Shown: positions 1 through 64,000 of the stretch, one piece after another
Layout: the number at the start of each line of letters is the position of its first letter
How positions within the stretch are numbered: position 1 is the stretch's first letter
Assembly (NCBI GenBank): GCA_945288535.1
Contig: CALYQQ010000017.1
Location: 1,733 to 65,732 of the forward strand
DNA from: an uncultured Enterobacterales bacterium
GTDB lineage: Bacteria > Pseudomonadota > Gammaproteobacteria > Enterobacterales > CALYQQ01
DNA length: 64,000 bases
Direction: 5' to 3'
Position numbers and translations under genes: made by a program
Notes under the pieces: model-generated
The model's database searches: none
What the model was told of the DNA's origin: nothing
Seen by the model: the letters and a program-made list of their open reading frames with translations, nothing else

Positions 1-66
1 AAAGGATTTATGCCTATTACTCGTAGTATTGCTAAACCAACTACTTTTTTTAAGCAGAATATTAAA

Positions 67-756
67 ATGAATTTAGAAGACTTATTTATCACATCGACCT
101 TAACCGGTGTGATTAATAAACTGCCTGTTGCACCAACCAGAGCCGGTGAACTGGCATTTTTGAAGAAGAAGGCGTTACGACCACGTCTATTATTATCGAA
201 AGTCGTAATGGTCGATTATTTCTGGTGTCTAATATCAGCCGTAATGATGATCCCGCGCCGACTAAAAATAATAAACGTAAGTACCGTATCGTTGAAACAA
301 CGCATTTAGCAGCGTCTGACCAGTTATGCTTCGTGATTTACAAAATTTTAAGCCGTTCGGCGACAGTGTTAAAACTGACTATCAGGCGCAGGTCATCAAC
401 AATAAACTGGAAAAATGAAAACCAGTTTGGAAGTCACTCGTGAATTCCAACGCGTTGGTGCGTTACAAGGTCGTATTTTAGATGCGAATGGCGAAGTGAT
501 TTACGATCTGTACAAAAAATTTTGCGTCACTCAGAAGAAAATTATGGCGCCATTGGACGTTGAAACAACTAGTGAATCTAAGTTAACTGGTGTTTTAATG
601 ACAGGGTTTAAAGCCTTCTGCGGTTCAGCCTGGTTTGATCAGTTTACTGCCCATCCCAGTGTTGAAAAAGCCTATGCCAACTATCAGGAAGCGACTGACC
701 GTCTTGGCGGAGATATGCGTAAAGGCTTTAGGTACGATTACAAAACGTATTATTAA
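67..756 (+). pseudogene. Prophage major capsid protein (capsid-E family) remnant with two frameshifts and a C-terminal truncation
   Basis: ORF-track pieces 10..309, 225..443 and 415..756 are consecutive parts of one protein in three frames. They read MNLEDLFITSTLTGVINKLPVAPTRAGEL, then FEEEGVTTTSIIIESRNGRLFLVSNISRNDDPAP..ETTHLAASDQL, then MLRDLQNFKPFGDSV..KTSLEVTREFQRVGALQGRILDANGEVIYDLY. This is the pattern I recall for phage major capsid protein E-type proteins. The frame stops early at 756. Confidence 0.6.
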
Positions 757-1729
757 ACAAGACATTAAACAGTCATTACTGCCTTGCCTCATATATAACT
801 AAAAATGATTCTTCTTATTTAAATGAAAACAATCTATTGATTATTTGATAAATCTCGATTGTAGATAATAATAACTACGTATTTACAACGTAAATTTATC
901 TAAAGCAAGATGTAAACTTTTTCTACTTCAAAAGAAGTAAAAAATAGCAATGATACTGATAGGCTTCGCAAATATCTTGCCAAAATTAAATTAAGCTGAA
1001 AAACAAGCTAATTGTTTAAAGGCAATGTGATAAGACGTAAAACTTGAATCTTAATTGAATAGTTATGTTTATTTATATCGTGTTAATCGATTAAATACTA
1101 TTTATTATCAAACGATCTGTTGGCTTTAGTTCCTACCTAAATTAGGTCCGTTGTATTAAGGTAACTATACTTTCGCAGCGTTATATATAAGTTTTCCTAG
1201 TAAAAAAGAGTTTAATCATCAATCCAAAATATAAACATGGCCTAGGCTAACGCATTCAATTGTTTCTCAAATAGTTGCTATTCTTACTACTATTCAGTAT
1301 AACTATGCAGTTTTATCGGATTAACAATAATATAAGTTGATTACTTTTTGACCGCTCGTTGGTGTTATTGATAGCGATTATTAAACAAAATAATATAAAA
1401 GTAATACGCTAAATTAATAATTGCATCAGTTTATACCGTAAAAGGGTATCGTATTCATGATATTTTTATACGCTATTTAATAAAGGGAATTTTCCTATAG
1501 TGATAGTGTCTAATTGAGCCAAGAATTCTTTGATGCGCTAACTAAATCTGTTTATACTACCTATACCGTATTTAATTATTGGATTCTGCGGTATGGGCGA
1601 CAGACAATATCGGATAAATTTTTAGATATTGTTATTATATGAAATATTATTTTAGGTTATGATCACAGTCTAGCCATTAATTATCACAATTGAAATAAAG
1701 AATGTTATTTTTGTATTGTTGGAGGATCT

Positions 1730-1990
1730 ATGTTTCAGAAAGAAATAACTATTACTGCCCCTAACGGCCTGCATACGCGCCCAGCAGCCCAGTTCGTAAA
1801 AGAAGCAAAAGCATTTTCTTCAGAAATTACGGTAACTACTTCAGAAGGTAAAAGTGCTAGTGCTAAAAGCCTGTTTAAATTACAAACCCTTGGTTTAGCT
1901 AAAGGAGCTGTTATAACCATTAGCGCCGAAGGTGAAGACGAAGAACAAGCCGTTGAGTATTTAACAAAACTATTACCTGAACTGGAATAA
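1730..1990 (+). CDS. ptsH: Phosphocarrier protein HPr
   Basis: 86 aa, [27 protein letters not shown]. It has the active-site His15 context and is near-identical in pattern to enterobacterial HPr. GGAGG Shine-Dalgarno upstream; followed by ptsI and crr. Confidence 0.97.
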
Positions 1991-2034
1991 TTTTCCAAAT
2001 TATCAATTTTAGCAATTAAAAGGAAAGTAGGTTT

Positions 2035-3762
2035 ATGATTTCAGGTATCTTAGTATCGCCAGGTATTGCATTTGGCAAAGCATTGTTGCTAAAAGATGAC
2101 CCTATCATTATCAACAGTAAAAAAATTTCTAAGGAAGAAGTTCCTTATGAAGTTGATCGTTTCAAGAAAGCTCGTAATGAAGCAAGCGAGCAGTTGCATG
2201 CGATCATGGCCAAAGCCCGGGATACGCTTGGCGAAGAAAAAGCCGCTATCTTCGAAGGGCATATTATGCTACTTGAAGATGAAGACTTGGAACAAGAAAT
2301 TGAAAGCCGTATTCAAACCAAGTTAGAAACTGCTGATGCAGCTATTCAAGCTGTATTTGAAGCCCAGGCTCTTGAACTAGAAAGCCTTGATGATGAGTAT
2401 TTAAAAGAACGTGCTGCTGATATTCGCGATATCGGAAAACGTCTTTTAAAGAATATTTTAAACATGCACATTGTTGATTTAAGTGCTATTAGTGAAGAGT
2501 CGATTTTAATTGCTACAGATCTGACCCCATCAGAAACAGCACAACTTAATCTCGATAAAGTTCTTGGTTTCATTACAGATATTGGCGGCCGGACATCGCA
2601 TACCTCAATTATGGCTCGTTCTTTAGAGTTACCTGCTATTGTAGGTACTACAAATGCGACGCAAGAAATCAAGAATGGTGATTTCGTTATACTTGATGGT
2701 GTTAATAACAAAATTTACGTTAATCCTTCAAACGACATTATTGACGAACAGAAAAAAATTCAAGTTGAATTTATTAACGAAAAAAATGAATTAGCTAAGT
2801 TAAAAGATCTCCCCGCTATTACATTGGATGGTCACCAAGTTGAAGTTTGCGCTAACATTGGCACAATTCGTGATGTAGCTGGCGCTGAACGTAATGGTGC
2901 AGAAGGTGTGGGACTTTATCGCACAGAATTTCTCTTTATGGATCGAGATGCTTTTCCAAGCGAAGAAGAACAATTTAAAGCTTATAAAGCCGTTGCAGAA
3001 GCTATGGGCACGCAGGCCGTCATAGTCCGGACAATGGATATTGGTGGTGATAAAGATCTACCGTATATGGATTTACCAAAAGAAGAAAACCCATTCTTAG
3101 GATGGCGTGCTATTCGGATCTCGCTTGATCGTAAAGAAATTTTGCATGCACAATTACGTGCTATTTTGCGTGCATCGGCTTTTGGTAAATTACGCATTAT
3201 GTTCCCGATGATTATTTCAGTGGAAGAAATTCGTTTACTGAAACAAGAAATAGCAATATTAAAGAGCCAATTAAAAGAAGAAGGCAAAGCTTACGATGAA
3301 AATATCGAAGTTGGCGTAATGGTTGAAACACCTGCTGCCGCAGTTATTGCCCAACATTTGGCTAAAGAAGTTGATTTCTTCAGTATTGGCACTAATGATT
3401 TAACACAATATACTTTAGCTGTAGACCGTGGAAATGAACTTATTTCTCACCTTTACAATCCTATGTCACCTGCTGTATTAGCGCTAATAAAACAAGTTAT
3501 TGACGCTTCTCATAAAGAAGGTAAATGGACTGGTATGTGTGGTGAATTAGCCGGTGATGAAAGAGCAACCTTATTATTGTTAGGAATGGGATTAGATGAA
3601 TTTAGTATGAGTGCTATTTCGATCCCACGGATTAAGAAAATTATCCGTAATACTAACTTTAAGGATACACAAGCGTTAGCTGAACAGGCTCTTGCTCAAC
3701 CAACAGCACAACAAGTTATGGACGTTGTTAATACGTTTATTAAAGAAAAAACATTGTGCTAA
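2035..3762 (+). CDS. ptsI: PTS enzyme I (phosphoenolpyruvate-protein phosphotransferase)
   Basis: 575 aa, [19 protein letters not shown], with [21 protein letters not shown] (active-site His) and the C-terminal PEP-utilising domain. Canonical ptsH-ptsI-crr order. Confidence 0.97.
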
Positions 3763-3808
3763 TTCGTTGTTAAGAGTACTGATTAACTAACTGCATTAGG
3801 AGAAAATC

Positions 3809-4318
3809 ATGGGTTTATTCGACAAATTAAAACAACTTGTTTCTGATGATCAGAAAGATTCTGGATATATCGATATCATAGCACCTATTTCTGGAGAAAT
3901 AGTCAATATTGAAGATGTACCAGATGTCGTATTTGCAGAAAAAATTGTAGGTGATGGTATTGCCATTAAACCTGCTGGTAACAAAATGGTTGCCCCAGTT
4001 GATGGTGTAATTGGTAAAATTTTTGAAACTAATCACGCTTTTTCAATTGAGTCTGATACAGGTATCGAGCTGTTTGTTCACTTTGGTATAGATACTGTTG
4101 AATTAAAAGGTGAAGGATTCAAACGCATCGCTGAAGAAGGCCAAAAAGTTAAGGTTGGCGACACTGTTATTGAATTCGATCTCCCTATATTAGAAGAAAA
4201 AGCGCGTTCTGTATTAACACCTGTTATTATCTCTAATCCAGATGAAATGAAAGAGCTGGTCAAGCTGAGTGGAACCGTTGTTGTCGGAGAAACACCTGTT
4301 ATCCGTGTAAAAAGATAA
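3809..4318 (+). CDS. crr: Glucose-specific PTS component EIIA(Glc)
   Basis: 169 aa, [14 protein letters not shown]..., with the [29 protein letters not shown] motifs typical of Crr. Confidence 0.97.
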
Positions 4319-4334
4319 CGCGTACGTCTTACCT

Positions 4335-4364
4335 AAAAACCAGATAGCGATATCTGGTTTTTTT
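4335..4364 (+). terminator. Rho-independent terminator after crr
   Basis: Hairpin CCAGATA-GCGA-TATCTGG (4340-4357), preceded by an A-run and followed by a T7 run. Confidence 0.7.
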
Positions 4365-4536
4365 ATTGGTTATTTTTTATAACAAAACACATAAAAGTTT
4401 TTTAATAACTTTTGCGTAAATGACGTTTTTATACAAGATTAGAAAGTTAAATCATTGTAAATTCTCTTTCTCTATAGCAAATTATCGCTATGCTTAATGC
4501 ATTCATAATACTTATTTTAATATATTACCTATTCAT

Positions 4537-5721
4537 ATGCATAAGCGTCTAAAATCTAAACTTATTATTTTTTTTGTTATACTTATTCTCTCTGTTATTG
4601 CACTTTTTGTTAAAACGGCATTTTGGCCTAACAAAGAAAAAGTACAATACATTACAGCGGTTGCAACTAAGGGTAATCTAGAACAGGCCGTTTTAGCCGA
4701 TGGTAGCGTCGAAGCATCTAAATTAGTTAATGTCGGTGCCCAGGTTTCCGGTCAGATTAAAGCCCTTCATGTTAAATTAGGTGATAGAGTCACAAAAGGC
4801 CAACTTATCGCCGATATCGATGATTTGACACAACAAAATAATTTAAAAGAAGCTAAAGCAAATTTAAATAATCTTGAGGCTCAGCGCGCATCTAAAATTG
4901 CGATGCTGCACTATAATCAAGCTGAATATGACAGACAAGAGAGTTTATTCGCCCAAAAAGCAGGTGCAAAAGCAGATTATGATAAAGCGAAAGCGAATCT
5001 TGACTCTACCAAAGCAGATATTGAAGCATTAAATGCACAAATAATTAAAGCACAAATATCTGTTGATACGGCTAACTTAAACTTAGGCTATACCAAAATA
5101 ACCGCACCTATTGAAGGGATTGTTGTTAGTACAGATGTTGAAGAAGGCCAAACTGTTAATGCGGTACAAAGTGCGCCCACGATTGTGCAAGTTGCTCAAC
5201 TTGATACTGTCACTATTAAAGCTCAAATTTCTGAAGCAGATGTAACTAAAGTATCTGTTGGCATGCCCGTTTATTTTACTATTCTTGACGACGCGAATAC
5301 ACGTTACTATGGTAAATTACGTAAAATAGAACCAGTACCTAGTGATTATAGTAGTAGTAAATCTACCTCTAGCTTAAGTACAACCAGTGCAATTTACTAT
5401 AATGGGTTATTCGATGTACCCAATAGCGATGGTAAATTTCGTATATCTATGACAACACAAGTGTATATTATGCTAAAAGAGAGTAAAGATACGCTTCTTG
5501 TTCCAGCCACAGCGTTACTTTTATTAAAGGATAATAAAGCTACAATTCAGGTCGTAAAGGATAATGGTCAAATAGAAAAACGTAAAGTGACTGTAGGTAT
5601 TAATGATAATGTTAATGCTGAAATCCTCTCTGGTTTAGGCGAAGGCGAACGCGTTATCATCAGTTCAATGAGTGGACGATCCACTACAGCAAATAATCGC
5701 GGCATAAGAATGAGGATGTAA
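4537..5721 (+). CDS. macA: Macrolide/peptide efflux periplasmic adaptor (HlyD/MFP family) MacA
   Basis: 394 aa with an N-terminal TM helix and [30 protein letters not shown] (lipoyl-like domain). A coiled-coil region and [12 protein letters not shown] are also present. Directly upstream of macB. Confidence 0.85.
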
Positions 5722-5722
5722 T

Positions 5723-7690
5723 ATGAGTCTGCCGTTATTAGAACTTCGTGATATTGTTAGGCAATTTCCTGCCGGTGAAAGCACTATTACTGTATTAAAA
5801 AAAATTAATTTAACGATTAATCGTGGTGAAATGGTCGCTATTGTCGGTGCCTCTGGGTCGGGCAAATCAACATTAATGAATATTTTAGGTTGCCTGGATA
5901 AACCGAGCAGTGGAATATATAAAATAGCGGGCCGTTCTACTCATAAGCTTTCAGCCGATGAACTTGCTGAATTACGCCGTGAACATCTTGGTTTTATCTT
6001 TCAGCGCTATCACTTACTTAATGGTTTAACTGCCAGGGCTAATGTTGAAATTCCGGCGATCTATGCGGGTATAGATAAACATACACGTTATCAACGAGCG
6101 AAAATGTTATTAGAGCAACTCGGCTTAGGTAAGCGTATTAATTATCGACCAAATCAGCTATCCGGTGGGCAACAGCAACGTGTTAGTATTGCCAGAGCAC
6201 TAATGAATGGCGGGCAAATTATACTTGCTGATGAACCAACAGGGGCATTAGACAAACAGAGTGGACAAGATGTCTTAGCAATATTGAAGAAATTGCATGC
6301 ACAAGGGCATACCGTTATTATTGTTACTCATGATATGCAAATTGCAGAATATGCAGAACGAATTATAGAAATTAGTGATGGTGTTATTATCGCTGATCGC
6401 TGCCAACAAAAGACGCATGATACGCATGCCCAGGCTTCTCATGCTACCAAGACTATGGTACATACCAAAACAATTAATAACTGGCATACATTATTAGATC
6501 GTTTTACTGATGCTTTTAAAATGGCTTTATTAGCTATGTCCACTCAGCGCTTACGTACTTTTTTAACTATGTTAGGTATTATTATTGGTATTGCCTCTGT
6601 TGTTTCAGTAGTCGCATTAGGACAAGGTTCCAGACAAAAAATTCTTAATGATATTAGTGCGATGGGAACAAGTACCTTAGAAGTGTTTCCTGGTGAGAAA
6701 TTTGGTGATAGGAAAGCCGCTTCGATAAAAACGCTACGTCCAAGTGATGTGGATGCTATTCGTCAACAAAATTACGTGCATAGTGTCACACCTTCAGTTA
6801 GCAGCAGTAAAATATTACGTGTGGGCAATAAATCTTATACAGGATCGGTAAATGGTGTAGGTGAACAATTTTTTGATGTTAGAAATTATACCCTATCGAT
6901 AGGAATGGCATTTAATAAGCAAAGTGTTGCTAATCTAGCACAAGAGGCCGTGATTGATGAGCAAACCCGCCAACAATTATTTGGTGATGATACCAATCCA
7001 TTAGGAAAAATTATTTTACTGGGAAATTTACCGGCCAAGGTAATTGGTGTCGTTGAAGATAAACAATCGAGTTTTGGACGTAGTGAAAATTTAAATGTTT
7101 GGATCCCCTACACTACTGCATTAAGTAAAATGTTAGGCCAAACTTATTTGAGAAATATTACAGTACGTATCAAAGATGATATTGATATGCTGGTAGCTGA
7201 ACAAGGCATTGAACATTTATTGACTCAACGCCATCGAACTAAAGATTTTTTTATATTTAATACTGATACTATTCGCCAAACGATTGAAAGCACAACGGCC
7301 ACCATGGCGTTACTTGTTTCAATGATTGCTTTAATTTCACTAGTCGTTGGTGGAATAGGCGTAATGAATATTATGTTGGTCTCAGTGACAGAACGTACAC
7401 GTGAAATTGGTGTTCGTATGGCTGTCGGTGCTCGCTCTAATGATATTATGCAACAATTTTTAATTGAAGCAATCTTAGTCTGCCTCATTGGTGGCATATT
7501 AGGTATTTTTCTTTCATTCGTTGTCGGTTGGTTATTTGCTATTTTTTCTACGAACTTCAGTATGATTTATTCCTGGCTTTCGATTATTGCTGCCTTTATT
7601 TGTTCAACAGGGATCGGTATTGTTTTTGGTTTCTTCCCTGCGAGACGTGCTGCCAAATTAGAGCCTATTCATGCATTAGAACGAGAATAA
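5723..7690 (+). CDS. macB: ABC transporter ATPase/permease fusion MacB
   Basis: 655 aa with Walker [10 protein letters not shown], signature [15 protein letters not shown] and Walker [12 protein letters not shown]. These are followed by an FtsX-type permease with a large periplasmic domain. The start lies 1 nt after the macA stop. Confidence 0.9.
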
Positions 7691-7705
7691 CGGAAAATAG
7701 TAATA

Positions 7706-7741
7706 AGAAACCCGAATTTTATAGTATAAATTCGGGTTCTT
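7706..7741. terminator. Bidirectional hairpin terminator between convergent macB and gltX
   Basis: 11-bp stem AACCCGAATTT / AAATTCGGGTT (7709-7719 and 7728-7738) with an 8-nt loop, flanked by A/T runs. Confidence 0.6.
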
Positions 7742-7757
7742 GCATTGATGAACAACA

Positions 7758-9179
7758 CTATTGGTTTATATTGGCTTCTCGTTGAGAAATATAATGAAGT
7801 GCTTGTTGAATACGGCTTAATGTTCTTGTCCGACCAATAGCATGAATTGTCGCATCAACTGAAGGTGATTGCCCCATACCTGTAACAGCAACCCTTAAAG
7901 GCATGCCGACCTTCCCCATGCCAACGCTAAGTTGATCTGCTGTATCTTGAATAGCTTTATGAATAGCAGCTATCGACCAATCGGTTAATTGCGATAACTT
8001 CTCAAGAACGGTTTCAAGCGGTTGGCGAGCAATAGGACGCAGATGTTTTTTTGCTGCATCTTCATCGTAGCTAGAAAAATCTTCATAGAAATAACGACAA
8101 GCTAGTGCCATTTCTTTTAATGTCTTACAACGTTCCGCCAATAATTTGACGATCTCTACTAATTGTGGTCCATTACGTGTATTGAATCCTTGTTCATGAA
8201 TATGCCAAGACAAATGTACTGCAACATACTCAGGTGGCAAAGTGTTTATATAATGGTGATTTAACCATAGTAATTTTTCTGTATTAAACGCGCTTGCTGA
8301 TTTACTAATAGCATCCAGACTAAAAAACTCTACCATTTCTTCACGAGTAAAGATCTCTTGGTCACCATGTGACCAACCTAAACGAACCAGATAGTTTAGC
8401 AATGCCTCTGGAAGATAGCCATCATCACGATACTGCATAACACTCACTGCACCGTGGCGTTTTGACAATTTTTTACCATCGTCACCAAGGATCATCGATA
8501 CATGAGCATATTCTGGAATAGGTGCGCCTAACGCTTTAAGGATATTTATTTGACGAGGTGTATTATTGATATGGTCTTCACCACGGATCACATGGGTTAT
8601 TTCCATATCCCAATCATCAACAACAACACAAAAATTATAGGTTGGTGAGCCATCGGTACGGCGAATAATTAAGTCATCTAATTCATCATTACTAATTTCA
8701 ATAGGCCCTCGAATACGATCATCGAATACCACAGAGCCTTCTTGTGGATTACGAAAACGAACAACGTGCGGTTCTGTTACATCATAATGTGTATTACAAT
8801 CACGACATTTTCCGTCATAACGTGGTTTTTCACCCTTTGCCATCTGTTGTTCACGTAGCTCTTCCAGACGCTCTTTAGAGCAGTAGCATCGATAAGCTGT
8901 TCCCTTCTCTAGCATTTCATCAATCACAGCATTATAACGATCAAAACGCTTAGTCTGAAAATAAGGACCTTCATCCCAATTTAATGACAACCAGCTCATC
9001 CCTTCCATAATAGCATCAATAGCTTCTTTGGTTGAGCGTTCTAAATCTGTATCTTCGATGCGTAGCACAAAGTCACCATCATAATGACGTGTAAACAGCC
9101 AGGAATACAATGCAGTGCGAGCACCACCAACATGCAAATAACCTGTGGGGCTAGGCGCAAAACGTGTTTTAATTTTCAT
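7758..9179 (-). CDS. gltX: Glutamate--tRNA ligase
   Basis: [29 protein letters not shown] (HIGH motif), KLSKRHG (KMSKS-type) and a Cys cluster CYCS..C. The ORF-track start at 9191 adds 4 residues; the MKIKTRF start at 9179 matches E. coli GltX. Confidence 0.95.
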
Positions 9180-9477
9180 ATATGATCTCATTCATCGCTT
9201 TATTTGATGGAAATAAATAGAGTCAAAGCCTAAACAACTCAACGCTACTTTGTAGTTAATTAAGGCCTAATTTATAGGTAAACTTAAATTATCTTTAATG
9301 CCTACGCTGCTCATGCTCGATTAAACAAAATTTTTTAATCGGTCTATATTCTATCGGTTAGCTAGCAAATCCACAATTATTACTCTTTATAGAATAGTGG
9401 CTAATAAAGATATCTTATTCTAAAACAACCATATTGCTTAAATTTAAGGCAACCAATCAAAAAATAAAAAAAAACAA

Positions 9478-9505
9478 TTGACTCTTGCGTCTCGTCCCCT
9501 ATAAT
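9478..9505 (+). promoter_or_regulatory. Sigma70 promoter of the tRNA Val-Val-Val-Lys operon
   Basis: TTGACT (9478-9483), a 16-bp spacer, then TATAAT (9500-9505). This is followed by the GC-rich discriminator GCCCCCCAC about 18 nt before the first tRNA, as is typical of stringently controlled stable-RNA promoters. Confidence 0.6.
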
Positions 9506-9523
9506 GCCCCCCACACGCAAGAG

Positions 9524-9599
9524 GGGTGATTAGCTCAGTTGGGAGAGCACCTCCCTTACAAGGAGGGGGTCACTGGTTCGAACCCGGTATCACCCACCA
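9524..9599 (+). tRNA. tRNA-Val (anticodon UAC), copy 1
   Basis: 76 nt, GGGTGATTAGCTCAGTTGGGAGAGCACCTCCCTTACAAGGAGG...ATCACCCACCA. Cloverleaf with 7-bp acceptor stem, anticodon loop CTTACAA and encoded CCA. Confidence 0.97.
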
Positions 9600-9625
9600 A
9601 GTGTTAACAATAGTGTAATAATAAT

Positions 9626-9701
9626 GGGTGATTAGCTCAGTTGGGAGAGCACCTCCCTTACAAGGAGGGGGTCACTGGTTCGAACCCGGTATCACCCACC
9701 A
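9626..9701 (+). tRNA. tRNA-Val (anticodon UAC), copy 2
   Basis: Identical 76-nt sequence to copy 1, after a 26-nt spacer. Confidence 0.97.
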
Positions 9702-9756
9702 AATTATTATGTACTCAGTTAATACACCTTTTGCGGGAATAAGAAGATTATGTGTT

Positions 9757-9832
9757 GGGTGATTAGCTCAGTTGGGAGAGCACCTCCCTTACAAGGAGGG
9801 GGTCACTGGTTCGAACCCGGTATCACCCACCA
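9757..9832 (+). tRNA. tRNA-Val (anticodon UAC), copy 3
   Basis: Identical 76-nt sequence to copy 1, after a 55-nt spacer. Confidence 0.97.
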
Positions 9833-9839
9833 AACACAT

Positions 9840-9915
9840 GGGTCGTTAGCTCAGTCGGTAGAGCAGCGGACTTTTAATCCGTTTGTCGAAGGTTCGATTC
9901 CTTCACGACCCACCA
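9840..9915 (+). tRNA. tRNA-Lys (anticodon UUU)
   Basis: GGGTCGTTAGCTCAGTCGGTAGAGCAGCGGACTTTTAATCCGT...CACGACCCACCA. Anticodon loop CTTTTAA and encoded CCA. The arrangement mirrors E. coli valU-valX-valY-lysV, divergent from gltX. Confidence 0.97.
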
Positions 9916-9953
9916 ATATCTTTTTCTAGGATGTTATATTTCTCTCAGAAAGT

Positions 9954-9985
9954 AAAAAAACCATATTATTTAATACGGTTTTTTT
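9954..9985 (+). terminator. Possible weak AT-rich terminator after the tRNA operon
   Basis: A7-CCATATTA..TAATACGG-T7 imperfect hairpin with one mismatch and a tiny loop. Confidence 0.35.
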
Positions 9986-10261
9986 GTCTGTATTTTCTTC
10001 TCTATATCAAAGATATTAGCTAGATGCATTATAAATGCCTGTAGTTATGACATATCCTTATACTAGTTAATCTATTTATAACGAAGATAGTTAATTTAAA
10101 TGTCACGATCAAAAAAAATTATTGTTTTTGTTTAAATTAAAAAATAATAGACCTATGTTTTCCTCTTTGTGAGCTCCCTCCTCTTGTTCATCAAAACTAA
10201 AAAAGCTCGAAATTAAAAAATGTATTCAATGAATAAGTAGTTACTACATTATTTACAGTCA

Positions 10262-11818
10262 TTATAAAATAATTGCATTCAATTTTTGATATTCATCAAA
10301 TGCATAATGATCTGTCATACCACTGATATAATCGACTATTAAGCGACAACGATAATAAAACTCCCATAATGGGAGATCATCGGTCATCGATGTTTTTTTC
10401 TTTATCTCACTCATTACTTCACAATAAGCATGGCGGTGTTTAGGCGGTAATTTGTGAAAAAGCCGCGTTTCAATAAGATATTTTTTATGATAATCTTGTT
10501 CAATTAATTCTTCAAAATCATTTAAAGGAATACAGAGTAAAGAGTGATAGTTATCTAATAGTCCCGATAATATCTTATACCCTTGTATTTCTCGCAATTC
10601 TACTTCTTCATATTTGAAGACATACTCAATAGCTATACGCTTATAAATGGCCAGTAAATTTGTCTCTGCTATCTTATTTTGAGATCCTTCAATAATAAGT
10701 GGTTGATTGAAATTACCTTGAAAGATGGCTGGTAAATTATCGATGAAACGTTGAGTACAATAATTAACCATCGCTTGGACGGTATTTGTACGTATGTTCA
10801 TAAAAAAAATATTATTTTGGCTACGATAACTATATTTTTTATCTGTCGCTTTTTTATATGCTTTATCAACCGTGTAACTAAAAAGATCTTTCCCTGTTAA
10901 TGGACCATGTAATTTTTTCCATGCTGAGAGAAGTGCAGCATAAAGGCTTTCAACATTTAAAATGGATTTTTCTACGGCATCTTCTAAATCTGCCAAGCAA
11001 TAAGATATATCGTCAGCAGCTTCCATAATATAGGTTAATGGGTGTCGGCTATAAGGTGCCATTTCTAACGTTGACCACAATTCTGTAATAAATGCTTCCT
11101 CTGCTAAATAATAACCTGGCTTTTTCATCAAATAATTATAATCAATTAATGTTTTATTATTTAATACGTCCTCATATGTCATATAAGCAGGTCGTGTATA
11201 TTTAAGAATACATGCCGTTTGTGCATAGGTTAAATTGAGCTTTTGTAAAGTATTAATAAGACGAATACCTTGGGCATTTCCTTCAAAATGACATAAATCT
11301 GTCATAATTTTCTGCTTTAATGATTGATTCACCGCTATTTTGTCAAAATAAGCTTTTATTTTACTCTGATGCGAATGCCCTTCTGCCAAATGCTGTCTAA
11401 ACCAATCATTTATAGCGGCTTCACCAAAATGGCCAAAAGGAGGATTACCAATATCATGCATTAAACAAGCCATTTCAACTAAGCTTTCAAAAGGTACTTT
11501 ATATTGACTTAAATGGTAAGTGGTTAATAAGTCATTTTCATCTAGCTTATTGAGAATTTCTTTCGCTATATAGCGGCCAACTTGTTGTACTTCCATTGAG
11601 TGTGTCAGACGACTGCGCACAGCTGAATTTCGTTCTAAAGGAAAAACTTGTGTTTTTTGCTGCAATCTACGCACTGGTGCAGAATTAAGAATGCGACCTC
11701 GATCGCTTTCAAAATAACGAATAATATCGTATTCATTTTTAAATTGACTATTATTCCCCCCAAATTGACGTTTAACTGACATCCTTTTACTAAAATCAAT
11801 TTCAGACATAGGTTTCAC
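10262..11818 (-). CDS. dgt: dGTP triphosphohydrolase
   Basis: FESDRGRILNSAPVRRLQQKTQVFPLERNSAVRSRLTHSMEVQQVGRYIAKEIL and HDIGNPPFGH (HD domain) match E. coli Dgt closely. The start may be the internal MSEIDF (11809). Confidence 0.9.
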   Translation of the reverse strand: MKPMSEIDFSKRMSVKRQFGGNNSQFKNEYDIIRYFESDRGRILNSAPVRRLQQKTQVFPLERNSAVRSRLTHSMEVQQVGRYIAKEILNKLDENDLLTTYHLSQYKVPFESLVEMACLMHDIGNPPFGHFGEAAINDWFRQHLAEGHSHQSKIKAYFDKIAVNQSLKQKIMTDLCHFEGNAQGIRLINTLQKLNLTYAQTACILKYTRPAYMTYEDVLNNKTLIDYNYLMKKPGYYLAEEAFITELWSTLEMAPYSRHPLTYIMEAADDISYCLADLEDAVEKSILNVESLYAALLSAWKKLHGPLTGKDLFSYTVDKAYKKATDKKYSYRSQNNIFFMNIRTNTVQAMVNYCTQRFIDNLPAIFQGNFNQPLIIEGSQNKIAETNLLAIYKRIAIEYVFKYEEVELREIQGYKILSGLLDNYHSLLCIPLNDFEELIEQDYHKKYLIETRLFHKLPPKHRHAYCEVMSEIKKKTSMTDDLPLWEFYYRCRLIVDYISGMTDHYAFDEYQKLNAIIL

Positions 11819-12030
11819 TCCATTTAGAAATAACCTTCAGCAATATAGTTTCTAATTTATTAATTGTTATGGCAAATAGCCAATTAGAATAACTTAAAAT
11901 ACCATCAGCAATATTTTATTATCTGTAATTGTAACTAACTTACAATTTAATTCTCATTACCTTTACTACATGAGCATGGTAAACTTAGTAATGCCTACTT
12001 TTTAATTTACATAATACAGTGAGACGCATA

Positions 12031-12723
12031 ATGAAAATAGCAATTATTGGCGCGATGGAAGAAGAAATTACTTTATTGCGCAGTCAAATGACCTATCGCC
12101 GTTGTTATGAGCTGGCAGCGTGTAAAATATATACAGGTAAACTCCACGGTGCTAAAATTGCATTATTACAATCAGGTATTGGTAAAGTTGCGGCAGCTAT
12201 CGGCACGACACTTTTAATTAATAAAGTCAAACCAACCTATATTATCAATACAGGCTCAGCAGGAGGATTAGCCTCTTCGCTCAATGTTGGTGATATTGTT
12301 GTCTCACAAGAAGTCTGTTATCACGATGTAGATGTAACTGCTTTTGGTTACCAATATGGTCAGTTACCCGGCTGTCCCGCCCGTTTTTCGTCTGATGAAC
12401 ATTTAGTCAATATTGCTGAATGTTGTATCAAGCAATTAAACTTAAACGCAGCACGTGGATTAATTTGTAGTGGTGATGCGTTTATCAATGGTGCGCAACC
12501 ATTAGCTACTATTCAAAAAAATTTTCCTGATGTTGCTGCTGTGGAAATGGAAGCAGCCGCTATTGCGCATACCTGTCATAAATTTACTATTCCATTTGTT
12601 GTTGTTAGAGCTATTTCAGATGTTGCTGACAAACAATCTCATATTAGTTTTGATGAATTTTTACCGATTGCAGCAAAGCAATCATCATTGATGGTTTCAG
12701 CAATGGTTAAAGCGTTGGTATAA
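12031..12723 (+). CDS. mtnN: 5'-methylthioadenosine/S-adenosylhomocysteine nucleosidase
   Basis: [17 protein letters not shown]...[16 protein letters not shown]...[12 protein letters not shown]. The ORF-track start (GTG 12019) is probably 4 codons too long; ATG 12031 matches E. coli Pfs. Confidence 0.93.
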
Positions 12724-12729
12724 TGGACT

Positions 12730-13560
12730 ATGCATTTATATAAGGTTTTTTGCATTTTTTTAGTATTATGTAGTTGCAGTGGAGTTTCACTACATGCTGC
12801 AGATCGTATTATCAGTCTTGCACCCCATACGACAGAATTAGCTTACGCCGCGGGATTAGGTAATAAATTAGTTGCAGCAAGTGCATGGTCTAATTATCCA
12901 GAAGAAGCAAAAAATCTTGAAAAAGTTGCATCCTGGCAAGGCATTAACTTGGAAAAAGTTATTGCATTAAAACCTGATCTGATATTGGCCTGGCGCGGTA
13001 GTAATCCACAACGTATTCTTGATCAACTAGCGAATTTAGGTATTCCTATTTTTTATTCTAATCCATTATCCATTAATGATATTGCAAATGAGATTATGAT
13101 GTTAGGTCAATATGCCGATAACGCTGATTATGCGAAAACGTCAGCACAACAATTGCTACGCCAGGCTTCAAAATTGCGCCAACGCTATCATTCGTCAACA
13201 CCGATAAAAGTTATGTTACAAGTAAGTAATCAACCTATTATTGTTGCGTCGGCAGCTACATTACAAAATGAAATTTTACAATTATGTGGTGCAGAAAATA
13301 TTTTTAGTACGAGTTCAGTTGCTTGGCCACAAGTAAGCCGAGAACAAGTAGTTGATCGTCATCCTCAAGCAATTATTATTGGTGGTACACTGTCTCATGT
13401 GGCTCATATTCAAGCATTTTGGCAACCACTCATTAAAATACCTGTTATTACTATTCCTGAAGACTGGTTGTATCGAAGTGGTCCACGAATTATTTTAGCT
13501 GCAGAGACTCTCTGTCAACAATTAGAATTAACTTTTCCTCATATTATGGAGTCTAAGTAA
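12730..13560 (+). CDS. btuF: Vitamin B12 periplasmic binding protein BtuF
   Basis: Signal peptide, then RIISLAPHTTELAYAAG, KPDLILAWRG, WPQVSREQV and GPRIILAAETLC. Collinear with E. coli BtuF and in the mtn-btuF-yadS context. Confidence 0.9.
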   Translation: MHLYKVFCIFLVLCSCSGVSLHAADRIISLAPHTTELAYAAGLGNKLVAASAWSNYPEEAKNLEKVASWQGINLEKVIALKPDLILAWRGSNPQRILDQLANLGIPIFYSNPLSINDIANEIMMLGQYADNADYAKTSAQQLLRQASKLRQRYHSSTPIKVMLQVSNQPIIVASAATLQNEILQLCGAENIFSTSSVAWPQVSREQVVDRHPQAIIIGGTLSHVAHIQAFWQPLIKIPVITIPEDWLYRSGPRIILAAETLCQQLELTFPHIMESK

Positions 13561-14207
13561 TGTATGTTTTTTGGCTTGATATATTAGGCACTATAGTATT
13601 CGCTATATCAGGTGTTTTATTAGCTGGTAAACTACGTATGGATGTATTTGGCGTACTTGTACTCGGTGTTGTTACTGCCATTGGTGGGGGAACATTTCGC
13701 GATATGGCATTAAATAATGGCCCTGTATTTTGGATAAAGGATCCTACTGATTTAGTCGTCGCATTGTTAACGTGTGTTGCAACAATCATTTTTGTCCGAC
13801 AACCAAAAAGATTGCCTAGCTGGATATTACCTGTATTAGATGCAATCGGTTTGGCGGTATTTGTTGGTATTGGAATAAATAAAGCATTTGCTTGTCATAC
13901 TGGTGCGTTAGTTGCCGTTTGTATGGGGGTATTAACCGGCATTGGTGGTGGCATTATTCGCGACATGCTGGCCCGGCAGATCCCTTTGATTTTATGTACC
14001 GAAATATATGCCACAGCCTGTATTATCGGTGGAGCAGTACATGCAATTAGCCATTATTATTGGGGGGTGCCATTAGAAAAAGCAATGCTAATTGGTATGG
14101 CTATTACATTAGTTATTCGCCTAGTAGCAATACGCTGGGATCTTAGGCTACCGGCATTTACACTTAATTCAGATAACAACCACTCGCTATCCAATCATCA
14201 GCGCTAA
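13560..14207 (+). CDS. yadS: UPF0126 (TRIC-like) inner membrane protein YadS
   Basis: MYVFWLDILGTIVFAISGVLLAGKLRMDVFGVLVLGVVTAIGGGTFRDM and a second GGGIIRDML repeat. Near-identical pattern to E. coli YadS. The start overlaps the btuF stop. Confidence 0.87.
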   Translation: MYVFWLDILGTIVFAISGVLLAGKLRMDVFGVLVLGVVTAIGGGTFRDMALNNGPVFWIKDPTDLVVALLTCVATIIFVRQPKRLPSWILPVLDAIGLAVFVGIGINKAFACHTGALVAVCMGVLTGIGGGIIRDMLARQIPLILCTEIYATACIIGGAVHAISHYYWGVPLEKAMLIGMAITLVIRLVAIRWDLRLPAFTLNSDNNHSLSNHQR

Positions 14208-14275
14208 TTTATTAATAAATAACCGACAGTAAATAAATTTAACGAAGAAACTATCAAAACTGTCGGTTATGACAA

Positions 14276-14614
14276 CTAAATACTAAACGAAGAACCACAA
14301 CCACATGTATTTTTAGCATTAGGATTATTCACGATAAACCGAGAACCTTCTAATCCTTCCGTATAATCAACGGTTCCACCGATTAAATACTGTAAACTCA
14401 TAGGATCAACCACTAAAGAAACTCCATGCTTTTCAATACGTGTATCACCTTCATTTATTTTTTCATCAAATGTAAAACCATACTGAAAACCGCTACATCC
14501 ACCACCTGTAATATAGACACGTAGCATTAAATTAGGATTCTCTTCATCAGCAATTAACGCCTTCACTTTATTAGCCGCAGCATCGGTAAATTGTAAAGGC
14601 AATATGTCACTCAT
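14276..14614 (-). CDS. erpA: Iron-sulfur cluster insertion protein ErpA (A-type carrier)
   Basis: [49 protein letters not shown]. The start is taken at MSD (14614), not the ORF-track start at 14626. Confidence 0.95.
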
Positions 14615-15078
14615 AATGTGCTCCAATGAAAAATAATGATTATATGATAAGTTAATTACTTATATATCATATAAAAATTATCGATAATACCAAAATAATA
14701 AACTATAAACCGTTCCAGCATATTAGAAGTGCCTGTTAACGCGACTAAAGCCAAATTACGTACTTTGGGTAGCAAGAACAGTTAATTAAATATCCTTATA
14801 ATAATTAGCATTATCTAATACCTGACTAACACATTCAAGTCTTGGATAGTACTCTCCGAGATAACCTCTATAGTAATAATGTATAAGTTATAACATGATG
14901 ATTAACATCATTATTTACTATTTATAAATGCTATTACTTGATGAGGTTATTATTTTTTATTTAATGATCATTTTAAATATGTGTTTATCATCATTATGAT
15001 ATTCATTTATATTACACTAGTTATTTGCATGACTAACAGATTAAGCATAAGGGTATTACTTTGGATCAGGAATTAATT

Positions 15079-16359
15079 ATGAATCATTCACAACACCTAT
15101 ATAAGCAAGCTCAAAATACGATCCCTGGCGGCGTTAACTCTCCTGTAAGAGCCTTTTCTGGTGTGGGTGGAACACCTGTATTTATTGAGCGCGCGGATGG
15201 TGCTTACCTTTATGATGTTGATGGTAATAGATATATTGATTATGTGGGATCATGGGGACCGATGATCCTAGGCCACAATGATAATAAAATAAAAAAGGCG
15301 GTAATAGAGGCTATTGAAAATGGTTTAAGTTTTGGTGCCCCAACAGAAATAGAAGTAAAAATTGCCAATCTTATTGTTGAATTAATACCTTCTATAGATA
15401 AGGTCCGCATGGTCAATTCTGGCACAGAAGCTACGATGAGTGCCATACGTCTTGCTAGAGGCTTTACCGGGCGTGATAAAATTATTAAATTTGAAGGATG
15501 TTATCATGGCCATGCTGATTGCCTATTAGTGAAAGCTGGTTCAGGTGCATTAACGTTTGGTCAACCCAACTCTCCTGGTGTTCCTGCTGATTTCGCTAAG
15601 CATACACTAACTTGCGCTTATAACGATTTAAACTCCGTTAAAACGACATTTGAACAATATCCTGAACAAATAGCGTGTATTATTGTGGAACCTGTTGCGG
15701 GTAACATGAATTGTATTCCTCCAATGGAGGGGTTTTTACAAGGATTACGTCACTTATGCGATCAATATGGTGCTTTACTTATTATTGATGAAGTTATGAC
15801 AGGGTTTCGTGTTGCTTTAGGTGGCGCGCAATCTTATTACCAGGTTACCCCGGATTTAACTTGTTTAGGAAAAATTATTGGTGGCGGAATGCCTGTTGGT
15901 GCCTTTGGTGGTCGTAAAGAGATTATGGATAAACTTGCGCCTGAAGGTCCTATTTATCAAGCGGGTACATTATCTGGAAATCCTATCGCTATGGCAGCGG
16001 GTTATGCTTGTCTAACTCAATTAACCGATGTTAGCTCGTATCAAAAGCTTAATGCATTAACAACTGAATTAACAACTGGCTTACAACAAGTTGCATTAGA
16101 AAAAAATATTCCGTTGGTAACTAATCAAGTCGGAGGAATGTTTGGACTCTTTTTTACAGACGCCAAACAGGTAAATCATTATCATGATGTGATGCAATGT
16201 GATATTGAACGATTTAAACGTTTCTTTCATTTAATGCTAGAACAAGGTATTTATTTTGCCCCTTCTGCTTTTGAAGCAGGCTTTATGTCGCTTGCGCATA
16301 CCCGTGATGATATCCAACATACGATTGATGCCGCAAGATATAGCTTCTCCAAACTTTAA
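15079..16359 (+). CDS. hemL: Glutamate-1-semialdehyde 2,1-aminomutase
   Basis: [32 protein letters not shown] and [12 protein letters not shown] at 15079 with AGGAA 7 nt upstream; the ORF-track TTG at 15061 is probably too long. Confidence 0.95.
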
Positions 16360-16383
16360 TAAATTTAAATTTACATAATAACT

Positions 16384-16414
16384 AAAAACCAAGAACGGAT
16401 TGTTCTCGGTTTTT
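16384..16414 (+). terminator. Rho-independent terminator after hemL
   Basis: AAAAACCAAGAAC-GGATT-GTTCTCGGTTTTT hairpin with one mismatch, 25 nt after the hemL stop. Confidence 0.55.
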
Positions 16415-16658
16415 AGTTTATGTTCTATAACAATAATACTTTGTCTAAGTCTAATAAATAATAGCTTTTATAGCATTATATCTATATAAATAATTTTTAT
16501 TATCATTTATATAAAATTCTTGTTATTGTGCTATAAAATACCGTAGTTTGTTAAAATAAATAACATATTAGCAAATAACTTAATTCTATTTTTAGAATAG
16601 TAATCAAATAATAACTATTTTTTGATTTGCTTTTTTATTACCATGATGGTTTTATTTA

Positions 16659-17012
16659 TTAGCTACGACTTACCAAACATACATCAAAATGCAAGTTATC
16701 TTTCATTATTTTTACCACATTTTGAAAAGCATAATTAATAGAGGATAAGTCACCGCTTACAATGACGGTACCACTATTTCTATCAACAAAATCTACAGAA
16801 ATAACCCCTGACTTAATTGCGAGATCACTTGCTATAATAGCCGCTTCAGCAGGTATTATATTAATAATACCAAGTGATTGTTCATCTTCATTAAGACCTA
16901 ATTTTTTATAGGTTTCACGATCTGGTCTGGCAATAATGTGCGCTAACGTAATACATCGACTAGAATGAGTTTGTCTAATCGCATGTTCTGATTGAATGAC
17001 TTCATTTAACAT
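16659..17012 (-). CDS. pduU: Circularly permuted BMC shell protein, PduU/EutS-like
   Basis: CITLAHIIARPDRETYKKLGL..LGIINIIPAEAAIIASDLAIKSG..VDFVDRNSGTVIVSGDLSSINYA aligns along its length with remembered PduU/EutS (VTLAHLIA.P...KKLG...IGI..P.E..IA.D.A.K...F.DR.SG). ATG at 17012 has AGGA 6 nt upstream. The ORF-track GTG at 17036 adds 8 codons. Confidence 0.8.
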   Translation of the reverse strand: MLNEVIQSEHAIRQTHSSRCITLAHIIARPDRETYKKLGLNEDEQSLGIINIIPAEAAIIASDLAIKSGVISVDFVDRNSGTVIVSGDLSSINYAFQNVVKIMKDNLHFDVCLVSRS

Positions 17013-17294
17013 AATTAATCCTGTTTTTCTAATCACTACATAATACTAATAAAATTAACTTTCGCTATAATATTACCTAAATTTTTATTTTATTTTTCTT
17101 AATAAGAATATTACTTTACCTTATGTTGTCTTAGTATTATCAAAAGATAAATTCAACTGTAGGTAAATAGTTAAATTATGCATTACGTTTTATATGAAAT
17201 AATTATAATAATTAATTACTTGATATAATGTGCGATAAATCTATCTAAATAACAATTCAAAATATGAAGAAATTTAAAATTATTACAAATAGTT

Positions 17295-17801
17295 TTATCG
17301 ATTTGATAACCTGATAATAGTAATATTATTTTGCTTTAATACATCCATTGCTAATGGGGTGATTATTGTATCATTCGTTATTAATAAATAATCACCCTGT
17401 AATGTACAACATTTATGATAAGAAAGTAATGGGTCGGTAAAGAAAAATAGTATCTTACCCGCATGATCTTTAAATTTTACAGGCAATTGACTGAGTAAAT
17501 TATAAGGTAGTTGTTCTAACTTATTTATATCAGTAACTAGCGTTACTTCAACCGCAAATGATAATGCTTGATAGAAAGCATTTACCGCAGGATCGCTAAT
17601 ATCAGCCAAACAAAGTTTTGATAAAAAATCCACGGTTGAAACAATGAGTTGCATATGACCATATATAAGCCAAGATGAATCTGTCACCATTATTAATTGT
17701 GACTGAGCAATATGTAATGTGGTTTGTTGTCGTTGATGAAGCCGTTCTATGATTTTCTGTGTCACCTTAGACAACATATTATTTATATTTTTATCATCCA
17801 T
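17295..17801 (-). CDS. PduM-like microcompartment structural protein (tentative)
   Basis: 168 aa, close to the roughly 163 aa I recall for PduM. It sits between the PduD-like and PduU-like genes, as in the pdu operon order. It has an amphipathic N-terminus (MLSKVTQKIIERLHQR), and its C-terminal LLSY...TLQG..L......IITPLA.DVLKQNNITIIR resembles my recollection of Salmonella PduM. No clear SD upstream. Confidence 0.45.
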   Translation of the reverse strand: MDDKNINNMLSKVTQKIIERLHQRQQTTLHIAQSQLIMVTDSSWLIYGHMQLIVSTVDFLSKLCLADISDPAVNAFYQALSFAVEVTLVTDINKLEQLPYNLLSQLPVKFKDHAGKILFFFTDPLLSYHKCCTLQGDYLLITNDTIITPLAMDVLKQNNITIIRLSNR

Positions 17802-17901
17802 TTATAATTGCGAATATTTGCTTAATCAATTTTAGGAGCCATAAAAGAATTTGTATTTATTATCTTTTAAGTATAGTTCTACCTAAATAAACTATAAAAA
17901 T

Positions 17902-18720
17902 TCAAATGTTATATTGGCTATTATTTGCAATGTCATCCTCATAGTTTTTCCTAAAGGATAATTCATAAGGGTCTTCACCTTCAATTAAAGCATTTTGTTC
18001 TGCTTGATAAAATCGCATTAATTCTTGTTGATAAGGTATGCTAGTGTAGTGGTTCGATGTAAAATAAAGTGGTTCACTACATTGCCGAGTGAGATATTGT
18101 GCGGCATGATTACCTATTTGGCGAAAACGCAGTGGTATCATTAAAGCTATATCTGCAAATATTTCTATTACACTATATTCATTTGGTCGCTGTAAATGAA
18201 GTAGTATTGAACCAGTGGATTGTATGGTAATCACTGATCCAGAACCACTTAAATTTCGAGCTTTATTAGCAATCGATAATAAATTAACATGATCACAAAC
18301 ACGAACAAGCCGGTAATCTATTTTTTGTAATTCAAGGCCCAGAATAAGTTCTTTTAAAATTTGACGATGTGGAATACCAAATAGAGAATGTTTTATTTGA
18401 CTGGCAAATGCAGGACTCACAGCAATAATAATTTCATTTTTATTATTAACATATTGTGCCATTCCTTTATAAATTAAGTCATTTTTTAAATAGTTATCTT
18501 TAATAGGTGTAGATAATGCAGAAGGCATTATTTTATTATGCTTAACGGCTGCAATATTATCTTTTTTTATGATTTTATTGTTCTCATTATAGTTTACACA
18601 GGATAATGATAATTCGGACTGTTGTTCTTTTATATTAGCAGAGAGTACTGCTAACTCATTGGGCATATCATCAAGTACTGACTTAATTAATTCTTTTAAA
18701 AGTTTTTCATTAATTGTCAT
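17902..18720 (-). CDS. pduD: Diol/glycerol dehydratase medium (beta) subunit-like protein with N-terminal encapsulation peptide, PduD-like
   Basis: The N-terminus MTINEKLLKELIKSVLDDM compares with the Salmonella PduD targeting peptide MEINEKLLRQIIEDVLRDM. The core EIIIAVSPAF..GIPHRQILKELILGLE..RLVRV..NLSGSGSVITIQSTGS..RFRQIGNHAAQY matches the dehydratase beta-subunit pattern (VIIAVGPAF..LSGSG..IQSKG..YRQIGKNAARY). Confidence 0.8.
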   Translation of the reverse strand: MTINEKLLKELIKSVLDDMPNELAVLSANIKEQQSELSLSCVNYNENNKIIKKDNIAAVKHNKIMPSALSTPIKDNYLKNDLIYKGMAQYVNNKNEIIIAVSPAFASQIKHSLFGIPHRQILKELILGLELQKIDYRLVRVCDHVNLLSIANKARNLSGSGSVITIQSTGSILLHLQRPNEYSVIEIFADIALMIPLRFRQIGNHAAQYLTRQCSEPLYFTSNHYTSIPYQQELMRFYQAEQNALIEGEDPYELSFRKNYEDDIANNSQYNI

Positions 18721-18796
18721 GAATAGCTCTTCTTTTTGTCCTAAACAACATATTTTTACCTAAAATCAAAAGATAATTATGTTATAACATTACTTA

Positions 18797-19606
18797 TTAT
18801 GTTTCTGATACGAACAAATGCCCACGTATTAACGCCCCTTGTTGTCGAATATAATCCATCGCATAACGAATTTCATTAATTCCACCACTAATAACTAACT
18901 TACCTGAATTAATTGAATGGTGATGATTTAAAGGCAAATCACAATGATTAATCGTAACGGGATATAAGTTAGTAAGCTGATTAAATAGAAATAAAGCAAG
19001 TGCTGCTGGCGCAACATTAATTATAGCGCAAGCTGCATTTGTTGGTATTTGATACTGTTTTTTTAGTAACTCACCTGCCATACTGCAATATTGCCACTCC
19101 ATATACCCAACATCAAAATAATACGTTGTTTTTGATCGTTGTGTTATGTCAGTGAGAATATGTTGTATAACATTTTCAAGTTCAGATAAGTTATTAGAGG
19201 CTAATATTGTCAAAGCTGCATAGCCTATCTGGCTAAATGGATCTTTTGGTTGAGAAAAATGTAATAAATGGCAGTTTGCATGTCTAATACCCTGATCAAC
19301 TGCCATAAGGTGGCCAAAAATATGCTGTGTAGAACTAATAATTCCTATTGATTGCTCATTATTATTAGATGTGATAAAAGACAAAAGATGTGGACTAACG
19401 CGAGGAATCATTAAACCTATACTATGATGCGAAGAAGCATTAACAATAGTAGGCATACTTTCATTAGATAAGAAGAGTGACTGAAGAGACGTTGGACATT
19501 CTCTTAATGATGAAGCAATACTGTTTTTCTCTTTTTCTAATGATTGTTCTTGTAAAGAAGCAAGTACTTTTGCCATAAGTTGATCGACGAGTTGCTCAGA
19601 TACCAT
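18797..19606 (-). CDS. pduB: Tandem-domain BMC shell protein (BMC-T), PduB-like, highly diverged
   Basis: 269 aa, against roughly 270 aa for PduB. Matches to remembered PduB: MVSEQLVDQLMAKVLASL vs MSSNELVEQIMAQVIARV; SIGIISSTQHIFGHLMAVDQGIRHAN vs SIGILGARTGAGPHIMAADEAVKATN; GYMEWQYCSMAGELLKKQYQIPTNAACAIINVAPA vs GHIELQYTARASYALEKAFGAPIGRACGIIVGAPA; KLVISGGINEIRYA vs ILVISGDSGAVRQA. The start overlaps the PduA-like stop (ATGGTATCTGA). Confidence 0.75.
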   Translation of the reverse strand: MVSEQLVDQLMAKVLASLQEQSLEKEKNSIASSLRECPTSLQSLFLSNESMPTIVNASSHHSIGLMIPRVSPHLLSFITSNNNEQSIGIISSTQHIFGHLMAVDQGIRHANCHLLHFSQPKDPFSQIGYAALTILASNNLSELENVIQHILTDITQRSKTTYYFDVGYMEWQYCSMAGELLKKQYQIPTNAACAIINVAPAALALFLFNQLTNLYPVTINHCDLPLNHHHSINSGKLVISGGINEIRYAMDYIRQQGALIRGHLFVSET

Positions 19607-19895
19607 TTTGCAACCCTTCTAATAAATGCTTTTCAAGATCGGCATGCAAACGGGGAATAACATGCACTGATGTTACTTTTCCTAAGGTAGCAGCAGCGAC
19701 AGCACCTGCATCAGTTGCTTCTTTGACTGAACCAATATCACCGCAAATAATGACAGTAACAATACCAGATCCACTATGTTTATACCCCACTAAGGTCACA
19801 TTAGCTGTTTGTAACATTATATTTGCAGCTTCAATAGCACTAATTAATCCTTTTGTTTCAATAAACCCAAAAGCACTTTTATGTATTGTCTTCAT
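19596..19895 (-). CDS. pduA: BMC-H hexameric shell protein, PduA/PduJ/EutM-like
   Basis: FGFIETKGLISAIEAANIMLQTANVTLVGYKHSGSGIVTVIICGDIGSVKEATDAGAVAAATLGKVTSVHVIPRLH is a canonical BMC (PF00936-type) domain very close to PduA. GAGG SD 4 nt before the ATG. Confidence 0.9.
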   Translation of the reverse strand: MKTIHKSAFGFIETKGLISAIEAANIMLQTANVTLVGYKHSGSGIVTVIICGDIGSVKEATDAGAVAAATLGKVTSVHVIPRLHADLEKHLLEGLQNGI

Positions 19896-20420
19896 ATTAC
19901 CTCAAGCAAACTAAACATTACTAAATGACATAAATAAATGACGTTATAGAATGAATATATTCAGATATGAGCAGCGTTATTATTAATAAAAAATGTGTGT
20001 TTATTGAGCTATTTATCTGTTTTCAATTAGTAACAAAAATATAAGTCTGAAAAGATAATAATGATTTATTTAATTAATGACATTATTCTAAAATAAGATA
20101 CGCTAAATACTCCTTGTTATACAATAGATAATCTACAATAAAAATGAAATAAAGTATAATTTACTGTTTTTATTGATAACGATAATAAAATAACTCTAAT
20201 TTTAAAAAGCCCTAAAGATAATTTCTATTTGTCATTATTAATAATAATAAAATTCGTATAGATTAAACAATTAGCATTTTTTATTATAGTTAATTTTCAC
20301 TAATAATGTAATGAATTGTTATATAAGTTCTTCTATAATTTACAATATAAAGGGAACTTTTTATTAATAACTAATTCCAATAATGAATTCATAATTAAAG
20401 TTATAAAGGACACAACTCGC

Positions 20421-21113
20421 ATGCGCAATATTTTGCCGATTATTTTACTCAGTTTATTAAGTATGACGTCGTTTTTTGTACAGAGTAAACCTAAGTTTAT
20501 ATGCCCAGTGAATCCTAGTTATGATATTACCGTCACACCACAAACAGTGTTGATCACTCAACAGGATAAAAATATAATTATTTATCCGAACGGACAAATA
20601 TGGGTTAATGGTAATCATTTAGCGAAACTTTCGTCAAAAGATCAGGTGATGGCACAAAAATATCAATCTTATTTACGTACTCGGTTACCTCAATTAGAAA
20701 AAGAAGCTAATGGACATCTAATTGATTTAAAAAACCATTTTGACTCTGTTATTGCAAACCGTCTAGAAAGTAATACCTATTTATCTAATGAATTAAATGC
20801 TCTTTTTGATAAATTAATCATATTATTTCATAAAAGTATTTCTACAAAAAATAATACGACAAAATTTAATCACAATGAATATAATTTATTACGATCTAAT
20901 GGGGAAAAAATAGTTAAAGATACTTTCTTTTCTTTAATTGGTAGTAGTATTAAAAATATGGATTTATTCAAAAATTATAGGAACCTTAAGGCTATTGCTA
21001 ATCAGGAGTGGCGGAAAAAGAAACAGAAATTAAAAGATTTTGATCAAACCTTATGTCAAGACTTTACTTTTATAGAAGAACGTAACAATGAATTCTTTAC
21101 ACAAGTACCTTAA
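20421..21113 (+). CDS. Secreted/periplasmic protein, YggN/DUF2884-like (tentative)
   Basis: MRNILPIILLSLLSMTSFFVQS signal peptide, with ATG 20421 and AAAGGA 10 nt upstream. The ORF-track start at 20316 is unlikely. Architecture from recollection of YggN: Cys near the N-terminus, YPNGQIWVNG..L, Y..YLRTRLPQL, and C-terminal QEW...LKDFDQTLCQDF. Confidence 0.45.
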   Translation: MRNILPIILLSLLSMTSFFVQSKPKFICPVNPSYDITVTPQTVLITQQDKNIIIYPNGQIWVNGNHLAKLSSKDQVMAQKYQSYLRTRLPQLEKEANGHLIDLKNHFDSVIANRLESNTYLSNELNALFDKLIILFHKSISTKNNTTKFNHNEYNLLRSNGEKIVKDTFFSLIGSSIKNMDLFKNYRNLKAIANQEWRKKKQKLKDFDQTLCQDFTFIEERNNEFFTQVP

Positions 21114-21558
21114 CTTACTCGATGATTAATTCGTTTATTTATATAAATACTAAATGATGTTCATTAGTTACAGAAATGCTAATCATACGTATAGCCATTC
21201 AATGAATATATCAATTGATTTTATTAAAGATCAATAAATTAATGATATATTTCATTATTTACTTCACATAAGGCTAGATTATTTTTTGTATTATAACTTA
21301 GTTACTCTTCAGTCTATTATAGTAATTATAATGACCATATAATATACTAGCTTATTTTTATATTAATAATTTTATGCTGAAAATAAAAGATGATCATTTA
21401 TAAGAGGATCTTATTTTAATTAAAAAGTAGTCTGTTTTTATACATAGATAAATAAATCATTAAGCTCAAACGCATGTTAATAGTAAAAATAGATTCTATT
21501 TATTTTTTCTTCATGCTACAGATAATTCAATATCCTTTTATAAAAACATGAATAAAAA

Positions 21559-23892
21559 TTATCGTTCATTGCCAAACATTTCAACAACCCACTCTGGCGT
21601 ATCTTCAACGGGCTCTGGTGTTGATGTCGTATTAACATTATGCATTTGCATTGCACAAAAAGCATCAGGATCACTGATCATTGCAGGCAAATTCCGTTTA
21701 GCTTGACCACAGAAAAAATTTCCCTCACTATCAAGTGCCATCATATTGATACCTTCTGGTGGAACTAAATTTAAAGGTAGAAGGGATTGATTTTCTATAT
21801 AATGCCTGAAAAGTTGTAATGCGCCTTGCGAACCTGTTAAACGCGTAGGCTCATTATCATCACGTCCAGTCCAAGCAATTGTTACTTCTTTACCATCAAT
21901 ACCGACAAACCAACTATCGCGTAAATCATTTGTTGTCCCCGTCTTAGCTGCTAAATTATATTGACTGAATCTGTTTTGCAAAGAATGGGCTGTTCCGCGT
22001 ACCACCACTTGCTGCATTGAATAAAGGATCTGATAACTGGCTTGTGGTGATACTACCAGCTGTGATTTAGGGAAGCTTTCATAAAGTACTTGCCCATTCT
22101 CAGCAATAATTGAGCGTAATGCTGATAAAGTAGCGCGATGACCACCACTAGCAATTGTTTGATATACTTGTGCTAATTCAAATGGCGTAAGGCTTGTTGA
22201 ACCGAGTAACATTGCAGGCACTTTCTGGATATATTGACTATCTACCCCTAAACGGATCATAATCTTTTTTATTTCATCGAGACCAACATCTAATCCTAAA
22301 TTCACTGTTGGAATATTTAGTGAATTTGTTAATGCATCAATAAGCATCACACGACCACGAAATCTACGATCATAATTGCGTGGTTGCCAATTGGTTTTAT
22401 TTGATAGTGTAATTGTTAATGGTTCATCAGGTAACCATGAATTAAGTTGATATTGTTCTGGCTTACTTAATGCAGCCAAGTAGATCGGTGGTTTTGCTAA
22501 AGATCCTATTGGTCGACGGCCATATAATGCACGATTGAAACCCGCATATTGTGGCTGTGAGCCACCAACAATGGCCCGTATTTCACCACTAAATCGGTCA
22601 ACAATAACCATTGCACCTTCCAGTTCAGGAATTTTATATTGTTGTCTTAACTTACTGACTTCTAATTCAACGGCATTTTCTGCTTCTTTTTGTGATACAG
22701 GATCTAACGTAGTGAAAATCTTAACACCCGATAAGTTTTTCACTTGTTCACCTAGAACATCATATAATTCTTTAAGGACTTGTTGTATAAATGCAGGTTG
22801 TGGCGTAATGATGGTCTTAAGATCACGTAAACCGAGCGGTTGACTAATCGCTAATAGATACTGATCATGACTAATGTCTTGTTGTTCATACAATAAACGT
22901 AATACTAAATTACGTCTTTCCGTAACAAGCTCAGGATTACGCCAGGGATTATATAGCGAAGCACCTTTTACCATACCTACTAGCATTGCTTGCTGTGCTA
23001 ACGTCAATTCATTAACTGGCCGCCCAAAATAATGAATGCTCGCAAACGGAAATCCCCTAATCTGTTCGCCTCCCCTACCACCTTTACCATTTTGCCCAAG
23101 ATAAACTTCGTTAAGATAAAGTTCTAATATACGTTCTTTGCTATAATGGTAGTCCATCACTAATGCCATAAGTGCTTCCCTAGCCTTTCGCGTAAAAGAA
23201 CGTTCATTTGTAAGAAATAAGTTTTTGACGAGTTGTTGGGTCAACGTACTGCCACCCTGAACAGTTTGTCCTGCCTGAAGGTTAGCCCTAAATGCACGCG
23301 CGATCGCAAATAAATTAATACCATCATGCTGAAAAAAATGACGATCTTCTGTTGCTAATAATGCTTTAATCAAACTATTGGGAAATTTATTTATTCCAAT
23401 AAATAAACGTTGTTCTCCGTTAGGCGATTGCAACATAGTAATGAGTTTAGGATCAAGGCGAAAAAAACCAAACTCACGCTGATTTGCCATGTTAATAATA
23501 CGTACTAGTCGATCATTACTAAAAATTAATTTGGCGTGAATTTCACCTTCATGTTTATCCGGAAAATCAAACGAACGACGAATCAGTTCTATTGAATTAC
23601 CTTGAATAGCATATTCTCCTGCGCGTCTAGGAACGAGTACTTTACGGTATTGTGTCGCATTTAGTAAAACAGTTATCTCTTTTTGTGAATAGAGCATACC
23701 TGGTTCAAGATTAATCATTCGCCCGTACATAGCTGCAGGAAGTTCCCATACCTGCCCATCAATTCGTTGTTTAATCTTGGAGTCAAGATAAATACAGTAC
23801 AATGACAAAATGGCAAATAAAACAATCCCTAATTTAATTATAAAAAAATAAAAGGGTTTAAAACTAAACTTAGATTTTGCTTTACGCGCCAT
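21559..23892 (-). CDS. mrcB: Penicillin-binding protein 1B (bifunctional glycosyltransferase/transpeptidase)
   Basis: 777 aa with an N-terminal TM anchor and a UB2H-like region. It has the GT51 motifs EDRHFFQHDG and GGSTLTQQLVKN, plus the TP motifs SLAKP, SLN and KTGTT. Confidence 0.93.
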   Translation of the reverse strand: MARKAKSKFSFKPFYFFIIKLGIVLFAILSLYCIYLDSKIKQRIDGQVWELPAAMYGRMINLEPGMLYSQKEITVLLNATQYRKVLVPRRAGEYAIQGNSIELIRRSFDFPDKHEGEIHAKLIFSNDRLVRIINMANQREFGFFRLDPKLITMLQSPNGEQRLFIGINKFPNSLIKALLATEDRHFFQHDGINLFAIARAFRANLQAGQTVQGGSTLTQQLVKNLFLTNERSFTRKAREALMALVMDYHYSKERILELYLNEVYLGQNGKGGRGGEQIRGFPFASIHYFGRPVNELTLAQQAMLVGMVKGASLYNPWRNPELVTERRNLVLRLLYEQQDISHDQYLLAISQPLGLRDLKTIITPQPAFIQQVLKELYDVLGEQVKNLSGVKIFTTLDPVSQKEAENAVELEVSKLRQQYKIPELEGAMVIVDRFSGEIRAIVGGSQPQYAGFNRALYGRRPIGSLAKPPIYLAALSKPEQYQLNSWLPDEPLTITLSNKTNWQPRNYDRRFRGRVMLIDALTNSLNIPTVNLGLDVGLDEIKKIMIRLGVDSQYIQKVPAMLLGSTSLTPFELAQVYQTIASGGHRATLSALRSIIAENGQVLYESFPKSQLVVSPQASYQILYSMQQVVVRGTAHSLQNRFSQYNLAAKTGTTNDLRDSWFVGIDGKEVTIAWTGRDDNEPTRLTGSQGALQLFRHYIENQSLLPLNLVPPEGINMMALDSEGNFFCGQAKRNLPAMISDPDAFCAMQMHNVNTTSTPEPVEDTPEWVVEMFGNER

Positions 23893-24198
23893 GAATTCCT
23901 CTGGATATCACTCCCATATGTTATCTCTCCATACATCATGAACAAATAATTTAGAATAAGATTCAATGCTACTCATCAGTATACTTAAAATAATAAAAGA
24001 TAGCTAAAAACCATCATTATTATCTATACCCATACACAGATAGTATCGAATAACTTTTCGTTTCACTTTGTCAGGCCTTAATACATAATAATTTCATAAC
24101 TGCTATTACTTAGTATATACACGTCATTAGTATGCGTGAACGCATGTAAAAGCTAATGTGTTATAATATATTAATAACTTTATTATAAAGTCAGATTT

Positions 24199-25902
24199 TT
24201 AGTTAAGACTGTATTTTTTAGTTTTACGTGTTGGCAAACTGTTTTGAGGATCGTCAGGCTAAAAATGTTTAGGATAACGCCCTTTCATTTCTTTTTGAAC
24301 GTCACGATAACTCCTTTGCCAAAAATTAGCTAAATCACTTGTAATGTGTAATACCCTATTCGCAGGTGACAACAACTCAATAATGACCGTTATTTTATCT
24401 TGCGCAATTTTTGGATTCTCTTGTTCACCAAACAATTCTTGTATACGTGCAGAAATCATAGGGGGCTGTTCAGTATGGTAATTAATTGGTACTTGATTGC
24501 CTGTCGGTAAACGATAATGTGTTGGTAACCAACGATCAAGTTGTTGTATCTGCTGCCAATTCATTAAGCGCTTTAATGCATTGGTAATATTAATCTGTTT
24601 TAATGATTTTATATCTTGAATATTATCTAAATCAGGCAATAACCATACATCTAAATGAGCTAATAACGCATCTTCATCTACTGATGGCCAGTCAAACTCT
24701 GTAAACCATTGCTTTGCACATATCAAACGTGTGCATAATTGACTGGCACTAGTCGTCCAGTCTAATTGTCCGATCCCTTGTTGACGTAACCATCCCATTA
24801 GTGCTTGACGAAACTCATCTTGTGACGGTTTATTAACAGTTTGTTCATTTAATACAATGTGACCAATTTGCTTACGACGAACGGAACGCAATGTACCTGG
24901 TTTTTCTAACCATTGAATGGTCATTACATCAGATAACAATGTCGGGAAATGGTCAATTATTAATGCTGGTTCACAGGCTATGGCTAATAAAATACGGGGT
25001 TGTAAAGCATTACTTGGTTGCAATAAATGAGTAACAATTAAATAAGATGTACCATACAAGCTATCTCGCTGATCTAACTCGACACCACTACCGTTAGCTA
25101 AAAGATAACGATTAGTGATATTACGTTTAGCGGCAATACGATCAGGAAAAGCGACGGCTAATAATATAGATAATAAACTAGAATCAACAATCGTTTTTTC
25201 AATATGCTCTCGCTGACGTAATTGCTCAGCGCGATGTAACCACGCTTTATTGGGTTGGTTAAACAAAATAAAAATATCACTATTCCCCGTATAATGGGGA
25301 GGGTGTTCAAGTATTGCTACAAGTCGTGCTGCAGTATTAAAGGCAATAGCGCCTTTCTTTTGTCCATATAATAACATAGCGGCTAATCTTGGTTCTGTCC
25401 CAAAACGAGCCATTTTTTTTCCTGCTAAGGTTAATTGTCCTTGGTTATCAATTGCACCTAATAAATGCAATAACTGTTTAGCTGCTTGTAATGCAGCTTT
25501 TGGTGGTATTGTTAGCCATGATAATTGGGTAATGTCATGACATCCCTATAATAATAAATTGAAGTAGCATCCAGATAGATCACTATAGGTTATTTCCGGT
25601 TCACGCTGCGCAACTGAACGTTCCGCCTGTTCTTTTGTTAACAGATGCCAACAAACACCTGGCATAATACGACCTGCACGCCCTGCACGTTGTGTCATAG
25701 ATGCTCGACTAATACGTTGAGTGACTAACCGAATTTTACCCGTTATCCAAGGTAATTTAAGCAATTGCAAAGGTAACCATGTCGATTTACCTGCACCTGG
25801 CGGGGCTAATAGCAGTAATTGATTATGATGTAGTAATCCAACTGTAAGGGTTGTTAATACCTCTACAATAGGTAGACTCAATGCGACACTCCAATACCTC
25901 AT
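24199..25902 (-). pseudogene. hrpB: ATP-dependent RNA helicase HrpB, inactivated (in-frame internal deletion plus two amber codons)
   Basis: A single reading frame. N-terminal LLLAPPGAGKSTWLPLQLL..GKI is fused directly to RLVTQRISRASMTQRAGRAGR (motif VI), so motifs Ia to V including DEAH are missing. TAG at 25546-25548 sits where E. coli has Gln, and TAG at 24259-24261 where E. coli has Trp (..GRYPKHF*PDDPQNSLPTRKTKKYS). The total of 568 codons compares with about 809 in E. coli. Confidence 0.85.
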
Positions 25903-26148
25903 ATCCGACTACGTTTTTCTAATAAGGCAGCCTTATTTACAATAACTATTTCAATAATAATAAGACATAGTTTAACTTATATTTCAAATAAAATTATATA
26001 GCCAGGATTTTCCATAACTTTTAATACTATAGGTTAATTATTTATTAGTTATAGTGACAAAAAATTTCGTTCTACTACAATGCTACTTCTTTTCCAATAA
26101 CATCACAGGGATTTATTTTATTCTTGTATAATCAATAAGGTGAGATAA

Positions 26149-26853
26149 ATTATTCAATTCGAATCATCGTTACAACTTGCTCAATTGCTTAGGCGTTATA
26201 AGCGTTTTTTAGCTGATGCTATTATGCAAGACGGCTCAATTATAACACTCCATTGCGCCAATATAGTGCTATAACTGGCTGTGCGATACCTGATGATACT
26301 ATTTGGTTTTCGCTATCTAGCAATCAAAAACGAAAATACCCTTATAGTTGGCAAACTACATAAACATCATATGGTGATATGATTTGTGTCAATACTCATA
26401 TAGCTAATTATTTAGTTAAAGAAGCTATAGAAAAAATATTATTAGCGAATTATGTGGTTATCAGCAGATCTGTTCAGATGTCTGTTATGGGTAAGAAAAG
26501 AGTCAAGTTGATTTGGTTCTGGAAGATGACAGTCGCTCGGCTTGTTTTATTGAAGTAAAATCAGTCACACTTGCAGAAAAGGATAAAGGGTATTTTCCTG
26601 ATAGCATTACAGAACGCGGATATAAACATTTAGAGAACTTAACTATATGAGACAACAAGGTTATCGAGCCGTACTTTGTTTTGTTGTTTTACATAGTAAC
26701 ATTCAGCATATTTCTATAGCAGAACATATTGATATAATCTATGCACTATTGTTAGAAAAAGCATTAGAAATAGGTATTGAAGTGATTTGTTATAAAACGA
26801 TAATCTCCACTCAAACGATACAAATTTGCCATTCGTTACCCTTTATAAGGTAA
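26149..26853 (+). pseudogene. sfsA: Sugar fermentation stimulation protein SfsA, degraded
   Basis: Homology to SfsA runs through all three frames. The pieces are ..[25 protein letters not shown], then [39 protein letters not shown], then [42 protein letters not shown], then QGYRAVLCFVVLHSNIQHIS..HID. There are at least 3 frameshifts, several in-frame stops and no ATG at the expected start (ATT ATT CAA). Confidence 0.8.
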
Positions 26854-27274
26854 GCGTTATTGCTACACATTTTTTTTCTCCTATCAGCGATAGGAAAAAG
26901 ATGAGGTTATATTACAGCATAATAATATTTATCAAAAATGTACAATAATTCACCAGATCTTGTGTTCTTATATGAATTTATTGATATTTTAGAAAGTTTA
27001 TACTTTAATGGACACATATTTTATTAATTTTTTATTTAATTGGTAGTTATAAACGAATAAAGATAGTTTATTCCGAACTGGTATAAAAATACTTATCGTG
27101 TAATAGCGCAAGCTATTTTACTTAGAACAAAAATGTATGAATACTGACCATTTTTATTTCTTTTACACAACGATTTGTAAGAATCATTGCCATTCGTGTG
27201 CACATCTGTTATTTATAGCGCCCTAAATTTCTTCATCAGAGGAATTAACATTTATGTTAAACAGGAGAAGCATC

Positions 27275-27730
27275 ATGCAGGAAGGTAAAAAAAGTAAAGC
27301 GACTTCCTTAAGCATTCTCGCCATTGCTGGGGTTGAACCTTACCAGGTGAAAGCTGGTGAAGAGTATATGAACCCTAAGCAACTGGAGCATTTCAGGTTA
27401 ATACTTGAAGCCTGGCGAAACCAGTTGAGGACAGAGGTTGATAGAACAGTTTCTCATATGCAAGACGAAGCAGCTAACTTCCCGGATCCGGCAGATCGGG
27501 CAACACAGGAAGAAGAGTTTAGCCTTGAATTACGCAATAGAGATCGGGAACGAAAACTTATTAAAAAAATTGAACGTACTTTACAAAAAATTGAAAGTGA
27601 AGACTTTGGTTTTTGTGAATCATGTGGAATAGAGATTGGTATTCGTCGTCTTGAAGCACGTCCTACGGCTGATTTATGTATTGATTGTAAAACGTTGGCG
27701 GAAATTCGTGAAAAACAGATGGCTGGATAG
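27275..27730 (+). CDS. dksA: RNA polymerase-binding transcription factor DksA
   Basis: [24 protein letters not shown]...[63 protein letters not shown]. Nearly identical to E. coli DksA. AGGAG SD before ATG 27275. Confidence 0.96.
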
Positions 27731-27792
27731 CGATTATCAACTAATAATACAAAAAATTAATAAATAATGTACCACCGTTAACTAGCATAAAT

Positions 27793-27836
27793 GCCGTGTA
27801 ATATTTCCTTTGAGTCATTTTACACGGCTTATTTGT
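27793..27836 (+). terminator. Possible terminator after dksA
   Basis: 9-bp stem GCCGTGTAA / TTACACGGC with an 18-nt loop, followed by a TTATTTGTT T-rich tail. Confidence 0.45.
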
Positions 27837-27899
27837 TATCATGTGTTAGCTTTTTTATTAATATGATGTACTCACAAAAATTATTCAATTAACATGGTT

Positions 27900-28450
27900 T
27901 AATTGCATGGTATGACGTACGTTGTAGCTTTATTCATTAACTATTTTTATTTTGTAATAATCATTACAGCAATACAACGACCCTTTAGATAAAAGTGTTT
28001 AAAGAAAAATACATTAGTACTATAGATGATCTTATTATATCCACGCAATTGATCATAAAAAATTCACTTTATGTGCTCGGGTTGTTAGTCGATTACACAT
28101 ACTGCCTAGGACACAAGATTACCCATATAACGGTAAAGATTTAAGTTAATCTATAATATATGACTCGAGATTGTAATAGTGTGTATAATGTTTTATCACA
28201 CGGCTTAATTGATTACCATTAACAAGACTATTAGACTGAAACAATGCTATTTATTCATTTACTGATAAGTTAATCGTATTCTTATGCCTATGACCAGTGA
28301 TAACAGAGAAAAAGGAGAGTTATAGTGAGTAAAATAAACGCTATTTTTAAACTTTATCGATTCTTATGTGCTGTTGTCACAAAATATCATAAATATGGTA
28401 TAAGGGTGTTCTTTACAAAGATAATCGTTAAACACAATTTGTGATATTCA
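27900..28450 (+). pseudogene. gluQ: Glutamyl-Q tRNA(Asp) synthetase (GluQRS/YadB) relic, heavily degraded
   Basis: Position between dksA and pcnB, as in E. coli. Recognisable fragments in different frames with stops: WYDVRCSFIH (compare R.D.Y..A...L), DLIISTQLIIKNSLYVLGLLVDY..KITHITVKI (compare [28 protein letters not shown]) and IVSKINA (compare KLSKQNHA). Confidence 0.4.
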
Positions 28451-28843
28451 TCTATTTGTGAATAACTATTATCATGTTTAATACAGTAATGTATCGACAC
28501 TGTTTGAGAGCATAACTATTCAATGAAAGATACTATTTCCATGCTATATAACTCATTGATTACTATAAGTGACTTCCTTATTAACGTGCTTTTCTGCTAA
28601 ATTATGTACATAAATTAGCAATATTTAATATAATTGGATAAGCTAATTTGATTATAACAATTAATCAACCGAATAAATGGGACTATAAGAGATGACAAGG
28701 ATTGATTAGTAGTTATCAAAATGAGTAAAATTAAGCTATGATAAAGAAAGGATCCTACACTGCTGTAACAATGCAATATATTTATCTATCAATGAAGTTG
28801 GTACATTGACTAAAATAAAATAAATTATATTAAGAGGTGTATT

Positions 28844-30250
28844 ATTTTTACCCATATTGCACATTTGTATCGTAAAGTTTTTAAAACAAAGCGCAAAAAT
28901 ATAAAATCTGAACAGCAACTGAAAAATATTACCATTATCCCTAGAGATAAACATATCATCTCGCGCAAAAATATCAGTGATAGTGCATTAAAAGTACTTT
29001 ATCGTTTGCAACGTTCGGGATATGACGCGTATTTAGTCGGTGGTGGCGTACGTGATTTGTTATTAGGTTTAAAACCAAAAGATTTTGACATTGTCACGAA
29101 TGCAACACCAGAGCAAATTCGTCGATTATTTCGCAATTGTCGTTTAGTTGGACGCCGTTTCCGCTTAGCGCATATTATTTTTGGTAAAGAAATCATTGAA
29201 GTGGCAACATTTCGTGGTGAGCATAGTGATGATCATGATAAAAATCAGTCACAGCAATCCAATAAAGGTTTATTATTACGAGATAACGTATATGGTACCA
29301 TTGAACAAGATGCATTACGCCGTGATTTCACTATAAACAGTCTTTATTATAATAGCGCTGATTTTTCAGTACGTGACTATACTGATGGTTTACATGATTT
29401 ACAAAATGGTATTATTCGACTTATCGGTGATGCGGAAAAACGCTACCGTGAAGATCCGGTTCGGATGTTACGTGCTGTGCGTTTTGTCGCTAAGCTTAAT
29501 ATGACACTGGATCCTCAAACAGAAGAGCCTATTCGTCGGCTTGCTGAGCTTTTGCAAAGTATACCTGCCCCGCGCCTATTTGAAGAAACACTTAAATTAT
29601 TACAGAGTGGTCAGGGATATCAATCTTATCAATTATTACGAAAATATCATCTTTTTGAACAATTACTCCCTATTATTAGTCGTTATTTCACACCGGAAAG
29701 CGATAGCAATATGGAGTATTTGCTTGTAAATATATTAAAAAATACCGATCAACGTATTACGCAACAAAAACGTGTTAATCCTGCCTTCTTATTTGCGAGC
29801 ATGCTATGGCATCCTTTACTAGAGCAAGCGGAAAAACTGGCACAAGAAGGAGGATTGTCTTATAACGATGCATTTTTACTGGCAATGAATGATGTTTTAG
29901 ATGAAGCATGTCTGCGTTTAGCAATCCCTAAACGGATCACAACTGTCATGCGCGAGATTTGGCAACTTCAGTCAAGATTATTGAAACGGGATGGACGCCG
30001 TGCATACCGCTTACTTGAGCATCCAAAATTCCGTGCGGGATTTGATTTACTTAGTTTACGTGCTGAAATTGAAGGGGGTGAATTAGCCCGAATCACGCAA
30101 TGGTGGGATAACTTTCAAAAAGCTAATCATGATCAACAGAAAGCATTGATAACAGAGGTAGCAAGTAAACATAATCGCCATCATCGTCATCGTAAATCTC
30201 GTCAGATGAAAAAACGTTTTTATACCCATTCCGATAGTAACATAAAATAA
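28844..30250 (+). CDS. pcnB: Poly(A) polymerase I, probably initiated at ATT
   Basis: [53 protein letters not shown] and so on. AAGAGG (28832-28837) lies 6 nt before ATT 28844. Translation from there, (M)[15 protein letters not shown], parallels E. coli MFTRVANFCRKVLSRE, which is known to start at AUU. The ORF-track TTG at 28865 is an alternative. Confidence 0.9.
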
Positions 30251-30729
30251 TGACGCTGACTTATATTGCAATTGGCAGTAATCTAGCCTCCCCACTCCAT
30301 CAAGTTAACTCAGCGTTAGATGCTTTATCGGCTATTCCTGATAGCCGACTACTTTGTCATTCTCGCTTCTATCGGAGTAAACCATTAGGACCGAAAGATC
30401 AGCCTGATTATCTCAATGCTGTTGTTGCTCTGGAAACAACATTATTTCCAGAGCAATTATTAAATGAAACGCAAAAAATTGAACAATCTCATGGACGTCA
30501 GCGTAAAGCAGAACGCTGGGGACCTCGCACATTAGATTTAGATATTTTGTTATTTGGTTCAGAAGTCATTAATACCGAACGATTAACCATACCACATTAT
30601 GATATGAAAAATCGCGAATTTATGCTTTATCCATTGGCAGAAATTGCTCCTCAGCTTATTTTACCTGATGGTACAGCACTAAAAACTTGGTTAGACCGAG
30701 TTAATAAAAATCAATTAACGTATTGGTAG
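30250..30729 (+). CDS. folK: 2-amino-4-hydroxy-6-hydroxymethyldihydropteridine pyrophosphokinase
   Basis: 159 aa, YIAIGSNLASPL..FYRSKPLGPKDQPDYLNAVVALET..ERWGPRTLDLDILLFG..LTIPHYDMKNREFMLYPLAEIAP. The ATG overlaps the pcnB stop by 1 nt. Confidence 0.93.
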   Translation: MTLTYIAIGSNLASPLHQVNSALDALSAIPDSRLLCHSRFYRSKPLGPKDQPDYLNAVVALETTLFPEQLLNETQKIEQSHGRQRKAERWGPRTLDLDILLFGSEVINTERLTIPHYDMKNREFMLYPLAEIAPQLILPDGTALKTWLDRVNKNQLTYW

Positions 30730-31617
30730 AGGATGTTTTTTGAGATACGTTTTATAAAAATACCGATTAACTCAAATAATGCTGTGCTAATTCTTTTTAT
30801 TAATAAAACAATAATAATGCCAACAGTACGCTAATTTAATGAGATATCTTCTCATTTTAGTCTCGTAATTCATATGATGAATAAATTGAAGGTAATCTTC
30901 CGTTAAATTAGTCCTGATAATACCAATATGAACTTATCCATTATCTCATCGCCAACATAGAGCATCTCGCAATTAATAATCAGCACTGTTGTTCGTCATT
31001 GCGTATGATATTTCTTTGGAAATATACTTCGCTTTCCAGATCCAATCCACGTCTATGATGAGAGTGATATCATTTTTTAATGCCTAAATATTAAGATAAT
31101 GATAAACCAAGAGGCATTTATTTTTTAAATCAATAGGTTTTTATCGAACTACTTCAATCACAACGTCAGAATCAACGCTTCGGTCAAAGGATACAGTGTT
31201 ACTAAAATAAGATAGGTCGAGATAAATAGGAGCATAATAAGAGGTTATTTCTAATTATAATACCACATTCTTCGCAAGGATTTATCGTTTATAAAAACCG
31301 CTCTTATAGATAACACAATAATCATATTAAATATATTATGCTGGATAACATGATCTATTTTGAGTTGCTACCCTGCAAAAGCGGAGTAGTAATTTAATTA
31401 TCCGCACGTTAAAGTACGTTTTTTAATGATTATTAAGCAGTAATTTTATTATTTTTATACATATAAAATGTGCTTTTCATTACGGACAATAGTTTGTTTT
31501 TATTTTACTATAAAATAACCCACTTTATTTCTTTTACGATAAGATAAGTGAGTTATTTTTTATTAATCAGTACAAAATAAATGTAAAACGGTATTTTATG
31601 TTACGTAATTAATTGAC

Positions 31618-32388
31618 TCAACTACGTAACCCTTTACCGCGACTAATTAAGTACCAAGATAAGAGGTAAAACACCACGATAAAGAAAAATAACACTGTAA
31701 ACGTTGTATGAACAGGAACATCGCTAATTCCCAGGAAACCATAACGAAATCCACTAATCATATATACAATAGGGTTTAAGTGTGAAGCCGCCTGCCAAAA
31801 AGCAGGGAGTAAATTTAGTGAATAAAATACACCACCTAAATAAGTTAACGGCGTAAGAACAAAGGTAGGAATGATACTCACATCATCAAAGCTATTCGCA
31901 AAAAGCGCATTTAATAAACCAGCTAAAGAAAAAAGAATTGATGTCATGAGTAACGTTATGATAACAATGCACCAGGAATGTGCCTGAATAGTAACAAAAA
32001 ATAGCGATACCATTGTGACTAAAAAACCTACAAGGATCCCGCGCGCTACTCCTCCACCGACATAACCTAAAATAATAATATGTGTTGGCACAGGTGCAAC
32101 GAGTAATTCTTCAATATTGCGCTGAAACTTAGCACTAAAAAAGGATGACGCTACATTGGAGTAAGAATTGGTAATTACCGACATCATAATTAAGCCCGGT
32201 ACAATAAATTGAATATAACTAAATCCTCCCATATTACCAATTCGAGAACCAATTAAATTGCCAAAAATAACAAAGTAAAGAGACATTGTTATCACAGGAG
32301 GTAATAATGTTTGCATCCAAATTCTGAGAAAACGATTGGTTTCTTTTGCCCAGATACTGCGTAATGCAATCCAAAATAGTTTTGCCAT
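31618..32388 (-). CDS. yadH: ABC-2 type transporter permease YadH
   Basis: 256 aa, six TM helices, ABC-2 family pattern. Immediately downstream of the YadG-like ATPase, as in E. coli. Confidence 0.88.
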   Translation of the reverse strand: MAKLFWIALRSIWAKETNRFLRIWMQTLLPPVITMSLYFVIFGNLIGSRIGNMGGFSYIQFIVPGLIMMSVITNSYSNVASSFFSAKFQRNIEELLVAPVPTHIIILGYVGGGVARGILVGFLVTMVSLFFVTIQAHSWCIVIITLLMTSILFSLAGLLNALFANSFDDVSIIPTFVLTPLTYLGGVFYSLNLLPAFWQAASHLNPIVYMISGFRYGFLGISDVPVHTTFTVLFFFIVVFYLLSWYLISRGKGLRS

Positions 32389-32390
32389 TG

Positions 32391-33320
32391 TTATGACTCC
32401 TGATGACTGTTAACTAAACTAACAAATAATTCTTCTAATCGATTTGCTTTATTTCGCATACTAAGAACATTGATATTCTGTTGATTTAATTGTGAAAAAA
32501 TAGCATTCAACCCTTGCAGACGATTAACACTTACTTCTAAGGTTGTCGAGTCAATTTGATGATATTGATAACCTTCTAGCACGATTTTTGTTTCATTTGC
32601 CGGTTGCTCTATATCAAAAATAAAAGTCTCAGACTGTAACTTTGCTAATAATAATTTCATTGAAGTATTTTCAATTAATTCCCCGTGTTGAATAATGCCT
32701 ATATTCCGGCAAAGCATTTCGGCCTCTTCGAGATAATGCGTTGTCAATATAATAGTCGTACCTTGTTGATTTAATTCTTTGAGAAAGTGCCACATTGAAC
32801 GCCTTAATTCGATATCAACGCCAGCCGTTGGTTCATCAAGAATTAACAGTTTAGGTGAATGCATTAATGCCCTTGCAATCATTAATCGTCTTTTCATCCC
32901 ACCTGAAAGCATACGCGCACTAACATTCCGTTTATCCCATAATTCCAATTGCGTTAAATAACGTTCAGCACGCACGATTGCTTGATGACGTGCAACGCCA
33001 TAATAGCCAGCTTGATTTACCACAATTTGTAACACTGTTTCAAATGGATTGAAATTAAACTCTTGAGGAACTAACCCAAGCTGGCGTTTTGCATTAACGA
33101 CATCTTTATCAATGTCATAGCCAAATACAGATACTTTACCTGATGTTTTATTTACGAGTGAACTGATAATGCCGATCGTAGTCGATTTTCCTGCGCCATT
33201 CGGGCCGAGTAACGCATAAAAATCACCTGCAGCAACAGTTAAATTAATTCCTTTGAGTGCCTGAATACCGCCTGCATATTGTTTTGTAAGATTAACTAAT
33301 TCAAGAGCATTTGCCGTCAT
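32391..33320 (-). CDS. yadG: ABC transporter ATP-binding protein YadG
   Basis: Walker A GPNGAGKST, signature LSGGMKRRLMIARAL and Walker B LLILDEPTAGVD, with a C-terminal extension typical of YadG. Confidence 0.88.
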   Translation of the reverse strand: MTANALELVNLTKQYAGGIQALKGINLTVAAGDFYALLGPNGAGKSTTIGIISSLVNKTSGKVSVFGYDIDKDVVNAKRQLGLVPQEFNFNPFETVLQIVVNQAGYYGVARHQAIVRAERYLTQLELWDKRNVSARMLSGGMKRRLMIARALMHSPKLLILDEPTAGVDIELRRSMWHFLKELNQQGTTIILTTHYLEEAEMLCRNIGIIQHGELIENTSMKLLLAKLQSETFIFDIEQPANETKIVLEGYQYHQIDSTTLEVSVNRLQGLNAIFSQLNQQNINVLSMRNKANRLEELFVSLVNSHQES

Positions 33321-33669
33321 GGATAATTCACTACCTCATTATTGTTATGAAAAGCGTTTTAATTACACGCCATGCAATTTAACATATTAGATTACATTGT
33401 AGGTTATAATTATTTTGTAATAATCTTCCTGCTGACAAACGAGTTATAAACTATTCAATAGATATAAATCGCAATTTAATAATAAATAACTCATATTTAT
33501 CAATAATTACTTTTTTTTTGCATTTTTGCTTAATAACTCAAAAAGTATTTGTTGAGCTTTTAACCATTATGATAAGGTGGGCTGAAAAGCAGGTAAGCAT
33601 TCAATAAATCAATTTATGATAAAATTGCTTATATTATATTATTGTCACTGATTACAGGCTATTTAGATA

Positions 33670-34347
33670 ATGAAAAATATTGAGGATTTACTTCAACGTA
33701 ATCACGACTGGTCTAAAAGGATAAATGAAGAAGATGCAGGTTTTTTTAAGCGCATGGCAAAAACACAAAAACCTCGTTTTCTTTGGATTGGCTGTTCTGA
33801 CAGTCGGGTACCTGCAGAACAATTAACCTGCCTTGATCCTGGCGACCTTTTCGTTCACCGTAATGTAGCAAATCTTGTTATACATACTGATTTAAATTGT
33901 TTATCCGTTGTGCAATATGCGGTTGATGTTTTAGAAGTTGAGCACATTATTATTTGTGGCCATTACCATTGTGGTGGCATTACTGCTGCTATGCAAAATC
34001 CAGAACTTGGCCTCATTAATAATTGGTTACTTCATATTCGCGATCTCTGGTTTAAGCATAGTGCTCTTCTTGGTGAATTACCTCCTGAAAAAAGAGCTGA
34101 TGTGTTAAGTGAAATCAACGTAATTGAACAGGTTTATAATCTCGGTCACTCAACAATTTTGCAGTCTGCCTGGAAACGTGGTCAAGATATTAAAGTTCAC
34201 GGTTGGGTATATGGTATGAGTGATGGCAAAATACATGATCTTGAAATAAGCGCAAATAGCCGTGAATCGCTTGAACTTCAGTATCGCAAATCCATTTCTT
34301 TGCTCTTAAAACAAGAAACTTGTTTGCAAGAGGCGGATATTAGTTAA
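33670..34347 (+). CDS. can: Beta-class carbonic anhydrase 2
   Basis: [65 protein letters not shown]. Near-identical to E. coli Can, with the Zn ligands C/H/C conserved. Confidence 0.95.
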
Positions 34348-34467
34348 TACACTATAAATGTATAGCATTCATGGTAATAATGAGATTGTTTGCCTAAGTA
34401 CTACGTATATTAGTAATGCGCTCTACAGTTTCATATCTTATAGAGCGTTAGTGGCATAATGACTTTT

Positions 34468-35004
34468 TTACTCATCTAATATGATGACTTGTCCTATATA
34501 AGGCAGATAGCGATAACGTTGTGCATAATCGATACCAAAACCAACAACAAACTCATCAGGGATTGAAAAACCAATATATTCAACAGTGACATCGGCCTCC
34601 CGACGTGACGGTTTATCGAGTAAAGTACAAATAGATAATGACGCTGGGTTGCGTAATTGTAAAATTTCTTTTACTTTACTCAATGTATGACCGGTATCTA
34701 TAATATCTTCAACAATCAGCACATGTTTACCAACAATATCTTCATCAAGATCTTTTAATATTTTAACATCACGACTACTGTGCATATTACTGCCATAACT
34801 AGATACTGTCATAAAATCAACTTCATGACTCACCTTAAGTGCTCGAGAGAGATCGGCCATAAAAATAAACGAACCACGTAATAATCCGACTAAAACTAAC
34901 TGATCTTCACAACCTTTATAGCGTTGATTTATTTCAGTTGCTAATGCAGTAACTCGTTCTTTGATCTCTTGTTCTGAGATCATAATTTCAACAGTATGCT
35001 TCAT
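34468..35004 (-). CDS. hpt: Hypoxanthine phosphoribosyltransferase
   Basis: 178 aa with [15 protein letters not shown] and [14 protein letters not shown] (PRPP-binding motif). Convergent with can, as in E. coli. Confidence 0.95.
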
Positions 35005-35604
35005 GACATAGTCTCAAGGTTTATTTATTAAGTAATTTAGCGTAATAAAATCGTATTAACAATTAATTGCCGCAGCTAGTTTATCATAAAGCAGAATGAA
35101 TAAACTAAGTCTATATTAGGTTTAATAATCATTAATCTATAACTTAGCCCATGGCTTTTGAAATAATCACTTTAATTAAACATAATTAAATAGGTATTGG
35201 CACAACGGAAACGTGTTTAGTTCTATTGAGATATTAAAAATGTCCTTTTAATGATATCGATTCTTGTTAATCATTAACCCACCGTTCAACTTTATTTTGA
35301 TAACGATAATATGATATCTTTTGCTAAAGTACACTATAAAAAATAGTCGCTGCAATGATAATAATAGCTTTATTACCAGTGAGATATCATGCTACTTGAA
35401 TAGTATTCCTCGCTCTTTTTCAGCACTGCAATTAACCATTATTTTGTCAAACAGTTAACATAACAAATCACAACTCTAGCTATAGGTCTTATAGGGAGTA
35501 AATACAAAATATCCTACTGATAATAGTAACCAGACTAAATCGTTGTCTGAACGCTATTTATGCAACATTCAGATAAGTTAACTATATTATGAATGACGAA
35601 ATAA

Positions 35605-36573
35605 TTATCTAAACAATTGATCAATAAAGTTAATATCATTTTCACTCAATCGAAAAGAAAGCGTGCGTAAATTATCTTCTACCTGATTAGCGGTTTTAGC
35701 ACCAGGAATAAGTGCTGTTATTTCAGGACGTGTTAAATACCAGGCAAGAACAATATGGGTGATTTCAACATGATACTTTTTAGCAATATCTAATAATTTA
35801 GCTACTTTTATCAAAGTAGCATTTAATTTTTGTCCTTTAAAATTGGCTTGTTCATTACGCAAATCACCTTTAGGAAAGGTAACATCAGCATGATATTTAC
35901 CGGTTAATAATCCAGATGCTAAAGGAAAATAAGGGATAAATGAGATACCTTGTTCAACACAATAAGGAAATAGCTGATGTTCATTTTGACGATGAAGGAG
36001 ATTATATTCATCCTGTACTACATCAACCCAACCTTGTTTATTGGCTTGCTGTAATTGAGCTAATGAAAAATTTGAAACACCAATTGCTCTAATTTTACCC
36101 ATTTGTTTCAATTCTTGTAGTGCAGCTACGGCTTCATCTTTAGCCGTATGATTATCAGGAAAATGAATATAAAAAATATCGATGTAGTCTGTTTGTAGTC
36201 TTTTCAGTGCATCATCCACTGATGTTTTTAAAAAAGAAGGAGAATTATCTAGCACAATTTGATTATTAACATAGCGATGCGCCGCTTTAGTTGCAATAAC
36301 AACATCATACCGATTAAACTCTTTAATAACTTCACCAATAAGCGTTTCTGAACGACCATTACCATAAATAAATGCTGTATCTAAAAGTTGGACACCTTTT
36401 CTTATTGCTGCGCGAATTAAAGCTTTTCCGTTATTTTCATCCAAATTTGGGTAAAGATTATGACCACCAACAGCATTAGCGCCTACACCAATAGGAAAAA
36501 ACGAAACATCTGAATGCCCAATCTTGACTTGACTTATTTCCATCATAGTTGACATAGCATGATCCTTAATCAC
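35605..36573 (-). CDS. Aldo/keto reductase family oxidoreductase
   Basis: AKR hallmarks: [18 protein letters not shown] (catalytic D/Y region), [41 protein letters not shown] and [12 protein letters not shown]. The start is uncertain (36573 or the MSTMMEIS start at 36555). Confidence 0.85.
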
Positions 36574-37181
36574 TGATGTTTTGTTTAACTTTTAGTCATA
36601 TGATATCATCGATGCACCATATCCGATATTTTTATTCGTTGTTATTTGTTATCGTTTAATGAATAAAATAGTAGAAATAAGATATATAGTAGCCCAACCA
36701 TAATCTACAACATTTCCCCTATAGGTTTAGTAAATATGCCACTTATTAAAATTAATTATATTAAATAGTCTTACTAATCAATAAAATACTGTATCCTTTG
36801 TTAGGCTATATAATTAATTCTTCTGGAAACCTTATGCTATTCATGATAATAAAGTGATCCTACGCGGCTAAGCTTTTCGATTTAGTTAGTCTGCATATAT
36901 TTTTAATCATAAATACAGATTAGCCATTTTGCTTATTTGCAGTTAGATTCTATTTGTAAGGCTAGTATTTATCGTTAAACATACAAACCAGCTATTAAAT
37001 AAAATAATATTCTATTCATTATTTTTTACCTATCAATTAGAGGTCAATAAAATACACTTTTAATCAATAGCAAATATATACGCTAACAACTTATAACAAT
37101 AATACGCATGCTCAATGGGTTCTTTGCTGACCATCGGCAACACTTTTCCATTCTAGTCTGGCTAAGCGTAGAGGGTAAGCA

Positions 37182-38648
37182 ATGCAAAAGAATAAACTAA
37201 CTCATGATGACCTGATTCATCATGTTAATGAATATATAGATAGTCACATTGAAACATTTTCTACATTAAGTGATACGATCTGGGATCACCCAGAAACACG
37301 TTTTAATGAATATTTTTCTGCTAACTTATTAGCGGATACACTTGAAAAAGCAAATTTTCATCTGGAACGTGGGGTAGCCAATATTGAAACAGCATTTATT
37401 GCAAGTTATGGTTCAGGATCACCTGTCATTGCAATATTGGGCGAATATGACGCCTTAGCAGGTTTAAGTCAACAAGCCGGATGCGCATATAAGCAACCAA
37501 TTAATGAAAATGGCAATGGTCATGGCTGCGGACATAATATTCTTGGCACTGCAGCCCTTGCAAGCGTGCTAGCAGTTAAAACCCTGATGGAACAATATGC
37601 TATTTCTGGCACAATTCGATTTTATGGTTGTCCAGGCGAAGAAGGGGGCTCCGGAAAAACCTTTATGGTTAGAGCGGGTGTATTTGATGATGTTGACGTT
37701 GCATTAACATGGCATCCAGAAGCCTTTAGTGGTATGTTCAACAATCCAACACTAGCCAATATTCAAACGGCATTTCATTTTAAAGGTGTAGCTGCTCACG
37801 CAGCTAATTCACCCCATCTCGGCCGAAGTGCTCTTGATGCGGTTACATTAATGACAGTGGGGACCAATTTTTTAAATGAACATATTATTTCTGATGCACG
37901 AGTTCATTATGCGATTACTAATTCCGGTGGCATGTCACCCAATGTTGTGCAAGCAGAATCAGAAATACTCTATTTAGTAAGAGCGCCACAACTTGCTCAA
38001 GCACAACAAATTTATCAGCGCATCATAAAAATTGCTGAAGGCGCTGCTTTAATGACAGAAACAGACCTTAAAATAAATTTTATTAAGGCTTGTTCCAATT
38101 ACGTACCTAATCGGACACTCGAACGTATCATGTACACATTTATTTGTGCGTTGGGTACGCCACAATGGAGCAAAAAAGATTATCAATTTGCGCAGGCTAT
38201 CCGCGAAACAATTACACCAAATGAATTGGAAAATGCACTAGACAATATTGCTAGAACGGCTGGGGATGCTGGACGGCGTTATGCAGAAGAGATTGCTGAT
38301 CAAATACTCACAGAACGAGTAGCACCTTATTGCGAATCAAACGAACTGATGTTTGGTTCTACAGATGTAGGTGATGTCAGTTGGGTCGTTCCTACTGCAC
38401 AATGTTACAGCCCTTGCTTTGCTATCGGTACACCCTTACACACCTGGCAATTAGTTTCTCAAGGTCGAACCTCTATCGCACACAAAGGACTACATTTGGC
38501 TAGCCGAGTATTAGCATTAACTGCCCTCTCGTTGTTGACTGAACCGGCACAAGTGGCAGAATGTCAGCAAGAGTTTAAGAATTATCGGCGCAAACATCGC
38601 TATATTTGCCCTATTCCAGATGACATTACCCCATCACCTATTAGTTAA
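37182..38648 (+). CDS. abgB: M20-family amidohydrolase, p-aminobenzoyl-glutamate hydrolase subunit B-like
   Basis: IWDHPETRFNE, ILGEYDALAGLSQQAGC, NGHGCGHN, RFYGCPGEEGGSGKTFMVRAGVFDDVD, GVAAHAANSPHLGRSALDA and GTPLHTWQLVSQGRTSIAHKG are collinear with E. coli AbgB. Confidence 0.85.
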   Translation: MQKNKLTHDDLIHHVNEYIDSHIETFSTLSDTIWDHPETRFNEYFSANLLADTLEKANFHLERGVANIETAFIASYGSGSPVIAILGEYDALAGLSQQAGCAYKQPINENGNGHGCGHNILGTAALASVLAVKTLMEQYAISGTIRFYGCPGEEGGSGKTFMVRAGVFDDVDVALTWHPEAFSGMFNNPTLANIQTAFHFKGVAAHAANSPHLGRSALDAVTLMTVGTNFLNEHIISDARVHYAITNSGGMSPNVVQAESEILYLVRAPQLAQAQQIYQRIIKIAEGAALMTETDLKINFIKACSNYVPNRTLERIMYTFICALGTPQWSKKDYQFAQAIRETITPNELENALDNIARTAGDAGRRYAEEIADQILTERVAPYCESNELMFGSTDVGDVSWVVPTAQCYSPCFAIGTPLHTWQLVSQGRTSIAHKGLHLASRVLALTALSLLTEPAQVAECQQEFKNYRRKHRYICPIPDDITPSPIS

Positions 38649-38723
38649 TCGCATTTCTCAACTGAATAGCGTGCATTATAAAATGACATTAGTGCGGCAT
38701 AAGAACTGATAAAAGGTAATATA

Positions 38724-40250
38724 ATGAATAATACGACTCAAGCAAATACCAACGCAGACAGTTTTTTGCGAATTATTGAACGAATTGGTAATAAAATTCC
38801 TCATCCATTTCTTTTATTTATTTATCTTATTGTTCTGTTGATGCTGACCACTGCGGTTATTTCCTGGTTAAATATTACGGTAAAAAATCCAATAAATAGT
38901 GAAATAATTTATATAAAAAATTTGCTTAGTCGGGAGGGTATTCAATGGATTTTACCTAATATGCTGAAAAATTTCAGTGGATTTACACCACTGGGGGCTA
39001 TTTTGGCGTTAGTATTAGGTGTGGGTTTGGCCGAACGCGTCGGCTTATTACAAACCTTAATGTACAAAATGGCGACTAAAGTTAAAGCGCGTTACGCCAG
39101 TTATACTGTCTTATTTATCGCTTTTTTTAGTCATATTTCATCTGATGCAGCCCTGATCATTATGCCACCACTGGGCGCATTAATTTTCATGGCTGTAGGG
39201 CGTCATCCCATCGCCGGGTTATTAGCTGCTATTGCGGGTGTTGGTTCTGGTTTTACTGCTAATATATTGATTGTTACTACCGATGTCTTACTTTCTGGTA
39301 TTAGTAGCGAGGCGAGCAAAATCATTAATCCTCATTTAAGTGTAAGTGTCATTGATAATTGGTATTTTATGTCTTGCTCCGTCATATTACTTACTTTTGT
39401 TGGAGCGGTAATCACCGACAAGATCATTGAACCCCATTTAGGTATGTATCAAGGCAATAAAGATAATACACTACAAGAAATCACTGCAGAAGAAAATCGT
39501 GGACTAAAAGCAAGTGGTATTGCCGCCCTAATGTTTATTATCGTTATAGCAATGATGACCGTTCCACAACATGGTATATTACGCGATCCTATTCAGGGAA
39601 CATTAATACCTTCCCCATTTATTAAAGGAATTGTACCATTAATTATTCTTTTCTTTGTCGTAGTTTCTTTACCTTATGGTTACATTACCGGGCAAATTCG
39701 ATCACAATCAGATATTCCCCGTTTACTGACTGAGCCTATGAAAACGATGGCTGAATTTATTGTTATGGTATTCCCATTATCTCAATTTGTGGCGTTTTTT
39801 AACTGGAGTAACATGGGGAAATTTATTGCCGTCGGACTGACGCAATATCTACAAACTTTATCCTTAACAGGTATGACTGCCTTTATTGCATTGATTTTTT
39901 TATCTGCTTTTTTATGTATGTTTATTGCAAGTGGTTCTGCTATTTGGTCGATTTTGTCACCTATTTTCGTTCCCATGTTTATCTTGCTGGGCTACCATCC
40001 AGCATTTGCACAACTTATTTTTCGCATTGCTGACTCGGCTGTGATCCCTCTTGCTCCTGTATCACCTTTTATTCCTATATTCCTCAGTTTTTTACAACGT
40101 TATCGACCAGATGCTAAATTAGGAACCTATTATTCATTAATTATGCCATATCCAATGATTTACTTTATCTGTTGGCTAGCTCTAGTGATAATCTGGTATA
40201 CATTAGGATTACCTATTGGCCCTGGCATATATCCTAAGCTCGCTATTTGA
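38724..40250 (+). CDS. abgT: AbgT-family transporter (p-aminobenzoyl-glutamate / antimetabolite transporter family)
   Basis: 508 aa polytopic membrane protein starting FLRIIERIGNKIPHPF, the typical AbgT N-terminus. Directly downstream of abgB. Confidence 0.85.
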   Translation: MNNTTQANTNADSFLRIIERIGNKIPHPFLLFIYLIVLLMLTTAVISWLNITVKNPINSEIIYIKNLLSREGIQWILPNMLKNFSGFTPLGAILALVLGVGLAERVGLLQTLMYKMATKVKARYASYTVLFIAFFSHISSDAALIIMPPLGALIFMAVGRHPIAGLLAAIAGVGSGFTANILIVTTDVLLSGISSEASKIINPHLSVSVIDNWYFMSCSVILLTFVGAVITDKIIEPHLGMYQGNKDNTLQEITAEENRGLKASGIAALMFIIVIAMMTVPQHGILRDPIQGTLIPSPFIKGIVPLIILFFVVVSLPYGYITGQIRSQSDIPRLLTEPMKTMAEFIVMVFPLSQFVAFFNWSNMGKFIAVGLTQYLQTLSLTGMTAFIALIFLSAFLCMFIASGSAIWSILSPIFVPMFILLGYHPAFAQLIFRIADSAVIPLAPVSPFIPIFLSFLQRYRPDAKLGTYYSLIMPYPMIYFICWLALVIIWYTLGLPIGPGIYPKLAI

Positions 40251-40320
40251 TATATACTCTTATGATTAACTGTACCTTAGTACCTATGCATTAGGTTTCT
40301 TAATTATCAAGATGAACCAT

Positions 40321-41811
40321 TTAGGTTGCTTTGTTCATAACATAAGAGAGTGCATCAATAATATCACTCGCTAATACACCATAATTACCTTTAACGGTTG
40401 ACGCATGTTCTCCTGCTAAACCATGTATATAAACAGCTAGCCTTGTGGCTGATATAGATGATAAACCTTGTGCGATTAGAGCGGCGATAACACCCGTTAA
40501 AGTGTCGCCTGATCCCCCTTTTGCCATCGCTTGGCAACCAGATTGATTTATATAAATCATATTTTTACCATCACTTACAATAGTACGACTATCTTTAAGC
40601 ACACAAATAATGTTATGTTGTCGAGCAAAGTTATCTGCGTTCCTAACTAATTGCATTGTAATATCTTTTACACTTTTATTAATTAACCTTGCCATCTCAC
40701 CTGGATGTGGTGTCATAATCCAATCACGATGAGATAAATTAAGTAATCGTGGCGACGCAGCGATTAAATTAAGTGCATCTGCATCAATAATTAAGGGAAC
40801 TTTTGTATGTGTTAATACTATTGTTAAGAGAGCATGGGAATGAGAGGATTGATTTAATCCTGGGCCGATGACAATAACAGTAGCCTTCGCAATTTGTTGT
40901 TGTAACGCTACCTTATCTAAAGCAAGGGGATCATACGCAACAAAAATGGCCTCAGGTAATTGACTTTGTAAAATAATACGATTGGCAACCGGACTATAAA
41001 TTTTGACAATACCAGCCCCACTAGACAATGCCGCTTTAGCTGAAAAAAAAGCTGCACCCGACATATTCTCACTTCCTGCAATAACCAAAACATGACCATA
41101 ACTGCCTTTATGCGAGTTTTTTCGTCGTTCGGGTAATAATGCGAGATCCTTTTTTGTATAACTAAAGTAGGTAGGTGGCAAATCAACCACGGCTTGACGA
41201 TGAATACCGATATCCGCTACATCAAGCTGACCTACGTAATCGGCACCAGGATAAAGAATACATCCTACTTTTTTAAAACCAAAACAGAGTGTATAGGAAG
41301 ATTTAATCGCAACACCCATAATTTGACCTGATTCTGCATGAATACCGGAAGGTATATCTAATGCTAAAACAGGAATGCCACTATGGTTAATTTTATTGAT
41401 TAATGTAGCAAGTTTACCTCCAATATCACGCGTTAATCCCGTACCGAACACTGCATCAATAATGACAGTATACTGACAAATATCTGTCGTGGGATAAACA
41501 GGAATAGCGAGTTTTTTAACTATATTCCATTGTTGCATCGTTTCGTCCGTACAAGCGTCAACTTGTCCGGCAAATAAAACGGTAACATCTATGTCTGATT
41601 GATATAATAATCGCGCTAATGCAAATCCATCTCCGCCATTATTTCCGCTGCCACATACGATGAGAACGCGACTCAAATCAAGCTTAATTGTCAATAACCA
41701 TTGATATGCCGCTAATGCAGCTCGCTCCATTAAAACCAACGAAGGAATACCCAATTCAGTAGTCGCTTTATCATAGTGTTGTATCTCATTGCCAGTGACA
41801 AGATATTCCAT
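40321..41811 (-). CDS. nnr: Bifunctional NAD(P)H-hydrate repair enzyme (epimerase/ADP-dependent dehydratase) Nnr/YjeF
   Basis: 496 aa. N-terminal YjeF_N (VCGSGNNGGDGFALARLL) and a C-terminal carbohydrate-kinase-like domain (GSYGHVLVIAGS..GAAFFSAKAAL..GGSGDTLTGVIAAL). Confidence 0.9.
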   Translation of the reverse strand: MEYLVTGNEIQHYDKATTELGIPSLVLMERAALAAYQWLLTIKLDLSRVLIVCGSGNNGGDGFALARLLYQSDIDVTVLFAGQVDACTDETMQQWNIVKKLAIPVYPTTDICQYTVIIDAVFGTGLTRDIGGKLATLINKINHSGIPVLALDIPSGIHAESGQIMGVAIKSSYTLCFGFKKVGCILYPGADYVGQLDVADIGIHRQAVVDLPPTYFSYTKKDLALLPERRKNSHKGSYGHVLVIAGSENMSGAAFFSAKAALSSGAGIVKIYSPVANRIILQSQLPEAIFVAYDPLALDKVALQQQIAKATVIVIGPGLNQSSHSHALLTIVLTHTKVPLIIDADALNLIAASPRLLNLSHRDWIMTPHPGEMARLINKSVKDITMQLVRNADNFARQHNIICVLKDSRTIVSDGKNMIYINQSGCQAMAKGGSGDTLTGVIAALIAQGLSSISATRLAVYIHGLAGEHASTVKGNYGVLASDIIDALSYVMNKAT

Positions 41812-42498
41812 TCTATTACCTTTTTATTAATAAGGATCAAAAAGTCTATTAATAATAAGATTAAATCAAGATAAAAAAAATAACGAATTTTATAGTCTGA
41901 TTAACAAAACAAGATAGATCAGAAAAGTAAAATAATATATTTTAATAAAATGTTGCAATAGTTAACATCGTTTAGCATATTAATGTTTCATTTTATATAT
42001 TTAATTAAATAATAATATACTAATTTTTATTTTTTTATCAAAATAATTTATTAAATAACATATTTTTTAATTATAAGTTAATTACAACATAATTTTATTT
42101 ATAATAAAATACTTAATCCTCAATTGAAACAAAAATATAGATTTAACAAATAATCAAGATAATTATAAAATATTTGTTATTTACCATGTTATTATAAACT
42201 AACTTCCATATAAGAATTAATTTTATTATGTGGTTTTTAATAAGATTATATTTGATATGTCATCTTTCTCATCGCATTTATTTACGTAACAGATTAATAA
42301 CATGACTATTTAACAAAACTTTTTTTTAATACTATACTTAAACGTAAGACGTATAATAATTATCTAATTCACTCTGTTTATTAACTGATATTATTCTAAT
42401 ATGCCATTTATAATTTCATGTATTAACAAGCTATATTTTAGTAAAAGGTATTTCTTAACTAAAATAGTCATACATAATATAAACTACAGGGGGAATTT

Positions 42499-45400
42499 AT
42501 GAAAAAAAATAGAAGTTATCCTTTTTTATTACTTCTATCTTATTTTAAATATTATGTACTTCTTAGTTTTTTTTATATTTATCCGATGACTACTTTAGCT
42601 TCTACTTTTAATGAACCCATCAATGAAGATAATTGGCAATCTTTTCTTGATACTCAAAGTGATAAAATTAATATAGCTAAAGATGGCCAAAATATATCCG
42701 CTATTTATATTAATCCAATAAAACCTGAAGATCTATTTAAAAAAAAGTTATATACCTATTCCTTGATGCAAGCTAAAGAAATATATATAACTAATAATTC
42801 TCATGAACCAAATAATCAAACTTTCGCCATTCAACTTGTTCCTCAATTAAATTTAGGTGATGAACAACAAATTGATACTACATTAAATCATGTCGAAGTC
42901 ATTCTGCCAAATAACACCAAAATAAATAGTTATGCACAACAGGGACAGGCAATAGGAATTCAAGCTGGATTAAGTTTTCAATTTTATCGTTCGAAAGAGA
43001 TTGAAGCTAATATTGGTTTTGGACAATTACTGACGTTAGGCACAAATAACCAATTATCAGTTAAAAATCAGCAAGGAAAAGCCACAGCACTCGATATATT
43101 TACGCTGGTTCAATTTAATGAAAATTTGCCCGATACGCAACCCGCAATTATTTATAGCGATATTAGTACAGATAATGTAATAATGATAGGCGAAAAAAGT
43201 AGGATTACTGCCGACGCATTTGCACAAGCAACAGGAATTAATATAAATAATCAAATTGATACTTTAAAATCTATTCCAGTTATGAATAGAACAATGCATC
43301 ATCCTGCGGCATCTAATTTGGTCATAGGAAATAACGCTATCATAAGGGCAACATCCATAGCAAATGATGCCATTGCTATTCAAAGTAAAACACTACTTAA
43401 CTACAAAGAATCAACCTCTATTCTTAGTTCTCCATTTCCAAGATTGCAAAATATAAGACAAAAATCAATCTTACATATTGGTGAAAATACCCAAATTGAA
43501 GCTAATGCAATACAAGGAAGTGCGGCAGGTATCGCATTTGGTAATGCTCAAATGTATTATGGTAATGATATTGCTGGTCTTGATTTTAGCATTAGTAAAA
43601 ACAGTTATTTATCACAAATAACGACTCAGCAAAATGTAAAAATTAATGTTGATGCCAAGCAGCAAGCTATTGGTATACTACTCATAGATGATTTTAATAA
43701 TAAAGAAAGCATTTCGGACCGATTTGGTGATCAGGTATCTAGTGAGGTTATACTTGAACTTGGTGAGAAAAATCAAATAGATGTGCGTACTTTACAACAA
43801 ACCAGCTATGCTGTTCAATTAATAAATAAAAGCTATATCCTGCCTAAAACTTCGGAATATGAATATCAAGGAACATCTTCGATCTCTGCAAAAATTGGTG
43901 AGTCTAATCAGCTTGTTAGTCAATCTGAGCATGGTAAGAGTTATGGATTATATATAAATAACGAAGCGACATTAATACCTATAGACGCTCTGGAAATGAA
44001 ACGCTTGGCAATAATTAATACGACATTAGCAAATAATGTCGCAATAACCAGCCGAGGGTATCAGCAGGCTTATGGTGTTTATATGAATATTGAAAATTAC
44101 CAATTAGTGCCTGAGAATCAATACCGTTTGGCAACGACACTTAATCTAGAAGGCGATCTAGACGTTTATTCATTTGCCACTGATAATAAGGAAACTTATG
44201 CCTTTTATCTTAGAGGCCATAATACCACGTTGGTATCAAATAACCCTGGTCGTTATCGCTTTATTGGACAAATTGTCGCTAATGATAATGCATTAATTGA
44301 TCTTCATGCGACCTCTGATTCAACAATGCTAAGTGATTTAATCGCTAATCATGCCACTATTAAAATGACTATGGCAGAAAACGCACATTTAATTGGTAGC
44401 GCCAACTATAACGCGCATAGTTTACTAAATTTAAGCTTACGTGATCAAGCTACGTGGTTAATGACTCGTGATTCAGCACTTTCATTGTTGGATATTCAAG
44501 ATCAGGTTAACATCTATCTTAGCCAACATCATGTAGGTTATAACACATCATCACAATCTAATATATTTAATAAACTCACAGTAAACTCACTTAATGGTAG
44601 GGGTAATATATGGATGAATGCTGATTTAGATAATGCTAATAAAGATCTCTCCGCCATTGATGAAACAACAACATTTAAAGATTTTTTATATGTTACCGAA
44701 CACCTAAATGGCAATTATGTTATAACCATGCCAAATCAAGCTAATTATCAGGGAGATGCTGATAATATTGTGTTAATTCGCTCAGATGATATTGCCAGTG
44801 ATGGCACCTTTCTCATGGCAAATGGTGCTGAATTTGGTGGCTATATTTATAATTTAAAGAAAATAACACGATCCGCTTCTGAGTGTCACAATAATCGTGG
44901 TTGCCATTATTGGGCACTCTCTTCCCATAAAAAACCATCAACAACTGTACGCGCTACCGTAAATTCTATTAACGCTGGATATTTGCTTACCTATGCTGAA
45001 ACGCAAACAAATTTGCAACGGTTTGGTCAGTTGCATAATAACAAACATTATCAAGGCGATATTTGGTTTCATAGCTTCGCTGGAGGAATAAATGCCTTTG
45101 ATGCATCCCCTATGTTAGAAGAGTCTCGTTTAAAATATCGTGGTTTTCAATTGGGTGCCGATAAACAAGTTCACCAAACGAATAATGTACAATATATCGG
45201 TACGCTTGCTGGTCTTTCCACTGCCGATCTATATTATAAACTTGGGGAGGGTTCACTAAGAAACTGGCATTTTGGTTTTTATGATACATTATTATTTAAT
45301 AATCAGATTTATATTGATATATTAACGAAATATACTCAAATGACACATCATTATCAAGTTGATGATTCTCTTGGTAATAAAGTTAATGGTAAAGTACATA

Positions 45401-45870
45401 CACGTGGTGTAGTAGGTGCAATGAGTATAGGTAAACAAATTCATTTTTATGATTATACATCTATCGCCAGAATAGACGGATTTTATTTTGAACCACAAGC
45501 ACAGTTTAATATTGCTTATAATGATCCCTCCTCTTATCGCGCTTCCAATGGATTAAAAATAGCTGTTGATGACTATCTCTCAACCTTAGGTAAACTTTCT
45601 ATAACGTTAGGTTATCATAAAGAAAATCGTGTGACGCCAACATATGGCTACATTACATTTTCCTATCTTAATGAAATGAGTGCGAAAACCGATTTTACTT
45701 TTAATGATCGTCGCCATCGTCAAAAATTTACTGGAACATGGTATATCTTAGCTATCGGTATGCATACTGAAATCTATAAGCGAAATACACTCTATATTGA
45801 TTTACAGCGATCTGAAGGTAATCGTTTTAACCATCATCAAATTAATGCTGGCTATCGACTACGTTTTTAA
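42499..45870 (+). CDS. Type Va autotransporter (large beta-helical passenger plus C-terminal beta-barrel)
   Basis: 1123 aa with a hydrophobic N-terminal signal region. The passenger is long, Asn/Ile/Gln-rich and degenerately repetitive. The C-terminal roughly 280 aa have alternating-hydrophobic beta strands ending ..INAGYRLRF (terminal aromatic OMP signature), preceded by the linker LQRFGQL. AGGGGG SD upstream. Confidence 0.75.
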   Translation: MKKNRSYPFLLLLSYFKYYVLLSFFYIYPMTTLASTFNEPINEDNWQSFLDTQSDKINIAKDGQNISAIYINPIKPEDLFKKKLYTYSLMQAKEIYITNNSHEPNNQTFAIQLVPQLNLGDEQQIDTTLNHVEVILPNNTKINSYAQQGQAIGIQAGLSFQFYRSKEIEANIGFGQLLTLGTNNQLSVKNQQGKATALDIFTLVQFNENLPDTQPAIIYSDISTDNVIMIGEKSRITADAFAQATGININNQIDTLKSIPVMNRTMHHPAASNLVIGNNAIIRATSIANDAIAIQSKTLLNYKESTSILSSPFPRLQNIRQKSILHIGENTQIEANAIQGSAAGIAFGNAQMYYGNDIAGLDFSISKNSYLSQITTQQNVKINVDAKQQAIGILLIDDFNNKESISDRFGDQVSSEVILELGEKNQIDVRTLQQTSYAVQLINKSYILPKTSEYEYQGTSSISAKIGESNQLVSQSEHGKSYGLYINNEATLIPIDALEMKRLAIINTTLANNVAITSRGYQQAYGVYMNIENYQLVPENQYRLATTLNLEGDLDVYSFATDNKETYAFYLRGHNTTLVSNNPGRYRFIGQIVANDNALIDLHATSDSTMLSDLIANHATIKMTMAENAHLIGSANYNAHSLLNLSLRDQATWLMTRDSALSLLDIQDQVNIYLSQHHVGYNTSSQSNIFNKLTVNSLNGRGNIWMNADLDNANKDLSAIDETTTFKDFLYVTEHLNGNYVITMPNQANYQGDADNIVLIRSDDIASDGTFLMANGAEFGGYIYNLKKITRSASECHNNRGCHYWALSSHKKPSTTVRATVNSINAGYLLTYAETQTNLQRFGQLHNNKHYQGDIWFHSFAGGINAFDASPMLEESRLKYRGFQLGADKQVHQTNNVQYIGTLAGLSTADLYYKLGEGSLRNWHFGFYDTLLFNNQIYIDILTKYTQMTHHYQVDDSLGNKVNGKVHTRGVVGAMSIGKQIHFYDYTSIARIDGFYFEPQAQFNIAYNDPSSYRASNGLKIAVDDYLSTLGKLSITLGYHKENRVTPTYGYITFSYLNEMSAKTDFTFNDRRHRQKFTGTWYILAIGMHTEIYKRNTLYIDLQRSEGNRFNHHQINAGYRLRF

Positions 45871-46089
45871 TTGCATTAAAGCATCTGTTAATCAATGTTG
45901 TGGTGCTAAATACATTAAAATATTTGCTAAACTGACCAGATACAATCTATGATAGTTTGTGTTTAAGCCAAACAATGACAGCATTATACTGATCTTAACA
46001 TGATCACTTTACTAGCATGGCTCACAATAATAATAAAATAAGAAACACATACAAATGTGATATCTAGAGTAAAGCTATCATTATACAAT

Positions 46090-46120
46090 AAAACCATGTT
46101 GCTTAAGCAAACATGGTTTT
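46090..46120. terminator. Bidirectional terminator between the autotransporter gene and the DUF979 gene
   Basis: Perfect 11-bp stem AAAACCATGTT / AACATGGTTTT with the 9-nt loop GCTTAAGCA. The A-run and T-run serve both strands. Confidence 0.6.
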
Positions 46121-46143
46121 ATGTAGACTTAATAAAATGTTAA

Positions 46144-47166
46144 TTATAAAAACATTAAAAAATACATTAGGAAGATATTAACAACTAAAAGTGCAATTCC
46201 TGTCGGGATTTGTACTTTAATAACCGCGTTTTTATCTGGTAAGTCAAGCAATGCCGCCGGAACAATATTATAATTTGCAGCCATTGGTGTCATTAGTGTT
46301 CCACAATACCCTGAAAACATACCAATTGCCGCCATTACTGCCGGATTCCCCCCATGTTGCATAATTAAAACAGGAATACCGATACCTGCTGTCACTATTG
46401 GAAAAGCCGCAAAAGCATTTCCCATGAGCATCGTTAACAGTGCCATTCCGCCGGCATATAAAGCCACGGCAATAAATTTATGATTAACGGCAACATAATG
46501 ATTGGTTAGATAAGCGATACCCTCACCAACACCTGCTTTTGTAAACAATAAACCGAGAGTAGCTAAAATTTGTGGTAAAATAAATGCCCAACCAATAGAA
46601 TCAAGTAAACGTCGTGATTCCTGTATCGATTGTAACGGGCTATCCTGCGTTATTTTTAGTGTGATCCCCCACCCTAGCAAACAACCTATTGTCATCGAAA
46701 ATAACGTAACCAATGTCGAATGATTTCCTTCTCCAAACATCCATTGCGCCACAGTAGCATTTTTAAAAATGATCACACCAATTACTGTGATAATGGGAAT
46801 AATCAATGCTGGAATAAATAATCTATTACCCAGTTTTTTAGCGCTTTGCTTACGTTTTTCTTCACTCAGTTGAGAATATTTACCTAATTTAACACCGCCA
46901 AATCCCGCGATTAATCCCATAACAATAACAACACTACCTACAATCATATTGATAGTTGAGCTAACGAGTTCTGACGATGCCGTTGTGATGCATTGCACCA
47001 AATGAAGGGTCCAGTCTCCAATAAAAAAGATAAACCCGTACATTCCCCAAAAGAGGCCTGTTGTTAATCTCCGTGGATTCGCCTTATCTTTAAAAGACAT
47101 AAAAGAGACGACAAACAAAATAATCCCTGCTAACCAATAGAGATATTCTTGCTTAAACAACATCAA
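46144..47166 (-). CDS. DUF979-family integral membrane protein
   Basis: 340 aa, about 9-10 TM helices. The 4-nt overlap with the upstream DUF969-type gene is the usual DUF969/DUF979 pair arrangement. Confidence 0.65.
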   Translation of the reverse strand: MMLFKQEYLYWLAGIILFVVSFMSFKDKANPRRLTTGLFWGMYGFIFFIGDWTLHLVQCITTASSELVSSTINMIVGSVVIVMGLIAGFGGVKLGKYSQLSEEKRKQSAKKLGNRLFIPALIIPIITVIGVIIFKNATVAQWMFGEGNHSTLVTLFSMTIGCLLGWGITLKITQDSPLQSIQESRRLLDSIGWAFILPQILATLGLLFTKAGVGEGIAYLTNHYVAVNHKFIAVALYAGGMALLTMLMGNAFAAFPIVTAGIGIPVLIMQHGGNPAVMAAIGMFSGYCGTLMTPMAANYNIVPAALLDLPDKNAVIKVQIPTGIALLVVNIFLMYFLMFL

Positions 47167-47897
47167 TTATTCCTCTTTGTTTGCATTACTTGCTTATTTA
47201 ATTCAGACAATTCTTTATTTAAACGCTTGTCCATACTGTATAAGCGATAACTATGGATTAAGAAAGCACATACTGCCGTCGGTATTCCCCAAAAAGCAAT
47301 ATGTAAGGGTTCTGTGTGGATATTAGCTGACTGCAACATAAAATTATGCATAAAAATAATAGCGCCGAATGCAACAAAAACATCCTCACCAAAAAATAGA
47401 CCAACATTATCAGATGATGCAGACATAGCTCGTAAACGATAGCGTATAGTGTCAGGTAGTGAGCCATAACGATTTTCCATCGCGCCCTCAGCCATTGGAG
47501 CGAGTAAAGGTCTTACCATTTGTGGGTGTCCTCCTAAACTTGTCAGCCCTATGGCTGCAGTGATCTCCCGAATAAATAAATAAATAATTAATAATCGTCC
47601 CACTGTTACAGTTTGAATACGGCTGATCCAAGCTTGTGCATGTTCTTTTAATCCATGGCGTTCTAGCATGCCAATGACGGCTAAAGGTAGCAATAGGATC
47701 AATGCTAAATTGCGCGTATTTAAAAATCCGGAACCTAATTCCGCTAAAATATGACTTATCGGCATATTAGCGGCAATCCCTGTAATTAATCCGGAAACAA
47801 TTGCCACTAATACAGGATTAATTTTGACCAAAAACCCGCATATGATAACTAACAGACCAATTAGCGGCCATAGGTTAATAATTTCTTCTCCACTCAT
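47163..47897 (-). CDS. DUF969-family integral membrane protein
   Basis: 244 aa polytopic membrane protein, paired and translationally coupled with the DUF979-type gene. The family call is from recollection of this conserved gene pair. Confidence 0.65.
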   Translation of the reverse strand: MSGEEIINLWPLIGLLVIICGFLVKINPVLVAIVSGLITGIAANMPISHILAELGSGFLNTRNLALILLLPLAVIGMLERHGLKEHAQAWISRIQTVTVGRLLIIYLFIREITAAIGLTSLGGHPQMVRPLLAPMAEGAMENRYGSLPDTIRYRLRAMSASSDNVGLFFGEDVFVAFGAIIFMHNFMLQSANIHTEPLHIAFWGIPTAVCAFLIHSYRLYSMDKRLNKELSELNKQVMQTKRNN

Positions 47898-48133
47898 ATG
47901 TGTCTCCTGTCTGAATAATTAGGCAAAGCAATAGCACCACTTAATATACAGTGGATTTTCATTGCTTAATCAGAACGTAATCTAAGATATTTACCCGATA
48001 TGATTGACGGGAAAGCAATAAAAAAGTGTTTTATTATTAATTGCGTCAGATTATATCGACTGTTGTAATAAAACAAGTTAAGTTGCCTGACTTGATTCAA
48101 GCAACAGCTGTAGTTACTTAATAAGACATTTGG

Positions 48134-48874
48134 TTATTCAGATGTAATAACAATACCCTGTTGTTCAAGCTGACTACGCAATAATTGAGCAAATGCTAAC
48201 GCATGTTGACTATCGCCATGTAGGCAAACTGTTTCAGCTTTCACTGGCACAAAATGCTGTTCAATACTATATACATGTTGTTGTTTTATCATATTTAATG
48301 TCTGTTGTAACGCATCCTCTTCACTATCAATTAGAGCATTGGCTTCATGGCGTGGCACTAAAGAACCATCAGACTGATATCGTCGATCAGCAAATACTTC
48401 ATTAATGGTTTTTAAGCCAATTCGTTCGGCTTCCAAGATTAATTGGCTCCCAGAGAGTCCCATAAGATAGAGTGTCGGATTAAAATCATATACAGCTTGC
48501 GCGATCGCGCCAGCCAATTGACGATCTTTTGCCGCTTGATTATATAACATTCCATGGGGCTTAACATGTCTCATTGTGGCACCTTCACTGCGAACAATAG
48601 CATTAAGTGCCCCCAATTGATAAAGCATTTGGCTATATATCGTTTCCGGAGGCAAATCCATTGCCTTACGACCAAAATTTTCTCGATCAAGAAATCCTGG
48701 ATGGGCACCTATGGCAACACCATATTTTATCGCCCAACGGACAGCCTTATGCATCGTTACTGCATCGCCTGCGTGAAAACCACAGGCAATATTTGCCGAG
48801 CTCACAAGTTGTAATAATGCCTCATCATGAATACAACCTTCTCCTAAATCAGCATTTAGATCTATTTTCATCAA
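48134..48874 (-). CDS. pxpA: 5-oxoprolinase subunit A (LamB/YcsF family)
   Basis: [25 protein letters not shown]...GAHPG..VKPHG.LYN. The classical LamB/YcsF (PxpA) motifs. Confidence 0.88.
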
Positions 48875-49790
48875 GTCCCCATTTAATTTTTTGAATGGCT
48901 AGCTGTTGAGCTAATTTTGCTCGCCGTGCTTCAGCAAGTGTACAATGCACAAAATGAACCTTTTCACCTAACCGTATTTGTGCTAATTGATAAAGATCCG
49001 CTTCAATTACACATGCTATACGTGGGTATCCGCCTGTAGTTTGGGCATCAGCCATTAATACTATCGGTTGGCCATTATGTGGAACCTGAATCGTCCCTGG
49101 GATCAATCCATGCGAGCACATTTCACGTTGTACCTGTCGCGTAAGTGCCGTGCCATGCAATCTAAATCCCATTCGATTACTTTGTGGTGTTAATTGCCAG
49201 GCGTGCTGCCAAAAAGATGCCTGTGATTCTGAGGAAAATTCATTATATTCTGGGCCTGCTAACGCACGAATACGATTACTAAATGGGAGTAATTGCACCC
49301 CTGCAGAAGAAGAAAAATCCCATGTAGGCTGATTTATTGGTAACATGTCACCATCTTTGAGTAAGCGCCCCTCCATGCCACCAAAGCCTGCTTTTAAATC
49401 TGTGGCTCGCGAACCTAATACCTCGTTGACTGCAATACCACCTGCAATAGCTAGATAAGTACGCATGCCACGTTTGGGCATATTCAATGTTAATTGTTGG
49501 CCAGCTTTAACGTTGGTTCGCCAACCGGACCAAACAACCTGTTCATCTAACATCGCATCGCAATCAGCACCAGTTAACGCCAGCCAGCCATCTTGCCAAA
49601 AACGAAATTGGCATTGACCAAAGGTGATTTCTAATACAGCTGCATTTGGCTGATTACCTACAAGCATATTTGCTATTTGCATTGACGGCACATCTAATGC
49701 GCCACCTTTACTTATGCCCAGTCGACGAAAACCTTCACGTCCTAAATCTTGCACTGATGTCATCATACCTGCACGAATAATTTCTAACAT
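48849..49790 (-). CDS. pxpC: 5-oxoprolinase subunit C (KipA / allophanate hydrolase subunit 2 family)
   Basis: [38 protein letters not shown] and TTGGYPRIA are cyclophilin-like CT_C_D domain hallmarks. Overlaps pxpB and pxpA. Confidence 0.85.
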
Positions 49791-50479
49791 ACACCCTCCT
49801 TCACAGGTATAAAACGGACGTTATCACCAGGATGCAATAAGGTAGGTGACATTGCGTTAGGATCAAACAGTTTTAGAGGTGTTTTTCCAATAATTTGCCA
49901 CCCTCCAGGCGTTTCAAGTGGATAAATTCCCGTTTGACTCCCACCAATACCCACTGAGCCTGCAGCGACTGCAATACGCGGATCTGCACGACGTGGCGTA
50001 TCGAGTTGTTCAGGCATACCGCCCATATAAGCAAATCCAGGTTGAAAACCAAGAAAGTAAACCACATAGTTGGCTGAGCTATGACACTCCACGACTTGTT
50101 TTGCTGTCATACTATGATAGTCTGCAACGTCATTAAGATCCGGTCCCTGTTCTCCACCGTAATAAACAGGAATATCAATATTTCTTGCTTCAGGAACTAA
50201 TGCGTCACTTTTATCCCACATTTCTCTTAGCCAATCAATTACAGCTGATGTTGATTGTTGTGGTTCCTCCAATAATACAGTTAAATTATTCATTCCTGGT
50301 ACAACTTCTTTTACCTTTGAATGATGACGTAAATAATCTGCCAATCCCCAGATACGCTGTTGCAATGCCAATGAGGCCGGTGTACTAAGTTCAAGAACAA
50401 CAGCACTTTCACCTAATAAATAAAATAAAACGTTTTGAGAAATAATTTTTTCTAAGTACATAAACATCTTCATAATCAT
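49784..50479 (-). CDS. pxpB: 5-oxoprolinase subunit B (KipI / allophanate hydrolase subunit 1 family)
   Basis: [74 protein letters not shown] and [13 protein letters not shown] are collinear with E. coli PxpB (YbgJ). The true start is probably internal to the ORF-track model. Confidence 0.85.
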
Positions 50480-51599
50480 GCAATACTATTTATACGTTAT
50501 CAAACATGAGGCTACTTTTGTCAATAGACTTTGCTATTTCTGATTCAATTTATTTTAAACAGATTAACATGCGATAAATCATGAAAAAATAAAAAAAATC
50601 ATTAAAAATGATATAATTACAACAAAAAACCACCTGGTTTGTCAAAAATTATTACTTTATTTATCTGTATTACGCGAACATAAATCGTCTTCAATACGAA
50701 ATAATAAGCTGATTTATACCAACTTATTGTTAAACATGTAATTGCATAATTATGCAATTACTTCAGCACTTACTCATATTATGTTATAGATAAACTTCAT
50801 TTAATGATAGGTATTATCAGGTAGGCATGTGATGAAAAAATATTACATAATATCTATAGTTAGTGTCACATAGGTCTTTATATATCAACAAAAAGTAGAT
50901 GAAAAATTACTGAGATCCGCTTTTAGAATGGATATATTAGGGACCACATTATACCAATACGGAAAGATGATTATTATGTCTACTTAATAGCATTGCTGTA
51001 TATGATTTATTATCAATGATATATTAATTCTTTTTTTCTGATTCTATTGTTTTTCATTATAACCATATGGATAGTAAAAAAAGTGAACACCTAAATTACA
51101 TTAAGGACTGCCTGTCGTAAACATGTGTGACAAATTCATTTAAACAATACACACTAGCCCAGTTAAGAAAATTATTGTAGTACGCTTGTAAAGTCGTAGC
51201 TTATTATCGAACACTGATAACTTCGTTATTCTAACATAGAAACACTAGATCGTATTGAAAATAGATTGTTCATTATTTTTATGCTCTCTTTTTCTGCTTA
51301 ATTTATATCGCGTTTTACACTGCTTTTGATTATTTTAACTGCTTGATTACATGAAAAAAACATGCTCATTATTCGAATTATATTGTTTTTCAGCTGACTT
51401 GCCATCATCTATCAAGTATTAATATGTTGATATTAAAATAGTCTAATTAAACTTATGATAATGGATTATTCTTTATTGCTTTATTGTTCTATAAAATAAA
51501 AAATACTTATCTCTTGTATTCCTTGTGAGAAAGCGTATTTTGCATACCATCTATTAACTCCTCTTATCACTTCTTACTTATTAAAGGGTATAAATACTA

Positions 51600-53303
51600 A
51601 TGAAATTATTTGGCCCAAATGGAATACGGTTATGCAGTGCGCTTATGGATGCGTGTTGGCGTGAACCTTATACTTCAAGTCGCTTTATCAAAGATATAAT
51701 AGCAGGTATTACTGTTGGTATTATTGCTATCCCACTAGCGATGGCATTAGCTATTGCCAGTGGGGTTGCCCCTCAATATGGCTTATATACCGCTATTATA
51801 GCAGGAACCATAATTGCTTTAACTGGTGGTTCTCGTTACAGCGTCTCCGGCCCAACCGCAGCCTTTGTTGTGATCCTCTATCCTGTTTCTACGCAATTGG
51901 GTCTTAGTGGGTTGTTAATGGCGACACTATTATCAGGACTATTTCTTATTTTAATGGGGGTAGCACGTTTTGGCCGATTAATTGAATACATTCCATTATC
52001 GGTGACTTTAGGATTTACCTCTGGTATTGCAATTACCATTGCTACCATGCAAATAAAAGACTTTTTTGGGTTAACCGTCAGCGAAATGCCAGAAAGTTAT
52101 TTAGGAAAGTTAAATGTTTTATTTGAATCTATGCCTACATTAAATGTAGGAGATACACTTGTTGGCATTTCTACCTTATTAGTCTTAATTTATTGGCCAC
52201 GTTTACGTCTCAATTTTCCTGCGCATTTACCTGCTTTAATTACAGGCTGTCTGGTTATGTATCTTGTTAATCAATGTAATCAAGATGTCACAACTATTGG
52301 ATCACGTTTTACTTTTCAATTAGCGGATGGTACTATAGGCCAAGGCATCCCACCTATCTTACCGCAATTTCAATTACCATGGCAGCTTCCTAATGCCTCA
52401 GGTCAAATTGTTAGTTGGAATTGGCAAACCTTATCAAAATTATTACCTATTGCCTTTTCAATGAGTATATTAGGTGCAATCGAATCCTTATTATGTGCCG
52501 TCGTTATTGACGAAATGACACATAAAAAACATCAATCAAATAATGAATTGATTAGTCAAGGGTTAGGTAATCTGATCGCTCCTTTTTTTGGCGGGATTAC
52601 GGCAACAGCTGCAATTGCTCGTTCAACGGCTAATGTTAACGCAGGGGCTTCTTCACCAGTTGCAGCAATCATACATTCTTTAGTCGTGTTATTTATTTTA
52701 TTATGTTTCTCCCCATTATTATCATTATTACCGCTTGCTGCTATGGCCGCTTTACTCCTCATTGTCGCCTGGAATATGAGTGCTGCCCCACGGGTTGTTA
52801 GCATAATAAAATATGCGCCAAAAGATGATATTATTGTCATGCTACTTTGTATGTTACTTACTGTCCTCTTTGATATGGTTATTGCTATTACCGTAGGTAT
52901 TGTATTGGCATCATTATTATTTATGCGTCGTATTGCTAGAATGACTAAACTCAGCGAAATCCCAGCTGTCCACGATAATATGCTTATATTACGTATTAAT
53001 GGACCTCTATTTTTTGCTGCCGCTGAACGTATATTTTCTGATATTTATTCTCGTATCGATAATTATCAAACTATTATTTTACAATGGGATGCTGTACCTG
53101 TACTCGATGCTGGAGGATTAAGTGCTTTTCAACACTTTGTTCAATATTTACCTGAAGGAAAAACACTTTATATTACGGATATTACTTACCAACCACTTAA
53201 GACGCTTGCGAGAGCAAAGGTCATTCCTATTGAGAAACGATTAATCTTTTGTTCTACCCTCGCCGAGGCATTTAAGTTAACAACAGGAAAAGTAAATGAT
53301 TAA
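51600..53303 (+). CDS. dauA: SulP-family C4-dicarboxylate transporter DauA (YchM) with C-terminal STAS domain
   Basis: [52 protein letters not shown].. and ..[44 protein letters not shown] are almost identical in pattern to E. coli DauA. The STAS tail is GPLFFAAAE. Confidence 0.92.
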
Positions 53304-53361
53304 TTAATAGTCTATAGAGAAACAATACATAATATAACTGCAAGGAAGCACTCTATACTAA

Positions 53362-53405
53362 TATTGACTATCACTCGACTTAAAATTGCCGAGTGATAGT
53401 CAATA
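53362..53405. repeat. Perfect 16-bp inverted repeat (hairpin) downstream of dauA
   Basis: TATTGACTATCACTCG (53362-53377), a 12-nt loop, then CGAGTGATAGTCAATA (53390-53405). No T-run follows. Confidence 0.8.
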
Positions 53406-53712
53406 ATGGTGATATTAATAAAGTCAAATAAACTGAATACGTTATTTAGCTATATAATAAAACACTCTTGCTGTTTACCCGTAAATATTTCTCTGTCATT
53501 TATTCAAACTACTTTCCAAAAAAATAGCGATGGCAGATATAGAAATTATCAATATTTCTACCCATTTACTTAAGATAAGACAATACTATAAGTTGGTTCT
53601 CTATTCTTATATAATCACATATACATTATAGGAATAAAGAAAACAGAGCAATTAACAAAATTACTCTGAATAAGCCAAAATACGCGTTATTATTCGTTTA
53701 TATATACTACGG

Positions 53713-53862
53713 CTAAAGAGAATCACTTACTCTTGTTGCACCCGTCGTAATGGCTTCACCACCCGACTGAACATCTTTACCAACCCCTTTGAATGTATTA
53801 CATCCCGCCAAAGACAACAGCATCATCATAGCAAATAATAAAGAAATAATTTTTTTATACAT
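53713..53862 (-). CDS. Entericidin A/B-family small lipoprotein (49 aa), absent from the ORF track
   Basis: Manual translation gives MYKKIISLLFAMMMLLSLAGCNTFKGVGKDVQSGGEAITTGATRVSDSL. It has the lipobox LAGC, and CNT.KGVG.D...GG.AI matches EcnA/EcnB (..[22 protein letters not shown]). AAGAGGA SD 6 nt before the ATG. Confidence 0.7.
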   Translation of the reverse strand: MYKKIISLLFAMMMLLSLAGCNTFKGVGKDVQSGGEAITTGATRVSDSL

Positions 53863-54195
53863 GGTTTATCCTCTTAATAAACATCATAGATAATAAATGT
53901 ATTTTAAGAGTATATAACGGTTGGAAATTTTTACCGTTTACTTACTGGATAAATGAAACGATTTATTTCATTCATTTTCTATAAAAAAATACATTTGACG
54001 AGCTAAAAAGGTAACGTGCTACACATAAAAGATGCTAACAAGTTTAGTTTAACGATAAAAAGCGTACATGTATTACAATTGAGAACATGAAAATCGTCTA
54101 CATGATACGACATATTTCGATACATCTTGTTTGAAACATAACAAGTAGTCAATAATTAACTACTTGTTATAAAGATCGCCTTATAGACTTTGATC

Positions 54196-55059
<864 letters not shown>

Positions 55060-55142
55060 CTAACGCAAATAATTAATCAATATAAATAAGATTAAGCTAC
55101 CGATCTTTACCATGTATGAGGCCATTAATGTTACTACCTTTG

Positions 55143-55949
55143 TTAATGTAGTACGACATGACTATCAGTAATTGAGTTGATATGTAACTTTACTAATTCA
55201 ATACCAGGATCTTCCGGACATTTTTCAATAAAATAATGTAAATCAGATAACGCTGCTTTTTCACACTGCAATTGTACATAAATCAAGCCACGATCACGAA
55301 TTTCATAAGGATCATCCGGGATCAATTCCAGCATAATCTCACTAATTTTTAAGGCATCTTCTGGCCTATTTTCTTGCAAATAAGCTGTTTTTAATGCTCC
55401 TATCAGCCGAAACAATAACAATGCATTATCAACCGAAGCAAACGATTTCTCATTAATTTTAGCCGCTATGCCCAGATAACCTTTAGCCCATCTATCCAGC
55501 ATTTCCCAAGATAAATATTCACCAGTTTGTGGATTAATTCCCCACACGTTTCCCGTACCCCATTCTATTTTAATTAGTAATTGAGATAGGAAGATAATGG
55601 GCTTGACTGGAATATTTAAAACATTCGCTAACTTGATGAGTAAAAATGCTAGCATACTTGCCGTACCTTTACGATCAAGTAACACACGATCTAACCAAAT
55701 AGCATCAGAAAGGCGATATTTACCACTACAACATTGAAATCCCCATTCCTGATAAAATAAATAAACTAATTTCTCAAACCGTTGTTCAATAGATAAACTT
55801 TGCGGAATTTGCTTTACTGCATTATCAATTAAATCAGCTAATGTTTTTTTAGTCCATTGCTGGGGAAAATCGGATCTGACTCTGTCAGCAAAAATAAAAA
55901 AACATTCATCCAATGATAATTCATTAAACTTATCGAATGTTAATAACAT
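55143..55949 (-). CDS. sirB1: SirB1/YchA (transglutaminase-like/TPR protein)
   Basis: YRLSDAIWLDRVL and the C-terminal DPYEIRDRGLIYVQLQCEKAALSDLHYFIEKCPEDP..VVLH match E. coli YchA. Located between prmC and kdsA. Confidence 0.85.
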   Translation of the reverse strand: MLLTFDKFNELSLDECFFIFADRVRSDFPQQWTKKTLADLIDNAVKQIPQSLSIEQRFEKLVYLFYQEWGFQCCSGKYRLSDAIWLDRVLLDRKGTASMLAFLLIKLANVLNIPVKPIIFLSQLLIKIEWGTGNVWGINPQTGEYLSWEMLDRWAKGYLGIAAKINEKSFASVDNALLLFRLIGALKTAYLQENRPEDALKISEIMLELIPDDPYEIRDRGLIYVQLQCEKAALSDLHYFIEKCPEDPGIELVKLHINSITDSHVVLH

Positions 55950-56318
55950 GTTATAATTCTTCCAAATATATGCACTGAGAACAAGTTAAATATCGATTTA
56001 GGGTAACATGCTCAATTGTTATAATAATCTGCAATTATTTAATAAATAATGTATTATAACAAAAAATGCATAAAAGAAATCGGCTATGCGTAGAACAAAA
56101 CAAAAAAAACCATAAGCATTACTCTTTTTTTAAAGTAAGCGTTAGTCGTTATAATATATTAATTAGATATGCGTAATATTATCCTCTAGCAATACGCTTC
56201 ATCCACGCTTTATCATTACCAAACAAACGAGTTAACCTAGCATATAGTATGTAAACAAATAATTATATGTAGCGCGTGAATAGAAATAATAACGTTATTC
56301 TCATTCCATCACATATAA

Positions 56319-57167
56319 TTAATCATGATAATATTGCCCTAGTGTCACACGATTATTTCCTGCGTAATCTTTGTATGTTTTTATATTAGTATAACCTGTC
56401 TGGCTAAATAACGCCTGAACATCTTTAGCTTGTTGCCAGCCATGTTCTATTAATAACCAACCACCAGTAATTATATACTGAGGTGCCAAAGAAATAATAT
56501 GACGAATATCAGACAACCCTTTTTCATTTGCAACTAATGCACTAAGGGGTTCAAATCGAATATCTCCTTGACGCAAATGCGGATCATTTGCGTCAATATA
56601 AGGGGGATTACTGACAATAATAGTAAATAGTTGTTTTTCTAGTGCACTAAACCAATGACTTTCTATAAAAGTAACATTATGGATCTTTAATTTTTCGGCA
56701 TTTTGTTTCGCTAATTCAACGGCTTTAGGATAATAATCTACTCCTATAACTTGACAATCCGATCGCTCACTCGCCATGGCTAATGCGATTGCTCCTGTCC
56801 CCGTACCTAAATCAGCGACTCGACAAGCCGTTTTTGGCATCAGGCTTAACGCTAACTCAACTAAACATTCCGTATCAGGCCGTGGAATTAATGTAACAGG
56901 TGATACCAGTAATGGTAATGACCAAAACTCACGCTCACCAACAAGATAAGCAACAGGTTCACCTTTTAATCGTCTTTGTAACAACGATTCTAACTTTTCC
57001 TGTTGTGCATGAGTTAATGCTGTTTCACCAAACGCCATTATATAGGCTCTAGATTTACCTGTAACAAATTGCAAAATAACTTCAGCATCACATTTTGGCG
57101 AATTAGCATAAGTGCTGTTAAGCAATAAGCGATTAACAGCAGAATGCATCCATTGTTGTAATGTCAT
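56319..57167 (-). CDS. prmC: Release factor glutamine N5-methyltransferase
   Basis: [36 protein letters not shown] and the catalytic NPPY (IVSNPPYI). 4-nt overlap with prfA. Confidence 0.93.
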
Positions 57168-58249
57168 GCGTCCTGTTCCGATAAGGCAGTAAGTTGATCA
57201 GCTTGAAACTCATTAATTAACGGATCGATTAACACATCTAGTTTACCTTCCATTACTTCATCAAGGCGATAAAGTGTTAAATTAATTCGATGATCTGTTA
57301 CTCGTCCTTGAGGAAAATTATAAGTTCTATTTCTATCAGAACGATCGCCACTACCTAATAAGTTACGGCGAGTCGATGCTTCCTCTTGCTGACGTTTTTG
57401 CGTTTCAATAGCTTTAATTCGCGCCGCTAATACAGATAATGCTTTTATTTTGTTTTTATGCTGAGAACGTTCATCCTGACATTCAACCACAATACCTGTA
57501 GGTAAATGTGTAATACGAATGGCTGAATCCGTAGTATTAACGTGCTGACCACCCGCACCAGATGAACGAAATGTATCAATACGTAAATCCGCCTGATTTA
57601 TCTCTGAAACTTCCGTCTCAGGAACTTCTGGCATAACGGCCACAGTACACGCTGACGTATGAATACGACCTTGTGATTCTGTTTCAGGCACACGTTGTAC
57701 TCTATGTCCACCAGACTCAAACTTTAATCGACCGTAGGCACCTTCACCACTAATTTTCGTAATAATCTCTTTATAGCCACCATGCTCACCTTCATTAGCG
57801 TTCATGATTTCAATGCGCCAACGGCGACTTTCTGCATAACGGCTATACATACGGAAAAGATCACCTGAAAAAATAGCCGCCTCATCACCACCCGTTCCCG
57901 CACGAATTTCAAGATAACAGGCGCGTTCATCATCAGGATCTTTAGGTAATAATAATAACTGCAACTCTTGTTCAAGTTGGTCTGACTGCTCTTTTGCAAT
58001 TTTTAGTTCGTCTCGCGCAAGTTCCTTCATTTCAGGATCATTTAGCATTATTTGTGCTGTCTCAATATCTTCCTGGATTTGGTTCCAGCGACCAAAACAA
58101 CCAACAACATCACCAAGTTGAGAAAATTCTTTAGATAATGCTCTAAACTTAGTTTGATCACTAATTATTGTCGCGTCACCTAGTAACACCTGGAGTTCTT
58201 CATAACGTTCTTGTAATGATTCTAATTTTGCAATAATAGAAGGTTTCAT
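57164..58249 (-). CDS. prfA: Peptide chain release factor 1
   Basis: 361 aa with the PET tripeptide region ([17 protein letters not shown]) and the GGQ motif ([16 protein letters not shown]). Confidence 0.97.
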
Positions 58250-58282
58250 CTATCACTTAACCTTAATTTTATATAGGATGAG

Positions 58283-59545
58283 TTAATTCTTATCTAATCC
58301 AAGACATGACCGTAAAAATTGTAATTTTTGCCATTCTCCTGTCTGTGCAGTTTTATGCAAGGATTTTGTTGGTGCATGAATAAGTCGATTGGTTAATTTA
58401 TAAGCTAAAGTTTCGATCACTTGCTCTACATTACCCTGATGTTCGAGAGATTTTAATGCTTTTTTAACCAAATCATCACGAATAAATTCCGCTTGTTGTC
58501 GATAAGTACAAATAGTATCTGCAGCCCCTTGGGCTTGTAAACGCGACATAAATTCGTTAACTTCCTGCCGAATAATAATTTGAGCCTGTTGTGCAGCGAT
58601 CTGACGTTGCGCTATATTTTGTTCAACAATAGCGCGTAGATCATCTATGCTATACAAATAACAACCGGAGATCGTTGCCACATCAGCTGCGATATCTCTG
58701 GGAACGGCAATATCGATAAATAGCATAGGTTGGTAATGCCGCAATTTTGCAGAATGCGCAACAACCCCTTTGTCTAATATGGGTAGACAACTCGCTGTCG
58801 AACTAAATATGATATCTGCTTCATGTAAATATTTATTTAGCTCAGATAAACAAATAGCTTCAGCTTGTATCGTTTCCGCCAATTGTTGTGCGCGTTCTAT
58901 ACTTCGATTGGCAATAATAATACGTTTAACCTGATGGTTATTCAAATAACGTGCAACCAATTCAATCATTTCACCAGCACCAATCAACATTACTGTTAAT
59001 CTCGACATAGATTCAAAAATTTGACGTGCTAACATACAAGCAGCAAAAGCTACAGATACTGCTGATGAGCCAATTTCGGTTTCTGTTCTTACCTTTTTTG
59101 CTGTGGCAAAGCAACGTTGAAATAAATAATTAAGATCAGATGATATTGTCTGGCATCGTAATGCTCGAGAAAATGCTTGTTTAACTTGCCCTAAAATTTG
59201 TGGTTCGCCCAAAATAAGGGAATCTAATCCACAAGCGACGGATACTAAATGTTTTACCATTTCCTGATTTTCATAACAATAAATATGATAACTTAACTCA
59301 TCTAAATTTAATCGATGATAATGACATAACCATTCAGTTAATTTTTGTTTAATTTTGTTTCCATTCGTTGTAGAAATATATAGTTCAGTACGATTACATG
59401 TTGACAAAATAACAGAACCTAAAACAAATGGCTGTTCTGATAACTGTAACAGCGCATTATCAAGATGTTCTGGGGTAAAAGCGACCTTCTCCCTTAGCGA
59501 AACAGGCGCAGTTTTATGATTAATACCTAACACAAATAGACTCAT
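58283..59545 (-). CDS. hemA: Glutamyl-tRNA reductase
   Basis: MSLFVLGINHKTAPVSLREKVAF, ILSTCNRTELY (catalytic Cys), GEPQILGQVK and the NADPH-binding LIGAGEM. Confidence 0.95.
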   Translation of the reverse strand: MSLFVLGINHKTAPVSLREKVAFTPEHLDNALLQLSEQPFVLGSVILSTCNRTELYISTTNGNKIKQKLTEWLCHYHRLNLDELSYHIYCYENQEMVKHLVSVACGLDSLILGEPQILGQVKQAFSRALRCQTISSDLNYLFQRCFATAKKVRTETEIGSSAVSVAFAACMLARQIFESMSRLTVMLIGAGEMIELVARYLNNHQVKRIIIANRSIERAQQLAETIQAEAICLSELNKYLHEADIIFSSTASCLPILDKGVVAHSAKLRHYQPMLFIDIAVPRDIAADVATISGCYLYSIDDLRAIVEQNIAQRQIAAQQAQIIIRQEVNEFMSRLQAQGAADTICTYRQQAEFIRDDLVKKALKSLEHQGNVEQVIETLAYKLTNRLIHAPTKSLHKTAQTGEWQKLQFLRSCLGLDKN

Positions 59546-59797
59546 GACATTGCTATTTATAAATTAAAAAAATTGGCCTGTTGACGTTTTATATTATATG
59601 TTATAAACGCCTTATCTAACTACACATTATGCTTAATACTATATTTAGATTAACGTTGATGAATAATATTAATTATTTTGTATTGTTATATAGTATAATT
59701 GTTTATCAGTTATCAATAAAATAATTCCATGAAACCGTTTATTATAGTGTAATATGGATAGCTTTTTATAGATTATAACTGCCTGTTAAATTATTTT

Positions 59798-60448
59798 ATG
59801 AGAATATTAATGCGTTATCTATCTTTTCTTCGTAATAGTGCCCTAGCTTGTTGTATTTTATTATTAGTAGGCTGCCCATCAGTTCCAACAATTATAGGCA
59901 ATGACATTGATCAGAAAACGGCTGAGGCATCTGTACAATGGCAAAAAAATAAACAACAATTAACTAAAATTCTTCACTATCAGATTAAAGGATCCTTTGG
60001 CTACATATCTCAACAAAAGAGTGCCAGTGCACGTGTTTTATGGCAAGAATTTAATGTTAACAACTATAATTTATTATTAACCACGCCTTTTGGTAACAAA
60101 ATATTAGAAATGACAGTTCTGCCTGATTGGGTCAAAATTACTAACGATAAAGGCAACGAATTTGTTAATAATGACGCAGAACAGCTTCTTTATCAGTTAA
60201 CAAAATTAACTATTCCTTTAAAACAAATGCGTTTATGGTTGCTTGGTTTACCCGGTGATAATAGCCGTTATATTCTTGACGAACAATATCGTTTAAAACA
60301 AGTAATATTAAACCGTGGCAATAATGAATGGTTGGTTAATTATAAAAGCTATCACACCAAATTTTCACCGCAATTACCAAAAGAAATCGAAATAATACAG
60401 GGGAATCAAAAAATAAAATTAAAAATTGATACCTGGGATTTAAAATAA
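59798..60448 (+). CDS. lolB: Outer-membrane lipoprotein LolB
   Basis: Lipobox LLVGC. G.F.YIS.Q....[12 protein letters not shown] and LWLLGLPGD are collinear with E. coli LolB. The start is 59798 or 59810. Confidence 0.9.
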
Positions 60449-61287
60449 TGACTCAATGGCCTTCACCAGCAAAATTAAATTTATTTTTATATATTAATAA
60501 TCGTCGTTCAGATGGATATCATGAATTAGAGACGTTATTTCAATTTCTTGATTATAGTGACATTTTGACATTTCATTTAAGGCAAGATCAACAAATTCGC
60601 TTACTTACTCCTATTCCCGGCATCGCTGAACAAGATAACCTCATTGTTCGGGCTGCAAAGTTGTTACAAACTATGACAAATTGTCAACTTGGCATTGATA
60701 TCACGGTAAAAAAAATTTTACCAATGGGGGGGGGGCTTGGCGGTGGATCGTCTAACGCAGCAACGGTACTTGTGGCATTAAATCACATTTGGCAATGCGG
60801 TTTAACTGAGGAGGAGTTGATGGTATTAGGCGTGAGACTTGGCGCAGATGTACCCGTTTTTATTTTTGGCCATTCGGCTTATGCACAAGGTATAGGTGAA
60901 AAACTGACGCCAGTAAATCCACCTGAAAAGTGGTATTTAGTTGTTCATCCTGGCATTAATGTCTCTACTGCCAAAATATTTAGTGATCCTGAACTAAAAA
61001 GAGATTCACCTAAACTGACACTAAATGATAGACTAGCCATGCCTTTTGCAAATGATTGCCAATTTATTGTCCAAAAACGTTATGCAAAGGTTGAACAGCT
61101 TATTTACAGGCTGTTAAAATATAGTTCTGCACGTTTGACCGGAACAGGTGCTTGTGTATTTGCTGAATTCGATACAGAGCATGCTGCCCGTCAGGTGCTA
61201 AACCATATTCCTAAAGGATCGCACGGCTTTGTGGCCCGTGGTGTAAATACGTCTCCACTGATGCGTGTTTTTAGGAATGTAAACTGA
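60448..61287 (+). CDS. ispE: 4-diphosphocytidyl-2-C-methyl-D-erythritol kinase
   Basis: [29 protein letters not shown] and the GHMP kinase motif [14 protein letters not shown]. The ATG overlaps the lolB stop (TAATG). Confidence 0.95.
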
Positions 61288-61390
61288 TTTTAGTCATAAG
61301 TAATTATTTAATTTTTGTGATGATTATTTATAGCGGAAAAACAAACTATTGTAATGTTAACGATCATTATCAAATTGAAAATGATGTTAA

Positions 61391-62374
<984 letters not shown>

Positions 62375-62427
62375 TAAATTAGAATAACGTATACTAATTA
62401 TTAGCTGACACTATTCTATCCATTTTA

Positions 62428-62461
62428 ACTACCGTTTATCTTGTTAGATACGGTAGTTTTT
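62428..62461 (+). terminator. Probable rho-independent terminator after prs
   Basis: AACTACCGTTTATC-TTGTTA-GATACGGTAGTT imperfect hairpin (one bulge) followed by TTTTATT. Confidence 0.5.
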
Positions 62462-62683
62462 ATTAGTTTAAATAGATGCCCAATATTACCTAAAATCCTT
62501 TTTAATCTATCAACTACAATTATTAAATGATAATATTAATATTATTTATTGTATCCTAGGCCACTTTTTTATCAGTCATTTTAATGAGGTCACTTATTTT
62601 GTACGACTCAATGCTATAAATACCCACAGTATTTTTATATTAATGTAGATGAATTTTTGTAAAATTTTTAACGAAATTGGTAT

Positions 62684-62723
62684 TATCTATATCTATATCT
62701 ATATCTATATCTATATCTATATA
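62684..62723. repeat. Hexanucleotide microsatellite (TATCTA), about 6.7 units
   Basis: Direct reading gives TATCTA x6 followed by TATA, a perfect tandem array in an ORF-free spacer. Confidence 0.95.
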
Positions 62724-63180
62724 AAATATTTTTTCTGAATAAATAAAACTATTAACCTACTTTGTAAAGAAAATATAAGAAAATAGCTATAGTTGACTGT
62801 TTGAGCTAGTTAAGCATAAAGAAGATGTCAATTAGATATTATTTTTTATATGTTACCAGAATAAAATTAGAATGAGTGGGGATAAAACAATCGTTTTCTC
62901 TATTATTATGTTGTTATTCATTTGATGATAAATACTTCATCTACTTGTATTTCGCACTTCTTTTTCATATTGCTTTTATTAAATAGATATTTTTATTATT
63001 AATCTATTCACCACTCATATCATTATATATAATTCTTTTTTAAATTATACTTTTTTGGGATCGATTAGCGTTTATGCATTTTCTTTAATCGTAAATAATA
63101 ATGACTAATAGTCTTATACGATGAAAAAATACTTCCCTCCTCTCGTTAGTTTTGATGTAATGTTACATTACAGCCAATCA

Positions 63181-63471
63181 TTATCTATCAATGATCCTAC
63201 TGCCTAACTGGCGATGTTGTTTTTTATATTGTTCAACGCGACGGATAGCCCAATATTTATCAACGATTCGCTCTGTACCACTGAAACGCACACCAACTAA
63301 CCAAATAAAGGCGCCTAAAAATATTGCAACAATAGCGCTTTGTGCATGTAGATTTGAGAGTCCCAATTCCGACGAATAGCTAAGAATAGAAAAACAGAAT
63401 CCAAGCATCATCATAACCATCCCAATCCCCATCAGACCATTACCAATTTTTGCGTTAACTTTATGTTTCAT
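63181..63471 (-). CDS. ychH: Small inner-membrane protein YchH
   Basis: 96 aa with two TM helices. G..LMG.G.V.M..G...SIL, plus ..GA..WL.G.R..G.E....YW..R and a basic tail, parallels E. coli YchH. Adjacent to pth, as in E. coli. Confidence 0.75.
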   Translation of the reverse strand: MKHKVNAKIGNGLMGIGMVMMMLGFCFSILSYSSELGLSNLHAQSAIVAIFLGAFIWLVGVRFSGTERIVDKYWAIRRVEQYKKQHRQLGSRIIDR

Positions 63472-63762
63472 ACTTCCCCCTTTAATTTAATAGAGTAAAC
63501 ATGTTTGTTAACATAGCTTTTATTTAAGTATAGCCCTATAAAATGTGTATAAATTGCTAATCGTCACAAATATCAATTTTTGTTTATTTTTTAGTTACAC
63601 TATACAAGTACCCTCTTCTCGCTGTAACGCTTAATACATTGTTTGTGTAAGAATAGATCGACTCACTTTGCTATAGCTTAGTTTCATGGATAAAATAGTA
63701 AATTGACGATAAAAGAATTAGTCTTCTAATCAATAAAAGAAGATAAGAAAAAAGAGGTAAGT

Positions 63763-64000
63763 GTGACGAAAATTAAATTAATTGTTGGTCTAGCAAATCC
63801 TGGCGCAGAGTATGCAGCTACACGGCATAATGCGGGTGCCTGGTATGTGAATGCGTTAGCTGAATATTACAATCAACAACTTAAACAAGAAAGTAAATTT
63901 TTTGGTTATACCAGCCAAATATCGATTGATGGGCGAGATGTTCGACTACTAGTACCAACGACATTTATGAATCTAAGTGGTAAGGCCGTTGTTGCCTTAG
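63763..64000 (+). CDS. pth: Peptidyl-tRNA hydrolase (5' part; runs off the window)
   Basis: GTG 63763 with AAGAGG upstream. (V)[54 protein letters not shown] is almost identical to the E. coli Pth N-terminus. Not in the ORF track because no stop lies within the window. Confidence 0.92.

Follow-up and report, generated by a model that had tools for sequence, protein, structure and literature searches.

A five-gene pduA-B-D-M-U-like cluster beside hemL in uncultured Enterobacterales, a candidate domesticated and enzyme-free remnant of a Pdu microcompartment operon

Pdu shell proteins assemble on their own without enzymes, and when the vertex protein is missing, as on deletion of pduN, the product is elongated tubes. 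The canonical PDU1 operon of Salmonella and Citrobacter is pduABCDEGHJKLMNOPQSTUVWX, and in Salmonella PduM mediates the binding of PduB residues 1-37 to the core and itself probably binds the N-terminus of PduD (PMC9132943); PduD, PduM and PduB have each been shown to carry a signal sequence (PMC12108088). Loci with shell genes and other microcompartment-related genes, and without BMC-P, were given the category ‘satellite-like locus’ by Axen 2014 (PMC4207490), and are structurally incomplete by definition. That pdu shell and linker components can persist after PduCDE has been replaced (PMC8217296) is illustrated by the GRM4-type locus of Sodalis sp. dw_96 (L112 below).

The window, which is the whole 64 kb stretch of DNA analyzed here, from an uncultured Enterobacterales bacterium, contains a cluster that resembles PDU1 in its A, B, D, M, U order, in its pduA/pduB overlap and in the signal helices of its PduD, PduB and PduM. 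In contrast to PDU1, the 64 kb is without PduC/E (the signature enzyme), reactivase, PduL, PduP, PduQ, PduO/S, PduJ/K/T, PduN, PduV/W/X, PduF and PocR. The preliminary description knew of no described locus type of this kind; while this exact composition was not found described, the cluster does formally fall under ‘satellite-like locus’ (PMC4207490), as it has PF00936 shell proteins and no PF03319 vertex protein at the locus. Unlike such loci, it is a collinear deletion derivative carrying the whole shell-to-core linkage chain, and it has stayed at one chromosomal site, under purifying selection, through deep divergence. Engineered Pdu shells are laboratory constructs with PduJ, PduK and PduN, whereas the window cluster is natural, without J, K and N, and with PduD and PduM. 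L112 holds the closest named PduM homologue but, unlike the window, is a complete metabolosome with a glycyl-radical enzyme, activase, PduL, vertex protein, aldehyde and alcohol dehydrogenases and PocR. The features of the locus are as follows.

15079..16359, plus strand: hemL, convergent with the pduU-like gene and the chromosomal anchor in every cluster-bearing lineage, including the more distant L031 (Logan SRR31913104)
16659-19895, minus strand: five-gene Pdu-like cluster, five intact ORFs with profile and solved-structure matches
16659..17012, minus strand: PduU/EutS-like circularly permuted BMC-H, 117 aa (PduU 3cgi, 3e-25)
17013..17294: 282 bp spacer, AT-rich and non-coding, at the pduN-O-P-Q-S-T position
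17295..17801, minus strand: PduM-like protein, 168 aa (PF15953, 4e-24)
17802..17901: 100 bp spacer at the pduE-G-H-J-K-L position, where L031 still has a pduK-like gene
17902..18720, minus strand: PduD-like protein, 272 aa (PF02288, 47.7 bits, cut-off 27)
18721..18796: 76 bp spacer at the position of pduC in canonical operons, without PduC similarity
18797..19606, minus strand: PduB-like tandem-BMC (BMC-T), 269 aa (NCBIfam PduB NF011944, 1e-26, full length)
19596..19895, minus strand: PduA-like BMC-H shell protein, 99 aa (Pfam BMC PF00936, 1.5e-22)
19896..20420: intergenic stretch between the pduA-like gene and a divergent DUF2884 gene, presumed from its position only to be the cluster's promoter region

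Profile and solved-structure searches uphold all five assignments of the preliminary description, to homologues of PduA, PduB, PduD, PduM and PduU, and the order it recognized, A-B-D-M-U on one strand, is indeed collinear with the Salmonella operon. Identity to the Salmonella proteins is 26-57%, and four of the five (A, B, D and U) score below their NCBIfam family cut-offs, with PduM above. When all available Salmonella Pdu proteins together with PduF and PocR were compared by tblastn with the whole 64 kb, the query for PduG being a fragment only, matches were to A, B, D, M and U alone, in agreement with the absences reported earlier. The 76 and 100 bp gaps also stand, as does the overlapping junction, the start of the PduB-like frame overlapping the pduA-like stop by 11 nt. 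The 76 bp spacer has counterparts of 68-96 bp in L031 and in a closer relative, L001. In the spacer between the pduM- and pduU-like genes an alignment of four lineages has no coding signal, and searches there gave neither an Rfam match nor Pdu similarity. A, B, D and U each have a Shine-Dalgarno-like motif ahead of them and M has none, in line with the four of five noted at first. Promoter-like matches upstream of the cluster were no commoner than in shuffled sequence, and no promoter or terminator signal of the cluster was above chance. The ORFs, at first described as more AT-rich than their neighbors, are at 30.5-37.3% GC only slightly so relative to hemL and mrcB (38-39.5%), and they lie near the average for the window, 34.7%. 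That frames of such length would rarely be open by chance is borne out by a probability of ~2e-9 for a random 269-codon frame at local base composition.

In the PduD-like protein a conserved encapsulation-peptide helix (residues 1-19) is followed by a long, disordered linker over ~20-90 and then, at ~96-255, by the fold of a diol-dehydratase beta subunit. It matches diol dehydratase beta (1dio_B) at 1.6e-25, its N-terminus aligning to MEINEKLLRQIIEDVLSEM, and the core of an AF2 model has pLDDT 72-90, with diol and glycerol dehydratase beta the best Foldseek matches (E 3e-11). Identity to canonical PduD is 29% overall; against Salmonella it is 63% for residues 1-19 and 29% for the remainder. 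The dN/dS is 0.25-0.26. Against the NCBIfam family model the score is 127 bits where the cut-off is 248. At beta-135 there is T or S instead of K/R, and as the positive residue there contacts the cobalamin phosphate, its loss argues against cobamide binding. In canonical loci pduC and pduE adjoin pduD in 58 of 58, counting those with sufficient flanking sequence. Divergence, the sub-cut-off score, the beta-135 loss and the lack of pduC/E neighbors are all signs, read from sequence, that the enzymatic role of this protein may be gone.

The foregoing bears on the possibility that the five proteins supplement a complete microcompartment (pdu, eut or glycyl-radical) specified elsewhere, which would supply vertex and enzymes, or that pduC and pduE have merely relocated and the PduD-like protein is still a dehydratase subunit. 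BMC-H/BMC-T loci without BMC-P are a recognized category and normally depend on a main locus (PMC4207490, PMC8217296), complete normal loci do occur in related taxa such as Sodalis sp. dw_96, and the absence of vertex and enzyme genes covers the DNA inspected, which is the 64 kb of the window and 9-18 kb per relative. However, canonical order with scars of 76-282 bp at the enzyme positions is a pattern of deletion, not of relocation, and the features of the PduD-like protein just described fit poorly with a working subunit. A second large microcompartment operon is also less likely in a genome that sheds non-essential genes, and no satellite-like locus is described with its own PduB, PduM and PduD linkage chain. 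Such dependence on another locus is rather unlikely, though it merits being kept in mind.

The PduA-like protein has PduA (3ngk, 2.5e-30) as its top solved-structure match, is 57% identical to Salmonella PduA, and has a dN/dS of 0.11 (CI 0.05-0.22). With facet motifs defined as K(A/S)AN and PRPH (PMC8217296), it has QTAN, with loss of the conserved facet lysine, and PRLH; since it is the cluster's only abundant-type BMC-H, these altered facets may mean non-canonical tiling. The PduB-like protein gave no match in the Pfam search and scores 94 bits with NF011944, below the cut-off of 173; its solved-structure matches are EtuB (3io0, 5e-14) and PduB (4fay, 3e-11). Its N-terminal amphipathic helix is conserved, residues 1-18 being 50% identical to Salmonella PduB, the rest 25% and the whole 26%, and its dN/dS is 0.18-0.29. 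The PduM assignment, offered tentatively at first, is firm given the PF15953 match and 98 bits with TIGR04493 (cut-off 50). Identity to Salmonella PduM is 29%, the N-terminal signal helix still has its hydrophobic pattern, dN/dS is 0.27-0.29, and the nearest relatives are from Enterobacterales. The PduU-like protein also matches the EutS subfamily model (3e-18) and has a dN/dS of 0.09-0.12. While its homology was correctly seen, the GTG at 17036 at first taken as its start gives way to the ATG at 17012, which is the same in the orthologues L001-L003 and L030, and so the M-U gap is 282 bp.

Comparison of the hemL-mrcB interval, which the preliminary description suggested, disclosed the same five-gene cluster there in three related uncultured Enterobacterales (L001, L002 and L003), with 52-74% amino-acid identity and saturated synonymous sites; it is also at the hemL site in L030. 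L031 has pduA-B-D-K-M-U at hemL with the same anchor and orientation, and its locus there is without pduC/E/G/H/J/L/N/O/P/Q/S/T. As this more distant lineage, with a hemL identity of 79%, is also enzyme-free at the same site, loss of the enzymes is old. Further, L031 and window-clade PduD-like proteins have in common the derived motif GIPHRQIL and the beta-135 K/R loss. In contrast to the window, L031 retains a PduK-like protein (BMC domain, long acidic linker and C-terminal Cys motif), and its shell is near-canonical: PduA is 88% identical to its Salmonella counterpart, PduB is 63% identical and passes the equivalog cut-off, and the KSAN/PRPH motifs are unaltered. A reduction series, from the canonical operon to six genes (L031), to five genes and to decay, is visible.

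For all five genes dN/dS is 0.09-0.29, with 95% bootstrap upper limits of at most 0.45, from the unsaturated pair L001-L003 and from the window with L001 (dS >1 in four of the five genes, 0.97 for pduM), and this bears out the earlier claim of continued selection on a shell or scaffold module. Even at dS of ~1 or more, the ~2.8 kb of cluster coding sequence is free of stops and frameshifts in the window, L001 and L003. Unselected genes do decay on this timescale, since in the window the non-essential neighbors hrpB, through an internal deletion, and sfsA, broken up into three frames, are now pseudogenes, while L001 and L002 have intact copies of both. Constraint on the B, D and M genes is moderate, their values (0.18-0.29) being three to four times those of hemL and mrcB, and the signal helices are about twice as conserved as the remainder of their proteins, with every hydrophobic position kept in PduD, PduB and PduM. 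Operon decay, the alternative raised at the outset, does occur in L002, where it is late and lineage-specific. In L002 the cluster is now being lost: its pduM has become a pseudogene, and lineage-specific N:S changes in pduA are 15:5 versus 9:15 in sister lineages (Fisher p = 0.017), together a sign of partial functional coupling. Relaxation is significant for pduA only (pduD, p = 0.16), and pduB (24:25) and pduU (6:14) still look constrained.

That same L002 pattern, with pduB and pduU constrained though pduM is dead, hints at incomplete interdependence and so, with the altered PduA-like facets, lends something to the idea that each of the five proteins is retained for a function of its own, unrelated to the others, with no co-assembling module; the PduD-like protein might, for example, bind cobamide or a small molecule, and the BMC proteins might be unrelated scaffolds. 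This is improbable, as every lineage preserves gene order, spacing and the pduA/pduB overlap together, the best-conserved parts of the PduD-like and PduB-like proteins are helices known solely for protein-protein targeting in the microcompartment, and the positive beta-135 residue that contacts the cobalamin phosphate is lost. Least probable, though by a small margin, is a dead operon eroding slowly with its frames only transiently open: the L002 changes, the sub-cut-off scores of all but PduM, the AT-richness and the stepwise reduction are what it would lead one to expect, but dN/dS is far under 1 with tight limits in independent comparisons, the frames are open at saturated synonymous divergence, neighboring hrpB and sfsA decayed in the same period, the signal helices stand out in conservation, and enzyme-free versions persist across 79% hemL identity.

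The reading preferred here, with perhaps an even chance of being correct, is that the cluster is a domesticated, selected, enzyme-free structural remnant of a Pdu microcompartment operon. An ancestral Enterobacterales-type pdu operon beside hemL would have lost its catalytic, cofactor-recycling and vertex genes and kept three shell tiles (the PduA-like BMC-H, the PduB-like BMC-T and the PduU-like permuted BMC-H) together with the shell-to-core ties, PduM and, via its N-terminal encapsulation peptide, PduD. By analogy, the retained gene set is a match for the published Salmonella shell and shell-to-core linkage. The five genes would be expressed as one unit, and with no pentamer encoded at the locus the shell proteins are predicted to give open forms, sheets, tubes or irregular bodies instead of closed icosahedra; engineered empty shells and the microtubes of pduN deletion lead to the same expectation of open tubes or sheets. 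On such tiles the PduB-like N-terminal helix, the PduM-like protein and the helix and disordered linker of the PduD-like protein may constitute an enzyme-free ‘core’. The cluster probably still builds something, and the role of the assembly would be structural, scaffolding or sequestering, unrelated to 1,2-propanediol catabolism and dispensable in some hosts.

The five pdu-like genes form a collinear cluster on the minus strand of the window, in the following setting.

15079-16359, plus strand: hemL, flanking the cluster
16659-19895, minus strand: the five-ORF cluster, with PduA-, PduB-, PduD-, PduM- and PduU-like genes (A, B, D, M and U)
20421-21113, plus strand: DUF2884/YggN-like gene, divergent, on the other side of the cluster
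21559-23892, minus strand: mrcB, beyond the DUF2884 gene

All five gene assignments of the preliminary description are backed by profile and solved-structure searches, with PF00936 matched by A and U, PF02288 by D and the PduM family by M, and with B reached by NCBIfam only. The PduA-like protein has a single BMC domain (PF00936, 1.5e-22, 79.8 bits versus a Pfam cut-off of 24.5) and matches the solved PduA (3ngk, 2.5e-30). The PduB-like protein, for which the Pfam search gives no BMC match, is matched over its full length by the NCBIfam PduB model NF011944 (E 1e-26), below the PduB equivalog cut-offs (93.7 bits versus 173 for NF011944, 81 versus 310 for TIGR04501), and matches the structures of EtuB (3io0, 5e-14) and PduB (4fay, 3e-11); judged from sequence its homology to PduB is clear despite those scores, and its single-sequence AF2 model has a mean pLDDT of 38. 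The PduD-like protein matches PF02288 (Dehydratase_MU; 47.7 bits versus 27) and the diol dehydratase beta subunit (1dio_B, 1.6e-25), and is below the subfamily cut-off of NF011616 (126.7 bits versus 248). The permuted BMC protein, PduU-like, matches PF00936 and the EutS/PduU subfamily model, aligns with solved PduU (3cgi, 3e-25) across residues 12-116 and is below the NF012012 cut-off (66 versus 123). The PduM-like protein matches PF15953 (4e-24, 85.6 bits versus 27) and TIGR04493 (97.9 versus 50), is under the narrower PRK15428 cut-off (95.7 versus 179), and finds no match among solved structures; we know of no solved structure of PduM. It alone exceeds an NCBIfam equivalog or subfamily cut-off, the other four being far below theirs, and the Salmonella proteins are matched at 57% identity by A, 26% by B, 29% by D, 29% by M and 37% by U.

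The intergenic gaps are of 76, 100 and 282 bp, the last counted from the PduU-like start at ATG 17012, which orthologues show to be the true one, and so agree with the 76, 100 and about 280 bp previously read; no remains of lost genes are detectable in these spacers. The loss of the catalytic dehydratase subunits, the reactivase and other Pdu genes also stands within the 64 kb, where tblastn with all obtainable Salmonella Pdu proteins (PduG as a truncated fragment), PduF and PocR finds nothing beyond A, B, D, M and U, and where neither a PF03319 protein nor an aldehyde dehydrogenase is encoded, in the cluster or elsewhere. A weak PduD match at 53318-53491 (E 0.003), where there is no ORF, was dismissed as chance. 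Promoter and terminator scanning of the cluster gave signals no different from those of shuffled sequence, and PADLOC (anti-phage defence) and Rfam gave no matches in or around it. The window otherwise encodes ordinary housekeeping genes. A 1123-aa autotransporter with its beta-barrel domain at residues 688-1123 is encoded at 42499-45870 on the plus strand, and beside it, at 46144-47897 on the minus strand, are two adjacent ORFs, of 340 and 244 aa, for which NCBIfam gives nothing at E <= 1e-10.

A search of 5.8 billion proteins with the PduD-like protein yielded only four close clusters. Contigs of related uncultured Enterobacterales from three Logan runs (L001, L002 and L003), and an ENA contig (L030, ERZ9515132) that matches the window at 99.97% identity, all have the same five genes at the same site, between hemL and DUF2884-mrcB. 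L030 has three differences from the window in 9839 bp (12299, in mtnN; 17098, in the M-U spacer; 18041, synonymous in the PduD-like gene) and with so few represents the same strain or species, independently sampled. The others have diverged from the window to 86% identity in hemL, 84% in mrcB and 52-74% in the five proteins, with dS of about 1 or more. The ratios of nonsynonymous to synonymous divergence, obtained by NG86 in an implementation of our own, with 1000 bootstraps over codons, are as follows.

dN/dS of cluster and flanking genes
L001 versus L003 (dS 0.2-0.6, unsaturated): A 0.11, B 0.18, D 0.26, M 0.27, U 0.12; hemL 0.10
Window versus L001: A 0.11, B 0.29, D 0.25, M 0.29, U 0.09; hemL 0.07, mrcB 0.06

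The argument of the preliminary description, that frames of such length stay open through continued selection, is borne out by these cluster values of 0.09-0.29, for which all upper 95% limits are <=0.45, and by the decay of neighbouring genes. In the window hrpB (24214-25881) has lost approximately residues 57-300, leaving a 403-aa ORF, sfsA (26185-26844) is split over three frames, and the position of gluQ (27730-28865) holds no ORF of at least 120 aa; all three genes are intact in L001 and L002. Since unselected hrpB and sfsA have decayed in this genome, the five frames have not stayed open passively, and with the three losses the genome, at 34.7% GC, looks like that of a gene-shedding, possibly host-restricted member of the Enterobacterales. 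The DUF2884/YggN-like gene has a dN/dS of 0.15-0.18, similar to the cluster genes; its product has a signal-peptide-like N-terminus, and it is beside the cluster in L001, L002 and L030 and missing from that position in L031, L025, L026 and L028, a more distant relative and three outgroup contigs.

Broken versions in relatives had been named as a finding that would speak against selection, and the outcome is divided: the frames are open in L001 and L003, but the PduM-like gene of L002 is a pseudogene that has lost its start (ATG to ATC) and acquired frameshifts and stops. Lineage-specific nonsynonymous to synonymous changes in the L002 pduA-like gene are 15:5 versus 9:15 in the sister lineages (Fisher p = 0.017), those in its pduD-like gene are 41:20 versus 24:21, which is not significant (p = 0.16), and its pduB-like (24:25), pduU-like (6:14) and hemL (11:49) genes are seemingly unchanged. 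The loss in L002 implies that the module is dispensable in some settings, and its pattern at most hints at a dependence of A and D on M.

Word-indexed protein searches with the PduD-like and PduM-like sequences reached only the clade of the window, L001-L003 and L030, and it took an exhaustive HMMER search with a PduM-like profile, of 1.84 billion representatives, to find a more distant relative. Fifty representatives matched, the ranking being led by a single one for the clade (344 bits), followed after a wide gap by P0131 (93 bits) and then by canonical PduMs. P0131 is encoded on L031 (Logan SRR31913104, 42.7% GC), where the order is pduA, pduB, pduD, a gene for a 349-aa PduK-like protein, pduM and pduU, then convergent hemL and then erpA. 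The anchor and orientation are those of the window, and both clusters are without pduC, E, G, H, J, L, N, O, P, Q, S and T. The L031 proteins are much closer to their Salmonella counterparts, at 88% for A, 63% for B, 61% for U, 49% for D and 56% for the BMC domain of K, except for PduM, which at 31% is as distant as that of the window; PduB is above its equivalog cut-off, and PduD reaches 237 bits versus the 248 of NF011616. L031 and the window clade have derived PduD residues in common, with GIPHRQIL replacing G(I/L)PHKSIL and, at beta-135, T or S replacing K or R, and their hemL genes are 79% identical. The same genes missing at the same anchor, taken with these residues and that hemL divergence, imply that the enzymes were lost before the two lineages split and that pduK was lost later by the window clade. 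The PduK-like protein of L031 (8082-9131) is 349 aa long versus 160 aa in Salmonella. Besides a BMC domain it contains a linker of some 200 residues, which is highly acidic and probably disordered, and at its C-terminus a CxxC...C...CC motif that resembles PduK's metal-cluster motif. No pdu-like genes are next to mrcB in L025 and L026, where hemL lies beside mrcB and is at a distance similar to that of L031, or in L028, where hemL is absent from that place; this absence may reflect loss, later insertion or a different branching order.

What has survived is the shell tiles A, B and U and the complete shell-to-core chain of the PduB N-terminus, PduM and the PduD N-terminus. In Salmonella the N-terminal 37 residues of PduB attach the shell to the core of enzymes, with PduM as the main intermediary (PMC9132943), and signal sequences have been demonstrated for PduD, PduP and PduL among the enzymes and, among the structural proteins, for PduM (1-23) and PduB (1-22) (PMC12108088). 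It is these N-terminal helices that are the best conserved parts of B and D in the window. Residues 1-18 of the PduB-like protein have 50% identity to Salmonella versus 25% elsewhere, and the amphipathic helix that they retain would, by analogy with those two studies, function as a linker. Residues 1-19 of the PduD-like protein have 63% identity versus 29% for the remainder, the encapsulation peptide being present (MTINEKLLKELIKSVLDDM versus MEINEKLLRQIIEDVLRDM, 12 of 19 identical), and all hydrophobic helix positions are retained in D, B and M. In its AF2 model the PduD-like protein has a short N-terminal helix, then some 70 disordered residues, a stretch longer than in Salmonella, and a confident beta-subunit-like core for which the top Foldseek matches are diol and glycerol dehydratase beta subunits (E 3e-11, TM 0.68 on target). 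At beta-135, the canonical basic residue of which (K in Salmonella and K. oxytoca, R in three Firmicutes PduDs) we take to contact the cobalamin phosphate, the window and L031 have T, and L001-L003 have S. Neither PduC nor PduE is encoded in the 64 kb window or on the L001-L003 and L031 contigs, and among 80 canonical PduD loci from metagenomes, pduD is accompanied by pduC and pduE in 58 of the 58 with enough flank. The tiles have changed as well. Basal BMC-H proteins carry KAAN together with (P/A)RPH as their facet motifs (PMC8217296), and Salmonella PduA and that of L031 have KSAN and PRPH, but the PduA-like proteins of the window, L001, L002 and L003 depart from the basal motifs with QTAN and PRLH, two features that argue for a changed architecture.

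Wider searches add no further enzyme-free versions, which are seen solely in the window clade and L031. The 80 canonical loci, at 28-33% identity, which served as the control set, were all that a metagenome contig scan returned; the PduD-like profile found no relative among GTDB representative genomes, and a plasmid collection held canonical pdu, eut and grp genes only, at 25-32% protein identity. An mrcB pattern scan of GTDB representatives gave only Photobacterium (<=50%) and was uninformative, and mrcB protein matches of 60-64% to named genera place the lineage within the Enterobacterales. The nearest named PduM homologues are from Sodalis sp. dw_96, Yersinia, Phytobacter/Citrobacter and Vibrio maritimus. 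Sodalis sp. dw_96 (L112, GCA_018449575.1), whose PduM stands nearest to that of the clade among named homologues, has a complete locus of glycyl-radical type in pdu-like gene order, with A, B, a GRE, its activase, a MIP channel, two BMC genes, PduL, PduM, a vertex protein, aldehyde and alcohol dehydrogenases and PocR. From these homologues, the cluster derives from an Enterobacterales-type operon. An independent, early decay of pdu, with enzymes breaking first, is seen in the host-adapted Salmonella Abortusequi (L029, CP075030.1, about 14100-17450), where pduD has a premature stop (QQD*VIIAV), pduG is shortened and neither is annotated as a gene.

A PDU main locus has PduCDE, a core aldehyde dehydrogenase, one or more BMC-H and one or more BMC-P (Axen 2014; Sutter 2021), and the cluster, with PduD as its sole enzyme part and lacking the dehydrogenase and PF03319 within 64 kb, is not one; having shell genes of PF00936 only, with PduD- and PduM-like genes, it falls formally in the satellite or satellite-like class. 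The earlier statement that no such locus type had been described therefore holds in part: a remnant of this composition and history is not described in the literature searched, but the formal class exists (PMC4207490). The cluster is most aptly called an enzyme-free derivative of the Pdu operon, one that arose naturally and has been conserved, within the satellite-like class. That class carries the main rival explanation, a locus serving a complete microcompartment encoded elsewhere (PMC4207490; PMC8217296). Against it speak the scars of deletion in place, a PduD-like protein so strongly diverged that it drops beneath its family cut-off, the loss of the basic residue at beta-135 and a genome still losing genes. 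Five separate moonlighting functions, the possibility that each protein was kept on its own account, are hard to reconcile with conservation of the operon unit and of the targeting helices. A pure relic is contradicted by the dN/dS values and the decayed neighbours.

What the preliminary description observed is confirmed, and its interpretation, an enzyme-less remnant under continued selection, is supported. As an extension of it, the five proteins, presumably co-expressed, would co-assemble into an enzyme-free body with the shell proteins as its surface and the PduB-, PduM- and PduD-like proteins as an attached protein core. Since Pdu shells without PduN form tubes and no pentamer is encoded in the cluster, open tubes, sheets or irregular bodies would be expected rather than closed polyhedra. 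It is quite conceivable, if somewhat short of probable, that an uncultured, probably host-associated member of the Enterobacterales has kept only the Pdu shell tiles and the PduB-PduM-PduD chain across a hemL divergence of 79% identity and builds with them a non-metabolic body, be it a tube, a sheet or a condensate-filled shell.

Microcompartments are understood as enzyme containers, and the way in which shell and core are held together is a standing question in their study. If the proposal is true, here would be the first case in nature of a microcompartment architecture retained for some end other than the enclosure of a pathway, as well as a minimal set of natural origin for shell-to-core assembly. 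The series, in which the full operon shrinks first to six genes, next to five and finally decays, provides ordered material on which parts depend on which, and the cluster, where just these linkers remain (PduB with its helix, PduM, and the encapsulation peptide of PduD), is a natural experiment on shell-to-core attachment as well as a candidate for a minimal, naturally optimised engineering scaffold. Loss of all the enzymes, yet with selection retained, would show that the shell-and-linker architecture is valuable by itself.
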